A stretch of 64,000 nt of DNA from Bacillota bacterium (GTDB lineage Bacteria; Bacillota; Clostridia; Monoglobales; Firm-18), in the NCBI GenBank assembly GCA_023228885.1, contig JALOAJ010000010.1:1350-65349 (forward strand). Direction: 5' to 3'. Below the pieces are notes generated by a model, which was given only the letters and a program-made list of their open reading frames with translations, made no database searches and was not told the origin of the DNA. The stretch's first letter is position 1, and each line of letters opens with the position of its first letter. This document shows, one piece after another, positions 1-64,000 of the stretch. Both the position numbers and the translations under genes were made by a program.

Positions 1-240
1 GCAACACTCCTTCAAATTTGTATATTAATGATTCCGACCAAGAAATCAGTGATATTGAAATTGAAATAGCTAAGAACTCAGCTATTCAAGCAGTTAAATG
101 TTAATACAAATTATCCTTTTCAGATTGTAAGCTCCAAATAGGACAGCACCTTCCTTAACTTCCAATGAAGTGGTACAATTATTCCAAAATCTCTTGAAAA
201 TCCGCATGTGGGTTTTCAAGATTAATGGGAGTGATAGTTT

Positions 241-823
241 TGGTAGACACAAGAGAAATTGCGGCAGAGTATCGTTTGTCACATTGGGCACAGATTATGC
301 AAGAACGAATTGAGAGCGGACTGTCAATTAGAGCTTTTGCAAGCGGATGTGCTGCATGCCGACGGATATGGCGGATACCACTCCCTGCCGGGTAACATAA
401 CGGTAGTAGGTTGCTGGGCGCATGTGCGGTAGAAATTTGATGAGACATTAAAGACCTTGCCGGAAAAAGACCGGGAAGGCGATATATTATGCCGTTGGGC
501 AGCGCAAATATTTAGAACATTATCTTTTAGACGGGCGGCTTGAAATCAGCAATAACCGAGCCGAACGAGGCATAAAGCCTTTTGTAATAGACCGCAAAAA
601 CTTTTTGTTTACAAACACTCCGCGCGAAGCAAAGGCAAGTGCAATTATGCTCAGCTTAATTGAAACGGCCAAAGAAAATGGCTTAAATCCTTACGCTTAT
701 TTAACTTATATTTTTGAAAACGCACCAAGCAAGGACATTTATAACGACCCAAATGCTATTGAACAATTTATGCCCGAAGCTGTCGCTAAGGCACTTAGGT
801 GTGAGGATATTTGGCGCTTATAA
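241..823 (+). pseudogene. IS66-family transposase remnant (internal deletions, frameshift, in-frame stop)
   Basis: Hallmark IS66 blocks occur in different frames. Frame 1 reads LHADGYGGYHSLPGNITVVGCWAHVR*KFDE, with an in-frame TAG at 430-432. Frame 2 reads YLLDGRLEISNNRAERGIKPFVIDRKNFLFTNTPREAKASAIMLSLIETAKENGLNPYAYL (ORF 605..823). An N-terminal HTH-like piece (AAEYRLSHWAQIMQERIESGLSIRAF) is fused directly to the catalytic part near 345. Confidence 0.8.
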
Positions 824-947
824 TTATTTTGTGTTTTTATGTTATTATTCATAATTAAATTACACCAAAAAAGCGGAAATTCCTCAACTTTCAGATCAAG
901 ATTCTCTGCCTTTTTTGTTGGCTATTGTGATACAGCCCCTTTATATG

Positions 948-1700
948 TTACAGCTTATTATATTTTGTTGGGGGATAACCTGTTGCTTTTTTAAATTCAT
1001 AGCTAAAATAAGTTGGTGCTGAAAAACCTGATAATTCGGATATTTGAGCTATGCTATAATACCCACTGTGTAAAAGTTGTTTAGCATAATTTATTCTTAG
1101 TTTTTTTAAATATTCAATAGGTGAACAATGATAAACTTTCTTAAATGTTCGGCGGTAATAAGCCGAGCTAATATATATCTGTTCATAAATCGATGAAATA
1201 TTAAAGTCACTTTTTCTGTAATTAGCGTGAATATATTCTATGGACTCTTTAAGGAATTTATTTTTTTTACAGGACTTACTTAGGGAAGTCTTTGTTTCAA
1301 TTAAACTTAAAATGTTATAGAAAATAGACATACATTGCAAATCATTTTCCTTTTGTTTTAATTCCCATTGATTATATAAGAAAGTAAATAGTTCTTTAAT
1401 GTCATATAAGGGTGGCCTAAAGATTGTAATAGAATTTCCTATGCAGTCTTTTGTGGTAAAGTGAATAATTATTTGCTCCGAATCGGAAACAATGCGATGT
1501 GTATAGGCTATCCCTTTGGGAACAAAGGTTATTGTATCAGCATTGGAAAATGTTTTTACTCCTTTGTTGTAAATAATGTTCTCCCCCCTTAATCTATATG
1601 ATAGGCTATGATGATTTCTGGGAGCGACATTAAAAACTTTCGGGCAGGTTTTTGACTTAATTATATATAAAGAATTTACTATAATATTATCTAATTTCAA
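948..1700 (-). CDS. AraC-family transcriptional regulator (N-terminal cupin-like sensor, C-terminal HTH)
   Basis: 250-aa ORF. The C-terminus (YRRTFKKVYHCSPIEYLKKLRINYAKQLL...IAQISELSGFSAPTYFSYEFKKATGYPPTKY) is a typical AraC double HTH. It is divergent from the Fe-S gene pair. Confidence 0.85.
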   Translation of the reverse strand: MKLDNIIVNSLYIIKSKTCPKVFNVAPRNHHSLSYRLRGENIIYNKGVKTFSNADTITFVPKGIAYTHRIVSDSEQIIIHFTTKDCIGNSITIFRPPLYDIKELFTFLYNQWELKQKENDLQCMSIFYNILSLIETKTSLSKSCKKNKFLKESIEYIHANYRKSDFNISSIYEQIYISSAYYRRTFKKVYHCSPIEYLKKLRINYAKQLLHSGYYSIAQISELSGFSAPTYFSYEFKKATGYPPTKYNKL

Positions 1701-1793
1701 AAAAACACCTCTTTGTTTTAATAAATGTATTTTATCATATTGTTTTTATAAAGTAAAGTATCGAAAAGTTAATAATTTAGATTGGTTTACTAA

Positions 1794-1822
1794 TTGATTA
1801 TAAAAATATTTTTAGGTAAAAT
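1794..1822 (+). promoter_or_regulatory. candidate sigma-A promoter for the Fe-S gene pair
   Basis: TTGATT (1794-1799), a 17-nt spacer, then TAAAAT (1817-1822), about 40 nt upstream of the AAAGGAGAG RBS and ATG at 1865. The region is very AT-rich, so a chance match is possible. Confidence 0.3.
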
Positions 1823-1864
1823 ATATACAAAAGAATTAATATATAAATTAAAGGAGAGATTGTT

Positions 1865-2749
1865 ATGGAAAATATAAAACAAAAGTTAATTGCTTTCTCC
1901 AAAAAAATCGGTATCGATATATTAGGATTTGCTGACAAATCCAGGTTTAGGGAAGTGGAGGCAAAGTATAACCCGTTTTCGATTTTTCCAGAGGGTAATA
2001 CGGTTATACTTTTAGGGAAACGGATTTGCCGCGGTACATTAAGAGGAATAGAAGAGGGGACAAATTTCAGCGATTATCAGTTCTTCACAAGACATGGATT
2101 AGAGGATCACTTTTTAACTACAGATTGCTATGATTTAACAAGGATTTTGGAGGACGACGGCTGGGAGGCTGTTCCTATCTTTCCTAATCCAACCGAAGTG
2201 TTTGCACAAGGGGTGTCTGTCAGTGAAGACCGACCTGCTCCTAATGTCCATCCTGATTTTAACTATGCGGCTGTTGCAACCGGGGTTGGAGAAATTTCAT
2301 GGAGCGGTATGGTATTTACCCCTGAGTTTGGCTCAAGGCAAAGATTCCATATGATTATAACAGATGCCCTAATCGAACCCTCCCCAATATTAGAAGACAA
2401 AATTTGTGATGAATGCGGCAAATGTGCCGATGCTTGTCCTTTAGGCGCAATATCTAAGACTGAATATGAAACGGTTGAAATTTGCGGTAAAAAAATGAAA
2501 GTTGCAAGGATTGACTATTCCCTTTGTGCCAAGTGTAAAAATGGTGCTGTGCCAAATAGATTCATCACCTCAGGCAAACCGGACAGAATAGCGGCATTAT
2601 GCAACCGCACTTGTTTGCAGCATCTTGAAAAGGAATCATTAGTGAAAAACATTTTTGAAAATCAATTCAGACAATCAAAAGAATGGGCATTGGATATCAA
2701 TGGGAACTATAAAAAGAATGCGGGTGAAGATGATGTTATTAACCTCTAA
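1865..2749 (+). CDS. cytoplasmic 4Fe-4S protein, QueG/reductive-dehalogenase-superfamily-like reductase (paralog 1)
   Basis: Strong RBS. It has a canonical CxxCxxCxxxCP motif (CDECGKCADACP) and a second Cys cluster (CAKCKNG...CNRTC). The N-terminal KKIGIDILGFA and core GVGEISWSGMVFTPEFGSRQRFHMIITDALIEP resemble the QueG/RdhA fold. No signal or TAT motif is present. Confidence 0.65.
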   Translation: MENIKQKLIAFSKKIGIDILGFADKSRFREVEAKYNPFSIFPEGNTVILLGKRICRGTLRGIEEGTNFSDYQFFTRHGLEDHFLTTDCYDLTRILEDDGWEAVPIFPNPTEVFAQGVSVSEDRPAPNVHPDFNYAAVATGVGEISWSGMVFTPEFGSRQRFHMIITDALIEPSPILEDKICDECGKCADACPLGAISKTEYETVEICGKKMKVARIDYSLCAKCKNGAVPNRFITSGKPDRIAALCNRTCLQHLEKESLVKNIFENQFRQSKEWALDINGNYKKNAGEDDVINL

Positions 2750-2750
2750 A

Positions 2751-3851
2751 ATGATTAAAGATAAAGCAAAAGAGTTGGGAATTGATGATATCGGTATCGG
2801 GAACATTGAAAGGTTTGATAACGCTCCCCCCCTCATGTCTGTAAAAAACTATTTTCCCGGCGCAAAATCCGTCATTGCAATTGTTATGCGTATACCAAGG
2901 GGATCGTATAGGGGAATAGAAGAGGGGACACATTGGCATAATTACACTTTTTATTCTTATAACAGGTTAAATACAACAATACGCCCAAGACTTACATATG
3001 AACTTTCCAGATTTATTGAAGATTTCGGCTGGGAGGCGGTGCCTCATTATCCGGGTGTGCCGGAACGAAATCCGGCTATGGAGCCTGTTGCCCCCGGGAA
3101 GCTGCCGCCGAACATTGTTACAAGTATAAGATTGGTTGCTGCAGGGACGGGTGTTGGTGAAATTGGGCATTCAAAGGTTTTTCTAAATAAAAAATTTGGA
3201 CCCAGACTTAGACTTGGTTTAATATTTACTGATGCAAAGCTTAAACCGGATCCAATATTGGAAACAGGCACTATATGTTCACATTGCGGTGCCTGTGTTA
3301 GAAAATGCCCCGGAAATGCTGTTCCTCCTGTTAATGATAAATTAAGCAAGGTCGAGATCGATTATGGTGAAAAGAAAGTATATTACGGCAATGTGCAAAT
3401 GGGACGTTGCACCTTGACACATCATGGGTTTAATAATGAAATTTCACCTTTTCTAAAAAAATCATTTCCGAATATGGAGTTTGAGGTCAAGAATTCAAAC
3501 ATGAGCGAAGAGGAAGCCTATCGTTTATGTTACCCAATGGCACAAGCACAATGGGGGGCTACTTTTAACGATAATAATAATAAATCAGTAATTGAATATT
3601 ATGATTATGTTATGAAACATGTCGGCTATTTCGCAGTTTGCGGTGCAAAAGGCTGTATTCGTGCCTGTATGGACAGTCTTGAAAACAGTAAACGGATTAC
3701 CAATACCTTTAAAAATCCTTTTTATCGCAAAAAATCATGGGTTTTATCAAATAAACCCGAGGAAATTGCAGAGGGCATTAATCCCTTTAGAAATGAATGG
3801 CTTGATAAAAACTATCCTGGAATAAGGGAGAATGAAGAAAAAAATATATAA
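2751..3851 (+). CDS. cytoplasmic 4Fe-4S protein, QueG/RdhA-superfamily-like reductase (paralog 2, longer C-terminus)
   Basis: Collinear with the upstream gene: MIKDKAKELGIDDIGIGN vs KKIGIDILGFAD, GTGVGEIGHSKVFLNKKFGPRLRLGLIFTDAKLKPDP vs the paralog core. It carries CSHCGACVRKCP and a later CGAKGCIRAC. The start could be 2730 or 2751; the track ORF start at 2655 overlaps the upstream gene. Confidence 0.65.
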   Translation: MIKDKAKELGIDDIGIGNIERFDNAPPLMSVKNYFPGAKSVIAIVMRIPRGSYRGIEEGTHWHNYTFYSYNRLNTTIRPRLTYELSRFIEDFGWEAVPHYPGVPERNPAMEPVAPGKLPPNIVTSIRLVAAGTGVGEIGHSKVFLNKKFGPRLRLGLIFTDAKLKPDPILETGTICSHCGACVRKCPGNAVPPVNDKLSKVEIDYGEKKVYYGNVQMGRCTLTHHGFNNEISPFLKKSFPNMEFEVKNSNMSEEEAYRLCYPMAQAQWGATFNDNNNKSVIEYYDYVMKHVGYFAVCGAKGCIRACMDSLENSKRITNTFKNPFYRKKSWVLSNKPEEIAEGINPFRNEWLDKNYPGIRENEEKNI

Positions 3852-3874
3852 ACAACAAATAAATATTAAAACTA

Positions 3875-3908
3875 AGGAGCTGTATCATAATTTTGCGATA
3901 CAGCTCCT
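3875..3908 (+). terminator. perfect 12-bp stem-loop downstream of the Fe-S pair
   Basis: AGGAGCTGTATC, a 10-nt loop, then GATACAGCTCCT, beginning 24 nt after the stop at 3851. No U-tract follows on the plus strand; there is a T-rich flank on the minus strand. Confidence 0.45.
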
Positions 3909-3963
3909 AAAACTATTGTAATTATTATCTTATACGCACTTTAAGGGTAATTCATTTAACAAA

Positions 3964-4383
3964 TTGAAATTTAAGGGACTATCGGATAATCGTTCTGTTG
4001 ACAAAGTAGAAAAAGGGATTGCAACGGGCGAGTCTGTTGTAAGCGATAGTTCATTAATCAAGAGCGTAAAAAATATAATCTTAGAGCATGTTAAAAAAAT
4101 CCAAAATGAGACCGGCATGAATATAAAAAGACTGGCACTTGATGCAGGATATGATGTTGGCGCAGTACATCGTGGATTGGAGATTTTAGGAATTACCGGT
4201 TATGTAAGTTGTATTGATTTCAGCTATGATATTTTAAGAAGAAGCCCCAAGTATATGCCGGAGGCGGATTATTTTAGTTGGAAAAACTATTTTCTTTTAG
4301 TCCGATTATATGTAATTTATCCACTAACATTTTCATACCCTCACATACCTCCGGGTAAATATTATATTACCCGAAAGGTTTAG
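3964..4383 (+). pseudogene. IS1182/IS5-like DDE transposase fragment
   Basis: KRLALDAGYDVGAVHRGLEILGITGYVS matches the central DDE block of IS1182-type transposases. The N- and C-terminal parts are missing or degenerate. Confidence 0.55.
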
Positions 4384-4505
4384 TATGTAGTGGACCGCTT
4401 TTCAGTTGCAAAACATGCTATTTTTGGATCTTAGTTTAACATAAACACTATTAATTGCGTATTGATTCTTCCACTCCTGATGAAGGCTTACTGTGACTGC
4501 ATTTT

Positions 4506-4736
4506 TTAGCAAGGCTGAAGTATTATCTTTAAGAACCGATTTGCCGTGAAACCAAAGGCTGGGGCAATGCCCCAGCCTCGTCCATAATCATAGCTATTTA
4601 TAAATTTATGCCCGATTTGTTCAGTCTTTTTCAATAGAAGCGTTTTCCTACCGTTTTTTTCAGCAAATACGCAGCTTGATCCCAATCCAAATCCGACCAC
4701 TCCGATAATGATAATTTCGGAGAAGGTATTTGCCAT
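4506..4736 (-). pseudogene. possible N-terminal fragment of an FAD-dependent oxidoreductase, or a small ORF
   Basis: It has a GAGG RBS. The N-terminus IIIIGVVGFGLGSSCVFAEKNGRKTLLLKK looks like a dinucleotide-binding beta-alpha-beta start. The ORF then runs through a terminator hairpin and ends after 76 aa. Confidence 0.25.
4548..4578 (-). terminator. rho-independent terminator candidate for locus A
   Basis: 10-bp GC-rich stem AGGCTGGGGC / GCCCCAGCCT with a 3-nt loop (4556-4578), followed on the minus strand by TTGGTTTC. It lies downstream of the gene ending at 4774. Confidence 0.5.
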
Positions 4737-4773
4737 TTTTCCTCATCATTACTTTTGCTTTTTCAGGATTTCT

Positions 4774-7700
4774 TTAATCAACCCCTAAGGAATGAATTAA
4801 CCGAAAAGTCATAACCATCGCCTGTTCACGAGTTGCGTTTTGCTTCGGACCGAAGGACCCGTCCTCATATCCGACTATCAGCCCCAAAGAATAAGCCTTG
4901 TCTATATAATCTGTCGCCCATCCGCTTATTTCGTCATGATCCGTAAAGCTGTGCGGTTCCTCGCTTACAGCACCATCAGAAGACATACAATAAGCGATAA
5001 TCAGCACTTTAGCCATTTCCTCACGGGTTATAGGATCGTTTGGGCGAATGTATCCGCCGCTGCCTTCTATCAGACCAATGTCAAACGCCGTATGCACAAT
5101 ATCAGTATACCATTCATCATCAGAAACATCAAATAGACTTCCGCTCCATGAACTTTTAAGCTCTGTTCCCAGCATTCTCAGGATCATTGCCGTAAATTCC
5201 GCCCGTGAGATCTGAGTGTTCAAGTTAAGCGAGCCGTCCGAGCCGGTTACAATGCCATGGTCAATCAGATACACCAATTCCTGCTCCGACCATAATCCTG
5301 CTGCCTGCTCCTTCATTTTGTCCTTGTCAGAAGCGTCTGGATTATTCGGTTGCTCCGTGCCACCGGAAGTGCCAGTGCTATCTGGATTCGCGGGGTTGAT
5401 GGGTGATGAAATGCCGCGACCGCCGCCATGTGGATTAGTCGGAGAAGTGGGGCTGATAGGCGGGGGAGTGATATCCGGCCGGCCTCCTGTGGGGGGAGTG
5501 GAATTGAAGTACACATATCCGTCTTTATAACTGTACGACTGCGGCGTTCCGTTCATCGTAACCACGACGGGCCTCACCGATGAGTAAATTATAATATCTG
5601 TCAAATCCACAACACTTTCATATCTGTCGTCAATTTCTTCATAGCGGATAGACCGGTTATCATTTTCAATATTCGGCGAGCTTACAAGAGACAATCTTGC
5701 GCCGTTCCACTCAATCGACAGCTCCGGTATTGTTTTACCGCCCCGATCCTGCACCGCAAACATTTCTTCAGTTTCATCCTTTATATAGGAGCCGTTTCTT
5801 AAAATAATCCGGCGGGGACGGCCGTTATTCAAGTCCTTTTCATAATATACCAATTCCCCGTCAGTTGTAGTGCTTCCAAAAGCAATGTCTCTTTTTTTGC
5901 TCAAATCATGCAGTATATAATAAGAAAATTCATACTGCTCATTTGACACGCCCGAGGTGTCCTTTACATTTGCTTTAAAGGCAGAGGCCTCCCCTTTACC
6001 CACCCCTATATCAAGAGGCGCCGGATCTACAGAATACGAGATACCCGGTCTTGTGGGGAACAGGATTGTATCCATGCTTGTCGTGCCTTTAACCTGCTTT
6101 TCAAAAACTCCGTAGGGCGAGTTAAACAAGCCTGTGCCGGCATGAACCCTTCCCCAAAGAAGCATGGGCTCAACGCTGTCTATGTCGGCAGGCACAACCA
6201 TCAGATTCGCACCTCCAACCCTGTTTGAGCGTATGGTTCCGTTTCCCGCTTCCGTAACAAATACAGTGTTGGCCACCCGGCTGTCCATCTTCACGGTGTT
6301 GTTTTCAAACGGTCCTATGCAGCCGTCAATGGAAATCCCAGCCTCGGGCATCATATGCCACAGCTGAGAATATTTATTTACCTTGCCTATATTCTCTCCC
6401 ACGGGATCCATATGATCCGAAATAATCCAGAAGTTGGGGCGGACAAACAATATATTGCGTTTATAATCCATTCCGTCATCGTGAGGAATGGAGCCGTCCC
6501 CCTTGCCTGGCAGAATTACCGGATCAATCCGATAGGTTAAATCCTTATAAGTATGCGAATAAATTCTGCTGAAATCATAAGCGTCGTTCAAAACGGTTGC
6601 CTCCATTATGTTTCCCAAACGAAGTCCTCGTCTTCCATTTTGGTCTAAGGCGCTGCCGTCTGTGATAGGCAAGGCTTTGTCATGAGACGAGCCGTGTGAC
6701 TTCGAGGAAAAGTCGTTCATTTGCATCACATTATGCGCTCGGCTTGAATACAGCCATCGTATTTCAAGATTCATTCCTGCAGAATCGTAAGCATAAAAGC
6801 CTGAGTCCGAAAGTAAGCTGTCTCCGTATCCTGCGACAATAATATTGTTATCATCCCAATGCCCGTGGGAGCCGTCGTTGGCATCCGCGCTTGTGTACAG
6901 GAAAAGTGCGTTGGTGTCCCAACCGGTTCTCATCACAACCTTTCGGGAATCCCAATACCTGTATGAGGTGAAATCAGGCGGGGTGCCTCTCGCCTTACTG
7001 TTTTTCTCATCTCCTCTGGTCGCCACCCATACTATATCCTGAACCTTCGGTCCCCATACAGGGTGGTGCTCCAGCCAATATCCCGCCTTGGCTATATCCG
7101 ACCTGAAATTGCTGCTTTTGCTATACGCACCGCCATCCCCTATCTGTGTGTTTCTCCAGCCGGGGGCGGTCGTAATCATAAGGGCGCGGCAAAGATCAAC
7201 CATGCGCTGGATTAACACATCAGAAAATTGGAGGTCAAACTGCAGGGATTCAGCCGTATTCCTTGGACCAAACATTGTGGTTATCGCATATTGGTTATAA
7301 CCGGCGGCAAGCTCCCAGCACGCACCATCATCAAACACCATATTGCCGGTGTTTTCATCAATCCGCTCCATCAGTATGTTAATCCAACTGTCCCGCAGCA
7401 TTTCACCGTTTTTGTCATAAACCGGGTTGTCTATGGCAAAAAACTCGGGATAGTTCCCCATGATTTGAAACCATCCATTGGTAGACGCTGTACCCCAGTT
7501 GTTTCCCGCCTCCTGATTGGTCCAGTACTGCGAGTGAGTTTCTCCCATGCTCCATGCATACTTCAAAAATACCGTAAATATCTCCGCCGTCATAGGAGAA
7601 GGACTGGTTTTGGATCCCATCAGGCGGGAAATCGTTCCCGGCCAATTGGAGGAACGGCTGTGCAAATCCAAGCCCTTTCTCCAGCCTCCGCCCACCAAGC

Positions 7701-9522
7701 CCGGAATATTTCTTCCGCCTGAGGTTCTCGGATAGGTTACGCCCGGCCCTCCTGTGTAACGGTTGTAGGTTTTCATAATCCAATCCTGCAAATACATAAT
7801 AAATGTCTGTGCGTAAAGCTGATTACCGGATGCCAAAAATTGATTGTTCATTATGCTATACCAACTGCTGCCTCTGGATATGTCCTCCTCAAAGCGTGGC
7901 GGCGGATTTCCTCCCCGGCTCAAAACCGGGTCGGTTCCGTCATTGATGATAGGCTGTCTCCATGCAGTTCCGTATTCACCTTCGTAGGAGAACGCAACAT
8001 TAAATATTGATTGATTGCCGAAATACAGCTCTTCCATAGGAGCATCCGCGCCTGTTCTGGCTTTATCCGTCCAACCTACATTGCCAAGAGTGAGTGCCAC
8101 AATCCTTTTCTTGTAATTGGGATGCGGCGGATTGGCAACGGCAGGCTGTACCCCATCATTTGCCGGATAGAATCTGCCCCGCATAATCAAGGTGGCGGAG
8201 GAAATTTGCTCTCCGGCGTTCATGCCCTGACGAAGGTCGAACATGATATATGTTCTTTTTGTTCCCTCATCCACGGGCAGCTTCATCATGCTGTGCGGGT
8301 CGGTGTTGGCGGCGGTTCTTATAGAGGTTCTGGATTCGCAGGCATAGATAGCAGGATCATCGCCAAAAGTTTGATTGGCGTATGGATTGCCTGCCCGCGT
8401 GTATGTAATATACTTCGCCGGGATATATTTCGTTGTGTTTCCTACTTTTACTTCCAAATAAGGAGATTCTCCCAAAACAGGATAGTAGCCATCCTCCCCT
8501 TTTGCTCCCTTTAAAAATTCCGCTTCATATCCGTCCTTGTTTACCGCTAAAATCTGGACGGGCATAAGCCAGTTGTAGGTGTTTCGCTCGGTCATAAACC
8601 GAACTGCCTGCTCCGTCATTTCAAAAGTTATTTGCTTAAAATCGCTTCCTAAATAATCCATATAGATGATGTCGCCTACATTCGCGTAACTACTGTTGGC
8701 AAGGTGCATATTTTGCAGAAGAAGATTGGCACGCAAGCGGGTTTGACGATCTGCCGAAGCCGCATTTGTTACGCCGCGCGCCTCTAATTTCTTTTGATAA
8801 TATTTATATAATTCATCCTTAGCCTTAGCATAATTCCCCTCTATAGCAGCTTGCTTGACCGAATTCAAATTCACCCCGGGATACGGCGATACATAGTCAT
8901 AATCCAAAAGCGGAACAGTCATCACTCTTATTCGTCCGCCTACTAAAGCTCCGGTGGGTCCTTGAAGATTAAACGACTTGCTTTCGCGCACGAAATCGTT
9001 TATCACCGGATCCCAAACGCCGAATAATTCCTCATCCATAGGATAATTTCTCGGCTCGACAAATTCAAAATTACTAAAGTCAAAGCTTACCTGCAAATCA
9101 GGGTCTTTGCTGAAAGCAAAGGCATCAATAATTCCCTGCATAGCGAAGGAAGTATACCCCTCGCTTTGTTCAGACATGGGTTCGATAGACGCCTCGGCTT
9201 GAATTTTCATGGATTCTTCCAAACTTTCTTTTGGCGTTTCGCCATTTTCCTCCAAAGTTTCGTCAGAGATATGGTCACAGTAAATATCCTCACATTCGTC
9301 TATGTCTTCCGCGGAATCGTCTATTTCAAAGCCCATATCAACCATCAGCTCAAGCAGCGCTTTTGGATTATCCTGCAAATATTCCAGGTATTCATCCGTA
9401 AACCCAAATTCCTCTAACAGCCCTGAAGCGTTGGTATCTTTACTGGAAAATACCATCGAAGCCGGTGTTAAAGCAAACGAGAAAACCATAACCAATATTA
9501 GTGCTAATATTCTTCTTTTCAT
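4774..9522 (-). CDS. secreted heparinase II/III-like (polysaccharide-lyase fold) protein with Pro-rich linker and three C-terminal SLH repeats
   Basis: Signal peptide MKRRILALILVMVFSFALTPASM. Toroid-domain motifs are EAGNNWGT and FDDGACWELAAGYNQY. The Hepar_II_III block is GSHGHWDDNNIIVAGYGDSLLSDSGFYAY and NILFVRPNFWIISDHMD. Linker: TPPPISPTSPTNPHGGG. SLH repeats include FTDHDEISGWATDYIDKAYSLGLIVGYEDGSFGPKQNATREQAMVM. Confidence 0.8.
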   Translation of the reverse strand: MKRRILALILVMVFSFALTPASMVFSSKDTNASGLLEEFGFTDEYLEYLQDNPKALLELMVDMGFEIDDSAEDIDECEDIYCDHISDETLEENGETPKESLEESMKIQAEASIEPMSEQSEGYTSFAMQGIIDAFAFSKDPDLQVSFDFSNFEFVEPRNYPMDEELFGVWDPVINDFVRESKSFNLQGPTGALVGGRIRVMTVPLLDYDYVSPYPGVNLNSVKQAAIEGNYAKAKDELYKYYQKKLEARGVTNAASADRQTRLRANLLLQNMHLANSSYANVGDIIYMDYLGSDFKQITFEMTEQAVRFMTERNTYNWLMPVQILAVNKDGYEAEFLKGAKGEDGYYPVLGESPYLEVKVGNTTKYIPAKYITYTRAGNPYANQTFGDDPAIYACESRTSIRTAANTDPHSMMKLPVDEGTKRTYIMFDLRQGMNAGEQISSATLIMRGRFYPANDGVQPAVANPPHPNYKKRIVALTLGNVGWTDKARTGADAPMEELYFGNQSIFNVAFSYEGEYGTAWRQPIINDGTDPVLSRGGNPPPRFEEDISRGSSWYSIMNNQFLASGNQLYAQTFIMYLQDWIMKTYNRYTGGPGVTYPRTSGGRNIPGLVGGGWRKGLDLHSRSSNWPGTISRLMGSKTSPSPMTAEIFTVFLKYAWSMGETHSQYWTNQEAGNNWGTASTNGWFQIMGNYPEFFAIDNPVYDKNGEMLRDSWINILMERIDENTGNMVFDDGACWELAAGYNQYAITTMFGPRNTAESLQFDLQFSDVLIQRMVDLCRALMITTAPGWRNTQIGDGGAYSKSSNFRSDIAKAGYWLEHHPVWGPKVQDIVWVATRGDEKNSKARGTPPDFTSYRYWDSRKVVMRTGWDTNALFLYTSADANDGSHGHWDDNNIIVAGYGDSLLSDSGFYAYDSAGMNLEIRWLYSSRAHNVMQMNDFSSKSHGSSHDKALPITDGSALDQNGRRGLRLGNIMEATVLNDAYDFSRIYSHTYKDLTYRIDPVILPGKGDGSIPHDDGMDYKRNILFVRPNFWIISDHMDPVGENIGKVNKYSQLWHMMPEAGISIDGCIGPFENNTVKMDSRVANTVFVTEAGNGTIRSNRVGGANLMVVPADIDSVEPMLLWGRVHAGTGLFNSPYGVFEKQVKGTTSMDTILFPTRPGISYSVDPAPLDIGVGKGEASAFKANVKDTSGVSNEQYEFSYYILHDLSKKRDIAFGSTTTDGELVYYEKDLNNGRPRRIILRNGSYIKDETEEMFAVQDRGGKTIPELSIEWNGARLSLVSSPNIENDNRSIRYEEIDDRYESVVDLTDIIIYSSVRPVVVTMNGTPQSYSYKDGYVYFNSTPPTGGRPDITPPPISPTSPTNPHGGGRGISSPINPANPDSTGTSGGTEQPNNPDASDKDKMKEQAAGLWSEQELVYLIDHGIVTGSDGSLNLNTQISRAEFTAMILRMLGTELKSSWSGSLFDVSDDEWYTDIVHTAFDIGLIEGSGGYIRPNDPITREEMAKVLIIAYCMSSDGAVSEEPHSFTDHDEISGWATDYIDKAYSLGLIVGYEDGSFGPKQNATREQAMVMTFRLIHSLGVD

Positions 9523-9544
9523 AAATATCCGTTCTCCTTTACTT

Positions 9545-12295
9545 TCATTGGACTATCACAATAGCCCGAGGCACAACGCGTGGGTCGCTGCTGCTTACGC
9601 TGGTCGCATACACCACAACATACAACGCATTATCCATAAACTCGTCATGAGTGCCAAGCCTTGCGGTATCATTTTTTAAGTTGTACACAAAAACTGGAGG
9701 CGGGCTGCTGATTTGAACATCATAATTCTTTGAAAAACCCATGCCATCGCTCATATTTATAATATCGACCTTGCGGTTCAGCAATTCGGATACTCGATTA
9801 TACCGAACATCCGCAATATCACCCACAAACACCTCGGAGTTGACGTCAATAGAAGTATAAGCTTTAAACACAGACGAATCAAGATGCTGTATAAGAGTAT
9901 ACGCATCAAGCTCATTACTGTTGTTCAGAGAATATTCTATTAACTGTCCGGTTCTAAGCCCGCTAAAATTATATCCTCCCGCGTGCTCGGATACAAAGAA
10001 ATCCTCCGGGCCTTTCGATGTGATTATTTTTACGAATGTTCTTTCTTTTTCCTCCTCATCCAGCTTTTTACTCATTTTATAAACAATCCCGTACTTTGAA
10101 ATGGAGCTGCCGGGAACATCATATATCATGCTCGCACTGATTACAATCAAAGCCACACAGGCGCTGTCCTCGTCAAAGTCATAGCCTTCTATCGAGTAGA
10201 ATTGATTGTTATTAAGCTCAATGTCCGCTAAATAATTATCGTCTTCGGATTCCTGGTTTATCTGAGGCAGGCACAGCGCGATGGTGCGGTTTCTGATTCC
10301 GTAAGCGCCGTTGCCCACATCGCCTGAAAATGTTTTTTCATACGCGTTATATTTCTTTCCGACCTGCCAGTCTCGACCGACAAGCTTAGGAGCCGTAAGC
10401 TGAGTTATCTGTCCCTTTGCGTTAAGCTGATACTTAAGGGGCAGGGAGGTGGATTTTATTGCGGTTCCGCCGACATTTGTCCTTTCGTCAAGCATTGCCT
10501 GAAAAAACGGTGTGATTTCATTTGTTTTTAATGATCTTATGCCCGTTTCATCCTCAAAGGATACCCGGTCGGCAAATTCCAGGGTGCCGATGCCTTTATT
10601 TTTTGCTGCGATAGCCGGAACCGATCCTGAGTATGAATCCGGAGACGGTTCTTCCTCGCTGTCGGAGAACACATTGCCGTATAAAACCTTTGCTAAGGGG
10701 CTTTGCATTGTTCTATCCCTCACAGATAGAAGTGCAATATAATTCAAATCAGAAAGCACTCCTTCGCTAACATATACCACATTTCCCCTGTAATCTAAAT
10801 TTATGGTCACTTCCTTGCCCAAAAACTTGTTAAAACCACTCTCTTGTGCAAATGATTTTCCTAAATCATAGGTTGCACCGCCAATTACTATAAACCCGGG
10901 GTCTAAAGAAAATTCCTCAATTATACCGTCAATTTGGCTTCTTGACACATATACCTTGATTAAGGTTTCATCCACATCAATAAATATGCTCACTGTATCC
11001 CCCGGAGTTATATCCTCAATTGCCACCGGATTGTTGTCCGCATCATATATATAGCTTTTAAGATATATGTTTCTGTCATCTTTTAAAATGATACCGGATT
11101 TGCCGTTTAAACGCTTATCATGCGAAAAATTAATCCGGTATGATTCAGGATTGACTGAGCTGACCACAAAACTTTGATATTCGTTAAAAAGCAGCACATT
11201 GTACTCGCTGCCCCCATCATTTGAGATGAATGTAATATATCCTTCCATGAGTTCTTCCGTGTTTATACTTGCCCAATCCCGCGGCAGGCCATTATATAAT
11301 AAATCGACATTGGGCGCAATTTTTTTCGTAATGATTTGTTTGTTTTGCTCATAGGAAACCTCTTCGTTTGTTAGGCTGATAATATCCTTATTCTCAATAA
11401 TATCAATGATATTGTTTCTTTCATCGGGTAATATTGATTTAATGATATACTTATTTGTGCTTTCCTCCAATACTACATAAGCGTCAACCGTAAGACCCAA
11501 ATAAGATGCGGCATCCGTATTTCCCGCACGTATTACAACATCATCAATCATAATTTCATCATCCCTCAGATTGACATTAGGGGCAAGAAGCCATGAATCA
11601 TAGTTTGCCGTAACAACGCCGCGAACCTTGAAGGTATCATCTTCCTTATTTAACAAATAATTTCGAAGGGTATCTCCGGATTTCAATGTGTGAGCTCCAT
11701 CGGAACGGTAGTGACTGGTAATTAGGCGGTTTGCATTCAACGCGTTAAAAATCATATACAACGACTCGCAATATGTTATTAGCTCGTTAGCAGGCGTTGA
11801 TACGCCATTTAAGAGCCTGCAGTACCCCGCCGAAATCAAGTATCCTTCAGGATAGCCGCCGTAGTTCTTGGCCTGAGGCTCATATCCCAAGAGCCTTACC
11901 AGCATGATGGACGCTTCTAAAACAGTCAGGTTTCTTTCCGGGTGAAAATTTCCGTCTACATCCCCGTCAATGATTCCCATTGCTGTCAAAAAGCCTATCG
12001 CCGGCAAGTACCGATGTTCGCCCGGAACATCCGCGTATTTTGAGGCGCTGCCGCTTAAAGACTGATCGTCTGAGTTCAAAAGCTTATGCAGCATTTCGGA
12101 AAATTCCGCGCGTGTAATATTTTTTCCAAGTTCCCCACCGTCCACATCCCCCTCTATAACATTAAAGGCTTGCAAATCCAGTATCAGCGCGGAAGACAGG
12201 GAGATTTCCGCATGGGAAAAGCCAAGAGGTGTAGCAACCACTGCTAAAACCACTGTCAGACAAATAAATTTTTTGAATACTTTTTTAAGCTTCAT
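9545..12295 (-). CDS. cell-surface protein with N-terminal SLH repeats and an uncharacterised ~700-aa body (paralog of 53141..55888)
   Basis: Signal peptide, then SLH-like repeats (YADVPGEHRYLPAIGFLTAMGIIDGDVDGNFHPERNLTVLEASIMLVRLL). The remainder has no motif I recognise. It is collinear with the locus-B protein. A 22-nt gap separates it from the downstream lyase-fold gene. Confidence 0.75.
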   Translation of the reverse strand: MKLKKVFKKFICLTVVLAVVATPLGFSHAEISLSSALILDLQAFNVIEGDVDGGELGKNITRAEFSEMLHKLLNSDDQSLSGSASKYADVPGEHRYLPAIGFLTAMGIIDGDVDGNFHPERNLTVLEASIMLVRLLGYEPQAKNYGGYPEGYLISAGYCRLLNGVSTPANELITYCESLYMIFNALNANRLITSHYRSDGAHTLKSGDTLRNYLLNKEDDTFKVRGVVTANYDSWLLAPNVNLRDDEIMIDDVVIRAGNTDAASYLGLTVDAYVVLEESTNKYIIKSILPDERNNIIDIIENKDIISLTNEEVSYEQNKQIITKKIAPNVDLLYNGLPRDWASINTEELMEGYITFISNDGGSEYNVLLFNEYQSFVVSSVNPESYRINFSHDKRLNGKSGIILKDDRNIYLKSYIYDADNNPVAIEDITPGDTVSIFIDVDETLIKVYVSRSQIDGIIEEFSLDPGFIVIGGATYDLGKSFAQESGFNKFLGKEVTINLDYRGNVVYVSEGVLSDLNYIALLSVRDRTMQSPLAKVLYGNVFSDSEEEPSPDSYSGSVPAIAAKNKGIGTLEFADRVSFEDETGIRSLKTNEITPFFQAMLDERTNVGGTAIKSTSLPLKYQLNAKGQITQLTAPKLVGRDWQVGKKYNAYEKTFSGDVGNGAYGIRNRTIALCLPQINQESEDDNYLADIELNNNQFYSIEGYDFDEDSACVALIVISASMIYDVPGSSISKYGIVYKMSKKLDEEEKERTFVKIITSKGPEDFFVSEHAGGYNFSGLRTGQLIEYSLNNSNELDAYTLIQHLDSSVFKAYTSIDVNSEVFVGDIADVRYNRVSELLNRKVDIINMSDGMGFSKNYDVQISSPPPVFVYNLKNDTARLGTHDEFMDNALYVVVYATSVSSSDPRVVPRAIVIVQ

Positions 12296-12331
12296 AATGA
12301 ACCCCTCTCAATCATCACTTAAGATTATGTA

Positions 12332-13213
12332 CTATCCCTTCACGGCGCCTATCATAATTCCTTTGACAAAGTATTTCTGTAAAAACGGATATAAACACAA
12401 TATCGGAAAGGTTGCGATTACCATTGTCGAATATTTAATCGTTTCACTTACCATCTGTGTATCCGCGGCATTTCCCCCGCTTGTCATTGATGCCGTATCA
12501 TTCACAATCAGTATTTCACGAAGCACTAGCTGCAATGGATATAAATTCCGATTTTTAATAAAAATTATCGCATTGAACCAGGCGTTCCAATGATGCACTC
12601 CATAGTATAGGATAATCACCGCGACTGTAGGCAGCGACAGCGGCATCACTATTCTCCACAAGATGGTAAAATGTCCCGCTCCGTCCATTTTCGCGGATTC
12701 CTCCAAGCTGTACGGTATGCACATAAATGCTGTTCTCATAATAATCAGGTTAAATGTGCCTATCGCGTTCGGTAATATCAATGACCACAGAGTGTCATAG
12801 AGACCCAGCTCCCTTACCAATAAGTAAAAGGGTATAAGCCCTCCGCTGAAAAACATTGTAAACACTATTATCCACATTACCTGCTTTTGGAATACAGCCC
12901 TTGGTCTGGATAAAAAATACGCGCCAAAGCTTGTCAGTGTCAAATTCAGTGCCACTCCGACTATCACAATTACTATTGTGTTTCTGTATCCTATACCAAT
13001 CATTGAGTTTTGCAAAACCGTTTTATAAGAATCAAATGTAAAACCTAAAGGGTTCCACAGTATTCCTTGATGTGCCATATGCCGCATCGGCTCTGAAAAT
13101 GATACCATCAGTATATAGTAAAGGGGATATGCTATAACAAACAATAACGCCGTCAAAAATGCCTTATTGAAATAATTAAATATTTTTTCGTTTTTTGTGT
13201 ACTCCAAGCCCAT
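12332..13213 (-). CDS. carbohydrate ABC transporter permease (LplC/YtcP-like)
   Basis: Multi-TM, 293 aa. It has the EAA-loop region ESAKMDGAGHFTILWRIVMPLSLP. Its paralog is at 44239..45135. Confidence 0.9.
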   Translation of the reverse strand: MGLEYTKNEKIFNYFNKAFLTALLFVIAYPLYYILMVSFSEPMRHMAHQGILWNPLGFTFDSYKTVLQNSMIGIGYRNTIVIVIVGVALNLTLTSFGAYFLSRPRAVFQKQVMWIIVFTMFFSGGLIPFYLLVRELGLYDTLWSLILPNAIGTFNLIIMRTAFMCIPYSLEESAKMDGAGHFTILWRIVMPLSLPTVAVIILYYGVHHWNAWFNAIIFIKNRNLYPLQLVLREILIVNDTASMTSGGNAADTQMVSETIKYSTMVIATFPILCLYPFLQKYFVKGIMIGAVKG

Positions 13214-13228
13214 ATAAATCCTCCCCTG

Positions 13229-14188
13229 TTACCACAATTTTGTGTCTGCAAACTTCCTGGTTATTGTGTTTGCAGATATAAGCAGTATGCAATTTATTAA
13301 TCCGTTGAACAGCCCCACCGCCGTAGAGTAACTCCAGTTAGCTTCCAATAAGCCTTTTCTGTATACATACGATGATATCACATCTGCTTTGCTCATAACG
13401 GCGTCATTATACAACAGAATAATCTTTTCAAAGCCCACATTCATTAGTCCGCCGATTCTTAAGATAAGCATTATGATTATCGTTGGAAGCAGGCATGGCA
13501 GGGTGATGTTTATAGTTTGCCTTATTCTTCCGGCTCCGTCTATTCTTGCCGCCTCATACAGCTGCTGGTCTATTCCCACAAGTGCCGACAGATAAATTAT
13601 CGAGCCCCATCCGACCTCCTGCCATATTCCTGATATTACATAAACCGGCATAAATAAGTTGGGTTCTTGCAACATCGTTTTCTGCGGAAAGCCAAATATA
13701 CCCAGAACCTGCGTAATTACTCCGTTATATCTTGTGAATTCAATTACCATTCCGCATGTTACGACCAATGACACAAAATGCGGCATATAGCTTAATGTTT
13801 GCACAATTCTTTTGAATTTTGTTCCATGAAGCTCGTTTATGAGCAGAGCAAATAGTATTGGCGCAGGGAATCCAAATAAAATGGTCGCCAGGCTTATGCG
13901 CAGCGTATTGGTAAATGTCCGCGCGAAATACGGCGAACGGAAGAACTCCTCAAACCATTGGAAACCAACCCACGGGCTGTTCCATAGTCCCTGCGCCGGT
14001 GAAAAATGTTTAAAGGATATTATTGCCCCGCCCATTGGGATGTAGCAGAATATAATATAGTACAGCAACACCGGGATAATCATGATGTACAGCGACTTCT
14101 CATTTTTTATGAGCGTCCATGTATGCTTTGCTCTACTTCCCAAGCTTATCCCCCTTTTTTCGGTTCTTGTATTCATATCCATGGTCAT
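13229..14188 (-). CDS. carbohydrate ABC transporter permease (LplB/YteP-like)
   Basis: Multi-TM, 319 aa. It has the motif EAARIDGAGRIRQTINITLPCLLP. Its paralog is at 43262..44221. Confidence 0.9.
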   Translation of the reverse strand: MTMDMNTRTEKRGISLGSRAKHTWTLIKNEKSLYIMIIPVLLYYIIFCYIPMGGAIISFKHFSPAQGLWNSPWVGFQWFEEFFRSPYFARTFTNTLRISLATILFGFPAPILFALLINELHGTKFKRIVQTLSYMPHFVSLVVTCGMVIEFTRYNGVITQVLGIFGFPQKTMLQEPNLFMPVYVISGIWQEVGWGSIIYLSALVGIDQQLYEAARIDGAGRIRQTINITLPCLLPTIIIMLILRIGGLMNVGFEKIILLYNDAVMSKADVISSYVYRKGLLEANWSYSTAVGLFNGLINCILLISANTITRKFADTKLW

Positions 14189-14271
14189 CTAAGCCTTTCA
14201 CTGTATATATTTTAATGTCAATTCGAATTAAACAATTTCCTTGTTGCGAATTGAAAAATAATATAAATTCC

Positions 14272-15909
14272 TTACCTGTTCATGTACCGGTCGTATGCGT
14301 TTTGCTGCATTTTAATGGCGTCTTCAATTCCAAAGCTTTTTAATTGCGTGATATACGCATCAAAATTGTCAAGAGATTCCGTTCCCAATAACACCTTTAA
14401 GCTATATTCGTCGACATAAGTCTTAACATTGTTTATAATGCTTGAAAATTGTGCGCTTTCACCCTCACTTATTGAAACCGGAGGCAAAATATGATTTACG
14501 GCCTCACTGCTGTTCCACGCGGTAAAAGCTTCCTTTTGGCCTGGCAGCATCCAATATTGCTCTATATACTCCCTGCGCTGCTCAAAAGGGCCGCTGTAGG
14601 TTGCTCTTGCATATGCGGACCACGCCTGCGAAACCGACCAGCCTTCTGGATGGTTCATTACAAAATAAGACATTTTGGGGTATCCATCGATTATATTATA
14701 GCTTTCGCCTTCCACACCAAAGTTGTACAACATATTCCCTTTTTCGGTGTAGCCGTAATCGAGGAAACGCGCCGCAAGCTCAACATTTTGGGATTTCGCG
14801 GTGATTGCCGTAAATTGATTCGATGCGTCCACAGGGTGTACCATTGATGTATATTTCACTGCGTCTCCCCGGTTCTTAACAGGAAACTGCACCGGCAAAA
14901 GCTCCGCATTTAAGTCCTGTGCTTCAAATGCAGGCACATATTTACTAAGTGTTGAACCGGGATAGCATGCGAAGGCCCCTGTCCGGCCGTTTAATACATA
15001 GGAGTCCATAGCCTTGCCGTCCGTTGTTCCTATGCCTTTATCAATCAAGTCCTCCGAGTACCATTTTTGCAGGGTCGCCAGCAGTTCTTTATACTCCGGC
15101 AAATACGCTCCGTATTTGACTTGACCATCGTCTATAAAAAATTCTTTTTTTAACCCATATGCTCCTGAAAATAGGCCGTTTGCAAGAATAAAAAAGGTTC
15201 CTTGATCCTTACTTACCGCAAAGGGCGCCGTGGCTCCCTTTTGCACCTTGAATGCAGTAAGCATGGCGTGCCAGTCGCTAATGGTTTCGGGAAGCGGTAA
15301 ATTCAGCTCATCCAGCCAATCCTTGCGAACAACGGGTCCGTACGAGGTCAGTAATATATCATCTCCGCGTACGAAGGGAAAAGCGAAATACTTACCGCTG
15401 TCCGTTTTCACGGCCCTTTCAACATTAGGATTTGCCTCCATATACTTTGTCATATTCGGAGCGTAGTTTTTAAACACATCGTTTAAGGGAATGATAATGT
15501 TTTCTGCAATAGCCTTTTCAGGGCCACCCGTATATCTGGTTATCCACTTTATCTCTATTATGTCCGGAAGGTTGCCGGACGCTATCATTAGATTAAAATC
15601 GACATCGCTTTGGCCAGCCGGTGGATGTATATATTGAACCTTTATCCCGGTTTCATTTTCCAGTTCTTTTCCTAAAGGTGTATCAGTGATGCTCTTGTAA
15701 TTCGCGCTGATGCTTCCTTGCAAATCAACCCAATAGGTCAGCGTCCTATCTGTATTGATTGGATACGATGTTTCTCCCGGCTGCGTAACAGGTGATTCCT
15801 GGATTATTCCTCCTCCGTTACCGCCTCTGCACGAAATTAACAGGCTGCCCGCCACCGTAATACAAATTGCCAAAGCTATAATTTTTTTAATTTTCACTAT
15901 GCTTCCCAT
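14272..15909 (-). CDS. extracellular solute-binding lipoprotein (large LplA-type SBP)
   Basis: Lipobox LLISC, 545 aa, typical family-1 large SBP composition. The start may be the GTG at 15897, which is better spaced from the GGAG RBS. Confidence 0.85.
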   Translation of the reverse strand: MGSIVKIKKIIALAICITVAGSLLISCRGGNGGGIIQESPVTQPGETSYPINTDRTLTYWVDLQGSISANYKSITDTPLGKELENETGIKVQYIHPPAGQSDVDFNLMIASGNLPDIIEIKWITRYTGGPEKAIAENIIIPLNDVFKNYAPNMTKYMEANPNVERAVKTDSGKYFAFPFVRGDDILLTSYGPVVRKDWLDELNLPLPETISDWHAMLTAFKVQKGATAPFAVSKDQGTFFILANGLFSGAYGLKKEFFIDDGQVKYGAYLPEYKELLATLQKWYSEDLIDKGIGTTDGKAMDSYVLNGRTGAFACYPGSTLSKYVPAFEAQDLNAELLPVQFPVKNRGDAVKYTSMVHPVDASNQFTAITAKSQNVELAARFLDYGYTEKGNMLYNFGVEGESYNIIDGYPKMSYFVMNHPEGWSVSQAWSAYARATYSGPFEQRREYIEQYWMLPGQKEAFTAWNSSEAVNHILPPVSISEGESAQFSSIINNVKTYVDEYSLKVLLGTESLDNFDAYITQLKSFGIEDAIKMQQNAYDRYMNR

Positions 15910-15918
15910 CTCCTGTCA

Positions 15919-18900
15919 TTATTTTGATACATAAATTTCAATTGCTTTTTCAATCATTTTGGCGGATTCGGCGCGCGTTAAGTTGTTTTTTGGTAAAAAT
16001 GTTCCATCAGGATAGCCGCTTATTATGCCAGCGGTTTTCATTAACGCAACCGCTTCCTTGGCGTATTCGCTTATATTATCCTCGTCCATGAAAACCATAT
16101 TATCTGCGGGTTGAAGGCCGTAAGAGCTTCCAGCGACTCGGGAAATCACCGTTGCCGCGTCCTCCCGTGTGATAAAATCGTTTGCGCCAAACAAGCCATT
16201 TGTATATCCGGTGATGATTTTTGCCTCAGCTGCCGCCACTACCCATGGAGCGTACCATTCACCGGAATCAATGTCGGCAAAAGAGATTTCTCCCTTACTG
16301 GACGGCTGAATGTCAAATGCGGAAAGTGTCATCTTTATGAATTCAGCGCGCGTTATATTGTTCTGCGGATAAAAATCTCCATCACCGCCGCCATTCACAA
16401 TTCCCAAGTCATAAAGTGCCATGATTGAAACATACGCCCAGTGACCGGGTACATCCTTAAACGCCTCTCTGGATTCTTTTCCGGCTTCGGTAGGCTGCGT
16501 GTCCGCTATCAACGGTATATTGATTCCCACGCTTGTGACGCTTCCTCCCCTGCCACTGCTTCCCCCACCTCCACCGCTTCCAGGCAAGCCGCTGGCAGAT
16601 AGGGTTCGGACAGAAAGCACAGCCGGTTCGCTGCTGACCCCGTTATTGTCAGCGGTCACCTCAAATGTGTAGGAGGTATATGGAGCTAATCCGGAAAAGC
16701 TTAAGCTTGTCGCGGTGAGTTCAGCTTGAAACTTTGAACGGTTCATATACACGCTGTAGCCTGTTACACTTCCTTCGGGGATAGTCCAGCTCAAGGTTAG
16801 TGAGGTTTGTGTAATGCCACTTGCCATCAGATTAACAGGTGCGCCCGGCACCTGCAGCCAGTGCCCCATTCCATCGCTCCCCATAACCCCTGCAGCTTGA
16901 CTCCCTCCGTCTGTGACCAGACCACCGGCGCTTTCCGCTTTGATTACGGCACCCTTATCCGCTTTTATGGAAGATAAGGAATTAACCGCAAGCTTGCTTC
17001 TCTCTGCTATAAAAATAGAAGATGTGCTGTCCATTTCGGCTGCAGTTCCCGTTAAAGTCAAGGAAACGCCACCCGCCACGATTAGGGATGCGCCTTGAAG
17101 GCTAATTATTTTTCTTCCGCCGTCAATTGTATGATCAATATTTTGCCTAAATACTCCTGTAAAGGAATACCTGCATACATTACCGCTCGGCAAGCAGGTC
17201 ATGTTCATGTTTGCTCCTTCACCCAGGGTAAATACGGACGGTGCGTCTTTCGTACCCACGATATTCACTCCATCGTACGACAGCCCGCCTAAGCCGAAGA
17301 CACCAATCATTGCCCCGTCCGCTATGGACAACTCACCGTTTGACGCATTCAAGATGCCGTAAGTTTCCACCCGTGAGCCGTTTCCTTCAAGAACAAGAGG
17401 ACCGGAGTTCTCCGAAACTGTTAATGTTATGCCTTCCGAAATTGTTAATGTCATCCCGCTTGGAATAATCATAGCGGTTCCGCTCGGTACCTCTGCACTG
17501 TATCCCAATACGGCGCTTTGTGTTAATGCAATGCAATTCAGCTGCGGGTAATAAGCCGCATTGTTGTCTAAGGCTGATATCAGTGCCACCACATCGGAGG
17601 AAGCTCCACGGGAAATGATATTCAACACTGCAGTGTTGGAGATTGCGTTTCCGCTTGTTAAGCGGAAAAAATATGTGCCCGAGGCTGTGTCCGTTGTGGT
17701 TAGTGCGGTAATCAGAGATGTGTTATTTGATATGTCGGAAACGGATATGTCCACGCCTGCGGGGGGCTCATTTATTATGACGGTTCCCGCCGCATCGTTG
17801 CAGTACAGCACATCAAGAGCGGTATCGTTTGGAATATATGTTGTTTCAACCTCATAGGTGGCTCTTCCATTCACCCTTTCGGTCACATTTCCCATTTGTC
17901 TGCCTATGGTTATTGTCGCCTCGTTGATGACTACCGCGCCTGTATTAATAGAAACCGCTTCTCCGCCCGTAAGCTTGAAGTAATACATACCTGCCGCCGC
18001 AATTTCTGTTGTGGTTACATAGATCTTTGATGTATTACCGACTATGTCGTTTGCGGTAATTGTTATTCCAACCGGCTGGCTTGCGGGTTCTCCGGCACTG
18101 TTTGTGCAATATATCACCTCAAGAGGCGTATTGTCGGGAATATTAGCCGCTATCACATCAATCACCGCCGCATCCGCAATCCCTTGAACCAACAATTTAC
18201 TCTGGATTGTTGCAATATTTATTCTGGGAGCGGGAGTCAGGACTAAGGATGCTAAATTGGACTCCGCTCCACAGCTCGCGAGTTTAAAGTAATAGGTTCC
18301 GGTCACGGACTCCGGTGAAACCGTTACTGTCACTAAATCGGCGTGAGCCGTAATAATTATCCCGTTCGGAGGCGCCCCTATGTCGTTCCCCTCGTTGTCA
18401 CAGTATATTGGGACAATGGGTGCGCCGCTTGTTATGTTCGCGGTTGTCAAGTTAAATGATGCCATTCCTGCCGTCCCCTCTTTTACCTCTCCCATTTGGG
18501 GCGCCTCCACCGTTATCGCGGGAGCGGCCGAGCTTACAACAATTGATGCTACATTAGATTCTGCGCCGCCAAATTCTCCATCTTCTTCACCAATCAGTTT
18601 AAAATAATATATGCCGCCCGAGATTTCCCCCGTTGCGTTTACTGTAACAACAGACCTTTCACCGGTCACGCCGGCTGCCATGACGGTCATGCCTCCTGGT
18701 TGGCTTCCGGGTGCGCCGTCTGCATTTGCGCAGTATATTACATTAAAAGCCGCCCCGTCATCAATGTTCATCGTGACGACGGAAAAGACCGCTTCTCCCG
18801 GCGTTCCGGCTATCAGCACTCCGTTTTGAACCGGCAAAATTTCTATATCCGGCTCACTCGTCGCCGTCACATTTACCACGCAGCTTTTATAGACATTGAT

Positions 18901-21900
18901 TTTATCTCGCGCAGCCACTGTTATTACAGCCGTTCCTATTGCCATAGCGTTTATCATTCCATCGCTGTCAACTGACGCCACGCGTTCATCAGAGGAAGAC
19001 CATGCTACCTCATTATTGATCCAGTCATTGCCATTGGTGTCCTTTAATATTATATTTGAAGCCGCCGACCAGGAATCCCCTATCCCTATTGTTCTGTCAG
19101 CCGCCATGCCCACGATGGAGGCTAAGGTTGATATTTCATTACCTTCGCCTACTCCGCCCAGTATGGGCATTTCGTTGTTGGCTCCAACCTTGCTGCCCCA
19201 TACCGGAATTGCGGCAAAATCAAATCCACTGTACGCATACTGCGAACGCAACTCATCCCCAACAAGCTCAGTGAGCAAAGCGGCGTTAGATGTAGCGCCG
19301 GTAATCTCACCAAAGTAAGAATTAGTTATGGATTCACTGTTGCCGCCTCTCATGAATACATCCATAATAGCGCTACCCGTAGGAGAATTCTCCCTTGCGG
19401 CGCTTATTTCAGTTCCCACTGTGTAGCAGCTTGAAATCGAGTATCCCGACGAACCAGTCCCGGCAAAAGCTCCGGTGAATATGTTTCTGGAACCGATGGC
19501 GGAAACCGAAGGCGCAGCCGCATAACAGTTGGTTATCGTACCGTTGGCCGTACCCATAAGCCCGCCCACCTGAATGGTAGCGCCGTAGTTCTGCGTTCCT
19601 TCAACAGCACCTGCGTTACCCGAAACACTGCCCCTTGAATAGCATCTATTTGTGGTAGTGGAAGCGGACAGGCTGGTTCCAATAAGCCCGCCCATGTTAT
19701 ATGTGTGGTTAGCGATCAGTCCGGTGATCTCTCTTGCAACATTCAAGTTTATATCAATCAGCGAATGGCACCCGTCTATTGTCACCCCTGAGGCAGCCGA
19801 GTCAATACAGGCAATAAGCCCACCAACCCTGCCGGCCACTGAACGTGAACGGTTTATGGAACTGACCACATTTATTCTGCCGCCAGTTACAGAGCAATCC
19901 ATAACCGCCGTAGTTCCTCTTATATTCGCAGCTAAAGCGCTGACAAAAAAATTCGACAACCCGGATCCGCTGAGGTTTACCGTTGTTCCAGCAATGGGAA
20001 TCACAATATTTACCCCGCTGATTTCAGCTTCTCCGTCTACATAACCGAAAAGTCCACCGATATAAGGATTAGTTGTTTTTGACGCGCTGCTCCAACCGAA
20101 ATTTGTTATCGAATATCCGCCGCCGTCATATTTTCCTTGAAACGCAGTGGCGTCAGTGTCTCCTATCGCAGCTCCCCATGCAGAAGTAAGAGCAATGCTT
20201 TGAGTTTGCCTGTAATATTTGTCGCTATATTCCGCCGAGGTATCGGAAGCGTTTATAAGAGATACCATTTCTCTTATATCCTGATCCCTCGAAATTCTAA
20301 AGGGATCCTCCGGCGTTCCCTTGCCGCCTGAAAAAAGATCACCTAAGAGCACGGCTATTGCCACCGTATTGGATTCCGTGCCGCCTCCGATCAGCTTAAA
20401 GTAATATGTGCCGGCCACGGCAGTTGTCATGGCTGCTGTAACAGTTGACACGCCATCGGCTAAGGGAGCCACCATAATGGAAAGACCGGTAGGCTGAACT
20501 CCTGCAGAGCCTGATGCGTTTGTACAAAATATGATGTCGAATACAGTTCCGTCTTGAATGTTTTCCGCTGACACATTAAAGACCACAGTGCCCGGCATAC
20601 CTTCCATTAAAGCTCCGATTTGCTCCGGATGTATGATTATGTCCGGAATTGGTTCAATCACGGTCACGACAGCCACATTGGATTCTGCTCCTCCCCCGGT
20701 CAGCTTAAAATAATATGTGCCCACCGCCGTAGCCGCAGATGACGACACGGTAACGGTCGATGCATTGCCTGACACGGCGGAGGAGATTATTGTTACACCT
20801 GCCGGCGGAGCTCCCACAGACCCCTGAGCATCCGAGCAATATACGGTTGTGAGTACAGAGGAGTTTGCAATATTTGCCGTTGCTACACTAAATGTCGCGG
20901 TTCCCGTCTTTCCCGTTGTCAACACTCCGTTTTGTATCGGGTTTATATTTATAGAAGGAGTAGAAGCAGCTGTTACGGTCACCGTACATACTGCGGTTAC
21001 ACTGCTTTTATCTTTTGCTGCTGCGGTTATATTGACTGGGCCGCCCTTGGAAACTGCAGTTATGTTTCCGTTTCCGTCAACCGTTGCTATATCTGTATTT
21101 GAAGATGTCCATGTCACCTCGTTATTTATCCAAGTTTCTCCTGTTGCATCCCGAAGTGCAAGGCTCACAACCGCCATTCCTGTCATTCCCACATTTATCG
21201 TATGTGATGTAATCATACCGGAAATCAAGGTTAACTCTGAGGCAAGGCTTCCTTCTCCTACACCCTTTAATATGGGCATATTGCCGTTTATGCCGCCCTT
21301 ATTCCCCCATATATTGTCAAAATCAAACCCATCAAACGCATATTGTGTTTTAAGCTGGTTAGCGGGCAAATCGAGCACCTCATGCCGGTTCAATTGATTG
21401 TATAATCCCACATTCAAGCCGTAATAACAGCCGGTAACCGGATTGGGATCGGGGACAGTCGTGCCGCCGCCGATAAACAAATCCGCACGTGTAGTCGCCG
21501 TAGAGCCTGCCCTCTTAACATCCACGATGGTTCCTGCCGAGTAGCATCTGGTCACTGTACTTCCGTCGAATGTCGTGTTGGCAAAAGCGCCAGCATATGA
21601 ATTTCTGGAACCGTATCCGTAAACCGTTTCCGCAGTTGAGTAGCAATCGGATACGGCGCCGCCAATTTGCGCCATAAAACCGCCGGCGTAAACGCTGGCA
21701 CCGGCAGTGCCATTTTCAATAACAGTGGAGTCAGCCGATACGCTACCCTTTGAATAGCATCTGCTTATCTCGGCATTTTCGGCAGAGACCGATGAACGCC
21801 CAATAAAGCCGCCAACATAATAGTTATGATTAGAGGCTACACCTGTAATGCGGGTTTTTGACTCAAAACCCACATTCACCTCAGAGTAAGAACCAGTAAC

Positions 21901-22539
21901 AGATACAGCCGCAGCGTTTTCAATGCTACCAATCAATCCGCCGACATAGACGCCGACTCCGCCTTTTCGCGTCAGGGTGCTTTCAATCTTCCAAGCGCCG
22001 CCGGATACAGAACAATCTGTAATTTTTACAGAGCCCTGAACATTTGCCGCCAACGCGCCGGCATGAAGGGCTGCCATTGAGTCTCCGCCAATGGTGAGCG
22101 CCGAGCCACCGACTGCAATCACTATGTTGACGCCTGTTATTTTTGCGTCACCCATTACATATCCAAAAAGACCTGCTACATAAGGGTTTGCCGTTACGGC
22201 TGCCGCAGTCCATCTTAAATTAGCTATTAAAAAACCGCCGCCGTCATATTCGCCCCGAAACGCATTGGCTGCAGTCCTTCCTATAACATCCCCCCAGGAA
22301 TTCTCAAGCGTAATGACCTGCGTCTGACTGTAATGCTTGTCATTGTAGTCAGCAGTCGTTTCGGAGTCATTTATAAGCGATGCCATATCGCGTAAATCCT
22401 GTTCTGTCGAAATCAAATATGGATCGTTTGCCACTCCTGTTCCTCCTGAGAAATCTCCTAAAGCGGAATAGGTCTGGAATGAAATAAACGGGCTAAGCAC
22501 CGCCATTATCGTAAGAACCGCTAAAAACCTTTTTATCAT
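15919..22539 (-). CDS. giant multidomain SLH-anchored surface protein (2 GLUG beta-helix modules, 2 Big_2-like domains, 6 novel ~100-aa repeats, FN3, 3 SLH)
   Basis: Start chosen at ATG 22539 (RBS AGAGGGGGA; signal peptide MIKRFLAVLTIMAVLSPFISFQTYSA). GLUG motifs include VGGLIGS, VGGFIGR and MGGLIGT. Big_2-like: TWTSSNTDIATVDGNGNITAVSKG. FN3: PGAPVNLMASGITQTSLTLSWT...YTFEVTA. Gly/Ser linker. SLH: FKDVPGHWAYVSIMALYDLGIVNGGGDGDFYPQNNITRAEF and following. Confidence 0.85.
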   Translation of the reverse strand: MIKRFLAVLTIMAVLSPFISFQTYSALGDFSGGTGVANDPYLISTEQDLRDMASLINDSETTADYNDKHYSQTQVITLENSWGDVIGRTAANAFRGEYDGGGFLIANLRWTAAAVTANPYVAGLFGYVMGDAKITGVNIVIAVGGSALTIGGDSMAALHAGALAANVQGSVKITDCSVSGGAWKIESTLTRKGGVGVYVGGLIGSIENAAAVSVTGSYSEVNVGFESKTRITGVASNHNYYVGGFIGRSSVSAENAEISRCYSKGSVSADSTVIENGTAGASVYAGGFMAQIGGAVSDCYSTAETVYGYGSRNSYAGAFANTTFDGSTVTRCYSAGTIVDVKRAGSTATTRADLFIGGGTTVPDPNPVTGCYYGLNVGLYNQLNRHEVLDLPANQLKTQYAFDGFDFDNIWGNKGGINGNMPILKGVGEGSLASELTLISGMITSHTINVGMTGMAVVSLALRDATGETWINNEVTWTSSNTDIATVDGNGNITAVSKGGPVNITAAAKDKSSVTAVCTVTVTAASTPSININPIQNGVLTTGKTGTATFSVATANIANSSVLTTVYCSDAQGSVGAPPAGVTIISSAVSGNASTVTVSSSAATAVGTYYFKLTGGGAESNVAVVTVIEPIPDIIIHPEQIGALMEGMPGTVVFNVSAENIQDGTVFDIIFCTNASGSAGVQPTGLSIMVAPLADGVSTVTAAMTTAVAGTYYFKLIGGGTESNTVAIAVLLGDLFSGGKGTPEDPFRISRDQDIREMVSLINASDTSAEYSDKYYRQTQSIALTSAWGAAIGDTDATAFQGKYDGGGYSITNFGWSSASKTTNPYIGGLFGYVDGEAEISGVNIVIPIAGTTVNLSGSGLSNFFVSALAANIRGTTAVMDCSVTGGRINVVSSINRSRSVAGRVGGLIACIDSAASGVTIDGCHSLIDINLNVAREITGLIANHTYNMGGLIGTSLSASTTTNRCYSRGSVSGNAGAVEGTQNYGATIQVGGLMGTANGTITNCYAAAPSVSAIGSRNIFTGAFAGTGSSGYSISSCYTVGTEISAARENSPTGSAIMDVFMRGGNSESITNSYFGEITGATSNAALLTELVGDELRSQYAYSGFDFAAIPVWGSKVGANNEMPILGGVGEGNEISTLASIVGMAADRTIGIGDSWSAASNIILKDTNGNDWINNEVAWSSSDERVASVDSDGMINAMAIGTAVITVAARDKINVYKSCVVNVTATSEPDIEILPVQNGVLIAGTPGEAVFSVVTMNIDDGAAFNVIYCANADGAPGSQPGGMTVMAAGVTGERSVVTVNATGEISGGIYYFKLIGEEDGEFGGAESNVASIVVSSAAPAITVEAPQMGEVKEGTAGMASFNLTTANITSGAPIVPIYCDNEGNDIGAPPNGIIITAHADLVTVTVSPESVTGTYYFKLASCGAESNLASLVLTPAPRINIATIQSKLLVQGIADAAVIDVIAANIPDNTPLEVIYCTNSAGEPASQPVGITITANDIVGNTSKIYVTTTEIAAAGMYYFKLTGGEAVSINTGAVVINEATITIGRQMGNVTERVNGRATYEVETTYIPNDTALDVLYCNDAAGTVIINEPPAGVDISVSDISNNTSLITALTTTDTASGTYFFRLTSGNAISNTAVLNIISRGASSDVVALISALDNNAAYYPQLNCIALTQSAVLGYSAEVPSGTAMIIPSGMTLTISEGITLTVSENSGPLVLEGNGSRVETYGILNASNGELSIADGAMIGVFGLGGLSYDGVNIVGTKDAPSVFTLGEGANMNMTCLPSGNVCRYSFTGVFRQNIDHTIDGGRKIISLQGASLIVAGGVSLTLTGTAAEMDSTSSIFIAERSKLAVNSLSSIKADKGAVIKAESAGGLVTDGGSQAAGVMGSDGMGHWLQVPGAPVNLMASGITQTSLTLSWTIPEGSVTGYSVYMNRSKFQAELTATSLSFSGLAPYTSYTFEVTADNNGVSSEPAVLSVRTLSASGLPGSGGGGGSSGRGGSVTSVGINIPLIADTQPTEAGKESREAFKDVPGHWAYVSIMALYDLGIVNGGGDGDFYPQNNITRAEFIKMTLSAFDIQPSSKGEISFADIDSGEWYAPWVVAAAEAKIITGYTNGLFGANDFITREDAATVISRVAGSSYGLQPADNMVFMDEDNISEYAKEAVALMKTAGIISGYPDGTFLPKNNLTRAESAKMIEKAIEIYVSK
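17611..18858 (-). repeat. four in-frame ~100-aa coding repeats (R3-R6) in the giant surface protein
   Basis: Each unit carries xIYC(A/D/T/N)N...G(A/V)xPxG...(T/G)(Y/M)Y(Y/F)F(K/R)L(T/I/A)xG..(E)SN. On the plus strand the motif appears as recurrent ...TTAAA(A/G)TAATA... strings near 17665, 17975, 18285 and 18600. Confidence 0.75.
20344..20961 (-). repeat. two in-frame ~100-aa coding repeats (R1-R2) of the same family
   Basis: Units end in GTYYFKLTGGGAESNVAVVTV and GTYYFKLIGGGTESNTVAIAV. Each has a single conserved Cys (VYCSDAQG, IFCTNASG). Confidence 0.75.
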
Positions 22540-22594
22540 GTTGAAGCTTCCCCCTCTACGCAACACTTTTTTTACCATCCGCCCTCTTTTTGGT

Positions 22595-25108
22595 TCAATA
22601 CCTTTTGCTTTCTATGGCGGGCATTAGGATGTCTATTCCGTGCCATATAAATACGGATACATGTATGTTTTCCGTATCACTGATAATAATTTCGTCTGAA
22701 ATCAGTTTGCCTTGTTTCTGTGCTTCTATTACCGCCGGCACGGGCGAAAACGCCAAATTTGTCAAGCAGTCATTTTTGTAAACCGCCATTATTAATTGAT
22801 AGTCTTGCGCTTCTTCGCTTGTGTTTTTCACAAGAGCTTCCGCGCGAAGCTTTCCTATTTTCGGTTTGTCAATATTTTCAACCTCACCATTTTCGAGAAC
22901 CTTTACAAGGCTCAAAGCGGTGCGGCTTTTGCCCACACGCTCTTTCATCTGCCTCTCATACAAGCTTAACGGTTGCGCAAGATCATCAAGCTGTTCAAAA
23001 TGAGCGTCCCCCACTGCGAATACACCATCATATGTAAAATTACTTTGCGACTGAGCGTTGGTCCAGTCAGCGCCGCCTGACAGATCGCGTCCCGGCTCGC
23101 TGCAATGAATTCCACCGGCGCCTATAACAAAATTCTGTGCGGTGGGAGGCTTCATTGCGAGAATCAAGGGAGTGTTACAGTTCCAAAAAACAACCTGCGC
23201 CCCCGTCCAGCCGTGCCCTGTTCCGGCATCACCCCTATTTACCGCCGCCAGCCCGGAGCCAGGACCCTGTGACTTGATGTTATCAAACAAGACTCCGGTT
23301 GCCCACCTTTGATGTGTTTCGGAAGACGAGTAGGTATGCTCCGCTTCGCTTCTTGTAAAAACATTAGGCCCGGGAGCTCTTTGACCCACCGAAAAGTCAT
23401 GCCTTGATTTAAAGGAATAACAATCCATAACTAAATTTTGCTGACCGGAAATTGTAAAGGAGGAGCGGTAGCCGCCAAGTATGGGCGATACTCCGTCTAA
23501 AAATTCACATTCCTCAACGGTAACGCATTTCGCGCCTGTTCCAATGCTTACACTTGCGCCGGACATAAACACAGAGGTTACATTTTTCACCCATGAATTT
23601 ACCGCATTATTAACCGAAATGCCGGTTGTGGCGTGGTTAAGGTCGCTGTGTGACCACCAGCCGTTCGGTCGGGTTTCGCTGACAGCCGGGTCAAAATAGG
23701 ATTCAATCCGCAGATCCTCAACCGCAGATTTTTCGATTCTTGTTGGCCATGACATCTTGTATATATCTGTCACATCGTATTCCTGATTCAGCGAATCCAC
23801 AATCGGAACATCAAAATAAACACAGCCTCCGTCAGTGGCCGTAACCGTTTTTTCATAATGGTATTGATAGGCGGAGGTCGTCCAGGCAATCGGATTCCTA
23901 ATTGAGTTTATGAAAAATCGATCCTCTGCTCCCATTTCAAGCTCATCAATCCATGACTGCTGTTTTTGGACATGAAGGACAATTTCGTCTCCCGGGTTGT
24001 AACCTGACGCGTCATTGACCAGGACATGCTGCGAGCCAACGGGAACATAATCGTCAATTACTCTTCTTCTTGTCCCTTCCTCCTCCTGCCGCGTGCCGGA
24101 ACCTGATAAGGTAATCACTGTATATTGCGTCCTGCTGTTGGCGTAAAGTATCGTTCCGTCGTTTCCCTGTCCTTCTCCGCGAAGGACCACGCCTGACGCG
24201 CTGATTTCCAATGGCTTTGCAACCGTGTATAACCCCTTTTTCAGCAACACCGAGCCTCTTATACCATTTTCATCCGGCTGCAATGCCGAAACGGAATCAA
24301 TCGCATCTTGAATCATCTGCGAATCATCGTTATAAAGCTCGATTTCATGAATTCCGGGGTTGCCCGAAACGGCAGTGAAATATAAGCTGATGTACTGAGC
24401 CTTAACCGGTGAGTTGAATTTTACAATATCTCTGTATATTCTGTTGGACATCACACGTCCTGCTGTCAGACCGGAATGAGGCACATCGGGGGTGTTAACA
24501 CCTCCCTCAAGACTGTCCTCCGCAAAAGTTCTAAGTCGGAAGCTTGATAACGGTGGCGGTGCACCTGCCACATTGTTACTGCGATAGCTGTAAATAACCG
24601 CCGTGTGAAAAGTTTTGGGGCTTTGCAGATTAAGAGTAAGCCTTTTCTCTCCTGTTACAGCAATAGAGCTATATCCCCATCTGTTATGCTGATCGTCCTT
24701 AATGCCGTCTATCGCTTTCCAAAAATTTTGCTTAGTAGTCTCGTTGTTGAGCACATGCCCTGTTGTAGACGAGCTTTTCACAACTATGTTCTCATAATTG
24801 CTGTCCGTCAGCGCCGCGTTCCCCAGAGCCTCCTGCTTCGCCTGTTGGATAATGTTTCCTGCATCACTACGAGTGCTTCCCGTTGGGTTCAGCGTAATCT
24901 TAACGGGAACCTTAGGAATCGGCTCCTCACCATGCTTATATCCCACATAGGAAAAATCGGGCAGTATATCCCCTCTGTCGGAATAGGAATTGTAGTGCAG
25001 CTTCCCGTCATCAATCGTAGCAATGCCCGCTTGGTTTCCGACAACAGGGCAAGCTGCCGTAACGCATAAAATATATACCGTAAGAAATATGCACACCTTT
25101 TTTTTCAA
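22595..25108 (-). CDS. secreted right-handed beta-helix (pectate-lyase-fold-like) protein with an inserted F5/8-type-C (discoidin)-like domain
   Basis: Signal peptide present. The N-terminal ILPDFSYVGYKHGEEPIP and later MIQDAIDSVSAL...GSVLLKKGLYTVAKPLEISASGVVLRGEG are typical of beta-helix glycanases. Between them, NFWKAIDGIKDDQHNRWGY...AQYISLYFTAVSGNPGIHEIELY looks like a discoidin/CBM32-type domain. The family is not identified. Confidence 0.55.
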   Translation of the reverse strand: MKKKVCIFLTVYILCVTAACPVVGNQAGIATIDDGKLHYNSYSDRGDILPDFSYVGYKHGEEPIPKVPVKITLNPTGSTRSDAGNIIQQAKQEALGNAALTDSNYENIVVKSSSTTGHVLNNETTKQNFWKAIDGIKDDQHNRWGYSSIAVTGEKRLTLNLQSPKTFHTAVIYSYRSNNVAGAPPPLSSFRLRTFAEDSLEGGVNTPDVPHSGLTAGRVMSNRIYRDIVKFNSPVKAQYISLYFTAVSGNPGIHEIELYNDDSQMIQDAIDSVSALQPDENGIRGSVLLKKGLYTVAKPLEISASGVVLRGEGQGNDGTILYANSRTQYTVITLSGSGTRQEEEGTRRRVIDDYVPVGSQHVLVNDASGYNPGDEIVLHVQKQQSWIDELEMGAEDRFFINSIRNPIAWTTSAYQYHYEKTVTATDGGCVYFDVPIVDSLNQEYDVTDIYKMSWPTRIEKSAVEDLRIESYFDPAVSETRPNGWWSHSDLNHATTGISVNNAVNSWVKNVTSVFMSGASVSIGTGAKCVTVEECEFLDGVSPILGGYRSSFTISGQQNLVMDCYSFKSRHDFSVGQRAPGPNVFTRSEAEHTYSSSETHQRWATGVLFDNIKSQGPGSGLAAVNRGDAGTGHGWTGAQVVFWNCNTPLILAMKPPTAQNFVIGAGGIHCSEPGRDLSGGADWTNAQSQSNFTYDGVFAVGDAHFEQLDDLAQPLSLYERQMKERVGKSRTALSLVKVLENGEVENIDKPKIGKLRAEALVKNTSEEAQDYQLIMAVYKNDCLTNLAFSPVPAVIEAQKQGKLISDEIIISDTENIHVSVFIWHGIDILMPAIESKRY

Positions 25109-25142
25109 AACAATCTCCCCTATGATTCCCTGAATTCATTAA

Positions 25143-25177
25143 GCTTTGCAGGGCGCACCGGGTGAGCCCTGCAAAGC
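25143..25177 (-). terminator. 12-bp stem-loop between the 547-aa gene and the 837-aa gene
   Basis: GCTTTGCAGGGC, an 11-nt loop, then GCCCTGCAAAGC, about 55 nt downstream of the stop at 25230. The U-tract is weak, so this may be a partial terminator or a processing site. Confidence 0.4.
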
Positions 25178-25229
25178 ATGGTGCAAAATTTACAAAAAGG
25201 ACATGTGCCGCGGTTTGTGTTATCAGGCT

Positions 25230-26873
25230 CTAATTCATGGTAATCGGTGTAAATCCTTTATACAGCGGTTTCATATCCTTTGCATCCCGCCATACCATCA
25301 GCTTGAAGCTGGAGCCTGTCAAATCTATCTGTCCGCCTACATCAAGAGTAACCGTAACATCACCGTCACCGGCAGGGATAGCCACATTATCACACCATGG
25401 CCTAATTAATGCATTACCAATAGTGTCATACTGCGCCGCAATTATGAACACACTGTTTCCCGCTCCTAATTTCATGCGGTCTACAGAAACCTTTGCCTCT
25501 ATAGCATCCGATGCGGATATACTTGCCGCTGGCGCATTACCGCCATTTACCGTAAAGTATATATTAGTAATTTCAAAAAGGTTTCCTTCGCCAATGCCGC
25601 GCAACACAGGGCTACCGTTGTTTACATAGCGGCTTGCTGTCCATATATCAGAAAAATCAAATCCAGTAAATGAATTCGGGTTTTTAAGCTCATCGGCGTC
25701 TAATTCCACCGCTCCATTCGCCGCAGCCTGATTAGCCTCCGGTGCGTCTGAGGTAACTAAGCCGTAATAACAGTTGCTTATATAAGCTGCGTCGCCTGCG
25801 CCTATAAAGCAACTTGTGCTATTAACGCCGGTGCCGCTTCCCGAATGGTTGGTATCCACGGAAACTCCTGATACATAGCAGTTTGACACACCGTAGGAGG
25901 TGTTGCTCGTTCTGCCGAAAGCGCCGACATGCGCATTGCTGTCAGACTTGACCGCAACCTTTTCAGCGATTACATAGCAGTTTGTGATAACACCGCCTAC
26001 ACCCCCCATAAATCCTCCGACATTGGCTCTTGTGCTGCTTACTCCGGTTAACCCCCTTAGGTCAATATCCACATTGCCTTTTACATAGCATCTGTCTATC
26101 GTTGAGCTTCCGTTGTCGCACCGCCCGATCAGTCCGCCTGCAATAACTGTGGTGGTGGCTCCCAGTTTGCTGAAAGGAACCGTATTTCTAACTTTAAAAT
26201 CTGCCTCTGAATAGCAATCACTTACCTCCGCTGCCGCGTTTGTGTGAATATATCCTATAAGACCTCCGATCCTTCCGTTGTTAGCGCCGGTGCCGGTCCG
26301 CGTAATATTTACATTAGCGATAAAGCTTCCGCCTGTTAGTGAGCATTCCGAAACTTCCGTTGCCCCGTTGATATGTCCTATCAGTGCGCCGATATAAAAG
26401 TTTTGAACTGTTCCGGCAAAGGTCAGTGCTGTTCCTTCGCTTGGAATAACAAGATTAACACCTGTAATTTTTGCTCCGGCTCCCGTATATCCGAACAAGC
26501 CTGCATAATATGGATTAAGGTTAGATTCGCTCACTAATTTAAAGTTGGTTATTTTAAATCCCTGTCCATCGTATTCACCACAGAACATATGTGTGTTATT
26601 CCCTATTGTTTCGGTGTTTTTCCATGCCTCCGACAACTCAATATCGTTCGTTTGCTTATAAAACTTGTCTCCAAAGTTCGTATTATCAATGTTTACCCTC
26701 ACTGCCAGCAGCCTTAAATCCTCTTCATTTGCAATTTCATAAGCAGTTGCGGCAGTTAATCCGTCCCCATTTCCCGTTGAAAACGGACTGTCGGCGAAAA
26801 CCGGAGCGGAAGGCAAAACCGCCCCTAACATAACAATTACCGCAATCAATACCAAAAGCTTTCTGTTCATCAA
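25230..26873 (-). CDS. secreted GLUG-motif beta-helix protein (third copy of the module found twice in the giant protein)
   Basis: Signal peptide MMNRKLLVLIAVIVMLGAVLPSAPVFA. It is collinear with modules A1/A2: AYEIANEEDLRLL...FYKQTNDIEL...FCGEYDGQGFKITNF...NPYYAGLFGY...ITGVNLVIP...IGGLIGY...FTGFDFSDIW...PVLRGIGEG. Confidence 0.75.
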   Translation of the reverse strand: MMNRKLLVLIAVIVMLGAVLPSAPVFADSPFSTGNGDGLTAATAYEIANEEDLRLLAVRVNIDNTNFGDKFYKQTNDIELSEAWKNTETIGNNTHMFCGEYDGQGFKITNFKLVSESNLNPYYAGLFGYTGAGAKITGVNLVIPSEGTALTFAGTVQNFYIGALIGHINGATEVSECSLTGGSFIANVNITRTGTGANNGRIGGLIGYIHTNAAAEVSDCYSEADFKVRNTVPFSKLGATTTVIAGGLIGRCDNGSSTIDRCYVKGNVDIDLRGLTGVSSTRANVGGFMGGVGGVITNCYVIAEKVAVKSDSNAHVGAFGRTSNTSYGVSNCYVSGVSVDTNHSGSGTGVNSTSCFIGAGDAAYISNCYYGLVTSDAPEANQAAANGAVELDADELKNPNSFTGFDFSDIWTASRYVNNGSPVLRGIGEGNLFEITNIYFTVNGGNAPAASISASDAIEAKVSVDRMKLGAGNSVFIIAAQYDTIGNALIRPWCDNVAIPAGDGDVTVTLDVGGQIDLTGSSFKLMVWRDAKDMKPLYKGFTPITMN

Positions 26874-26983
26874 TAAAACCTCCTATATCTTTCTTTGAAA
26901 TATTTTTTGATTTTCTCGTGTTTTCTCACGTTTTTAATTTTTGCCTATTCACTAATGCTTATCATAAAACTTACCCTATCACA

Positions 26984-27410
26984 TCACACTGAGTAAGCAA
27001 TCAAAGCCGCTTCTCTTACATTCCTCCCGCGCTTTGAGATGCAAGCGCCGCTTTTGTTTTGCCGGAGTTGTTCTCAGTCAGATTATATCCGACATATTTT
27101 GAAATCTGTCTGTCGCTGCCGAACCTCGCCGTGTCGCCAACCTCGACCAAAAACGATGCCGTCGTCACAATCCCAATTCCCTTTATTCCAAGTATTTGAT
27201 TGGCATATCCAGCTCCGCTATCAAATATTTAAGTCTTAACCTTGCCGAATCTAAGCCATGTTAGAAATCGGCTGAACCCTTTATCGCTTCGATTAGCTGT
27301 CTTACTTTTTTCAATCCAACGGTCTTTTTAACTGCTTTCTTAATTTCCGCAAGCAAACCGCCTTCGCACAACTTCAAGATGAAAGCCGGATGTATCTAAC
27401 AACTTAATTG
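26984..27410 (-). pseudogene. IS110-family transposase C-terminal remnant (stops and frameshift, N-terminal catalytic domain missing)
   Basis: The minus-strand reading gives ...LRLKYLIAELDMPIKYLE*, then ILGIKGIGIVTTASFLVEVGDTARFGSDRQISKYVGYNLTENNSGKT, then a frameshift, then ACISKRGRNVREAAL. These are the IPGIG...RF...ISKRG hallmarks of IS110 transposases. Confidence 0.7.
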
Positions 27411-27524
27411 AGTGTTTCACAAACAATCTAAAGCATGGTACAAAACTAAACAGGGTTTAATTCCTTTGAGTTTGCTACCAATTTTAAAATATTTATGCTT
27501 ATATGTTTTTAATTATTTCACAGC

Positions 27525-29168
27525 TTATCTCTCACTGCCTGATTGATTTTCCCGGTACCACTCATTCGCCTCCTCCGTCAACTGCCAAAGCCCAGAGAAG
27601 TACAACTCCTCCACAAAAAGGTCAAACTCACTTATATCCCTTTCCCCTGATATAAACAATGTATAATTTTCTATAATCATTTTTTTAATCAACGCCTTGT
27701 ACTGCGGATAGGACGGAAGCCCTCCCCATATGGGGTTAATGTATTTATCAACATACTTATGACTCTCCATATTTTCCATATATTTCGTCCGAATACGCGG
27801 ATATAATTTATAGTTAGCCGGTGCCCGGAAAAAACCGTTGGTTCCCAAGCCGAGCCTGGCCCTGAAATTAGAATCGGTGGCTTCCCCTATGTATATAAGC
27901 CCGACATCGGGGTCAATCTCGTAGTGCACACCCTCAAATCCATACTGCGCCATCATTCCGAACGCATAATCCGTGTTCGTCAGTTCATACATTTCCAAAA
28001 TTTTATCCATCTTTCTGCTGTCCTCGGCGGCGCCCTTTCCCAAACTGACCGCGCCGCCGCTGTAGACTCCCCACATTTCGGTTCCGGACAAGCCGTCAGG
28101 TCCGATAAGTGGTCGCCCTTCAACATATGACGCATCGTCCCCCTGAAGCGCTTTAAAATAGAAATAATGGTCGGAGGCGGCATCCTTTTCGTTAAAGGGC
28201 TTAGCCACATGATAGGCATGCCCCGGAACCGAAAATCCGATTCGACCGTTTTGGAATGATACGGAATTCGCCCAATAGGTTCCTTTATTTTCGCCGCTTA
28301 TAAATTCCGGATCAATAAGCCCATCCCTGTGCCATTTGTTAAGCAGGGTGAGTGCATCCTTCATTTCAGGCATAACAGCAGTCGCTACAACGGTTCCATC
28401 CTCCCTAATTGTCCATGTGAAGCTGTTTGAGCCGCCTACCGATTGAAAGGGTATGCCGCCAAACGCCCCAAACACCGTACTAAACCCGGTATTCGATAAG
28501 GCGTAGGTGTCATCAACGCCGTTTCCATCCGGATCTTCATGGGCAAATTTATAGAAGGCAGCCTCAGCCTCCAGAAGTGTTTCGGGAATTTTGTAAATCC
28601 CCACATTCCATAGCCAGTCATCGCGCCAAATCGGAACAAAATGATATATGCCGTTGCTGTTATACCCTACTGGTATACCGTATATTTCACCGTTTAATCT
28701 TGTGAGATTCCAAGCGTTCTCACCAAGGTTCAGGAGGGTATGCTTGTGTATCGTCGGCGCAATCCGCTGAAGCTTCTCCTCCGGTATGGCAGCTAAGACG
28801 CCTTGCTGGGTGTACGCGTTGAATTGTTCGTTGTTCAAATTCATAATGTCTGGAATCTGCCCTGATGAAATGTGGAGGTTCAAAAACTCCTTCGCTCTGT
28901 TTCTGTCAAAGTATATAAACTCAAATCTTACACCCAGGATTCGTTCGCATTCTTTCATAACCGGCGAATCCGGTGATACAGGCTGGTCATTCTGCGGAAC
29001 TATGCTTATGACTATTTCGGGCTCGGAATAGTCCTTCTTCGTTTCGGCAAGATTTCCCGCACATCCGCTGAATAAAATCACAAAACACAGCAACAAAATA
29101 TAGTTTAATAGCTTGAAAAGAACCGTAAGCGTGCGTTTATTAACTATATATGTTACATATGTTTTCAT
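27525..29168 (-). CDS. orphan extracellular solute-binding lipoprotein (LplA-type) with no adjacent permeases
   Basis: Start chosen at ATG 29168 (RBS AAGGTGAGG). Lipobox LFSGC. Typical large-SBP body; the flanking DNA is IS debris and AT-rich non-coding sequence. Confidence 0.8.
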   Translation of the reverse strand: MKTYVTYIVNKRTLTVLFKLLNYILLLCFVILFSGCAGNLAETKKDYSEPEIVISIVPQNDQPVSPDSPVMKECERILGVRFEFIYFDRNRAKEFLNLHISSGQIPDIMNLNNEQFNAYTQQGVLAAIPEEKLQRIAPTIHKHTLLNLGENAWNLTRLNGEIYGIPVGYNSNGIYHFVPIWRDDWLWNVGIYKIPETLLEAEAAFYKFAHEDPDGNGVDDTYALSNTGFSTVFGAFGGIPFQSVGGSNSFTWTIREDGTVVATAVMPEMKDALTLLNKWHRDGLIDPEFISGENKGTYWANSVSFQNGRIGFSVPGHAYHVAKPFNEKDAASDHYFYFKALQGDDASYVEGRPLIGPDGLSGTEMWGVYSGGAVSLGKGAAEDSRKMDKILEMYELTNTDYAFGMMAQYGFEGVHYEIDPDVGLIYIGEATDSNFRARLGLGTNGFFRAPANYKLYPRIRTKYMENMESHKYVDKYINPIWGGLPSYPQYKALIKKMIIENYTLFISGERDISEFDLFVEELYFSGLWQLTEEANEWYRENQSGSER

Positions 29169-29294
29169 CAAAATCCTCACCTTTTTTATGTTATCGACCA
29201 TAGCTACAGCACTTGCGATAAACGGCTTCAATATCTTCCATATATCTGTATCGCCATGCATAAGCTAAGAACTTTTGTTTCTGTCAGCCTTATC

Positions 29295-29339
29295 ATTTCA
29301 CAATATTTCACAATTTCTTTTTACTTTGTATATCACAAT
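29295..29339. promoter_or_regulatory. three copies of a 10-bp direct repeat upstream of the orphan SBP gene (candidate activator site)
   Basis: ATTTCACAAT ATTTCACAAT occurs in exact tandem at 29295-29314. A 9/10 copy, ATATCACAAT, lies at 29330-29339. The repeats are 127-171 nt upstream of the SBP start codon. Confidence 0.3.
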
Positions 29340-29950
29340 TGAAAAACGGTTCGAAATTTTAGTTAAGAAACGATCCACTAAACTTATAGTCTCCATAACA
29401 ATTTTAATAAAATTTAATTAGGCATCAACACTAAAATACATTGATAAATCAAGTGTTGACACATTTTCTTAAATAATTTTAAATGATATTAGTATATGAG
29501 GTCTATGAATCATTTTGCCATGGACCAAATTTCAATTGTAAAGAGGGCCGCTTTTCATTCGGTTTAATCATACTTCCCGCATGATTTCCTCCGGGTTATT
29601 GTTCATAAACATAAAAGGCGCTAAGTAGCCGTCGATTCGTGTTTTCGGCATGTATCCTTTGATTTGATCCACCAATACATTCAGATTAAGTGTATTTCGC
29701 AGTTATTTGTCAACTATTTATTAGTATAGCACGCAGTATATATATGTCAACGCAAAAGAAATGATAAAATAGCTACTTTTTTGCGAATTCTTCTTTCATA
29801 CATCATCCATCGCCCAAAATTTGGGTATTAAGAATTATCTGCAGACCGGCAATAACCTCACAGAACGATAGATAAACGATATGAGAAATACACATCTTAT
29901 TTGATATTTTAAACACTTTTTTTTTAATATCGGTTAATGCGGAAATTTGC

Positions 29951-29979
29951 TTGACTCAGGGAATACGCAGCAGTATAAT
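29951..29979 (+). promoter_or_regulatory. near-consensus sigma-A promoter for the GH5-like gene
   Basis: TTGACT (29951-29956), exactly 17 nt, then TATAAT (29974-29979), followed by the GGGAG RBS and ATG at 30020. Confidence 0.55.
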
Positions 29980-30019
29980 GAAAAGAGTATTGAAATAAGA
30001 ACAGGGAGTGTGGTCTATT

Positions 30020-30979
30020 ATGCACGAGATAACTAAAGAGTATTCCCGTGTGCGTGGCTTTAATTTTCAGCCCGACTGGGGCGCCACCGGAGTGACGGTG
30101 TGGCAAAAATTTGATCCGGTGCGGTACCGTGAGCTGATACAGGCGGGGAAGGAGGCGTTTCCCGGAATAAATACCCTTCGTATCTGGCTCAGCTTTGACG
30201 CATGGTGCGAGGATAAGAAGTTATTCCTAAGCAATGTGCGCACAGCTATGGATATAATCACCTCCTCAGGGCTTGCTTGCATTCCCACATATTTTAACGG
30301 ATGGTCAAGCATTCCGAATTTTGGAGGCTTTGCCGCATCGATTTTAAAGCACATATCCAAAAGAGACTATGAGCCTTACCGTACATATCTTCGCGAAAGC
30401 ATGGAAGCAACGAAAAAGGGTAACATTTTAATACATGACATTTCCAACGAGCCCTTTAATTCGGTTGTGAAAAACCCTCCATGGATTGAAGTGGTCATTA
30501 ATTTTTTAAAAGCAATGGCGGAGGAGGCGCGCGAAACCGATGACCGTCCTATTACCGTTGGCTCACAGGGGTTTGCGCTAAATGAGGAGAGAACCTATTA
30601 TGATATAGATGCGTTAGCCGGCTTTACCGATGTTATTTCCATACACCCGTATAAAGTGGGGGATCCGCAAGGGGAAGGAGAGAACCGGCTAATTAAGCTG
30701 CTGGAACTTGTAGATAAATATAAGAAGCCTGTGATTATAACCGAATGTATATGGGGGTCGGAGGATGAAAAAGGGCATGTAGAAACGATAAAGCAAGACC
30801 TTGCGGTTTTCAATAAATATAATATTGGATTTTTAGCTCATGCGCTGTGCACCTCTCCGGTTGCGGACCTTCATCCCCTAAGAGGCAAGGACGCACTGAC
30901 CTGCCTTGGCATTTATATGGCATTTTTAGATGAAGACTTAAATATACGCAAGGGTCATGAGGTTTTTAATAACTACTAA
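30020..30979 (+). CDS. intracellular clan GH-A (GH5-like) glycoside hydrolase
   Basis: RGFNF start, candidate acid/base motif IHDISNEP and candidate nucleophile motif VIITECIWG, at spacing typical for a (beta/alpha)8 GH-A enzyme. No signal peptide. ATG 30020 is preferred over GTG 30008. Confidence 0.6.
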   Translation: MHEITKEYSRVRGFNFQPDWGATGVTVWQKFDPVRYRELIQAGKEAFPGINTLRIWLSFDAWCEDKKLFLSNVRTAMDIITSSGLACIPTYFNGWSSIPNFGGFAASILKHISKRDYEPYRTYLRESMEATKKGNILIHDISNEPFNSVVKNPPWIEVVINFLKAMAEEARETDDRPITVGSQGFALNEERTYYDIDALAGFTDVISIHPYKVGDPQGEGENRLIKLLELVDKYKKPVIITECIWGSEDEKGHVETIKQDLAVFNKYNIGFLAHALCTSPVADLHPLRGKDALTCLGIYMAFLDEDLNIRKGHEVFNNY

Positions 30980-31139
30980 TACCCTGATCGGACTATAAAT
31001 TAGGAGCTCACATGTGGGTTTTTAAGTATGTTCAAAAATTTTCATCCAAAGCGCCGCTGATTTCGACATCCATAGGCAAGCTTGCTTGTCTATGGGCTAA
31101 ATGAAAAATAGTATAAACCTACGAGAAGGAAAATAAACA

Positions 31140-33515
31140 ATGCAGCTAATGCAAAAAAACATTTTCACAAAATTGAAAAATATTTTCACAAAATTATTGT
31201 CTTACACAAAACACAGTTACCGTTTTAAGCTATTTATGATATATTTTGTTTTCGTTGTTTTTGTTATCTTCATTTTATTGTATTTGTTAACCTCTTACTT
31301 TAACAACAATTTGAGAAATGAAATATATCAATCTGCAAACACAAGGCTGACACAGGTAAAGACATTTGTGGATGCCGAAATTGTGAACAGTGTTAATGCC
31401 ATCGTAAACCAGAGCTTTTTGGATGTTTCGTCGGAAAAGGGAATGTTAGATTTCTTTATAGGATCCTTCTCATACTCAAAGAACAAAACCCTGATTTCGG
31501 CCCAAAATATGCTCTCCTTGATTACACTTAACAATTCCTTTGTAGATTCAATTTGGCTGTACCGCAAAGCAGACGATTCGCTTCTTTCCTCCAAAGAAGG
31601 AATTATTTTTTCCCTTAAGAATCCATCCGTAGATATGAGCAAAATCGTTAATTCTGATTTAATCTATGAAACGGTCGGTGCCGAGATAAGCTCGCGATGG
31701 ATCGGAACTGTTGAGAACAGCGTGTTTTGGCAAGAACGGCGGATCGTATCCTTTGCGCAAACCATACCGTTTTTTTCGCACTCCTCAAAACGATTCGGAT
31801 GCGTAGTGATAAATTTGGATTATGACAAGATTTGGGCGCACATGCAGTCGGTCTTAAGATTTGATAGCTCTATGGTTGTCATAGATTCCAACGGCGAATT
31901 TCTTCTGGAATACGGGTTGAAGCCTTCACTCATATCGCTGGAGAAGGAATATATACAGGAAATATTGAGTGGCGAGGAATCCTTCCGGGTTACAAAGATT
32001 GCAGGAAAGCATGTCTTGTTAACATGGGTCAAATCTGACGAGAATGATTGGATGTACATTTCCACTATCCCGGTTGAAACGCTGCAAAGTCAGATTAATA
32101 TTTCACATAATTTTATAATAACATTACTTATATTTATTGTTATTGTTACCCTTATAGGGTTAATAGCAATTACATCTCATATGTATAAGCCTATTCAAAT
32201 GATTTTAGATTCCATATACGGCCACATGTACGGTCACATGGAATCTCAAGGCTCGGATAACATGAACAACGATGAATTTATGCATATAAATAATGTTATA
32301 ACCAACCTGAATTATAAGATAGATGAGATGCAGGATGTTATATATAAAAACCAAGGTATTATTAAGCACAAAATCATTATGGATATTTTATACGGAAACA
32401 TATCGGGAGAAGCGGACGCCCTGCAGCATTTGAAGTTAGTAAATCCAAATTTCCTGTATCGGGAATACGCCATTATTCTAACTGATATAAACAGCCGCGT
32501 ATTCCAAAACCTCCCTTTTGTTCAGCGTGAATTCATTATCGGAAAGGCAATCGACAAGATTGACAGTCTTTTTTCACAGGAAAGCTGCTGTTTCAGTATT
32601 TGTTATCCCTCGCACTGTTTAGTCAGTATTGTAAACGCCGATTCTCTGGACAAGATATTTCAGGATAAGGAATTTATCATTGACCATCTTTATGAAACTT
32701 TGGGGCAAATAAAATACAATATTGTAATAAGCAGACACACCGATACGATAAAACAGCTAAGCAAAATGTATGAGCGTATCCGAGGCTACCTAAAGTATAG
32801 CTTTATCTACGGATACGGCAATGTGTTCACTGAATATGAGCTTGAGCGCATTGAAAAAAACAATCCCGAGCTTGAAGCGGAAGCCGCGCCCTATGAGCAG
32901 TTGTTAAAATCCAACAAATTCGAAGAATTGAAAAGAGCGCTTTCTAATTTTCCTCATAAGGCGCAAAGCAAAGGCTATTCCTTTAAGTATACGCAAAGCT
33001 TTATTTTACATATATTAAAAATGATATGCCGAATAAGTAAGAAACACAATGTAAAGAGCGAGGAAATCAATAAAAATGCGTTGCTTTTTGACTTTAACAA
33101 TATAGACTCAATCAATGATTGCGTTTCATGGATGTACAATCTCATTAATTTATATGATGAAAGCTCAAAATTAAAGGATGCTGTAATTAAGAGTGAGTTT
33201 ATAGACAAAATCGTCAATTACATTACAGAAAATATAGAAAACGGCGTTTCCCTGAATTCCACAGCTGAGAAATTCTATGTCAGCCCCGGTTACTTGAGCA
33301 GATTGTTCAAGGAAAGCACGGGAGTTAATTTTTCAGAGTTTCTGATAGGCAAAAAATTTGAAAAAACAACCGAGCTGCTTATGGATAAAAAAAAGAAACC
33401 CGTTTCGGAAATTGCCTCCCTGCTTGGCTATTCAAATATTTCTTATTTTAATAAGCGGTTTAAAGAAAAGTTTGGCATGACGCCCACGCAGTATCGTAAA
33501 AAACATTCAAAATAA
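31140..33515 (+). CDS. membrane-anchored one-component AraC-family regulator (TM, extracytoplasmic sensor, TM, cytoplasmic linker, AraC HTH)
   Basis: TM1 is FMIYFVFVVFVIFILLYLL and TM2 is IITLLIFIVIVTLIGLIAI. About 270 aa lie between them. The C-terminal SPGYLSRLFKESTGVNFSEFL...GYSNISYFNKRFKEKFGMTPTQYRK is an AraC HTH. No receiver or kinase motifs are present. Confidence 0.8.
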   Translation: MQLMQKNIFTKLKNIFTKLLSYTKHSYRFKLFMIYFVFVVFVIFILLYLLTSYFNNNLRNEIYQSANTRLTQVKTFVDAEIVNSVNAIVNQSFLDVSSEKGMLDFFIGSFSYSKNKTLISAQNMLSLITLNNSFVDSIWLYRKADDSLLSSKEGIIFSLKNPSVDMSKIVNSDLIYETVGAEISSRWIGTVENSVFWQERRIVSFAQTIPFFSHSSKRFGCVVINLDYDKIWAHMQSVLRFDSSMVVIDSNGEFLLEYGLKPSLISLEKEYIQEILSGEESFRVTKIAGKHVLLTWVKSDENDWMYISTIPVETLQSQINISHNFIITLLIFIVIVTLIGLIAITSHMYKPIQMILDSIYGHMYGHMESQGSDNMNNDEFMHINNVITNLNYKIDEMQDVIYKNQGIIKHKIIMDILYGNISGEADALQHLKLVNPNFLYREYAIILTDINSRVFQNLPFVQREFIIGKAIDKIDSLFSQESCCFSICYPSHCLVSIVNADSLDKIFQDKEFIIDHLYETLGQIKYNIVISRHTDTIKQLSKMYERIRGYLKYSFIYGYGNVFTEYELERIEKNNPELEAEAAPYEQLLKSNKFEELKRALSNFPHKAQSKGYSFKYTQSFILHILKMICRISKKHNVKSEEINKNALLFDFNNIDSINDCVSWMYNLINLYDESSKLKDAVIKSEFIDKIVNYITENIENGVSLNSTAEKFYVSPGYLSRLFKESTGVNFSEFLIGKKFEKTTELLMDKKKKPVSEIASLLGYSNISYFNKRFKEKFGMTPTQYRKKHSK

Positions 33516-33580
33516 TACTAAACCTGTTCGCCCACGCAGGGTTACCGGATAGGTCTGTTGAGGAAAGGATTACTATAATA

Positions 33581-34921
33581 ATGAAAATTGTTGAACAGGC
33601 AAGAGAAATTGAAATAATTGATGAAGTTGATGTTTGTGTTCTTGGAGGAAGCAGTACAGGAGTGTTTGCGGCGGTTCGAGCCGCTCAAATGGGAATGAGG
33701 ACGGCCATTGTGGAAAAACAGAATAGTTTTGGCGGCGCAGCGACCTCGGGACTCACCCACATATGGCATTCCATTTTCGACGCCGAGCATAGTAAAAAAA
33801 TTATCAGCGGACTAAGCGAAATGGTGATTAACCGATTGGCTGAAAGAAACGCGGTAATTATCCACAAACCTACTGTATCAAGCGCCAACATAATGAATAC
33901 TGAGGAACTTAAGATAGAGCTTGATATTCTTGTTTCTGAGCATAAAATAAAACCATATCTTCATACTTTATTTTCATCCGCAATTACAGAGAATAATAAC
34001 ATAACGGCTGTAATTGTAGAAAATAAGGATGGCCGAAAGGCAATCAAGGCTAAATTTTTCATTGACTGCACAGGTGACGGTGATTTATGCCGCAGAATAG
34101 GGATAGCTTCATATACATATGATACTTTACAGCCTCCGACTACTTGTGCCAAGATTTACGGGGCAAACGACCCCAGCTTCAGCGCGCTGATACGTGAACA
34201 CGGCTCAGAATTCGGTTTACAAAAGGATTGGGGCTGGCGCAATGTAATTCCGAACACGGACAATATTAAAATGCACGCCGAAACACATGTTTTTGATGTG
34301 AACTGCGCTCATGCCGGCGACTTGACTTATAGTGAAATGGAAGGGCGCAGACAGGTTCGGGCGTACATGGACTTGTTTCGGAAATATGTTGAAAACGGTG
34401 AAAAAATCACTCTGCTCTCCCTTCCCTCCTATATAGGCGTAAGGGAGAGCTATCACATAAAATCACTGCATAAAATAAAAACCGATGATTTACTTATGGG
34501 GATAACATATCCCGACGCGATAGGAAACGGCTCATACCGGACGGATCGGCATCACAGCCACGATTCAGGCATCACATTCAGATATTTGAACGGCGTTACG
34601 GAAACGATACAGCAATCAGGTGAGCTGCCTGTAATGGGGAGATGGAGGGAAGAATGTGATAATTACCCTACATACTATCAGATTCCTTTCCGTTCCTTAG
34701 TCCCAGATACAAAGATAGAAAACATACTGTTCGCAGGAAGAATGATAGATGCTGAGGCTGAAGCCTTCGGCGCCCTTAGGGTTATGATAAATACTAACCA
34801 GATGGGCGAGGCGGTGGGGACGGCTGCAGCATTGGCGGTTGAATACGACTGTCCGGCAAGGGATATAAACACGACGGAGCTGCGGAGCAGACTTTCCGAT
34901 TTTAACGCCGTAATTTTATAA
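33581..34921 (+). CDS. FAD-dependent oxidoreductase (PF12831-like)
   Basis: N-terminal dinucleotide fold VCVLGGSSTGVFAAVRAAQMGMRTAIVEKQNSFGG, an internal DCTGDGDL, and a C-terminal GEAVGTAAALA. Confidence 0.75.
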   Translation: MKIVEQAREIEIIDEVDVCVLGGSSTGVFAAVRAAQMGMRTAIVEKQNSFGGAATSGLTHIWHSIFDAEHSKKIISGLSEMVINRLAERNAVIIHKPTVSSANIMNTEELKIELDILVSEHKIKPYLHTLFSSAITENNNITAVIVENKDGRKAIKAKFFIDCTGDGDLCRRIGIASYTYDTLQPPTTCAKIYGANDPSFSALIREHGSEFGLQKDWGWRNVIPNTDNIKMHAETHVFDVNCAHAGDLTYSEMEGRRQVRAYMDLFRKYVENGEKITLLSLPSYIGVRESYHIKSLHKIKTDDLLMGITYPDAIGNGSYRTDRHHSHDSGITFRYLNGVTETIQQSGELPVMGRWREECDNYPTYYQIPFRSLVPDTKIENILFAGRMIDAEAEAFGALRVMINTNQMGEAVGTAAALAVEYDCPARDINTTELRSRLSDFNAVIL

Positions 34922-34938
34922 CAGTTAGGAGTATAAAA

Positions 34939-36630
34939 ATGTATGAACAGTTTGACCCGTTAAAAAACGCAGAGCTTGCGTTAAATTATCTTACAAATAT
35001 GGTGGATGAAAAATATGACAACCTTCCATATTGGCTTATACTGCCTCATAAAAAGCCCGCAGAAGCTGCGCATTGCCGTGTTGATGACGCGGAGCTTGTC
35101 GGTTCTTGGTATCAAGCTATAAATCATGTCCGCAAAATGCTAAACACCGATGTGGGCGCGGAGGTTGAACAATCCTTCCGCAGACATTTATTAAAGTCTT
35201 GGGGGGAGCATGGGCTTAGATTCCACGAGGATTATTCGTGGACGCATACCAACCACAGCTCCTTTCATGAAATGGGGTATATTTTGCCGGCTCTTAATCA
35301 AATACTGGAAGAAAATCCGGACGATACTGATGTTGAAAGGATTGCAGCCCGTCTTATCCGAGGTATGCGCAGCTTGGTGACCGAACGTAAGGTGCGGACA
35401 TTTTGGTCGGGCGATTTCGTGGAAGAGCAGCCTGTTTATGAATTTCCGAATGATGTATATTTGCGGGATAAGGGCTTTGATTTAACTCGGCATACCGGAC
35501 GCGGTGAGCAGGCAATCCGCAACTCTATTATGCTACACTCGCTTGTGCGCCGTTATGAGTATGCCAATGATGAGGCTGCGCTTGATTTGGCGGTTGGCAT
35601 GGCAAATTATTTGTTAGGTCCGTCGCGTTATTTCAACTATAAAATGGAGTTCTTTGGTCATGTTCATTCTAACGGATGGGTGGCATCCGGCTTGGTTTAC
35701 CTGGGCCGTGTTACCGGAAATAAAGCATACCTTGAAAGCGGGAAAAAAATATACGACTATATTCGTTCCATATCCTCCGACTTTGGCTGGGTTCCGGAAT
35801 ACGCACAATGGCATCCGGTTGAGGAAGAGCATTGCGAAACCTGCTGTATAAAGGATATGATTGAATGCGCATATGAGCTGACTTTAGTGGGATATGATGA
35901 GTATTGGAATGATATCAATAACTTTGCGCGCAATCAGCTTGTTGAAAATCAGGTTAAGAATACGGATTATGTTGTTTCAGACAACAGTCTTCCAGATAAA
36001 AACGGTATTACCTATAAAGATATCGGCAAACGGATGATTGGCGGATTTTCAGGCGGGTCAACTCCAACATCAATATCTCTTACCAAGTTTCGTTCAATTG
36101 CGGGATGTTGTGTTGGTATGGCGCCTGTCGCTCTTGCGATAGTGTGGAATAACGCGGTATTGTTTGAAAATAATGCAGTTGTCGTAAATATTCCGCTTAA
36201 CAAATCCATATCCGAGGCAAGTGTTGTTATGGAATATCCCAATGAAGGCAAGCTATCCGTTGCGGTTTATATCCGTTGTGATGTTAAAATAAGAAAATAT
36301 CCGTTTATGCATGATGTTAGGGCCGTAATCAATGGAATAGCAGCGGATTTTTCAATTGATGGCGAGAATTTGATGGTGTTTAAGGATGTTCCGGCAGATG
36401 CGGTTGTTACAATAACCCATACCTTAGAAACCGTTAAAGTAAAAGAAACCGTAAGGGGCGCTGAATTAACCGTTATATGGCGTGGCTGCGATGTAGTGGA
36501 CATATTACCCCACGGAGAGCATATGCGGCTGTATCAGCGCGATTTATCCGTTCCGAGGTATTATCCGAATCCCGAAGATATAGTATATTCAGGAGCATCA
36601 GATTACGCGCCGACTCAGCAGAAAAAGTAA
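34939..36630 (+). CDS. hypothetical protein with a GH127/DUF1680-like E-x-C ... C-C (Zn/Cys-glycosidase) motif
   Basis: 563 aa, no signal peptide, helical-repeat-like N-terminal half. It contains HCETCC (E300-T-C302) and AGCCVG (C390-C391). This resembles the Glu-x-Cys ... Cys-Cys zinc site of GH127 beta-L-arabinofuranosidase. Coding status is firm; the function call is tentative. Confidence 0.5.
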   Translation: MYEQFDPLKNAELALNYLTNMVDEKYDNLPYWLILPHKKPAEAAHCRVDDAELVGSWYQAINHVRKMLNTDVGAEVEQSFRRHLLKSWGEHGLRFHEDYSWTHTNHSSFHEMGYILPALNQILEENPDDTDVERIAARLIRGMRSLVTERKVRTFWSGDFVEEQPVYEFPNDVYLRDKGFDLTRHTGRGEQAIRNSIMLHSLVRRYEYANDEAALDLAVGMANYLLGPSRYFNYKMEFFGHVHSNGWVASGLVYLGRVTGNKAYLESGKKIYDYIRSISSDFGWVPEYAQWHPVEEEHCETCCIKDMIECAYELTLVGYDEYWNDINNFARNQLVENQVKNTDYVVSDNSLPDKNGITYKDIGKRMIGGFSGGSTPTSISLTKFRSIAGCCVGMAPVALAIVWNNAVLFENNAVVVNIPLNKSISEASVVMEYPNEGKLSVAVYIRCDVKIRKYPFMHDVRAVINGIAADFSIDGENLMVFKDVPADAVVTITHTLETVKVKETVRGAELTVIWRGCDVVDILPHGEHMRLYQRDLSVPRYYPNPEDIVYSGASDYAPTQQKK

Positions 36631-36961
36631 TTGATTTAATTATCCTTGAGCAACCCTCGTTCCTTACATATGGTTTTTGGGTTGTGAGTTTGGCGTTTGT
36701 TACGGTTTAGGAATTAGAGTAGGGTTAGCTTAATAGGGTTTTTCTTCATTGTCGGTTGCTATTCGTGCAGCCTTGTCATAAGACACCTTTGGTGTTCGGA
36801 TTGATGTTTCTATAATATAATTCCTCTAAAATTCTTGCCATATCTTCCACCCTCTTTCGCGGTAACGCAACAGATACTACAGAAATTAATGGAAGGCTAT
36901 ATCCCAATTCAGCAAAGTGTTCAACAAAATCAATAAATCTCCATAACATCCTTAGGCACAT

Positions 36962-37282
36962 AGTTCAATATTTTAAATCCTATGCTTTAACTTTTGAATA
37001 TATTTTTCGACATTATTATTCTGTGAAAGCCACTTTTTTATGTCAGATTCAATGTAACGCCGGTTCCGCACCGACTTATCATTACGATACCTATTTTTTG
37101 ATACAAAGCTGCATCTGAAATCATCACATTTTAAAAGACCGGTATACCGTTTGAAAGGCTTACCGGAAGAAGCTCTGACATTCCTTTTTACCTTGTCCTA
37201 TAAAAGAAATTGTCCCGATTCCAAATTTCCTTTGAAATGATAGCAGGAACAGCATTTTTGAAATTGCTTTCAACCCATAACC
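36962..37282 (-). pseudogene. large serine recombinase remnant (frameshifted, stops)
   Basis: Minus-strand frames give NFKNAVPAIISKEIWNRDNFF and PFKRYTGLLKCDDFRCSFVSKNRYRNDKSVRNRRYIESDIKKWL. These are recombinase-domain and zinc-ribbon-like blocks, in two frames with stops. Confidence 0.4.
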
Positions 37283-37513
37283 TCAAGTTGAAATAGTCTT
37301 GCGGTTATAGCCGTTACGGGAATTACCGCTGTTGTTGCCGGATATATCGTGCTTTTCGTATCTAAGATGTTCATCCATTTCTGCTTTTAATATAGTTTCT
37401 ACCTTGTCAGCAAACAGCGCCTTTATAGCGTTAGTTACATCCTCCTGTGTACGGCAAGTTTTTGCAAGTTCCTCTGCAAGCGAGTGTTGTACTGTGTTTT
37501 TTGTTCTTGACAT
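37283..37513 (-). pseudogene. IS256-family (mutator-type) transposase N-terminal fragment
   Basis: MSRTKNTVQHSLAEELAKTCRTQEDVTNAIKALFADKVETILKAEMDEHLRYEKHDISGNNSGNSRNGYNRKTIST*. This is the conserved EMDEHLGYEK...NSRNGY..KT block. It is truncated after about 76 aa. Confidence 0.75.
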
Positions 37514-37591
37514 GAAAATAACCACCTTTCTATTGGTGATTATTCCTACTTGCACTAACTTTTAGACGGTCTCTGGGGCTTTTTCGGATTT

Positions 37592-38812
37592 TCATTCCAC
37601 CGCAGACATAATATAATCATAAGCCCAATGATGTGGGGCAATGTCTGTAAAACTAATTTTACCTTCGTTTGTAGTGGTTAAACCTGTTACCCTGTTCATA
37701 ATGGCGACAATTTCTGCTCGTGTTAGCCATCCTTCCGGCATAAATGTACCATCAGGGTAGCCGTTTATGTATCCTCTTTGACTTAAAATTGCGATATAAC
37801 CATCAAGGTTTGAATCGAAAATATCACTAAACCCGGACGCATTGCTTGTAGGTAGCAATTGAAGCAATTTTGCTAAAATAATAGAAAAATCTTTTCTTGT
37901 AATTGCCGTGTCCGGCGAAAATGGTTTTTGCACATCAAAAAGGTTAATTTTTTTATCAATGTATGCTACATAATTAGAATGCCATTTATAATTATCCATA
38001 GATACATAATCGCTAATATACGCAATACCATTGTCATAATCGGCAGATATTTTTGCCAGCACCGTCATAGCCTCAGCCCAAGTCATTGGCTCGTCGGGGC
38101 GGAAGGTTCCATCACCATATCCATTAAGATAAGGTCTGGCTAACATCTTATGGGGCTGATGTTTAGGATTATCTACACGAATAACAACAGGGTTGCCTTT
38201 ATAGGATGGCTTTTTTTGAGGCTCGGGGTCTTTTATCCAAAAGGCATATAGCGCAATATCCCCCATTACTGCGGTTTCATCAGTAAATAAATTCCCTTTG
38301 CCGTTTTGCTGGGTATACCATCCTTAGAAAATGTAGCCTTGCCGATTGGGATTCTTAGGAAGTGCAACCGTGCTGCCGTCAGGCAGTTCTGTTTGGGCGT
38401 TGTATATTTTTCCTTCGTTCATAAAGAGGGTGCTGATTATTTCACCGTCTGCCAAAAGCACACACTCAATGCTTGATAGCACATTCATTGGCTCGAAAGA
38501 TATCATTTTTAAAATTGTTATATCGCTTTGTGGTGGGTTCAAGCTGATTATATATTCGTATATCTTTGGGTCAAAACCCTTAAAGCTATCCATATTGTCA
38601 TATAGTTTTTTAAGAAAAACACCTTCTTGCTCATCCCCCAACCACCTCCACCTCGCTATTAGGTCAACGAGTTTATATATAGGAGTGTTGGCATCATATT
38701 TTTCAGATAATTCTACTTCATCACGAGGAATAGACCACCAGCCAAGAAATTCATAGTCAGAACCACCGTCAAGCGCTTTCAATGGCACAGTTTTCCGAAT
38801 GTTACAACTCAA
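37592..38812 (-). pseudogene. 5'-truncated, nonsense-interrupted cell-wall protein gene (GW-type repeat region plus SLH repeats)
   Basis: ORFs 38324..38812 and 37592..38266 are in the same frame, separated by a single TAA (38324-38326) inside a repeat motif: RQGYIF*GWYTQQNG. The upstream part has no signal peptide or RBS, and a stop at 38822-38824 precedes it. The downstream part has SLH repeats (LNGYGDGTFRPDEPMTWAEAMTVLAKI, INGYPDGTFMPEGWLTRAEIVAIMNRV). Confidence 0.75.
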
Positions 38813-38953
38813 AAAAATTATTCATAGCAGAATCAGCAATCATAAATGCTTACAATGTCTTGCATGAACGGCACGCCACGCTTTTTTTGAACACATAGAA
38901 AATATAAAGTTTGCATAAAACCGAATTTAGTGATAAGATAATGCAGCCGAAGC

Positions 38954-38989
38954 CTTAAGCACAGGGGAGTTCACTCCCCTGTGCTTAAG
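38954..38989. repeat. perfect 36-nt palindrome (16-17-bp arms)
   Basis: CTTAAGCACAGGGGAGT TC ACTCCCCTGTGCTTAAG. No flanking U-tract on either strand. It lies about 80 nt upstream of the aldo-keto reductase start. Confidence 0.8.
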
Positions 38990-39067
38990 CAAAGACATTG
39001 CGCAAGGGTTGGGGCTGTAAATTTCATTTAACTTTACAGTACGAAAAATTTAAAACGGAGGGGTTTT

Positions 39068-40060
39068 ATGGTTATACCTAATGAGTCTGGTCGATATACG
39101 GAAATGAAATACAATCGCTGTGGTCGTAGTGGTCTTTTGTTGCCTTCGGTTTCGTTGGGTTTTTGGCACAATTTCGGCAGTGTTGACAAATACGACAACA
39201 TGGTTGAAATGGCAAAAACGGCGTTTGAACTTGGAATAACTCATTTTGACCTTGCCAATAACTATGGCCCTCGCGCCGGTTCCGCTGAGGAAAACCTCGG
39301 CAAAATGCTAAAAAATGAGTTTAAGGGCTGTCGTGACGAATTGGTCATTTCTACAAAGGCAGGGCATTTTATGTGGCATGGTCCTTATGGGGAGTGGGGA
39401 AGCAGAAAATATCTTGTATCCTCTCTTGACGCATCGTTGAAGCGCATGGGTTTGGAGTATGTGGATATATTTTATTCGCATAGGTTTGACCCTGACACAC
39501 CGCTTGAAGAGACAATGGGCGCTTTAGCGCATGTCGTAAAACAGGGCAAGGCCTTGTACGCCGGCATTTCAAATTATACCGCCGAACAGACGAAAAAAGC
39601 GTCGGATATATTAAAAACGCTTGGAGTTCCATGCCTTATTCACCAACCATCATACAGCATGTTTAACCGATGGATTGAAAACGGGCTTACAGACACATTG
39701 AAGGAAGAAGGAATAGGCGCGATTGCATTTTCCCCCCTTGCACAGGGTCTTTTAACCGATAAATATTTAAACGGCATTCCAACGGGCTCGCGGGCGGACA
39801 AAACTGTTGGATTTTTGAAAAAAGAGCATATAACGCCCGAAAAGGTTGCCAAGGCGGCTAAGCTTAATCAAATAGCGAGCAAGAGAAACCAAACGCTTGC
39901 GCAAATGGCATTGGCGTGGGTTATGAGGAACAGCAACATAACCAGCGTACTAATCGGCGCAAGCAGCCCCGCTCAAATAAAGGAGAATGCCGCGGCTATG
40001 AACAACACGGTGTTTACCGAAAAAGAGCTGTGTGACATTGACGCTATTCTTGCCGACTGA
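39068..40060 (+). CDS. aldo-keto reductase, YghZ/Gpr-like (AKR14-type)
   Basis: RBS GGAGGGG. The N-terminus MVIPNESGRYTEMKYNRCGRSGLLLPSVSLGFWHNFG closely follows the YghZ-type start. It has a GITHFDLANNYG block and is 330 aa long. Confidence 0.9.
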   Translation: MVIPNESGRYTEMKYNRCGRSGLLLPSVSLGFWHNFGSVDKYDNMVEMAKTAFELGITHFDLANNYGPRAGSAEENLGKMLKNEFKGCRDELVISTKAGHFMWHGPYGEWGSRKYLVSSLDASLKRMGLEYVDIFYSHRFDPDTPLEETMGALAHVVKQGKALYAGISNYTAEQTKKASDILKTLGVPCLIHQPSYSMFNRWIENGLTDTLKEEGIGAIAFSPLAQGLLTDKYLNGIPTGSRADKTVGFLKKEHITPEKVAKAAKLNQIASKRNQTLAQMALAWVMRNSNITSVLIGASSPAQIKENAAAMNNTVFTEKELCDIDAILAD

Positions 40061-40084
40061 TAGCGCTTGGCGTTGGATGTTTTT

Positions 40085-41500
40085 TTACTCGTTGGAGTTG
40101 GGGCGTTGGGAAGTGTTTATCATCCAATTCAAAATTGAATCCTTCAGACTGTTCTCCAACGCCGAACAATGCGCAAGCCCCGACAGGTTTTGTTTTTCCT
40201 CGGGGTCATCGGATAAATCAAAAAGCTGCGGGGTGTCCCATGAGGGGTGATAAACATATTTCCAATTATCACGCCTTAGCATTTTCATGCAATCCATTTC
40301 GCTGAACACATCACCATGCTCGTATGGGGTTTGACCCTCCAATAATGGGATAAGGCTTTTACCGTGCATTACGGGCAACGGCTGCGCCCCTGCAAGCTCA
40401 AGTATGGTAGGCGTTAAATCAAGCAAAGAAACGGGGTGGTTAACCTTGACATTCTTTATAAAGTTCGACGGCCACCTTATAATGAGAGGAACGCCCACCG
40501 ATGCCTCATACATACAGCTTTTGCGTATAAGCCCATGGTCGTAAAGCATTTCGCCGTGGTCGGAAGCATATATAATAATAGTGTTTTCCAAAAGGTTTTT
40601 TTCTTTCAGAGCGCATAAAATATCCTTTATGGAGTCGTCTATAACGTTTATAAGGCTGTAATACCTTGCTTTAACAGCTTGCCACGCATTTGCGGGGGCG
40701 CTTCCCGTATCCTTTATTTTTCGCTCAATAAGAGGGGTGGGAGCGTTTTCCATAAAGTCGTCAATAGGCGTGTCGGGAGTGCATTCGCTATACATTTTCA
40801 GATAACGGAGCGGGGGGTCAAATGGTTCGTGGGGACCTCCCCAGTTACACCAGCAAAAGAAAGGCTTATCATCCGAATATTCCTTTATCCAGTTTGCTGC
40901 TTGGTTCCCAATGAAAAAATCGCCGAAATCCTCCTCCGGGAGAACGGACGGGGAATCTTCCCAACATTCGTTGCCCCCTTCCGTCGGATGATGTTTTTCC
41001 ATACGCTTGTTATAATCATCTCTAAGAATATCCATAAGTCCTTTTTTTTCAAGATATTGCTGATAGGGATTTTCCGCTATGGTCAGTCTGGCATCGGACC
41101 ATTTGCCTGCCTGGGAGAGTGTGTCGGTAAAACCCATGTCGCTTAGCCACTTATCACATTCCGCGCTTCCGCCGGGGGCGTGTTGACCCAAATGGGTTTT
41201 ACCTATCATGCATGTGCGGTAACCCGCTTCGTTTAGTTGTTTAACAAAAGTAGGCTCGCCCTCGGGCAGCCTTCCTTTATTTACAAGTATCCCGGTGTTA
41301 TGACCGAAACGCCCCGTAAATATGGCGGTGCGGCTCGGTATGCACAGGGGTGTGGGGCAGTAGGCATTTGAAAACATCACGCCGTCTTCCGCCAACAAAT
41401 CCATGGAAGGAGTTTTAACAATTGGATGCCCCGCGCATGACATGGCATCTTTTCTGTGTTGGTCGGAAAATAAAAAAAGTATGTTCGGTCGTTTTGACAA
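40085..41500 (-). CDS. Cys-type sulfatase (formylglycine-dependent)
   Basis: PNILFLFSDQHR metal-binding start and the CxPxR signature C-I-P-S-R in PLCIPSRTAIFTGR (41330-41344). The TTG start at 41500 is preferred (RBS AAAGGAG 8 nt upstream); the track start is 41518. No signal peptide, so it is probably cytoplasmic. Confidence 0.9.
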   Translation of the reverse strand: MSKRPNILFLFSDQHRKDAMSCAGHPIVKTPSMDLLAEDGVMFSNAYCPTPLCIPSRTAIFTGRFGHNTGILVNKGRLPEGEPTFVKQLNEAGYRTCMIGKTHLGQHAPGGSAECDKWLSDMGFTDTLSQAGKWSDARLTIAENPYQQYLEKKGLMDILRDDYNKRMEKHHPTEGGNECWEDSPSVLPEEDFGDFFIGNQAANWIKEYSDDKPFFCWCNWGGPHEPFDPPLRYLKMYSECTPDTPIDDFMENAPTPLIERKIKDTGSAPANAWQAVKARYYSLINVIDDSIKDILCALKEKNLLENTIIIYASDHGEMLYDHGLIRKSCMYEASVGVPLIIRWPSNFIKNVKVNHPVSLLDLTPTILELAGAQPLPVMHGKSLIPLLEGQTPYEHGDVFSEMDCMKMLRRDNWKYVYHPSWDTPQLFDLSDDPEEKQNLSGLAHCSALENSLKDSILNWMINTSQRPNSNE

Positions 41501-41532
41501 ATTAACTTCTCCTTTCAAAAACGCAGTTTATT

Positions 41533-43038
41533 TTAAGCATTGACGGGTTTAAGACCTTGGTAGTCATCCGTATAATCAGTAAGCTTTGTAACTTCAATTA
41601 GCTGAATTCCATTTGCCGGCAGGGTGGTGAAAACTTTGGCTTTGCCCTCGTCTGATTTTAGCCTATACACATCAACTGAGGGGTATTGCGCCCTTTTAAC
41701 AATCTCCATAACATCCCTTTTGGGATACCGCGGCCTTCCCAGCGTTTTCCATACTTCGTAGGCGTTTCCGTTTTTTTCATCAACCTTTTGAACCGAAACA
41801 ATTACCTCATCAAATTTGCAGGGTATTTCAATTTTTGCATTTATATCCTTGCCCTGCCCTGCAACGGGGTTGAACAGCAGCATGCTTATGTTGCCGAAAT
41901 TATCGATTGTTACACAGCATATATCGTCCAAACGGAGGATGTTTTCTTTAAGCCTGTTGGCAAAGGCGAATGCGTGAAACACAGGCTTGCGTATGCCGTT
42001 TTCAGTCAAAAGCCCGAATCCTCCGTGAAACAGTGCGCGGGGAATGTCCGCCTCTTCAAAAACATCGCTGAAAACCCAATATGAATACGAATTTGCCAAG
42101 TCATCGGCATGCGTTAGTATATATGCCACATATGCGGCGTTGAAGGCGGTGTCATGAATAGGGTCAATACAGCTGTACGAGGTGTTCCATTCCGTTATAT
42201 GCAGCGGAAATTCGTTCTTTTCGGCAATGTCTGAAATTTGTTTAAATTTTTCTACCGCGTCGGAAGGGGGAACATGCTCCATGTAGCAGAATTCACCTTC
42301 AAAACGCCTGTCATATCCGGTATACACATGATGGCTTATAAAATCAGGTCTTATATTTTGCGATGCGCAAAACTCAATAAATCTGGAAACCCAATCTACT
42401 CCTTGCCCCTGTGTTGCAGGGCCTCCGACTTTAAGGTCGGGGCATATGCTTTTCACCGCTTCTGCCGTTGCCTTATAAAGCTTGTGGTATTCTTCCTCTC
42501 TATTGCCGGAAACAGGCTGCCAAAAATCGACACACGGTTCGTTCCACACCTCAAAATACCACTTTTTTACTTCATCGATGCCGTAATAATCGGCGGCAGT
42601 TTGCAGGAAGTTTTTTATAAGCTTAACCCATAAAGAGATATTTTTTGGTTCGGTAACATTACCCTTCCACCAAAAGATGGTTTTATCTCCCGCTGCCATC
42701 TGCTCCGGCATAAACCCAAACTCCACAAACGGCTTTATCCCCACAGAAAGCAAATTATCAATAATTTTTAAGATGTTTTTAAAATTAAATAAAGGTCTTT
42801 CAAGTGTGACAACGGGCGTGGCGCCGACCTTTATTTCCTCTCTGTACACACCCGTATCATCATGAAAGATGCCGTGCCCCCTTATGTATTCAAAGCCGAT
42901 TTCCCTTTGCACCTTTGCAAGGTTTTCCATATAATCTTGGCGCAGAGCAAGAGACAGCCTGCCCGACCCTATACATTTTTTAAAGTTTTTGTTATACTTT
43001 TTTATTATTTCGGTGCTGACAGCAATTTTAATCTGCAT
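41533..43038 (-). CDS. GH39 glycoside hydrolase (beta-xylosidase XynB-like)
   Basis: N-terminus CIGSGRLSLALRQDYMENLAKVQREIGFEYIRGHGIFHDD, acid/base motif YFEVWNEP and nucleophile motif LHITEWNTSY. These closely follow bacterial GH39 XynB. RBS AAGGGGG. Confidence 0.9.
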   Translation of the reverse strand: MQIKIAVSTEIIKKYNKNFKKCIGSGRLSLALRQDYMENLAKVQREIGFEYIRGHGIFHDDTGVYREEIKVGATPVVTLERPLFNFKNILKIIDNLLSVGIKPFVEFGFMPEQMAAGDKTIFWWKGNVTEPKNISLWVKLIKNFLQTAADYYGIDEVKKWYFEVWNEPCVDFWQPVSGNREEEYHKLYKATAEAVKSICPDLKVGGPATQGQGVDWVSRFIEFCASQNIRPDFISHHVYTGYDRRFEGEFCYMEHVPPSDAVEKFKQISDIAEKNEFPLHITEWNTSYSCIDPIHDTAFNAAYVAYILTHADDLANSYSYWVFSDVFEEADIPRALFHGGFGLLTENGIRKPVFHAFAFANRLKENILRLDDICCVTIDNFGNISMLLFNPVAGQGKDINAKIEIPCKFDEVIVSVQKVDEKNGNAYEVWKTLGRPRYPKRDVMEIVKRAQYPSVDVYRLKSDEGKAKVFTTLPANGIQLIEVTKLTDYTDDYQGLKPVNA

Positions 43039-43261
43039 ACGATTGCCCCCTTAATTTATACACTTATTATAACAATGGATAAGTATATGTCAATAAAAAC
43101 AGGGGTTAATGTTTCGCAAAAGGCAGAAAAGTTAAAATAGGTGCTTAAAGTTATAATAATACAGTATACCAACGAAGCGCTGCGCTGATATACTGTTTTT
43201 AGGCATAAAAGGGTTGAAACGGTATGCTTGACAACAGTTTAAAAGGAGGCGTCTTTACGGG

Positions 43262-44221
43262 ATGACAAGTGCGAAACCAAAGCTTGGAAAAGACAGGGCG
43301 AAGCTTAAAACGAACAGAAGGTTTGCAAGTTTTAAAAGCAATGCCGAGTTTTTTTTGTTATGTCTGCCCGGGCTGCTTTATTTTTTTGTATTCCATTACT
43401 TGCCCATGGGTGGTATATTAATAGCTTTTAAAGAATACAACTACAAACTTGGCATATTCGGGAGCAAGTGGATAGGGCTTAAAAATTTTGAATTTTTCTT
43501 TTTATCGCAAGATGCTTGGCGCATTACAAGAAATACGGTGGGATACAGCTTTTTGTTTATGCTCACAGGCATGTTTTCGGCTGTTTTAGTTGCCTTGCTG
43601 CTAAACGAGCTAAAAAATAAAAGCCTTATAAAGTATTATCAAACCACCATGATATTGCCGCATTTTTTATCGTGGGTTATTGTGGCGTTTATAACGTTTA
43701 TAATGCTAAACCCTGCTTACGGCGTGCTAAATAAGGCGCTTATATCACTTGGCTTTGAGGAAAGGCAATGGTATTCCGAGTTCAAGTATTGGCCGCCCAT
43801 ACTTACAATATCAAATGTTTGGAAGCATGTTGGAATGAGCAGCGTGATTTACTATTCGTCTTTGATGGGGGCAGACAAAGAAATGTATGAGGCAGCGACG
43901 ATTGACGGCGCGGGGCGTTTCAAACAGGCAATATACATATCAATACCGTTTTTAGTGCCTATTATGACAATCATGCTTATTTTAAACCTTGGTAACGTGT
44001 TTCGGGGCGATTTTGGTTTGTTTTATCAGGTTCCGCGTGATATAGGGGCTTTGTACCCCGCAACGGATATAATAGATACATATGTTTATAGAGGGCTGTT
44101 TTCAGGCAGTATCGGCATGGCATCGGCGGTTGGGTTTTTCCAATCGTTCATAGGGCTTTTTATGGTGGCGGTCAGCAACCAGATAATAAGAAAAATTAAC
44201 CCGGAAAATAGCTTGTATTAA
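43262..44221 (+). CDS. carbohydrate ABC transporter permease (LplB/YteP-like)
   Basis: Multi-TM, motif EAATIDGAGRFKQAIYISIPFLVP. Paralog of 13229..14188. Confidence 0.9.
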   Translation: MTSAKPKLGKDRAKLKTNRRFASFKSNAEFFLLCLPGLLYFFVFHYLPMGGILIAFKEYNYKLGIFGSKWIGLKNFEFFFLSQDAWRITRNTVGYSFLFMLTGMFSAVLVALLLNELKNKSLIKYYQTTMILPHFLSWVIVAFITFIMLNPAYGVLNKALISLGFEERQWYSEFKYWPPILTISNVWKHVGMSSVIYYSSLMGADKEMYEAATIDGAGRFKQAIYISIPFLVPIMTIMLILNLGNVFRGDFGLFYQVPRDIGALYPATDIIDTYVYRGLFSGSIGMASAVGFFQSFIGLFMVAVSNQIIRKINPENSLY

Positions 44222-44238
44222 ACTGGAGGGCAAAAAAG

Positions 44239-45135
44239 GTGACGAAAAGAAAAATTAAGATAGATTATAGAATTGGGATTCATTTGTTTTTCATAATTTT
44301 CAGCTTGGCGTTTATTATACCTTTTATATATGTGTTGTCAATATCCTTTTCAAACGATATGGATATAAAGCAATACGGCTATCAGTTCATTCCCAAAACT
44401 TTTGATTTGGGAGCGTATACATATGTTTTCCAAAACCCCGAGCAACTGCTGAGCTCATACAAAATAACCACTTTCACATCGCTGGTTGGAACCTTTTGCA
44501 GCGTGATGATAATGGCGCTAATGGCGTACCCGCTCTCGCGCAGTAATTTTACATATCGAAAACAGGTTTCATTTTTTGTTTTTTTCACGATGATATTCGG
44601 CGGGGGCTTGATTCCCTCATACATACTTATAACAAAGTATTTAAGGCTTGGAAACACCGTGTGGATATATTTGTTTGCGGGGCTTGCAAATGCATGGCAC
44701 ATAATTATAATGAGAACATTTTTTCAAAGTTTGCCCTCGGCGCTTGTTGAATCGGCAAAAATGGATGGGGCGGGTGAGCTAAAAATTTTATTCCGCATCA
44801 TTATGCCCCTGTCTAAGCCCGTTATAGCGACAATTTCGCTTTTTATCCTGTTGCAAAGGTGGAACGATTGGGCTACGGCGCTTGTATACATAAACAATAA
44901 GCGTCTTTACACCCTTCAATTTCTTTTGCAAAGAATACTGCGCGAGGCGGAGTTTATTAACACAATGATGAACGAGGGGATGGATAACCACCTTGTGGGA
45001 GGCATGATAAATATACCGACAGAAAGCATAAGGTTTGCAATGTGCGTTGTGGCTGCCGGTCCAATGCTTATCATTTTCCCATTCTTTCAAAAATACTTTG
45101 TCAAAGGGCTTACCATCGGCTCGGTCAAGGGCTAA
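44239..45135 (+). CDS. carbohydrate ABC transporter permease (LplC/YtcP-like)
   Basis: GTG start after a GGAGGG RBS, motif ESAKMDGAGELKILFRIIMPLSKP. Paralog of 12332..13213. Confidence 0.9.
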   Translation: MTKRKIKIDYRIGIHLFFIIFSLAFIIPFIYVLSISFSNDMDIKQYGYQFIPKTFDLGAYTYVFQNPEQLLSSYKITTFTSLVGTFCSVMIMALMAYPLSRSNFTYRKQVSFFVFFTMIFGGGLIPSYILITKYLRLGNTVWIYLFAGLANAWHIIIMRTFFQSLPSALVESAKMDGAGELKILFRIIMPLSKPVIATISLFILLQRWNDWATALVYINNKRLYTLQFLLQRILREAEFINTMMNEGMDNHLVGGMINIPTESIRFAMCVVAAGPMLIIFPFFQKYFVKGLTIGSVKG

Positions 45136-45185
45136 CCCATTGTGAACTTACCATGATTTAGCGGCATTTGAAGGGGCTTGATGCC

Positions 45186-45214
45186 TTGACAATGCCCATG
45201 CTATCGTGTACTAT
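45186..45214 (+). promoter_or_regulatory. candidate sigma-A promoter for the two-component genes
   Basis: TTGACA (45186-45191), a 17-nt spacer, then TACTAT (45209-45214), 32 nt upstream of the ATG at 45246. Confidence 0.45.
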
Positions 45215-45245
45215 TAAATTATGAAAAATAAGCGGCGGTGGCAAA

Positions 45246-46766
45246 ATGTTTAAAGTGATTGTGGTTGACGATGAGTTTAATATCAGAGAAGGAATTAAAA
45301 AATTTATCGAGACAAATCTCACCGGATTTGAGGTAACCCACACGGCATCCGACGGGCGCGGTGCGATTGACATTTTAAAAAAAGAGCATGTCGATGTTGT
45401 TATTACCGACATAAAAATGTCGAGCCTATCCGGGCTTGATGTAGCCCGCTACATAAAGCAAAACGGTCTTAGCAGTAAAATTGTTCTTATAAGCGGTTAT
45501 AAGGATTTTGAATATGCTCAAAAGGCAATTGAATATAATGTAGAGCATTATTTATTAAAGCCGACCGATTTTAAACAAATGAAAAGTGTGCTGTGTGCTG
45601 TCCGTGAACAGCTTGAAAATGAAAGACACAGCTTTGATGAGAAAGAGCGTAACCGCAAGCTGCTTTCTTTTTTTCGCAGCGAGTTTTTTATAGGGCTTGC
45701 CATGAATGCGTTTAAAAGCAAAGAGGAAATTAGAAACCGTATGCAGTTTTTGGACTTGAACGTCGACCCTGAACAGGCTAATTGTGCGGTTATAGATATA
45801 AAAATTGAAGATTACGACGAATTTCTTGCGGCGTGGGGCAGAGGCAAGGAAGGGCTAAACAATGCAATTTGGAACATAATAAATTGCGCCGACAGCAGGT
45901 GGCTGTTTTACCCTATTTTAATTTTAGACAATACGATAAAAACAATATGCCTTTTTGCGGATAAAGAGCAAATAAATTTTTACAAAGAACTATGCACAAT
46001 TTTGGAGGAAATAAAGAGCAACCTTTTTGATTATTTTTCAATGCAGGTAAACTATACGGTTTTAAAAACTTTTAAGGGCATTTATGAGCTGGCGGGCGCG
46101 GTTGCCTACCCCAAAGATGGCGATGCCAACGGCGAAAAACTAAAACTGCTTCGCGCATATATGCTTTCGGGCGATGGTGAAAAGGCGCTTAACCTTTTTA
46201 GCGCATTCTTTGAACAAATGCGGCAAAGCGATGCGGATAATTTAAAAGCTAATTTGCTGAAATGGTTTGAGCTTCTTTTAAAAGGAGTGTTTGCCGCACC
46301 CGAACCGGCAGAGGTTGGAATTGGGCTGCGGAAAATCTCGGATTCTGAAGGCTATTCCGAAATGAGGAAACAGGCAGAGGAGCTTATTTCAGACATTTGC
46401 ATGATGGCAGGCGAAAAGGACAACCAGGTTGAGTCGGTCATACGCCAGGCAAAGAACTTTATAGATGAAAATTATATGAGAGACATATCCCTTGATGATG
46501 TAGCTAACACGGTATATCTATCGCCGATATATTTTAGCCGATTTTTCAAAACGCACACCGGCGAAACTTTTACCGACTATCTTATAGGCGTAAGGATGAA
46601 GCATGCAATAGAGCTGCTTTCTAACACAGATTACACCATAAATGAAATAAGCGTCAGAGTTGGATATAACAGCAGATATTTTAACCGTATTTTTAAAAAA
46701 TACACCGGCTTTACCCCGCGGGAATACTGCCGCAAGGTTCTTTTTTGGGGGGCTGATAAACTTTGA
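45246..46766 (+). CDS. response regulator with AraC-type output domain (YesN-like)
   Basis: Receiver domain MFKVIVVDDE...VVITDIKMSSLSGLD...LLKP. C-terminal AraC HTH SPIYFSRFFKTHTGETFTDYL...GYNSRYFNRIFKKYTGFTPREY. Confidence 0.9.
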   Translation: MFKVIVVDDEFNIREGIKKFIETNLTGFEVTHTASDGRGAIDILKKEHVDVVITDIKMSSLSGLDVARYIKQNGLSSKIVLISGYKDFEYAQKAIEYNVEHYLLKPTDFKQMKSVLCAVREQLENERHSFDEKERNRKLLSFFRSEFFIGLAMNAFKSKEEIRNRMQFLDLNVDPEQANCAVIDIKIEDYDEFLAAWGRGKEGLNNAIWNIINCADSRWLFYPILILDNTIKTICLFADKEQINFYKELCTILEEIKSNLFDYFSMQVNYTVLKTFKGIYELAGAVAYPKDGDANGEKLKLLRAYMLSGDGEKALNLFSAFFEQMRQSDADNLKANLLKWFELLLKGVFAAPEPAEVGIGLRKISDSEGYSEMRKQAEELISDICMMAGEKDNQVESVIRQAKNFIDENYMRDISLDDVANTVYLSPIYFSRFFKTHTGETFTDYLIGVRMKHAIELLSNTDYTINEISVRVGYNSRYFNRIFKKYTGFTPREYCRKVLFWGADKL

Positions 46767-48535
46767 GCCGAAAATCCAAGCTGATAAATTACATAAGAAA
46801 TTATCGCCTTAAAAGCATTTTTGTCAGAAACACCGCCTTAATCATAATTTTGGTTCTTATCCCCATTACGGTATTATCCTATATTTTGAATAAAAACTTT
46901 GATTCAACTCAGTTCAAGGAAAGCGCTTTAATAAATTTAAATGCGCTTACCGGAAATCGCGATTTGCTCGAAACTGTTATTGAGCAAAACAGGCTTTTGG
47001 CGGCAAACCTTACGCTGCACGAAGATATTCGGAGTTTTTTATTATTTAACGATAGCGACACATTCGCAAGCCATGTCGGCAGGGTATCTTCGGTTATTGA
47101 ACAATACACCTTGGTATATGATAATATTGATTCGATTTATATTTATTCGCAAAAAAATAATTTCGTTGTTTCTAAAAGGGCAAACGAGGGTTTTGAATTG
47201 TTCGGAGACAAATCATGGTATGAAATCAGCAATGACACACCCAAAAATACAGTTGACATAAGGCTTAGAAGGCGAGATGATTCCGGCTCTTATATTCTGT
47301 CCGCGTGCGCGCCCGTTAGGCTAAACGACAACTATTTGGGCGCTGTTGTCGTAAACATCAAAATGTCGGCGTTGCGGCGTATGATTGACGGCGCGAACAA
47401 TTCGTCGGTGCAGGATACATATGTGATAGACGAAAACGGGCGGATTATTTACAGCTTTAACAATCAATTGATTAGCAAACCATCCTCCGAGGTGGAAGCT
47501 CTTTGCGGTATCGAGAATGCAAGCCCGGGTCAAGCATACTTAGTTACCGACAAGGATGGGAAAAAGTTTTGCACAATGCTCGAATCGAGCAAATTTAACT
47601 GGAAATATGTTTCGGTGATGCAAAATGTGTTTGACCAAAGGAAAAACGACGGCGCCTTTTATTATAAAGTATTCATTTTTTTGTTTGCGTTCGTAACGGG
47701 GATTATAATTTCAATTACAATTTCCATAAAGGCGTTTAAGCCTATTGACACCATCGTTTCTGTTATAGACAAACCCGACAGATGGAACGAAAACCCCGAG
47801 GGAATGCTGAGAAATGAAATAAGGTATATAATTGACAACATTTTAAAAACCGTAAAAACAAATGAGCAGCTTAAAAATGAGCTAAGCGACAGAATCGGGC
47901 TGCTCAATTCATCGCATATAGCAATTCTTCAAGACCAAATAACCCCGCATTTTATTTATAATACGCTTGAGTCGATTAACTGGATGACGGTAGACTACTT
48001 AGGATATGAAAACAAGGTTTCCGAGGCGGTTTTATTGCTGTCAAAGCTTTTGCGGGCGTGCTCCGCCACCCACACATTTATGTCCTCCGTTAAGGAAGAA
48101 CTTGAGTATACAAGAATTTATGCGAGAATTTTGCGCATAAGGTTTGGAGATATGTTCGACATAGTTTTTAATGTTGAATCCGAAACCTTAAATTTACAGA
48201 CTATTAAGATGAGCCTTCAGCCGCTTATTGAAAACTCGGTATATCATGGCATAAAGCCGAAGCAAAAACGCGGGCGCATTGAGGTTCGGGGCTATATCAG
48301 CGGCGAAAACTTGGTTTTCGAGGTGGAGGATGATGGCGTGGGAATGACGGCGGAGGTAAAGAGTGGGATAAACGACACTTTTGCCAGAGCGTATATTTTA
48401 AAAGGCAAAAACCTTGGACTATCAAACCTCAGCCAAAGAATTAAATTGATTTTCGGGGAAAATTATTCGTTGGAAATAGTAAAAAGCGATGAACGCGGCA
48501 CGCTAATTCGCATGACGATGCCCAAGGTTACTTAA
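46763..48535 (+). CDS. sensor histidine kinase (YesM-like, His_kinase/HATPase_c)
   Basis: TTG start overlapping the regulator stop (TTGA). Two TM segments flank an extracytoplasmic domain. H-box QITPHFIYNTLESINWM and ATPase LQPLIENSVYHGI...DDGVGM...GLSNL. Confidence 0.9.
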   Translation: MSRKSKLINYIRNYRLKSIFVRNTALIIILVLIPITVLSYILNKNFDSTQFKESALINLNALTGNRDLLETVIEQNRLLAANLTLHEDIRSFLLFNDSDTFASHVGRVSSVIEQYTLVYDNIDSIYIYSQKNNFVVSKRANEGFELFGDKSWYEISNDTPKNTVDIRLRRRDDSGSYILSACAPVRLNDNYLGAVVVNIKMSALRRMIDGANNSSVQDTYVIDENGRIIYSFNNQLISKPSSEVEALCGIENASPGQAYLVTDKDGKKFCTMLESSKFNWKYVSVMQNVFDQRKNDGAFYYKVFIFLFAFVTGIIISITISIKAFKPIDTIVSVIDKPDRWNENPEGMLRNEIRYIIDNILKTVKTNEQLKNELSDRIGLLNSSHIAILQDQITPHFIYNTLESINWMTVDYLGYENKVSEAVLLLSKLLRACSATHTFMSSVKEELEYTRIYARILRIRFGDMFDIVFNVESETLNLQTIKMSLQPLIENSVYHGIKPKQKRGRIEVRGYISGENLVFEVEDDGVGMTAEVKSGINDTFARAYILKGKNLGLSNLSQRIKLIFGENYSLEIVKSDERGTLIRMTMPKVT

Positions 48536-48574
48536 AAAGGTTAAATTTCATACCAAAAGTAAAGATAGAACAGT

Positions 48575-48603
48575 TTAAAAGAAGGCATGATTTTAGATAT
48601 AAT
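48575..48603 (+). promoter_or_regulatory. weak candidate promoter ahead of the SBP/surface-protein genes
   Basis: TTAAAA (48575-48580), a 17-nt spacer, then TATAAT (48598-48603). The context is AT-rich, so this may be chance. Confidence 0.3.
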
Positions 48604-48642
48604 TAAAATATAAAAATAACTAAAAAAGGCGGGATTTACATT

Positions 48643-50169
48643 ATGGCAATTTTCATCAAAAAAACCATATGCGCTATATTGGCGGGCGTCATGGCGATTG
48701 CTATGCTTTCGGGATGCAACGGCACGGTTAAGCAGGGGGCGGAAAAGACCACGCTGAAGTGGATGATGCTTGGCCCCGGCGAACAGACAGACAGCCAAGC
48801 GGTTATGACGGAATTTAACAACAGGCTTGAAAAGGTAATGCCGGATGTAAACCTTGAACTGGAAATATATCCGATTGCAGACTATGACCAAAAATGGAAG
48901 CTTTATGCTGCCGCCAACGCAGCGTTAGACCTTGCATGGACGGGCTGGCTTGTGGACATAATCGGAACGGTCAACGGCAGCGCATATATGCAGCTTGATG
49001 ACTTGATTGAAGAATATGCGCCGGATATAAAAAATGAAATCCCCGACCAATACTTTAAGAAAATAAACGGCGGCACATATTTCGTGCCCAACTATCAAAT
49101 GATGTTTAAAAGCCCGGTGGGGTTACGCACGCATAAAGAGATTTCAGATAAATACTGGGATGTTAAAAGGGCGGCGGAAATTTTCGCCCAAAACGACACG
49201 ATGAACGAGGCGTGCTATGATGTTATAGAGGAATACCTTAAAAACGCGAAGGAAAACGGAGACATAAAACTTGGCGTCAGCCCGCCAACATTTATTTTTA
49301 CAAAGGGAAAAGGCTATTATAATGTAGGGGGCATATGCGGAGTAAGGATTTCAGATAAAAGTTTGAGGGTAGTTGCAAACTTTGAAATGCCGGAAACAAA
49401 GCTGTACTTTGACAAAATGGCGCAATGGTACCAAAAGGGTTACATACGGAAAGACATTATTACCGTGCAGGACCCTCGCTCGTATGACGGAAAACAGGAT
49501 GGTTCGCTTATTTGGGCGCACAGCTATTTTAAAGGAGATAACGAAAAGGAAACCGCACAGTATGGTTTTCCCATTGAAGTGGTGCCTATGGATAAGCGGT
49601 ATTATTACGATGGAGAAATCACAAGCACAGGCACTGCTATTCCACGCGGAAGCAAAAACCCCGAGACGGCAATGAAGCTGTTGAATCTGATGAACACCAA
49701 AAAGGGTGCAGAGCTTTATAATCTTTTGGTATTCGGACTTGAGGGGCAGCATTATAAAAAAATATCGGACATCAGAATTGAAACCTTCGATTACGCCGAT
49801 ATCGGGCAAAGCAACAGTAAATACGGTCTTTGGAAGTGGGCTGTGGGAAACACCTTCAACGCATACCTTAACCAAGCGTACGCAGATGATTATAATGACT
49901 ACATAAAAGGGTTAAATGAGGAAGTTTTGGTGGACCCCATTCCCCTGATAGATTTCGTGCTTGATAAATCGTCAATCACCACCGAGCTTGCACAATGTCA
50001 GGCTGTGTCGAGGGAATTTCAAAATTCATTGGCAACAGGCACCCTTCCGGACCATGAATCGGTATATGCTGAAATGGTGAGCAAAATGAAAAAGGCGGGG
50101 TCGGATAAAATCGTTGCCGAGACACAGCGTCAAGTGGATGAATACCTTAAGGCATATGCCGACAGATAA
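48643..50169 (+). CDS. extracellular solute-binding lipoprotein (LplA-type)
   Basis: Lipobox MLSGC, 508 aa, family-1 SBP-like. Confidence 0.85.
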   Translation: MAIFIKKTICAILAGVMAIAMLSGCNGTVKQGAEKTTLKWMMLGPGEQTDSQAVMTEFNNRLEKVMPDVNLELEIYPIADYDQKWKLYAAANAALDLAWTGWLVDIIGTVNGSAYMQLDDLIEEYAPDIKNEIPDQYFKKINGGTYFVPNYQMMFKSPVGLRTHKEISDKYWDVKRAAEIFAQNDTMNEACYDVIEEYLKNAKENGDIKLGVSPPTFIFTKGKGYYNVGGICGVRISDKSLRVVANFEMPETKLYFDKMAQWYQKGYIRKDIITVQDPRSYDGKQDGSLIWAHSYFKGDNEKETAQYGFPIEVVPMDKRYYYDGEITSTGTAIPRGSKNPETAMKLLNLMNTKKGAELYNLLVFGLEGQHYKKISDIRIETFDYADIGQSNSKYGLWKWAVGNTFNAYLNQAYADDYNDYIKGLNEEVLVDPIPLIDFVLDKSSITTELAQCQAVSREFQNSLATGTLPDHESVYAEMVSKMKKAGSDKIVAETQRQVDEYLKAYADR

Positions 50170-50217
50170 GCGGCGAAGCTTTTTATGGTCGCAATATATA
50201 GGGAATGGATGTGTAAT

Positions 50218-53115
50218 ATGATGATGGCAATAAGGAAGAACATTGCAGTATTATTGCTTGCTTTTATTACGGCTGCTTATTTCAGCACGGCGCATCTTGG
50301 CTTGAATGCCGTATACGGCGAGGAATTGGCGCCGGAAACTTCTGAGCAATCCATCGGCGGCAGCCCGTTAGGAGAACCTATTCCCTTTGAATTGGGAGAG
50401 GCTCCTATTGTGCTGGCGGATGATTATGCAAATATTATACTTGGCGCCGACAACACCATGGAATATTCAACGGATGGCGGCGCAGAATATCAGCCGTATG
50501 ATTATGCCGATTGCCCTGTTTTTTCGGGCAATGTATCCGTCATGGTGCGCTATGCCGCAACGGAAGAAAACGGGGGGCAGCCAAGCGGTGCGGCAGTTTT
50601 AACATTTACCGAAAATCCGGAATCGATGGGTATTTTCGAATATGATTTTGACAATTGTGAAATTGAGGAGCTTGTTAAGCATTTTACAAAGCTAAGACTG
50701 GTTGCCAGGTATGACCCATTGGACGAAACGAATATAGCGGGGTTTTGGTATTTTTTTGATACGGAATTGACGGGCAAAACTGATGGTCAACGAAACACGC
50801 TATTTTCTTTTCCTGCAAGCAAGGGCGTTATTGCAATTCGGCAAAAGCTGCTCTTTACAGGGAGTTCCACGGATTTTGAATTAACCGTCAGCTTGAGGGG
50901 TTCAAGCAGCCAGCTTACTACCCTTACGGTAATAAAAGAAAATTCGTACGGGCAGTTGTTCAAGGACCATGAATGGCATGAGGTTCTTTATTTGGTGGAT
51001 ACCGACAATCAAGTTGTAGATGAGTATGCAGACGGAGTGTTTATCCGCACCACCAAAAATTCAGCGGTAGATTCAAGCGTGGGGCTAAGGTCGCTTGAAT
51101 ACAGAGTTCAAGGCAATTCAACCACCCCCACCCAGCTGTGGATGGACGATGTCAGCGTTTACAGATATGCGCCCGACTTTTCGGGGCTTAACAGCGCAGT
51201 TGCCGAAAGCGGAACAGCACTCGGCTCGGCGGTTGCGGGCAAAGAGCCCGGCAATTATCCAAATCAGGCGATTGACAACTTTAAAGATGCAGTTGAGGCG
51301 GCAAAGTTAGTGCTTTTTAAGACAAGGGCATCGCAAGGTGAAATTATCGATGCAGAGCTTGCGCTTACAGACGCCAAGCTGTTGTTTGACCAAAGCCGAA
51401 TAATTACAAACGACGAAGCGGTTGAAAAGGATGCCGAAGAAATAAAAATTCCCGCCGCTACAAAAACAAGCTTTGAGCTTAAAACAGTCGGCATATACGG
51501 TTCTGCCATAACATGGAGCTCGTCAAACAACGATGTGATATCGAAAGACGGTGTTGTACAACGCCCCAAATGGCATGAGGAAGATACCGAGGTTATTTTA
51601 ACAGCGACAATAAAAAAAGGAACAAGCGAGGCTGTCCGTAGCTTTAGTGTTATTGTAACGGGAACAGGGCGGGAAATAGACGGTCGGCTGTTTGCGGTAA
51701 GAGAGTTGTATTTTGAAGATTATGAGGGCAAGGAGCTCGAAACAGTTTACGCTGTTGGGGATGGGTGGAAGTCGGTTGTTGCGGAGGACCCTCGGGGCTC
51801 GGGAAACTGTAAAAAGGCGGAGCCGTCCGGTCCGTCCCAGGCGGCAGACATTAAAAATGAATTTGCCCTGTCTAAAGGGAATTTGCTTGTGTCAGCCGAT
51901 GTTTTTTTAAACGGCGGCATTGGGCAGGCATATTATATAAATTTGTACGGCAACCAAAGCGAAAAAGCGGGGCTTACCCTAAAGGTAGCAGGCGATAAAG
52001 TTTCTGTACTTTCTGGCAGCGAAATTATCTCGTTTACTCCTGACAATGATTTTGCCGACAACTGGCAAAGGGTTGAGTTTAACATTAACCTAAGCAAAGC
52101 AAGCGCCGGTATTTTTGTAAACGGCGTCAAAAAGGCAGGCAAGGAAAATTTGTCGGCGTTGACCGCAATATCGGGAACCGGATTTAAGGCGTTTTCGGAA
52201 GCCTTTGACGCGCAAACGGATGTATATATCGATAATCTTGAAGTAACTGAGCTTGTTGACAAACAAGCTTTATCGGTAAAAATCAAAAATGCCGATGACC
52301 GCTTAAAAGGGCTTAATACAAGCGATTATGTGGAAAGCGGAATCAACTCGTTTAAAAGAGCGTTAACGGACGCCCAAGCCGTGTACCTGGCGGAAAACAG
52401 CAATCAAATTCAGGTTGATAACGCAGCCGCCTTGCTTGACGATGCGTATGATTATTTGGTCTTGAAAAGCAAAAACAAATCGGGGGGCATGGCGTCGTCA
52501 GGCGGCGGTACAAGCTACAACACGCCTGTGGTTGCTGCACCGCCTGCCAATGATGCCGCGCAAGGGGCGGCTAACTTTAGCGACCTTCAAGGGCATTGGG
52601 CAAGCGAGGATATTGAGTATCTTGCATCAAAAGGCAAAATAAACGGCGTAGGCGGAGGGCTTTTTGACCCAGATTCGCTTATAACAAGGGCGCAGTTTGC
52701 CGTTTTAATATCAAGGATATTGGAAATCGGAGCGGGCGGCGGCATTAAGTTTGCCGATATCAATCCGGGCGATTGGTATGAAGCTGATATAGCCGCTGTG
52801 GCGCAGACCGGAATAATAAGCGGGTTTGAAGGAAAATTTCGACCGAATGATCCGATTACGAGGCAGGAATCTGCCAAAATAATGGCGGGGGCGTTAAGGT
52901 ATAAAAGCCTTGGCGATGCCGCCGGAGAGATTTCTTTTGCCGATAGTCAAAGCATTGACGATTGGGCGTATGAGGACATAAAGCTGGTGTTTTCCTCCGG
53001 TCTTATGCGCGGGTCGGATGATAACCTCTTTTTGCCCGCGGAATATGCGACAAGGGCGCAGGCTGCAACAATTTTAAGACGGTTTTTGGATATTGCATCC
53101 GCAGCAGGCAATTAA
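50218..53115 (+). CDS. SLH-anchored surface protein with two beta-sandwich + helical modules and an Ig-like domain
   Basis: Signal peptide MMMAIRKNIAVLLLAFITAAYF; the start could be anywhere in 50209-50224. The beta-sandwich modules end in QLWMDDVSVYRY and DVYIDNLEVTEL. Each is followed by a helical segment (e.g. NQAIDNFKDAVEAAKLV...). Ig-like: ITWSSSNNDVISKDGVV...VILTATIKKG. It has three C-terminal SLH repeats (FSDLQGHWASEDIEYLASKGKINGV...). Confidence 0.8.
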   Translation: MMMAIRKNIAVLLLAFITAAYFSTAHLGLNAVYGEELAPETSEQSIGGSPLGEPIPFELGEAPIVLADDYANIILGADNTMEYSTDGGAEYQPYDYADCPVFSGNVSVMVRYAATEENGGQPSGAAVLTFTENPESMGIFEYDFDNCEIEELVKHFTKLRLVARYDPLDETNIAGFWYFFDTELTGKTDGQRNTLFSFPASKGVIAIRQKLLFTGSSTDFELTVSLRGSSSQLTTLTVIKENSYGQLFKDHEWHEVLYLVDTDNQVVDEYADGVFIRTTKNSAVDSSVGLRSLEYRVQGNSTTPTQLWMDDVSVYRYAPDFSGLNSAVAESGTALGSAVAGKEPGNYPNQAIDNFKDAVEAAKLVLFKTRASQGEIIDAELALTDAKLLFDQSRIITNDEAVEKDAEEIKIPAATKTSFELKTVGIYGSAITWSSSNNDVISKDGVVQRPKWHEEDTEVILTATIKKGTSEAVRSFSVIVTGTGREIDGRLFAVRELYFEDYEGKELETVYAVGDGWKSVVAEDPRGSGNCKKAEPSGPSQAADIKNEFALSKGNLLVSADVFLNGGIGQAYYINLYGNQSEKAGLTLKVAGDKVSVLSGSEIISFTPDNDFADNWQRVEFNINLSKASAGIFVNGVKKAGKENLSALTAISGTGFKAFSEAFDAQTDVYIDNLEVTELVDKQALSVKIKNADDRLKGLNTSDYVESGINSFKRALTDAQAVYLAENSNQIQVDNAAALLDDAYDYLVLKSKNKSGGMASSGGGTSYNTPVVAAPPANDAAQGAANFSDLQGHWASEDIEYLASKGKINGVGGGLFDPDSLITRAQFAVLISRILEIGAGGGIKFADINPGDWYEADIAAVAQTGIISGFEGKFRPNDPITRQESAKIMAGALRYKSLGDAAGEISFADSQSIDDWAYEDIKLVFSSGLMRGSDDNLFLPAEYATRAQAATILRRFLDIASAAGN

Positions 53116-53140
53116 AATGTATAAGGAGTGAGTTTGCATT

Positions 53141-55888
53141 ATGACTGTAAGGCGAATTGTGGCTAAAATTATCATAGCGGCCCTAATTATGCAGCAATGC
53201 TTAATGATTACGATTGGGGCAGAAGACGCTTACTATAAAAACGCTTCAGGCATTTTGGCATCGCTGGGAATAACGGATGAATTGGGCGAGGAAGGTCAGG
53301 CGGCGGAGGATACCGTTTTAAGGGGAGATTTTACCGTAGCGGTTATAAGGTTTTTAGGTCTTTATGAAGCTGCGGAGGCAGCACCGTTCGCCACGGATTT
53401 TTATGATGTGACAATCAGCCACCCTGCAAGCGGCAGCATTAACATCGCGTTGCAGTTGGGCATTATTTCCCATAATGAGCGGCACATGTTTTTCCCGGAC
53501 GATATGCTCACCTTTGAACAAGCCGTAAAAATGGTGGTGTCGGCGCTTAGATATGACGCTCCCGCGCAGTCAAGAGGAGGATTTCCTCATGGCTATGTAT
53601 TTATTGCATCGCAACTGGGGCTGCTCAAAGGAATAGGAGAAGCGTCCGGCGCCGAAATAAGCAGGCGAGATGCCGTTATTTTGCTTTACAATGCGCTGGG
53701 CATTGATGCGGCGGTTACCAAATACGATAAAGCAGGCGAGGCGCTGCAGTTTGACACGGGTATGTCCAACCTTGCGGCAAACCAAAGTTCTCAAATCTCA
53801 AGGGGTATGATTACCGCCACTAAAAGCGTTTCATTAAAGGGCAATGCGGGGTTAGCAGATGATGAGGTTGCAATCGACATTAAGTCGGGTTCGGGAATTA
53901 TAAACGAAAATTTTAAAATCGGAATGACGAATGCGCCGGAATTGCTGGGCAGGAATGTCAGATTTCTATATAAAGAAACGCGTGATGGCGAAAAAACCAT
54001 TTTATATATTTCGGAAGATGAAAACGCAACGGAAACCATAACGATAGAAAACGATAAAATCAGCGGCGTAACCGGCGTGCAAACGGCAAACGCAACGGTA
54101 ACCTATATCGATGAGCAGGTGGATATGCAACATAAGTTGCAGATTAGCGAGAAGGCCGTCTATATTTACAACGGGGGCGTAATATCGGAAGTTCAAGACA
54201 GCGATTTGATACCTGAAATAGGATACATAACCCTTATCGAGAATACAGGCGATAATAAATATGACATTGTGTTTATTACGGATTTCACAATTGGCGTTGT
54301 ATCGGCAGTTGCCGTTGACCAACCTGTGATTTTCACCAAAGGCGCAAATACATATGATTTGGGAATGTTTGGGTCGGGCTCGGAATGGACGGTAATGAAA
54401 GAAGACAGCAAAATTTCTTATGCAGACCTCCGCGAATGGGATGCAATCGCAGTGGCAAGAAGCAGGGATAAAAAGGTGACATATATTCAAGCTTGCGAAA
54501 CTGTAATAAGCGGTGTTGTTTCGGAAATATCCGATGAAGGCTATGGAATTGACGGGCAATTTTACAAGGTAAGGGATACTGCGAATTTGAGTAGTATAAA
54601 AATAGGCGCAAGCGGCGATTTTCTTTTGGACTGTTTCGGCGGCATAGCGTGGGTTAAATTAGCGGAGGAGGAGCAGGACGAATATGTTTACCTCATCAAA
54701 GCAACTAAAACAAAGGGTATGTCAAACATATATAGATTTATGCTTTTGGATGAAAGCTCGGAAGTAAAGGTTTTAGAGGTTGACCCTAAGGTAATAATAA
54801 ACGACGAGAAGTTGAAGGGAGATTTGCTTGCTGCGCTCCAACTCACGAATGCGGATGGAACAAAGGTGTATTTTAACCCCGGGGGCACGGATGAAAAAAC
54901 AACTCAGCTTGGCGCCGGAGTTACGCAGGAGGAAGCGGAGGCAGGTGTGGCGGCGGGGGTTTATCAAAGAAGGGTAGACCAATTGCTAAAGGTTCGTATT
55001 TCAGAGGATAATATAATAAAAAACATTGAAAAGGCAGAGCCGGTTCCATATTCATCAAATTTTTCAAAAGATTTTGACGGAAACAGCACATCCAACGGCG
55101 CCGGACGGGTGGGAAGATTTAAAATTACCGAGAACACGCTTATTTATCAGGTTCCCGCCTTCGTTGCCAATTTGAGCAATTTAAAGTATTATCAAAAGGT
55201 TAACAGGGGCGCCTTTACCAAGGACAATCAATTTGGCATACAGATATACGATTCAAGCGATTTAAATGTTGCAAGGGTAGCAATCTTAAAAACAACAAAG
55301 GGCGGGAGCTCGGGTAATGTCAACATTCAAGCGCGGTCTGCCTTTGTTGAAAGGATAACCGAAATGGTTAACGAAGAAGGGCAAGTAGTATGGGCTGCCA
55401 AAATGTTTTGGAGGGGGGAGGAAGTTTTAAAGCAAGCAGTATTTAGTGATGATGACGATTTAATTTCCATTCCGCAAACCCCGATTTGTATTAAGGATGT
55501 TGCATTTAGAGATTTAAAATACGGAGATATTATACAATTTAATTTAAACGCCGATGGCTACATTGATGCTTTTAAGGTTGTGTTTAGGGCGTCGGACAAT
55601 ATGCCTTATTTCGACAAGATGGAAATGGGCGCGGCTCACGACCCCAGAAATAACATAGTGAACGGCGAAATAATAATTCGCGACGGCAAAACAATTGCGT
55701 TTGCCACATCAAGCGAGCAACCCATTCGAAGGGTTGTGAATATTGCCAATGATACCGGGGTGTTGGAGTATTCGCCCGAAAGGAACAAATATATCGTTAG
55801 CGACGAAAGCTATTTGCAAAAGGGGAAAAAGGTGGTTTTGCATATTTATATGGAAAAACTCAACGATGTTCTTATTTTGCCCGATTGA
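53141..55888 (+). CDS. cell-surface protein with N-terminal SLH repeats and an uncharacterised body (paralog of 9545..12295)
   Basis: Signal peptide, then SLH-like FYDVTISHPASGSINIALQLGIISHNERHMFFPDDMLTFEQAVKMVVSAL. Collinear blocks with the locus-A protein include GGFPHGYVFIAS / GGYPEGYLISAG and GYITLIENTGDNKYDIVFITDF / GYITFISNDGGSEYNVLLFNEY. Confidence 0.75.
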   Translation: MTVRRIVAKIIIAALIMQQCLMITIGAEDAYYKNASGILASLGITDELGEEGQAAEDTVLRGDFTVAVIRFLGLYEAAEAAPFATDFYDVTISHPASGSINIALQLGIISHNERHMFFPDDMLTFEQAVKMVVSALRYDAPAQSRGGFPHGYVFIASQLGLLKGIGEASGAEISRRDAVILLYNALGIDAAVTKYDKAGEALQFDTGMSNLAANQSSQISRGMITATKSVSLKGNAGLADDEVAIDIKSGSGIINENFKIGMTNAPELLGRNVRFLYKETRDGEKTILYISEDENATETITIENDKISGVTGVQTANATVTYIDEQVDMQHKLQISEKAVYIYNGGVISEVQDSDLIPEIGYITLIENTGDNKYDIVFITDFTIGVVSAVAVDQPVIFTKGANTYDLGMFGSGSEWTVMKEDSKISYADLREWDAIAVARSRDKKVTYIQACETVISGVVSEISDEGYGIDGQFYKVRDTANLSSIKIGASGDFLLDCFGGIAWVKLAEEEQDEYVYLIKATKTKGMSNIYRFMLLDESSEVKVLEVDPKVIINDEKLKGDLLAALQLTNADGTKVYFNPGGTDEKTTQLGAGVTQEEAEAGVAAGVYQRRVDQLLKVRISEDNIIKNIEKAEPVPYSSNFSKDFDGNSTSNGAGRVGRFKITENTLIYQVPAFVANLSNLKYYQKVNRGAFTKDNQFGIQIYDSSDLNVARVAILKTTKGGSSGNVNIQARSAFVERITEMVNEEGQVVWAAKMFWRGEEVLKQAVFSDDDDLISIPQTPICIKDVAFRDLKYGDIIQFNLNADGYIDAFKVVFRASDNMPYFDKMEMGAAHDPRNNIVNGEIIIRDGKTIAFATSSEQPIRRVVNIANDTGVLEYSPERNKYIVSDESYLQKGKKVVLHIYMEKLNDVLILPD

Positions 55889-55914
55889 CCAAGTTTTGTT
55901 TAGGAGGGAAAAAA

Positions 55915-58900
55915 GTGAAAAAATTTTTATCGCAGCTTATTGCCATTGTCTTTTTGTTGCAAATATTTAATCCCGCGGCGGTTGCCGTGCGGGCGGCAGA
56001 ACAAGACTATGTTAAAAAATTACTCTATTTTAACGACTATCAAAAGTATAAGGCAGGTCAGAAAATTTTTACGAACGGCAACTACAACATTGAGGCGGAG
56101 GTTGACCCGACAGACGAGAAAAATATGACCGCACGCCAACTGTTTAGCGACAAAGCCACAAGCGGGTTTGTGGATTCGGTTGCGCTTGATATTCAAGAAA
56201 CCTCAAGCGGAACGCTAATTATGGAAATGGATGTAATGATTAATTCCGTTAAGGGTTCGGGCGTCAGCCAGATTATGTACATGAGGTGCAACAATAATAA
56301 TGTGCTCACCTTGTGGACAATATCGCCCGGCGGCATCGGTCAAGTTTCACCCGAGTTTAACCAATGGTACAAGATGGTCAAAATTTTAAATTTGGATGAA
56401 TCCACGGTAGATACCCTTGTTTTGGACAACAACGGAAAAATTTTATTCGAGGCGAAGGGTGCGGGAATGCCAAAAAATATTGATACTTCGATAGGGTTTA
56501 AAAATTTCTATCTTAGATACATGGGTTCCCCAGGCGGTGAAAATAAAATTTATGTCGATAACCTAAAGGTGTATAAAGCGGATAAGGAAATGTTTTTGCT
56601 GGAAACGGAGAAAAACAGCAAGTCCGCAGCATTAAACGAAAGATATTATTCGGAGCCCCTGCAAAAGAAACTGTTAAATGCGGTTGTTATTTATGTGGGG
56701 CAGCCGTGGTCGTATGTAAACAATGTGCTTAAGCTTATAGACGAGGAAAACCCATCTGTTACGCCGCAAATTGTCGATGGCAGAACGCTTGTGCCTGTGC
56801 GCTTTATTGCTGAAAGCAGCGGCGCGAAGGTTGGATGGAACTCTGAAACATCGCAGGTTACCGTATCGGGCGGCGGTGTAGACATCAAGCTGACTCTTGG
56901 TCAGAAAGAGATGCTTGTAAACGGCAAGTCGGTTAAACTGGATGTTGCCGCCCAAACAATCCAAGACAGAACCATGCTCCCGCTGCGCAGCGTGATTGAA
57001 GCTTTGAACAAGCAACTGTTTTGGGATGACCGTGGTATAATTGTAGTAAGCGGAATAAAAAATATGTTCGATTCGCAAAAGGATGGCGCATTTCTTGACG
57101 AGCTGTGGAAGGTGCGCTTTGGCATGAATTTGTCTGTTGACAAAACGGAAATCAAAGACGGGGGTTATGCCGATGATTATGAGCAACGCATAGCGGCGTT
57201 TAAAAACAGAAACTCGGCTGAGGAGACCAAAATTCTTGCGGATGAGTTTTTTGCCATGATTGATTTGGAGTTGCCCGTTTTGGCAGATGTAAAAGAAAAA
57301 TATAATTTGGGAGACCATTCCGGAGCGCTTGAAGCTTATCATGCGTTTTTTATGGATTGGGTAAAAACCCTTCCGAAAGAATATGACCTGCCCTTTGAAA
57401 AGGGCAGCCCAAACAACCAGGCGGCAGATTTTTTAATGAACAACACCTTTTTAAGGGGAAATCAGGCGCTGTTTTTGGGCGAGCCCGGCGGAATAAATTG
57501 GGAGCATAACAAAAAGCAATCGTCTTTTTCATCGGAATATTTTAATTCCTCAAACCCCATGTATCAACTGTATCAGTTTAACGGGCTGTTCGACAGGTAC
57601 ATGAACACGGGTAACGCAAGCCTTATAATGAAGTGGAGTGAATATATAGACGATTGGTGCATTAACGAAAGGGGTTACAGGGAACTCAACCCCGCAGAAG
57701 TAGGAGATAATATGCGCGGTACGGGGGTTGTTGCCGACCAGATATTCCAAATAAAGACCGCCGTTAACAAATATCCGGCTACCGAGCATGCGTTGCCTGC
57801 AAACACGCTGGCAAGGTTTTTGGCGAAAATGGTGATTGAATACCCGCCCGTATGGATTACATATATGCGTTCGAACCCTCAAAACTGGTCAACACAGCTG
57901 GCATCGGATACTGAGGTAACGGGGCTGATACTAAAGCAGATTGGTTTTAAATGCGCGCAGTATCTTATCGATGCGGGCAGATTGAGGGTTGAAAGCCTGT
58001 CAACGGTTCACGGCTTGAAGGACGGAACCGACCATGAGCAAAACCTGCATTATGATATGGAGCATTTGGTACATTCAATAGGCGAAACATATACGATTTA
58101 CGATACTGTTTTAAAAGGATATATGCCTGATTGGTGGATGAACATACAAAAGGACAACATGATGAGAAGGGGAAATTTTCTTTTGCATATGCTCACCGTG
58201 GAAGGGCGTTACCCATCAGGCTGCAGAATTGATTTGCGGCAGTTTAAAGGCGATGTTGTAAAACTCTTGCAACAGCGTGTGCCCGAACTGCTTGAAAAAC
58301 CTGAAAATGAAGCTTTGCTGGCAGCGATACCCAACGGTGAGGCGGAGCCGCCGTTTAAATCGGAATGGTTCCCGTATGGCGGTTTTTATAACCTGCGTGA
58401 GGGCTGGAAAAAGGATAGCCAGTATGCGTTTATGTTCGGTTCACCCCACCCTGCCAATTATGATTTTAGAGTTTCAAAGGGGAACAATGTTTTGGCTCTC
58501 AGCGCTTTCGGGCGTGATATGCTGGTTCATGGCGAGGTGGGGAATTATGACACCGTTCAATCACCTGTTCTTGTTGATGGGCAGGAGCAAAATTATAATG
58601 CCGGTATCGGCACATGGGGTCATCGACATTTTATGACGACAGGATGGGATAACCCCGCCGACCTTCGCTGGCACACCTCTGAAAACTACGACTTTGCGGA
58701 ATCGGTATACAGCGGGAAGTTTGGCAAGCAAAATGCGGAAGCGGCCTCAGAATCAAATTTGGTGAAGGAAATAGACCCGGAACAATACAACAGCGTTTAT
58801 GGTGATGCCATAGTGGATATAAGTTTTGAGGCGCAGCAAAAGGAAGCGTTAAATGTGCTAAACAGCGTTGTGCATACAAGGCAGGTGGGCTTTGCCAGGG

Positions 58901-60366
58901 GGGCGGGGCTTTGGATTGTTACCGACAGAATGGCAAGCAATGATGAACACACCTACACTCAAAAGTGGAAGTTGCCGGTAACGCCGGGCGGTCCTCGAAG
59001 GCAGGGCGGATATAAGCTGTTCGACCCGGACGATATTGTGGTTGACAAGGAAGCCTCGGCGGTGAGAACCCAACAAAAATCAGAGGCGAATATCTCAATT
59101 TACAGTTTTTGCACATCGCCTGTGACCATAGAGTCAAGAACGCAAAATATTCCCGAAAGCAACAGCTATAAGATATCCAATTTCCAAAATGTGCTCGCCA
59201 CCTTTTCGGGCGACGGCGAGCAAATACTTGTAAGCGCCATCTATCCCAGACAAACGCTGGGTGATGAGCTTAAAAGCATAGAACCTCTAAGCGCGGGCCC
59301 CGGAACCGCAGGTTTTAAGGCGGGGCTTAAAAACGGTTCTCATATAAGCTATATAGCCGGCAGCAGCGCAGGCACAAGTATGAGCATAGAGGGCATCTCG
59401 GCAGAATGCGAAAGCCTGACCGTTACAAAAAATGCAGCAGGAAAGCTGTCCGGTGTTGTTATGGGTTGTAAAAGATTTTCATTTAACGGGCAGGCTATTA
59501 ATAGTGAAGCTGATTTTGAGTTTAACTTTGAGTCCGGCATCAACATTGTTCCGATATACAGACCCATTGCTGAGGTGGAAATATCCCCCGGCGTGTCTGC
59601 CTTTGATTCGGAGCTTCAAATAGAGCTTAGCACGCCCACCGAAGGCACAACAATACGCTATACCGTTGACGGAAGCGAACCGACGGTTAAATCACCGGTA
59701 TATAATAGGCCGTTTGCAATAAGGGAAACAACTCTTGTAAAAGCAAAAGCATATCGAAAGGGCGTCAAGGACGAGGTGCTAACCCAATCGGGCACGCTGG
59801 CAACGCCTGTTTCAAGGGCGATATATATTAAAACGCCGATAAAAGAGGCAACTGACGCCATTGTTGAGGATGGGCTTGATTTTGATTATTACGAGGGGAA
59901 TTGGAAGGAGTTTATGGTTAATTTAGACAGCTTCAAGCCTTTGTTTTCCGGAAAAACAGAAAGCCTTTTTGATACTTCTCCACGAAGAACGGATGACACA
60001 TACGCCTTTAGATACAAAGGTTATTTGGACATACCGCAAGACGGCGCATATAATTTTTACGCACCGGACGAATGGCTAAAACCCAATGTTATGGAAGGGT
60101 ATGAGATTATACTGAAAATTGATGGGGAAACATGGCGCCCCACCGTTGACTGGCACAACTTTGGCGCATGGTCTGTGCCCTTGGCTCAGGGACTTCATAA
60201 ATTTGAGGTTGTATTTATCGATTTTAGATGCGGGTTTCCCCAAAAATACAACAAGCCTAATTTGACGGAATTTATTTTCTCGGGTACGCCGAAAATAGAG
60301 TTTTCAGGACCGGATATTGAGCGACAAAGCTTGCCGAACGGCATTTTAAAGAGAAACGCGGAATAA
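55915..60366 (+). CDS. secreted giant heparinase II/III-like (lyase-fold) protein with Cu-amine-oxidase-N-like, CHB_HEX_C-like and PA14-like domains; no SLH
   Basis: GTG 55915 follows the AGGAGGG RBS; signal peptide VKKFLSQLIAIVFLLQIFNPAAVAVRA. Stalk-like domain: LVPVRFIAESSGAKVGWNSETSQVTV...MLPLRSVIEAL. Toroid motifs: NPQNWSTQ and DGTDHEQNLHYDMEH. Beta-sandwich block: FGRDMLVHGEVGNYDTVQSPVLVDGQEQNY...HTRQVGFARGAGLWIVTDRM. C-terminal TIRYTVDGSEPTVKSPVY, and PA14-like GLDFDYYEGNW...YAFRYKGYLDIPQDGAYNFY. Confidence 0.75.
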   Translation: MKKFLSQLIAIVFLLQIFNPAAVAVRAAEQDYVKKLLYFNDYQKYKAGQKIFTNGNYNIEAEVDPTDEKNMTARQLFSDKATSGFVDSVALDIQETSSGTLIMEMDVMINSVKGSGVSQIMYMRCNNNNVLTLWTISPGGIGQVSPEFNQWYKMVKILNLDESTVDTLVLDNNGKILFEAKGAGMPKNIDTSIGFKNFYLRYMGSPGGENKIYVDNLKVYKADKEMFLLETEKNSKSAALNERYYSEPLQKKLLNAVVIYVGQPWSYVNNVLKLIDEENPSVTPQIVDGRTLVPVRFIAESSGAKVGWNSETSQVTVSGGGVDIKLTLGQKEMLVNGKSVKLDVAAQTIQDRTMLPLRSVIEALNKQLFWDDRGIIVVSGIKNMFDSQKDGAFLDELWKVRFGMNLSVDKTEIKDGGYADDYEQRIAAFKNRNSAEETKILADEFFAMIDLELPVLADVKEKYNLGDHSGALEAYHAFFMDWVKTLPKEYDLPFEKGSPNNQAADFLMNNTFLRGNQALFLGEPGGINWEHNKKQSSFSSEYFNSSNPMYQLYQFNGLFDRYMNTGNASLIMKWSEYIDDWCINERGYRELNPAEVGDNMRGTGVVADQIFQIKTAVNKYPATEHALPANTLARFLAKMVIEYPPVWITYMRSNPQNWSTQLASDTEVTGLILKQIGFKCAQYLIDAGRLRVESLSTVHGLKDGTDHEQNLHYDMEHLVHSIGETYTIYDTVLKGYMPDWWMNIQKDNMMRRGNFLLHMLTVEGRYPSGCRIDLRQFKGDVVKLLQQRVPELLEKPENEALLAAIPNGEAEPPFKSEWFPYGGFYNLREGWKKDSQYAFMFGSPHPANYDFRVSKGNNVLALSAFGRDMLVHGEVGNYDTVQSPVLVDGQEQNYNAGIGTWGHRHFMTTGWDNPADLRWHTSENYDFAESVYSGKFGKQNAEAASESNLVKEIDPEQYNSVYGDAIVDISFEAQQKEALNVLNSVVHTRQVGFARGAGLWIVTDRMASNDEHTYTQKWKLPVTPGGPRRQGGYKLFDPDDIVVDKEASAVRTQQKSEANISIYSFCTSPVTIESRTQNIPESNSYKISNFQNVLATFSGDGEQILVSAIYPRQTLGDELKSIEPLSAGPGTAGFKAGLKNGSHISYIAGSSAGTSMSIEGISAECESLTVTKNAAGKLSGVVMGCKRFSFNGQAINSEADFEFNFESGINIVPIYRPIAEVEISPGVSAFDSELQIELSTPTEGTTIRYTVDGSEPTVKSPVYNRPFAIRETTLVKAKAYRKGVKDEVLTQSGTLATPVSRAIYIKTPIKEATDAIVEDGLDFDYYEGNWKEFMVNLDSFKPLFSGKTESLFDTSPRRTDDTYAFRYKGYLDIPQDGAYNFYAPDEWLKPNVMEGYEIILKIDGETWRPTVDWHNFGAWSVPLAQGLHKFEVVFIDFRCGFPQKYNKPNLTEFIFSGTPKIEFSGPDIERQSLPNGILKRNAE

Positions 60367-60417
60367 CCGCTTTATGCCGCCGCAATACCTTTGGGTTCAT
60401 ATGCGGCGGCAAAGCGG
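60367..60417 (+). terminator. strong intercistronic stem-loop between the two lyase-fold genes
   Basis: CCGCTTTATGCCGCCGCA, a 17-nt loop, then TGCGGCGGCAAAGCGG (16 bp with a 2-nt bulge), starting right after the stop at 60366. An A/T-rich tail follows but no clean U-tract, so this could be an attenuator or stabiliser rather than a full terminator. Confidence 0.4.
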
Positions 60418-60449
60418 ATAAAATAATGATTTTGCGATTGGAGGGGCTT

Positions 60450-63400
60450 ATGAAAAACAAGGCTATTTCGCTAATTATGGCGCTCATTTTCGTGTCGGCG
60501 GTTATACCGACGGGCACTTATGCTATCGGTGATACGGTTTTAGCAGATTATGAAAACAAAAGCATTGGCGATATTTTATATCGGGTAAGCAATTATAACG
60601 TTACCGTAGCGGCAGACCCGGAAGAGCCCTTGAACAAGGTGTCAATGCAGGTTTTCAGTCAAAATACCCCTTCCGGCTATATGCCTGATATCAACTTTTC
60701 CCCCGCTGCAACGGGGGAAATTCTTATTACCGAGCGTGTGCGTTTTGAAGGCACAGTTTTCAATATGCAATATTTGATGAACGCGCGCACAAAAGCAAAT
60801 AACGCTCTTGTCAATCTTTGGACGGTAAACAACACCGCTGATGGCGGCATTAAAAACAATGTGTGGTACACTCTTGAGCTTAGTGTGGTTGTGGAAAGCG
60901 GGAGGTATGAGTTTAGAGTAATAGATAAAAAACAAAACTTGGTTGTAAAGAGCAACTCCGGAACATTCGGCGGTGCAGGCGCGGATTTTTCGCAGGGGCT
61001 GTCGCACATGTCTGTAAGGTATATCGGTTCCGTACCGTCGGGCGGCAGTGGCAGGATATATCGTGACGATTTGGCGCTTTTGCGCAAAGGTCTTTACCAT
61101 ATTGCCGACGATGCCCTTTGTCAAGCTGAAGTTTCAAGAAACCGGGCGGAAGTCTTTAAAGCGGAGGAGCTTATTAAAGCTGTGAATGCGGATGAAAGGG
61201 CAGGGCTTACCGAAAGATTGAACCTGCTCAAGGCGCAAATGCAAAGCTTTTTAATGCGGGAAGATTATTCCGATTTTGAACTTGGCGAACTTATATATGA
61301 AGGCGATGGCGTTGCGGCGATTGCAAGCAAAAGAGAAGATTTTGCGCCCTCACCCGCCGCCGAAACTGTTTTTAGCGGCGGTGTTGAACGGCAGCTTACA
61401 ATACCCTTGCCGGTATCGGATATAATCGGGTTTCAATTTATGCTGTCAAACCCTACCGAAATGCTGTCGCTAAGACTGGAGACGGCGCGCAACGATGAAA
61501 TTGGAGAGGTTGTCACAGAAATTTGCAAGGGAAGCGGCGTTTCAATGGAAAAACCCGGCGCCGTTTACATCCCCGAAAACAAAAAATGGCTATCCGCGCG
61601 GATATATCGAGAGGATAGCAGCTTAAATATCCGCATATATGATAAAGAAAAAAAGAAAACTGTATTTGCAAAAAGCGTTGAACTTTTTGATTGGGAAGGT
61701 ATCGCCTCTTTTAATTTGGTTTTGTCCGGGAAGGGCGGCGGCAATATAGTGTCGTCCGTATGGTTGGACAATCTTTCAGCTACCGCTTTTTGCGACACGG
61801 AATTGGCAGAGCTTTTTTTGGAGGAATATGAAAATAGGCATGCTTTTTCATTTTACAACGCTGAACAAAGCATAAATACCCTTGCAAACGGCACATTAAA
61901 GGAGCATTTTCTTGACCGGCTGAGTGTTGCCAAAGGAGAAACGCTTATAAGCAGGGCAGAAAAAAGTTTATCTGCCGAGGCTATTTTAGCGGCATGGGAA
62001 TATATGCCAAACATAAGTTACGAGATTGATAAAACTGTTTACATAAATAAAATCAATGCGGCGGAGGAGCTTTTGCAAGCCCCCTGTCTGCTTGCGTTTG
62101 AAAACTGGCAGCAGCTAAACGACGGCGATGATATTCCTGCCAAACGCTCGGCGGTAGGGCTAAAAGCCGCTGCCGAGCATGAGGATAATATCGTGCTGCA
62201 CTCATATTCGGGGGAAAACGCTGAAATAGAGTTTCCGTTTAGAACCACAGAATATCATATGGTCGTTGAATTTCGTTATAAGGCGGAGGCGGGCGCAACC
62301 ATTGAATTGGAGGCACGGTCACAAGGTGCGGGCTACCGTTTGCTAAGCTGCGGTCATAGCGCTGTAAGCACACCTGCATCTCCTGCTTCGGGCAGCATTT
62401 CCGTTGATGCAAACCAATGGGTAAGAATTATTTTGGCTGTGGAAACAAACGGGGCGTATTCAATCTTTGCCAATGACGGAACCCCTAAAAAAATCAATAA
62501 AATACAAATGCCTGGGCTTCCGATGACTTTTGATTCTATACAGCTTACCTTCAAGGGAGAAACCGGAATGGACGATTTAACCGTTCTTGAGGTTTCAAGG
62601 TTTACCGCTCCTTCAACAAATACGGAGCAGTCGACAAGCGTTGCGGAAAGAAATTCGGATAATTCGCTCACCGCGCTGTGCAATAGCTTTTTCGAGCATA
62701 TTGATTTTGATCGCCCCGAGTTTGAATATGTAAGATATTTATATTCAAACGGTGAAAAGGAAGATGCGTTGAGGGAATATTACACCTTTTTTACCGAAAA
62801 GCTTCTTGAATTGGATAATTTGGATTGGAGCGATTTTATTTTTAATGCCGCCTCTCCCATGGCAAAAGCGCTTGCCGTCAACCTTTATTTTGGGGTGGCG
62901 GGCAGTAAAATGGACGGTGCGGTGAACTCCGCTTATATTGGCAAGCCGGGTGAGGTTGCTTGGACATCGTATGGCGGCGCCGCGTATGAATATATGAGGC
63001 ACTTTGTTCAGTTTACGCGTATGTTAAACACATACGAAGGGGAATACGGTATGGGCGAACGATTTGGTGAGTATGCGTCCGATTGGTCGATGAACCAAAA
63101 CCTGCTTTTTGACCGTCTGCCGGCAGACATTCCGGACGAAGGGCGCGGTCATCCGGATTTATTGTACTACTTTAAGCTGATGAGAACTAACTTGAAATCA
63201 GGCGGCGCTTTTTCGGATGTTCCTCCTTTTGATGCCATAAGGGTTTTAAACACGATGGTGGATGAATATATGCCTCGCGCTGCGATTTATTTTGATTCCA
63301 ACCCGCAAAACTGGACAAACGGGGGCTATGAGGCAATAGCGCTTACCGGTATGATACTTAAAAGGTTGGGCTTTACATGCGGTGATTACTTGGGCAAAAA

Positions 63401-64000
63401 GGGCATCGAGCGACTTAAAGCGTATATGACATACAGCAACCTTTCCGACGGCGCCGACCAAGAGCAAAACTTGCACTATAACCACGAATTTTTGGATTAT
63501 GCGCCCAAACTTTTAGAGAAAATAGAGTTGTTAGAGCCCGAGCTGCTGGAACCGGAGGTTAAAACGCTGTTAAAATACCAGTTCGGAGAACGCATTTCGT
63601 TTTTAACCCGAATGTTGCAAATAAACGGAACTTTCCCATCAGGCTGCCGCATTGATATGAGGGATTGGCGCTCCAATGTTTTGAAGTATGCGCGCATGTC
63701 CTTGCCCGAGGCTCTTTTGCAGCCCGATACAGCGGCAGTTTTAAATGCAACCTCCGCCAACCCGGACGGTTCTGTGCCTTCGTTTACTTCATCCGGGTAC
63801 CCATGGGGCGGGTTTTTTATGATGCGCAACAATTGGGAAAAAGACAATCAAGAAGGGCTTTTGTTTTGCTCCCCCAAGCCGGGTAATTACACCGTCAGAA
63901 CAACGAGCGGGAGCAATGTGTTCACCTTGCGCGGCTTTGGTCAGGATTTAATAGTGGCGGGCGAGGTGGGAAATTACGATACGATAAAATCGCCCGTATT
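60450..64000 (+). CDS. secreted heparinase II/III-like (lyase-fold) protein, paralog of 55915..60366 (3' end outside the window)
   Basis: Not in the ORF track because no stop falls in the window. I read this frame by eye from ATG 60450 (RBS GGAGGGG; signal peptide MKNKAISLIMALIFVSAVIPTGTYA) to 64000 and saw no stop codon. It has three beta-sandwich modules ending in RIYRDDLALL, SVWLDNLSATAF and GMDDLTVLEVSRF. Paralogous blocks follow: NPQNWTNGGYEAIALTGM, DGADQEQNLHYNHEF, FPSGCRIDMRDW, FGQDLIVAGEVGNYDTIKSPV. Confidence 0.8.
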   Translation, partial: MKNKAISLIMALIFVSAVIPTGTYAIGDTVLADYENKSIGDILYRVSNYNVTVAADPEEPLNKVSMQVFSQNTPSGYMPDINFSPAATGEILITERVRFEGTVFNMQYLMNARTKANNALVNLWTVNNTADGGIKNNVWYTLELSVVVESGRYEFRVIDKKQNLVVKSNSGTFGGAGADFSQGLSHMSVRYIGSVPSGGSGRIYRDDLALLRKGLYHIADDALCQAEVSRNRAEVFKAEELIKAVNADERAGLTERLNLLKAQMQSFLMREDYSDFELGELIYEGDGVAAIASKREDFAPSPAAETVFSGGVERQLTIPLPVSDIIGFQFMLSNPTEMLSLRLETARNDEIGEVVTEICKGSGVSMEKPGAVYIPENKKWLSARIYREDSSLNIRIYDKEKKKTVFAKSVELFDWEGIASFNLVLSGKGGGNIVSSVWLDNLSATAFCDTELAELFLEEYENRHAFSFYNAEQSINTLANGTLKEHFLDRLSVAKGETLISRAEKSLSAEAILAAWEYMPNISYEIDKTVYINKINAAEELLQAPCLLAFENWQQLNDGDDIPAKRSAVGLKAAAEHEDNIVLHSYSGENAEIEFPFRTTEYHMVVEFRYKAEAGATIELEARSQGAGYRLLSCGHSAVSTPASPASGSISVDANQWVRIILAVETNGAYSIFANDGTPKKINKIQMPGLPMTFDSIQLTFKGETGMDDLTVLEVSRFTAPSTNTEQSTSVAERNSDNSLTALCNSFFEHIDFDRPEFEYVRYLYSNGEKEDALREYYTFFTEKLLELDNLDWSDFIFNAASPMAKALAVNLYFGVAGSKMDGAVNSAYIGKPGEVAWTSYGGAAYEYMRHFVQFTRMLNTYEGEYGMGERFGEYASDWSMNQNLLFDRLPADIPDEGRGHPDLLYYFKLMRTNLKSGGAFSDVPPFDAIRVLNTMVDEYMPRAAIYFDSNPQNWTNGGYEAIALTGMILKRLGFTCGDYLGKKGIERLKAYMTYSNLSDGADQEQNLHYNHEFLDYAPKLLEKIELLEPELLEPEVKTLLKYQFGERISFLTRMLQINGTFPSGCRIDMRDWRSNVLKYARMSLPEALLQPDTAAVLNATSANPDGSVPSFTSSGYPWGGFFMMRNNWEKDNQEGLLFCSPKPGNYTVRTTSGSNVFTLRGFGQDLIVAGEVGNYDTIKSPV

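What the first reader, a model, noticed from the sequence alone, without database searches (positions are those of the whole stretch)
9545..12295. Uncharacterised ~915-aa N-terminal-SLH protein recurs immediately upstream of a giant lyase-fold gene in both loci
The proteins at 9545..12295 (minus) and 53141..55888 (plus) are clear paralogs with collinear blocks: GGYPEGYLISAG/GGFPHGYVFIAS, GYITFISNDGGSEYNVLLFNEY/GYITLIENTGDNKYDIVFITDF and GATYDLG/ANTYDLG. Each sits directly upstream of a 1500-aa heparinase II/III-like gene, with a 22-nt gap in locus A and 26 nt to the GTG in locus B. Their SLH repeats are N-terminal, whereas every neighbouring SLH protein carries them at the C-terminus. The remaining ~700 aa contain no catalytic or binding motif I can recognise. 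A conserved two-gene module with an unknown partner is the best candidate here for an undescribed functional unit. It could be a cell-wall-proximal scaffold, a substrate-capture protein, or a partner required for the lyase-fold enzyme.
Basis: partly seen in the sequence, partly recalled or inferred. Interest (0 to 1): 0.7.

Follow-up and report, generated by a model that had tools for sequence, protein, structure and literature searches.

The report
S-layer-like partner of giant wall-anchored lyases
The two ~915-aa proteins are real, uncharacterised, non-enzymatic cell-wall-anchored proteins built like S-layer proteins, and one lineage of them is always encoded with two giant wall-anchored polysaccharide-degrading enzymes, which points to an undescribed three-protein surface unit in Clostridia.

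Summary
Both ORFs exist and are distant paralogs (25% identity, E 3e-21). Each lies 22 or 26 nt upstream of a ~1500-aa heparinase II/III-like gene.

Each protein has a signal peptide, an N-terminal three-repeat SLH domain that matches SpaA/Sap structurally, and a ~700-aa all-beta body. The body is a string of small OB/SH3-like barrels. It has no Pfam, NCBIfam, PDB-sequence or Foldseek match to any enzyme, CBM or known S-layer assembly domain.

Both belong to a large unnamed Clostridial family. Most members are stand-alone, cysteine-free, acidic genes, which is the S-layer-protein pattern, and they have no lyase nearby (0 of 80 genome loci).

A sits in a well-supported subclade (bootstrap 99%) of 11 members. 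Ten have a CBM96/heparinase II/III/SLH giant in the same array, and the eleventh contig ends too early to tell. An aBig_2/F5_F8/SLH giant accompanies all ten relatives, but not A. A reciprocal search starting from the lyase found the partner in 6 of 6 loci.

So the unit has three genes, not two. My best reading is a non-catalytic, S-layer-derived organiser of the two enzymes (about 0.45). Glycan capture is the main rival. B belongs to a different, less consistently linked lineage.

The parts
9545..12295 (-). Protein A, 916 aa. Signal peptide, N-terminal SLH trimer and a ~700-aa all-beta body. Member of the lyase-linked A-clade.
   Evidence: ORF and translation. Family HMM 662 bits, full length. 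AF2 model mean pLDDT 83.6. A-clade bootstrap 99%.
12209..12295 (-). Predicted Sec signal peptide of A (res 1-29, MKLKKVFKKFICLTVVLAVVATPLGFSHA|E).
   Evidence: Read directly from the sequence. It is a low-confidence N-terminal helix in the model. No signal-peptide predictor was run.
11726..12208 (-). SLH trimer of A (res ~30-190). SLH1 has TRAE (R62), SLH2 has TVLE with G111, SLH3 has GGYPEGY (Y148) with TYCE.
   Evidence: Pfam SLH 30.7 bits. Family profile against SpaA-SLH, E 7e-20 over res 30-185. Foldseek SpaA/Sap SLH, TM 0.64-0.79, prob 1.0.
9548..11650 (-). Body of A (res 216-916). String of roughly ten small OB/SH3-like beta-barrels, with no catalytic or CBM signature.
   Evidence: DSSP of the model. 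Foldseek best body hits are bS1, EF-P, Unr cold-shock arrays and RPA. Weak internal repeats by hhalign, 86-88%. In the body, only G226, N335, G457, G783 and G794 are invariant or nearly invariant family-wide.
10598..10663 (-). A-clade-specific acidic insertion (res ~545-566).
   Evidence: Present in 11 of 11 A-clade members. Absent from the B lineage and from solitary members.
10256..10351 (-). A-clade-specific motif YNAxEKxF ... T..xC(I/L)P..N (res 649-680). Cys675 is invariant.
   Evidence: Cys675 is present in 11 of 11 A-clade members and 0 of 78 others.
4774..9522 (-). Partner of A. 1582-aa heparinase II/III-like giant with C-terminal SLH, 22 nt downstream.
   Evidence: Pfam Hepar_II_III_N, Hepar_II_III_C and SLH. 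Remote match to heparinase III 4mmh, E 6e-9. Junction.
12332..15909 (-). Two ABC permeases and a 545-aa solute-binding protein directly upstream of A, on the same strand with gaps of 15-83 nt (36 nt to A).
   Evidence: Pfam. Coordinates. Junction. No terminator-like site in the gaps.
15919..22578 (-). 2219-aa giant surface protein with Big_2, fn3 and C-terminal SLH, at the head of the locus A array.
   Evidence: Pfam.
53141..55888 (+). Protein B, 915 aa. Same architecture as A but in a different sublineage, grouping with L091 at 96% bootstrap. Its SLH is more degenerate (LRGD; His in place of the SLH2 Gly; F148).
   Evidence: AF2 model pLDDT 80.2. Foldseek SpaA-SLH TM 0.7-0.8 and OB-type arrays for the body. 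Bootstrap.
50185..53115 (+). 976-aa giant with aBig_2, FIVAR, DUF4073 and C-terminal SLH, 25 nt upstream of B. Counterpart of the aBig_2/F5_F8/SLH member of the triad.
   Evidence: Pfam. Junction.
55915..60366 (+). Partner of B. ~1483-aa heparinase II/III-like giant with Cu_amine_oxidN1 and CHB_HEX_C_1 and no SLH. Starts at a GTG 26 nt after the B stop.
   Evidence: Pfam. Junction with RBS. No PDB sequence hit.
48643..50169 (+). 508-aa ABC solute-binding protein heading the locus B array.
   Evidence: Pfam SBP_bac_1 and DUF3502.

Best explanation
A and B are secreted, non-catalytic surface proteins. Their N-terminal SLH trimer holds them on the pyruvylated secondary cell-wall polymer. They belong to a large, unnamed Clostridial family with the architecture of SLH-type S-layer proteins: signal peptide, SLH trimer, and an acidic, fast-evolving, beads-on-a-string beta body. 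Here the beads are OB/SH3-like barrels rather than Ig-like domains.

Most family members are solitary genes and probably true S-layer subunits. A and B are operon-embedded derivatives. They are co-transcribed with an ABC importer and with giant surface enzymes, all SLH-anchored except B's own lyase.

In A's subclade the gene is fixed in a triad with an aBig_2/F5_F8_type_C/SLH giant and a CBM96/heparinase II/III/SLH giant.

My most likely mechanism is inferred, not shown. The protein would be the structural organiser of this triad. It would be a wall-proximal, self-associating platform or local lattice patch, made in step with the two enzymes, that positions or spaces them on the SCWP layer next to the importer. 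The A-clade-specific acidic insertion and the YNAxEKxF...C motif would be the candidate contact surface.

Shown: the architecture, family membership, lack of any catalytic signature, operon layout, and conserved triad linkage. Inferred: SCWP binding, self-association, and contact with the enzymes.
For: Architecture:
- Pfam detects only SLH.
- The family profile matches SpaA/Sap SLH only.
- The two AF2 models have pLDDT 83.6 and 80.2.
- In both, the SLH trimer matches SpaA at TM 0.7-0.8 and the body matches only OB-type barrel arrays.
- No charged or catalytic residue is conserved in the body.

S-layer-like family:
- At least 150 clusters at 50% identity match full length and score better than or about as well as A.
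- 70 solitary members have a median upstream gap of 280 nt. In 88% the gap is at least 150 nt or the upstream gene is divergent.
- Among the 71 members outside the operon-embedded clade, the median is 0 Cys and pI 4.56.
- These are the criteria the S-layer review lists, along with N-terminal SLH for S-layer proteins and C-terminal SLH for exoenzymes (PMC4232325).
- A beads-on-a-string body and condition-specific paralogs (Sap and EA1) are known for S-layer proteins (PMC12175726).
- Tandem body fusions hint at self-association.

Linkage:
- The junctions are 22-36 nt with ribosome-binding sites and no terminators.
- The triad occurs in L001/2, L003, L007, L092, L093.
- It also occurs in L094, L097, L098, L099, which were found from the lyase side. 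That search gave the partner in 6 of 6 loci.
- One MAG carries three triads.
- A-clade bootstrap is 99%.
- Lyase-core identities to A's lyase rank in the same order as partner identities to A.
- The clade has its own conserved insertion and motif.
Against: - No lattice formation, self-association or enzyme contact was tested or could be tested here.
- The body has no similarity to any solved S-layer assembly domain.
- A and B carry 3-4 cysteines and sit inside operons, unlike classical S-layer genes.
- Both giants of the A-clade triad carry their own SLH anchors, so they do not obviously need an organiser.
- B's closest relatives (L089, L090, L091) are not lyase-linked.
- B's SLH2 lacks the conserved Gly.
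- Higher aromatic content in the operon-embedded clade (9.35% against 7.7%) would also fit glycan binding.
- The operon-embedded superclade has only 77% bootstrap support in a distance tree.
Confidence: 0.45

Rival explanations
1. Surface glycan-binding (substrate-capture) protein. The barrel array binds the target acidic polysaccharide at the wall and feeds it to the lyase and the ABC importer, like SusE/F-type SGBPs of Bacteroidota PULs.
For: - The gene sits inside polysaccharide-utilisation operons next to a solute-binding protein and permeases.
- It is non-catalytic.
- The operon-embedded clade has more aromatic residues than solitary relatives, 9.35% against 7.7%.
- The clade-specific conserved Tyr/Phe/Asn/Glu/Lys patch could be a ligand site.
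Against: - No CBM was recognised by Pfam or Foldseek.
- Small OB/SH3-like barrels are not the usual fold of PUL glycan binders.
- The partner giants already carry CBM96 and F5_F8_type_C (CBM32-like) modules.
- Most of the homologous family lies outside glycan loci.
Confidence: 0.25
2. Ordinary S-layer subunits of this organism. Their position next to lyase genes has no functional meaning beyond shared surface localisation.
For: They have the architecture and acidic pI of SLH-type S-layer proteins, and the wider family behaves like S-layer genes.
Against: - Tight operonic junctions.
- Linkage conserved in all 10 assessable A-clade loci and recovered 6 of 6 times from the lyase side.
- Two to three copies per genome, each with its own enzyme set.
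- Cysteine content unlike that of the solitary clade.
Confidence: 0.1
3. Anchor or adaptor. It tethers to the wall enzymes that lack their own anchor, in a cohesin-like role, or it acts as a secretion or folding helper for the giant enzymes.
For: Lyase B has no SLH domain, yet it directly follows B. Non-catalytic SLH-anchored scaffoldins are known from cellulosomes.
Against: - No cohesin, dockerin or other adaptor module was found.
- In every A-clade triad both giants have their own SLH triplet.
- There is no precedent for a ~900-aa surface-anchored chaperone.
Confidence: 0.1
4. Cryptic enzyme. The A-clade motif with invariant Cys675, Asn, Glu and Lys is an unrecognised active site, or a site of an intramolecular cross-link.
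For: Cys675 is invariant in 11 of 11 A-clade members, and N650, E653, K654 and F656 are conserved alongside it.
Against: - The motif is absent from B and from the rest of the family.
- No fold similarity to any enzyme was found.
- The residues sit in a small barrel-array context.
Confidence: 0.05

Closest known systems
SLH-type S-layer proteins (Sap and EA1 of Bacillus anthracis, SbsB of Geobacillus stearothermophilus, SpaA of Paenibacillus alvei)
   Same: - Signal peptide followed by an N-terminal three-repeat SLH domain. The fold matches SpaA/Sap SLH at TM 0.64-0.80, and the profile E-values are 7e-20 and 8e-24.
- About 100 kDa with pI about 4.6.
- A multidomain beads-on-a-string beta body that evolves much faster than the anchor.
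- Paralogs used under different conditions, as with Sap and EA1.
   Different: - The body is made of OB/SH3-like small barrels, not Ig-like domains.
- There is no sequence or fold match to any solved S-layer assembly domain.
- A and B are embedded in enzyme operons and contain cysteines.
- Lattice formation is unknown.
S-layer-associated SLH exoenzymes (e.g. XynA, AmyB and PglA of Thermoanaerobacterium; SLH glycoside hydrolases of Caldicellulosiruptor)
   Same: They are anchored by SLH on the same wall polymer and take part in polysaccharide breakdown. The neighbours of A and B are of this kind.
   Different: Those proteins carry SLH at the C-terminus and have catalytic and CBM modules. A and B carry SLH at the N-terminus and have neither.
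Cellulosomal anchoring scaffoldins (SdbA, OlpB, Orf2p of Acetivibrio thermocellus)
   Same: They are non-catalytic, SLH-anchored proteins that are encoded with, and organise, polysaccharide-degrading enzymes at the surface of Clostridia.
   Different: No cohesins are present here. The partner enzymes have no dockerins and, in the A-clade, carry their own SLH. Scaffoldins have C-terminal SLH.
Surface glycan-binding proteins of Bacteroidota PULs (SusE/F and other SGBPs)
   Same: They are non-catalytic, multidomain beta proteins encoded inside a polysaccharide-utilisation locus beside the transporter and the enzymes.
   Different: SGBPs are lipid-anchored in an outer membrane and built of CBM-like beta-sandwiches. 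There is no homology, and glycan binding is not shown for A or B.
OmpM and Deinococcus SlpA (N-terminal SLH outer-membrane tethers)
   Same: N-terminal SLH followed by a beta-rich region.
   Different: Those have one SLH, a coiled coil and a large membrane beta-barrel. Only the SLH part of A and B matches them.

Membership tests
SLH domain trimer (Pfam PF00395; SpaA/Sap type) | Sequence match to the SLH model above the curated cut-off. | tested here: met
   A scores 30.7 bits against a cut-off of 20.8. B scores 18.3 bits, below the cut-off. The family profile that contains both matches Sap SLH at 8e-24 and SpaA SLH at 7e-20.
SLH domain trimer (Pfam PF00395; SpaA/Sap type) | Three repeats folding into the three-pronged helical spindle. 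| tested here: met
   Foldseek of both models against SpaA-SLH and Sap-SLH gives prob 1.0, target TM 0.64-0.80 and about 165 aligned columns.
SLH domain trimer (Pfam PF00395; SpaA/Sap type) | Ligand-site residues of the main groove: Arg of the SLH1 TRAE motif, Gly of the SLH2 loop, and an aromatic residue in SLH3 (SpaA R61, G109, W151; PMC8942822). | tested here: inconclusive
   A has R62 in TRAE, G111 and Y148. B has R61 in LRGD, His at the Gly position and F148. Binding itself was not tested.
SLH-type S-layer protein | Secreted, with the SLH trimer at the N-terminus and an assembly region of about 600-900 aa after it. | tested here: met
   The criterion is from PMC4232325.
SLH-type S-layer protein | Composition: 40-170 kDa, pI 4-6, few or no sulfur-containing residues. 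| tested here: inconclusive
   Size and pI (4.57 and 4.72) fit. A has 4 Cys and B has 3, similar to other secreted proteins of the window. The 71 members outside the operon-embedded clade have a median of 0 Cys.
SLH-type S-layer protein | Stand-alone, strongly expressed gene. | tested here: not met
   A and B lie inside co-directional arrays with gaps of 22-36 nt and no terminators. In contrast, 88% of 70 solitary relatives have an upstream gap of at least 150 nt or a divergent upstream gene. Expression was not measured.
SLH-type S-layer protein | Homology of the body to a known S-layer assembly domain. | tested here: not met
   No hit outside the SLH part to Sap, SbsB, SbsC or others, by sequence or by fold.
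SLH-type S-layer protein | Self-assembly into a two-dimensional lattice on the cell. | not testable with these tools
   This needs EM of cells or of recombinant protein, or multimer or symmetry modelling.
Cellulosomal anchoring scaffoldin | Cohesin modules, with dockerins on the partner enzymes. | tested here: not met
   No cohesin or dockerin hit in A, B or their neighbours.
Carbohydrate-binding module / SGBP | A recognisable CBM or CBM-like beta-sandwich. | tested here: not met
   Pfam found none. Foldseek body hits are OB-type nucleic-acid-binding arrays only. Binding was not tested.
Heparinase II/III-like lyase fold (the partner genes) | Hepar_II_III_N and Hepar_II_III_C domains above the curated cut-offs. 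| tested here: inconclusive
   The N domain passes in both partners, at 48.2 and 29.2 bits against 22. The C domain passes in A's partner (26.7 against 24) but not in B's (15.5). A's partner is remote to heparinase III 4mmh, E 6e-9. B's partner has no PDB sequence hit. Catalytic residues were not examined.

The most novel reading that the evidence does not exclude
The triad would be a previously unrecognised kind of cell-surface depolymerase machine in Clostridia that needs no cohesin or dockerin. It consists of the N-SLH barrel-array protein, an aBig_2/F5_F8/SLH giant and a CBM96/heparinase II/III/SLH giant. In this reading an S-layer-derived, non-catalytic subunit specifically docks or patterns the two giant SLH-anchored enzymes, through the A-clade-specific acidic insertion and the YNAxEKxF...Cys patch. 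The wider solitary family would be a new structural class of S-layer protein built from OB/SH3-like barrels.
Probability: 0.25. Interest if true: 0.8.

Novelty: new variant of a known kind. Interest (0 to 1): 0.6.

Why it matters
Gram-positive polysaccharide-utilisation systems are far less understood than those of Bacteroidota. How their giant SLH-anchored enzymes are arranged on a wall that also carries an S-layer is an open question.

A non-catalytic, S-layer-like protein fixed inside such operons gives that question a concrete, testable handle. It recurs with the same two enzyme types across metagenomes, and up to three times in one genome.

Separately, the solitary relatives are a large, unnamed candidate S-layer family of gut and sediment Clostridia. 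Their body fold is not seen in any solved S-layer protein, which matters for cell-envelope biology, for phage and immune recognition, and for surface display.

The partner enzymes are very distant heparinase II/III-like and aBig_2/F5_F8 giants. They may also be new CAZyme families acting on an unknown acidic glycan.

Tried and rejected
- Pfam and NCBIfam on A and B returned only SLH.
- PDB sequence searches with the single proteins and with the family profile matched only the SLH region.
- Foldseek against viral structures returned only SLH and OB-type hits.
- The search for related loci with the 64-, 12- and 5-sequence alignments failed because no stretch was conserved enough. A 3-sequence alignment worked, but its search patterns favour the solitary clade.
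- The body-only profile search was limited by the word pre-filter to 13 hits. It still gave two key relatives, P0155 and P0157.
- SecA adjacency as a marker of S-layer genes was found in only one locus, Tepidibacter L075, so I did not use it.
- The first bootstrap run used a Kimura correction that produced NaNs at these distances. I discarded it and replaced it with a Poisson distance.
- Literature searches for SLH with heparinase, CBM96 or Gram-positive PULs found nothing about this module.
- I considered and rejected three ideas. An OmpM/SlpA-type outer-membrane tether is ruled out because only SLH matches. A cellulosomal scaffoldin is ruled out because there are no cohesins. The paralogy between A and B is not an artefact of the SLH alone, because the alignment extends through res 472 and the HMM match is full length.
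Full report
**1. The observation**

The window holds ORFs at 9545..12295(-) of 916 aa (A) and 53141..55888(+) of 915 aa (B). BLASTP aligns them at 25% identity over 413 residues, E 3e-21, with a weaker C-terminal segment. Both match an HMM of the family from end to end, at 662 and 668 bits.

Two of the three quoted blocks are at aligned positions. The third is not. GATYDLG is A 473-479, while ANTYDLG is B 402-408, about 70 residues from the homologous column.

The junctions are as described. The A stop is followed by 22 nt and then the ATG of a 1582-aa gene, preceded by AAGGAG. The B stop is followed by 26 nt and then a GTG at 55915, preceded by TAGGAGGG. The TTG at 55885 is only the mechanical ORF start.

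The downstream proteins carry Hepar_II_III_N above Pfam's cut-off. A's partner also carries Hepar_II_III_C and a C-terminal SLH. B's partner has Cu_amine_oxidN1 and CHB_HEX_C_1 and no SLH.

All other SLH proteins of the window have SLH at the C-terminus.

The window comes from a 76-kb metagenome contig, ENA ERZ27247346. The organism is not known.

**2. Anatomy**

A starts with a typical signal peptide, MKLKK...GFSHA|E. B has MTVRR...TIGA|ED. Both were read from the sequence; no predictor was run.

Residues ~30-190 form three SLH repeats. The family profile aligns with the whole SpaA SLH trimer (E 7e-20) and with Sap (8e-24). The AlphaFold models (A pLDDT 83.6; B 80.2) superpose on SpaA/Sap SLH structures at target TM 0.64-0.80.

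Using the SpaA ligand site as described in PMC8942822:
- A keeps the SLH1 Arg (TRAE), the SLH2 Gly (G111) and an aromatic residue in SLH3 (Y148).
- B keeps the Arg (LRGD) and an aromatic residue (F148), but has His at the Gly position.

This fits B's sub-threshold Pfam score.

The remaining ~700 residues are all-beta. In both models the only credible fold matches are arrays of small OB-type barrels. These are ribosomal protein bS1, EF-P, Unr cold-shock domains, HIN-200, RPA and LEF-3. There is no enzyme, no CBM and no Sap/SbsB-type domain.

hhalign finds faint internal repeats. Residues 219-292 match 453-512, and 593-660 match 726-805, at 86-88%. Across 64 relatives, the only invariant or nearly invariant body positions are four Gly and Asn335. 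That argues against a conserved active site.

**3. The family**

Searches returned about 150 relatives at 90% clustering. Almost all are 850-1000 aa, have Pfam SLH only, and are named at most 'S-layer homology domain-containing protein'.

An exhaustive profile search listed 150 clusters at 50% identity that match full length. A ranks about 120th among them. The family is therefore large.

Eighty loci from species-representative genomes are mostly animal-gut Clostridia MAGs. They also include Oscillospiraceae, Acetivibrio sp., Sedimentibacter, Tissierella, Gudongella, Tepidibacter and Brevibacillus.

In those 80 loci no heparinase-like core lies within 10 kb. Seventy such members have these properties:
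- The median upstream gap is 280 nt.
- In 88% the gap is at least 150 nt or the upstream gene is divergent.
- In 56% the downstream gene is convergent.
- Only 2-3 have a tight same-strand neighbour.

The 71 family members outside the operon-embedded clade have a median of 0 Cys and pI 4.56.

Together with N-terminal SLH, this is the profile given for bacterial S-layer proteins. The review also notes that exoenzymes carry SLH at the C-terminus (PMC4232325). 'Beads on a string' bodies and fast-evolving assembly regions behind a conserved anchor are likewise typical (PMC12175726).

I therefore read the solitary members as probable S-layer subunits of a new structural type. This is an inference; no lattice has been seen.

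**4. The operon-embedded lineage and the triad**

In a distance tree, 18 members that sit in tight arrays with large surface proteins group together at 77% bootstrap. Within this group, the 11 members of A's subclade group at 99%. B groups with L091 at 96%.

Every A-clade locus that extends far enough contains a heparinase II/III-like giant in the same array. That covers 10 of the 11 members: the window plus 9 independent loci. In the 9 related loci the giant also carries CBM96 and SLH.
- It lies directly downstream in the window, L001/L002, L007, L092 and L093.
- It lies one or two genes further on in L003, L094, L097, L098 and L099.
- L006 ends before that point.

In the related loci the third constant member is a giant with aBig_2, F5_F8_type_C and C-terminal SLH. 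It is placed either before or after the N-SLH gene. L007 is an exception: the gene before the member there has F5_F8_type_C and SLH but no detected aBig_2, and it is cut by the contig end. In locus A the corresponding giant (2219 aa) has Big_2, fn3 and SLH instead. In six of the loci (the window, L003, L093/L095, L094, L098, L099) a ~540-560-aa ABC solute-binding protein lies in the same array or within a few kb.

The reciprocal test started from an alignment of lyase cores. It recovered six metagenome loci with full-length lyase giants, and all six carry a full-length family member in the array. One MAG, GCA_011262095.1, has three triads on three contigs.

Identities of lyase cores to A's lyase are 36-38% for L001, L092 and L093, 24% for L003 and L007, and 16% for B's lyase. 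These rank in the same order as identities of the N-SLH partners to A: 31-32%, 24-25% and 18%. That is what co-inheritance as a unit predicts.

The A-clade also has its own signatures:
- A 26-residue acidic insertion at A res ~545-566.
- The motif YNAxEKxF...T..xC(I/L)P..N at res 649-680. Cys675 is present in 11 of 11 A-clade members and in none of 78 other members.

Operon-embedded members have 3-9 Cys and more aromatic residues than solitary ones.

B is different. It lacks both A-clade signatures. Its relatives sit in glycan loci beside SLH giants but without a lyase (L089, L090, L091). Its own 'lyase' is only 16-20% identical to the A-type cores and has no SLH.

Locus B nevertheless has the order aBig_2/SLH giant, then B, then a heparinase-like giant. 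That is the same order as in L001, L092 and L093.

**5. Context in the window**

Locus A reads, all on the minus strand with gaps of 9-83 nt: a 2219-aa SLH giant, a solute-binding protein, two permeases, A, and the lyase.

Locus B reads: two permeases, a response regulator and histidine kinase, a solute-binding protein, the aBig_2/SLH giant, B, the lyase, and a further giant that runs off the window.

No terminator-like site falls in the gaps around A or B.

Other genes in the window are a sulfatase, GH39, a GH5-like protein, a GH127-like protein and AraC regulators. Related loci carry PL8, GH88, GH130, GH2, GDSL esterases and a fucosidase. These suggest an acidic, substituted polysaccharide as substrate. 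The substrate is unknown.

**6. Mechanism**

Shown:
- A and B are secreted, SLH-bearing, non-catalytic barrel-array proteins.
- They are derived within an S-layer-like family.
- They are encoded in one operon with an importer and giant surface enzymes.
- In A's clade they are inherited together with two specific enzyme types.

Inferred:
- They bind pyruvylated SCWP through SLH.
- They act as a structural organiser of the enzyme pair. This could be a self-associating platform or lattice patch that positions or spaces the giants near the importer, with the clade-specific patch as contact surface.

I put this at about 0.45. Tandem fusions of family bodies weakly support self-association.

The main rival is glycan capture, at 0.25. 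It fits the PUL setting and the aromatic enrichment. However, no CBM is detectable, and the enzymes already carry CBM96 and F5_F8 modules.

The other rivals are less likely: incidental adjacency of ordinary S-layer genes (0.1), an anchor or helper role (0.1) and a cryptic enzyme (0.05).

**7. Comparison and novelty**

The anchor is a bona fide SLH trimer. The whole protein works like, and may descend from, SLH-type S-layer proteins. It fails three membership features for A and B themselves: a stand-alone gene, homology of the body, and a sulfur-poor composition. Lattice formation cannot be tested here.

It is not a scaffoldin, an SGBP or an OmpM-type tether.

I found no paper that describes this family or the triad.

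I rate it a new variant of a known kind. It is an S-layer-type protein with a new body fold, recruited into a conserved three-gene surface enzyme cassette.

Interest is 0.6.

Noticed in passing
window 37592..38266(-) and 38324..38812(-): Two short adjacent ORFs. One is 224 aa with a C-terminal SLH, the other 162 aa with a Listeria-Bacteroides (Flg_new) repeat. They look like pieces of a broken SLH surface-protein gene.
   Followed up: partly
window 60426..64000(+): A third giant gene of more than 1191 aa, running off the window, directly after lyase B. It has no Pfam hit but a weak match to the lyase-core HMM at positions 616-804, 60 bits.
   Followed up: partly
window 22595..25108(-): An 837-aa protein with no Pfam domain. 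It has only a far-sub-threshold NCBIfam match to the BT3328-family hyaluronic acid endo-lyase (2.3e-11, 42.7 bits against a cut-off of 1100). It may be another unclassified lyase.
   Followed up: no
window 55915..60366(+): Lyase B lacks an SLH anchor, unlike every A-clade lyase. It carries a copper amine oxidase N-terminal-like domain and a CHB_HEX_C_1/Fn3_assoc module. It has no PDB sequence relative.
   Followed up: partly
L075 9872..15709 (Tepidibacter sp. Z1-5): A family member is followed after 66 nt by a 1114-aa SecA. This recalls S-layer genes next to secA2 in C. difficile and B. anthracis (from memory). It is the only such case among the loci. A second copy upstream appears split into two ORFs.
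   Followed up: partly
L011 7822..9639(-) and 15 other loci: A ~605-aa protein with N-terminal SLH and no other Pfam domain lies divergently upstream of solitary family members in 16 loci. It is the only recurrent neighbour of the solitary clade.
   Followed up: partly
L096, L098, L099 (MAG GCA_011262095.1, contigs JAAGKN010000625, 508, 662): One genome carries three separate copies of the triad of N-SLH protein, aBig_2/F5_F8/SLH giant and heparinase-like giant. Two of the three have a ~540-aa solute-binding protein directly after the lyase.
   Followed up: yes
P0163-P0165, P0232, P0292, P0300: Proteins of 1500-2600 aa that contain two or more copies of the family body, some with repeated SLH regions. 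They are either natural tandem fusions or merged gene calls.
   Followed up: partly
L090 2..2512 and 7270..10224: Two family members lie 4.7 kb apart in one locus, separated by sugar-metabolism genes (GFO_IDH_MocA, RpiB, GDSL).
   Followed up: no
window 1865..2749(+) and 2655..3851(+): Two overlapping ORFs with 4Fe-4S ferredoxin-type motifs at the left end of the window. They are unrelated to the glycan loci.
   Followed up: no
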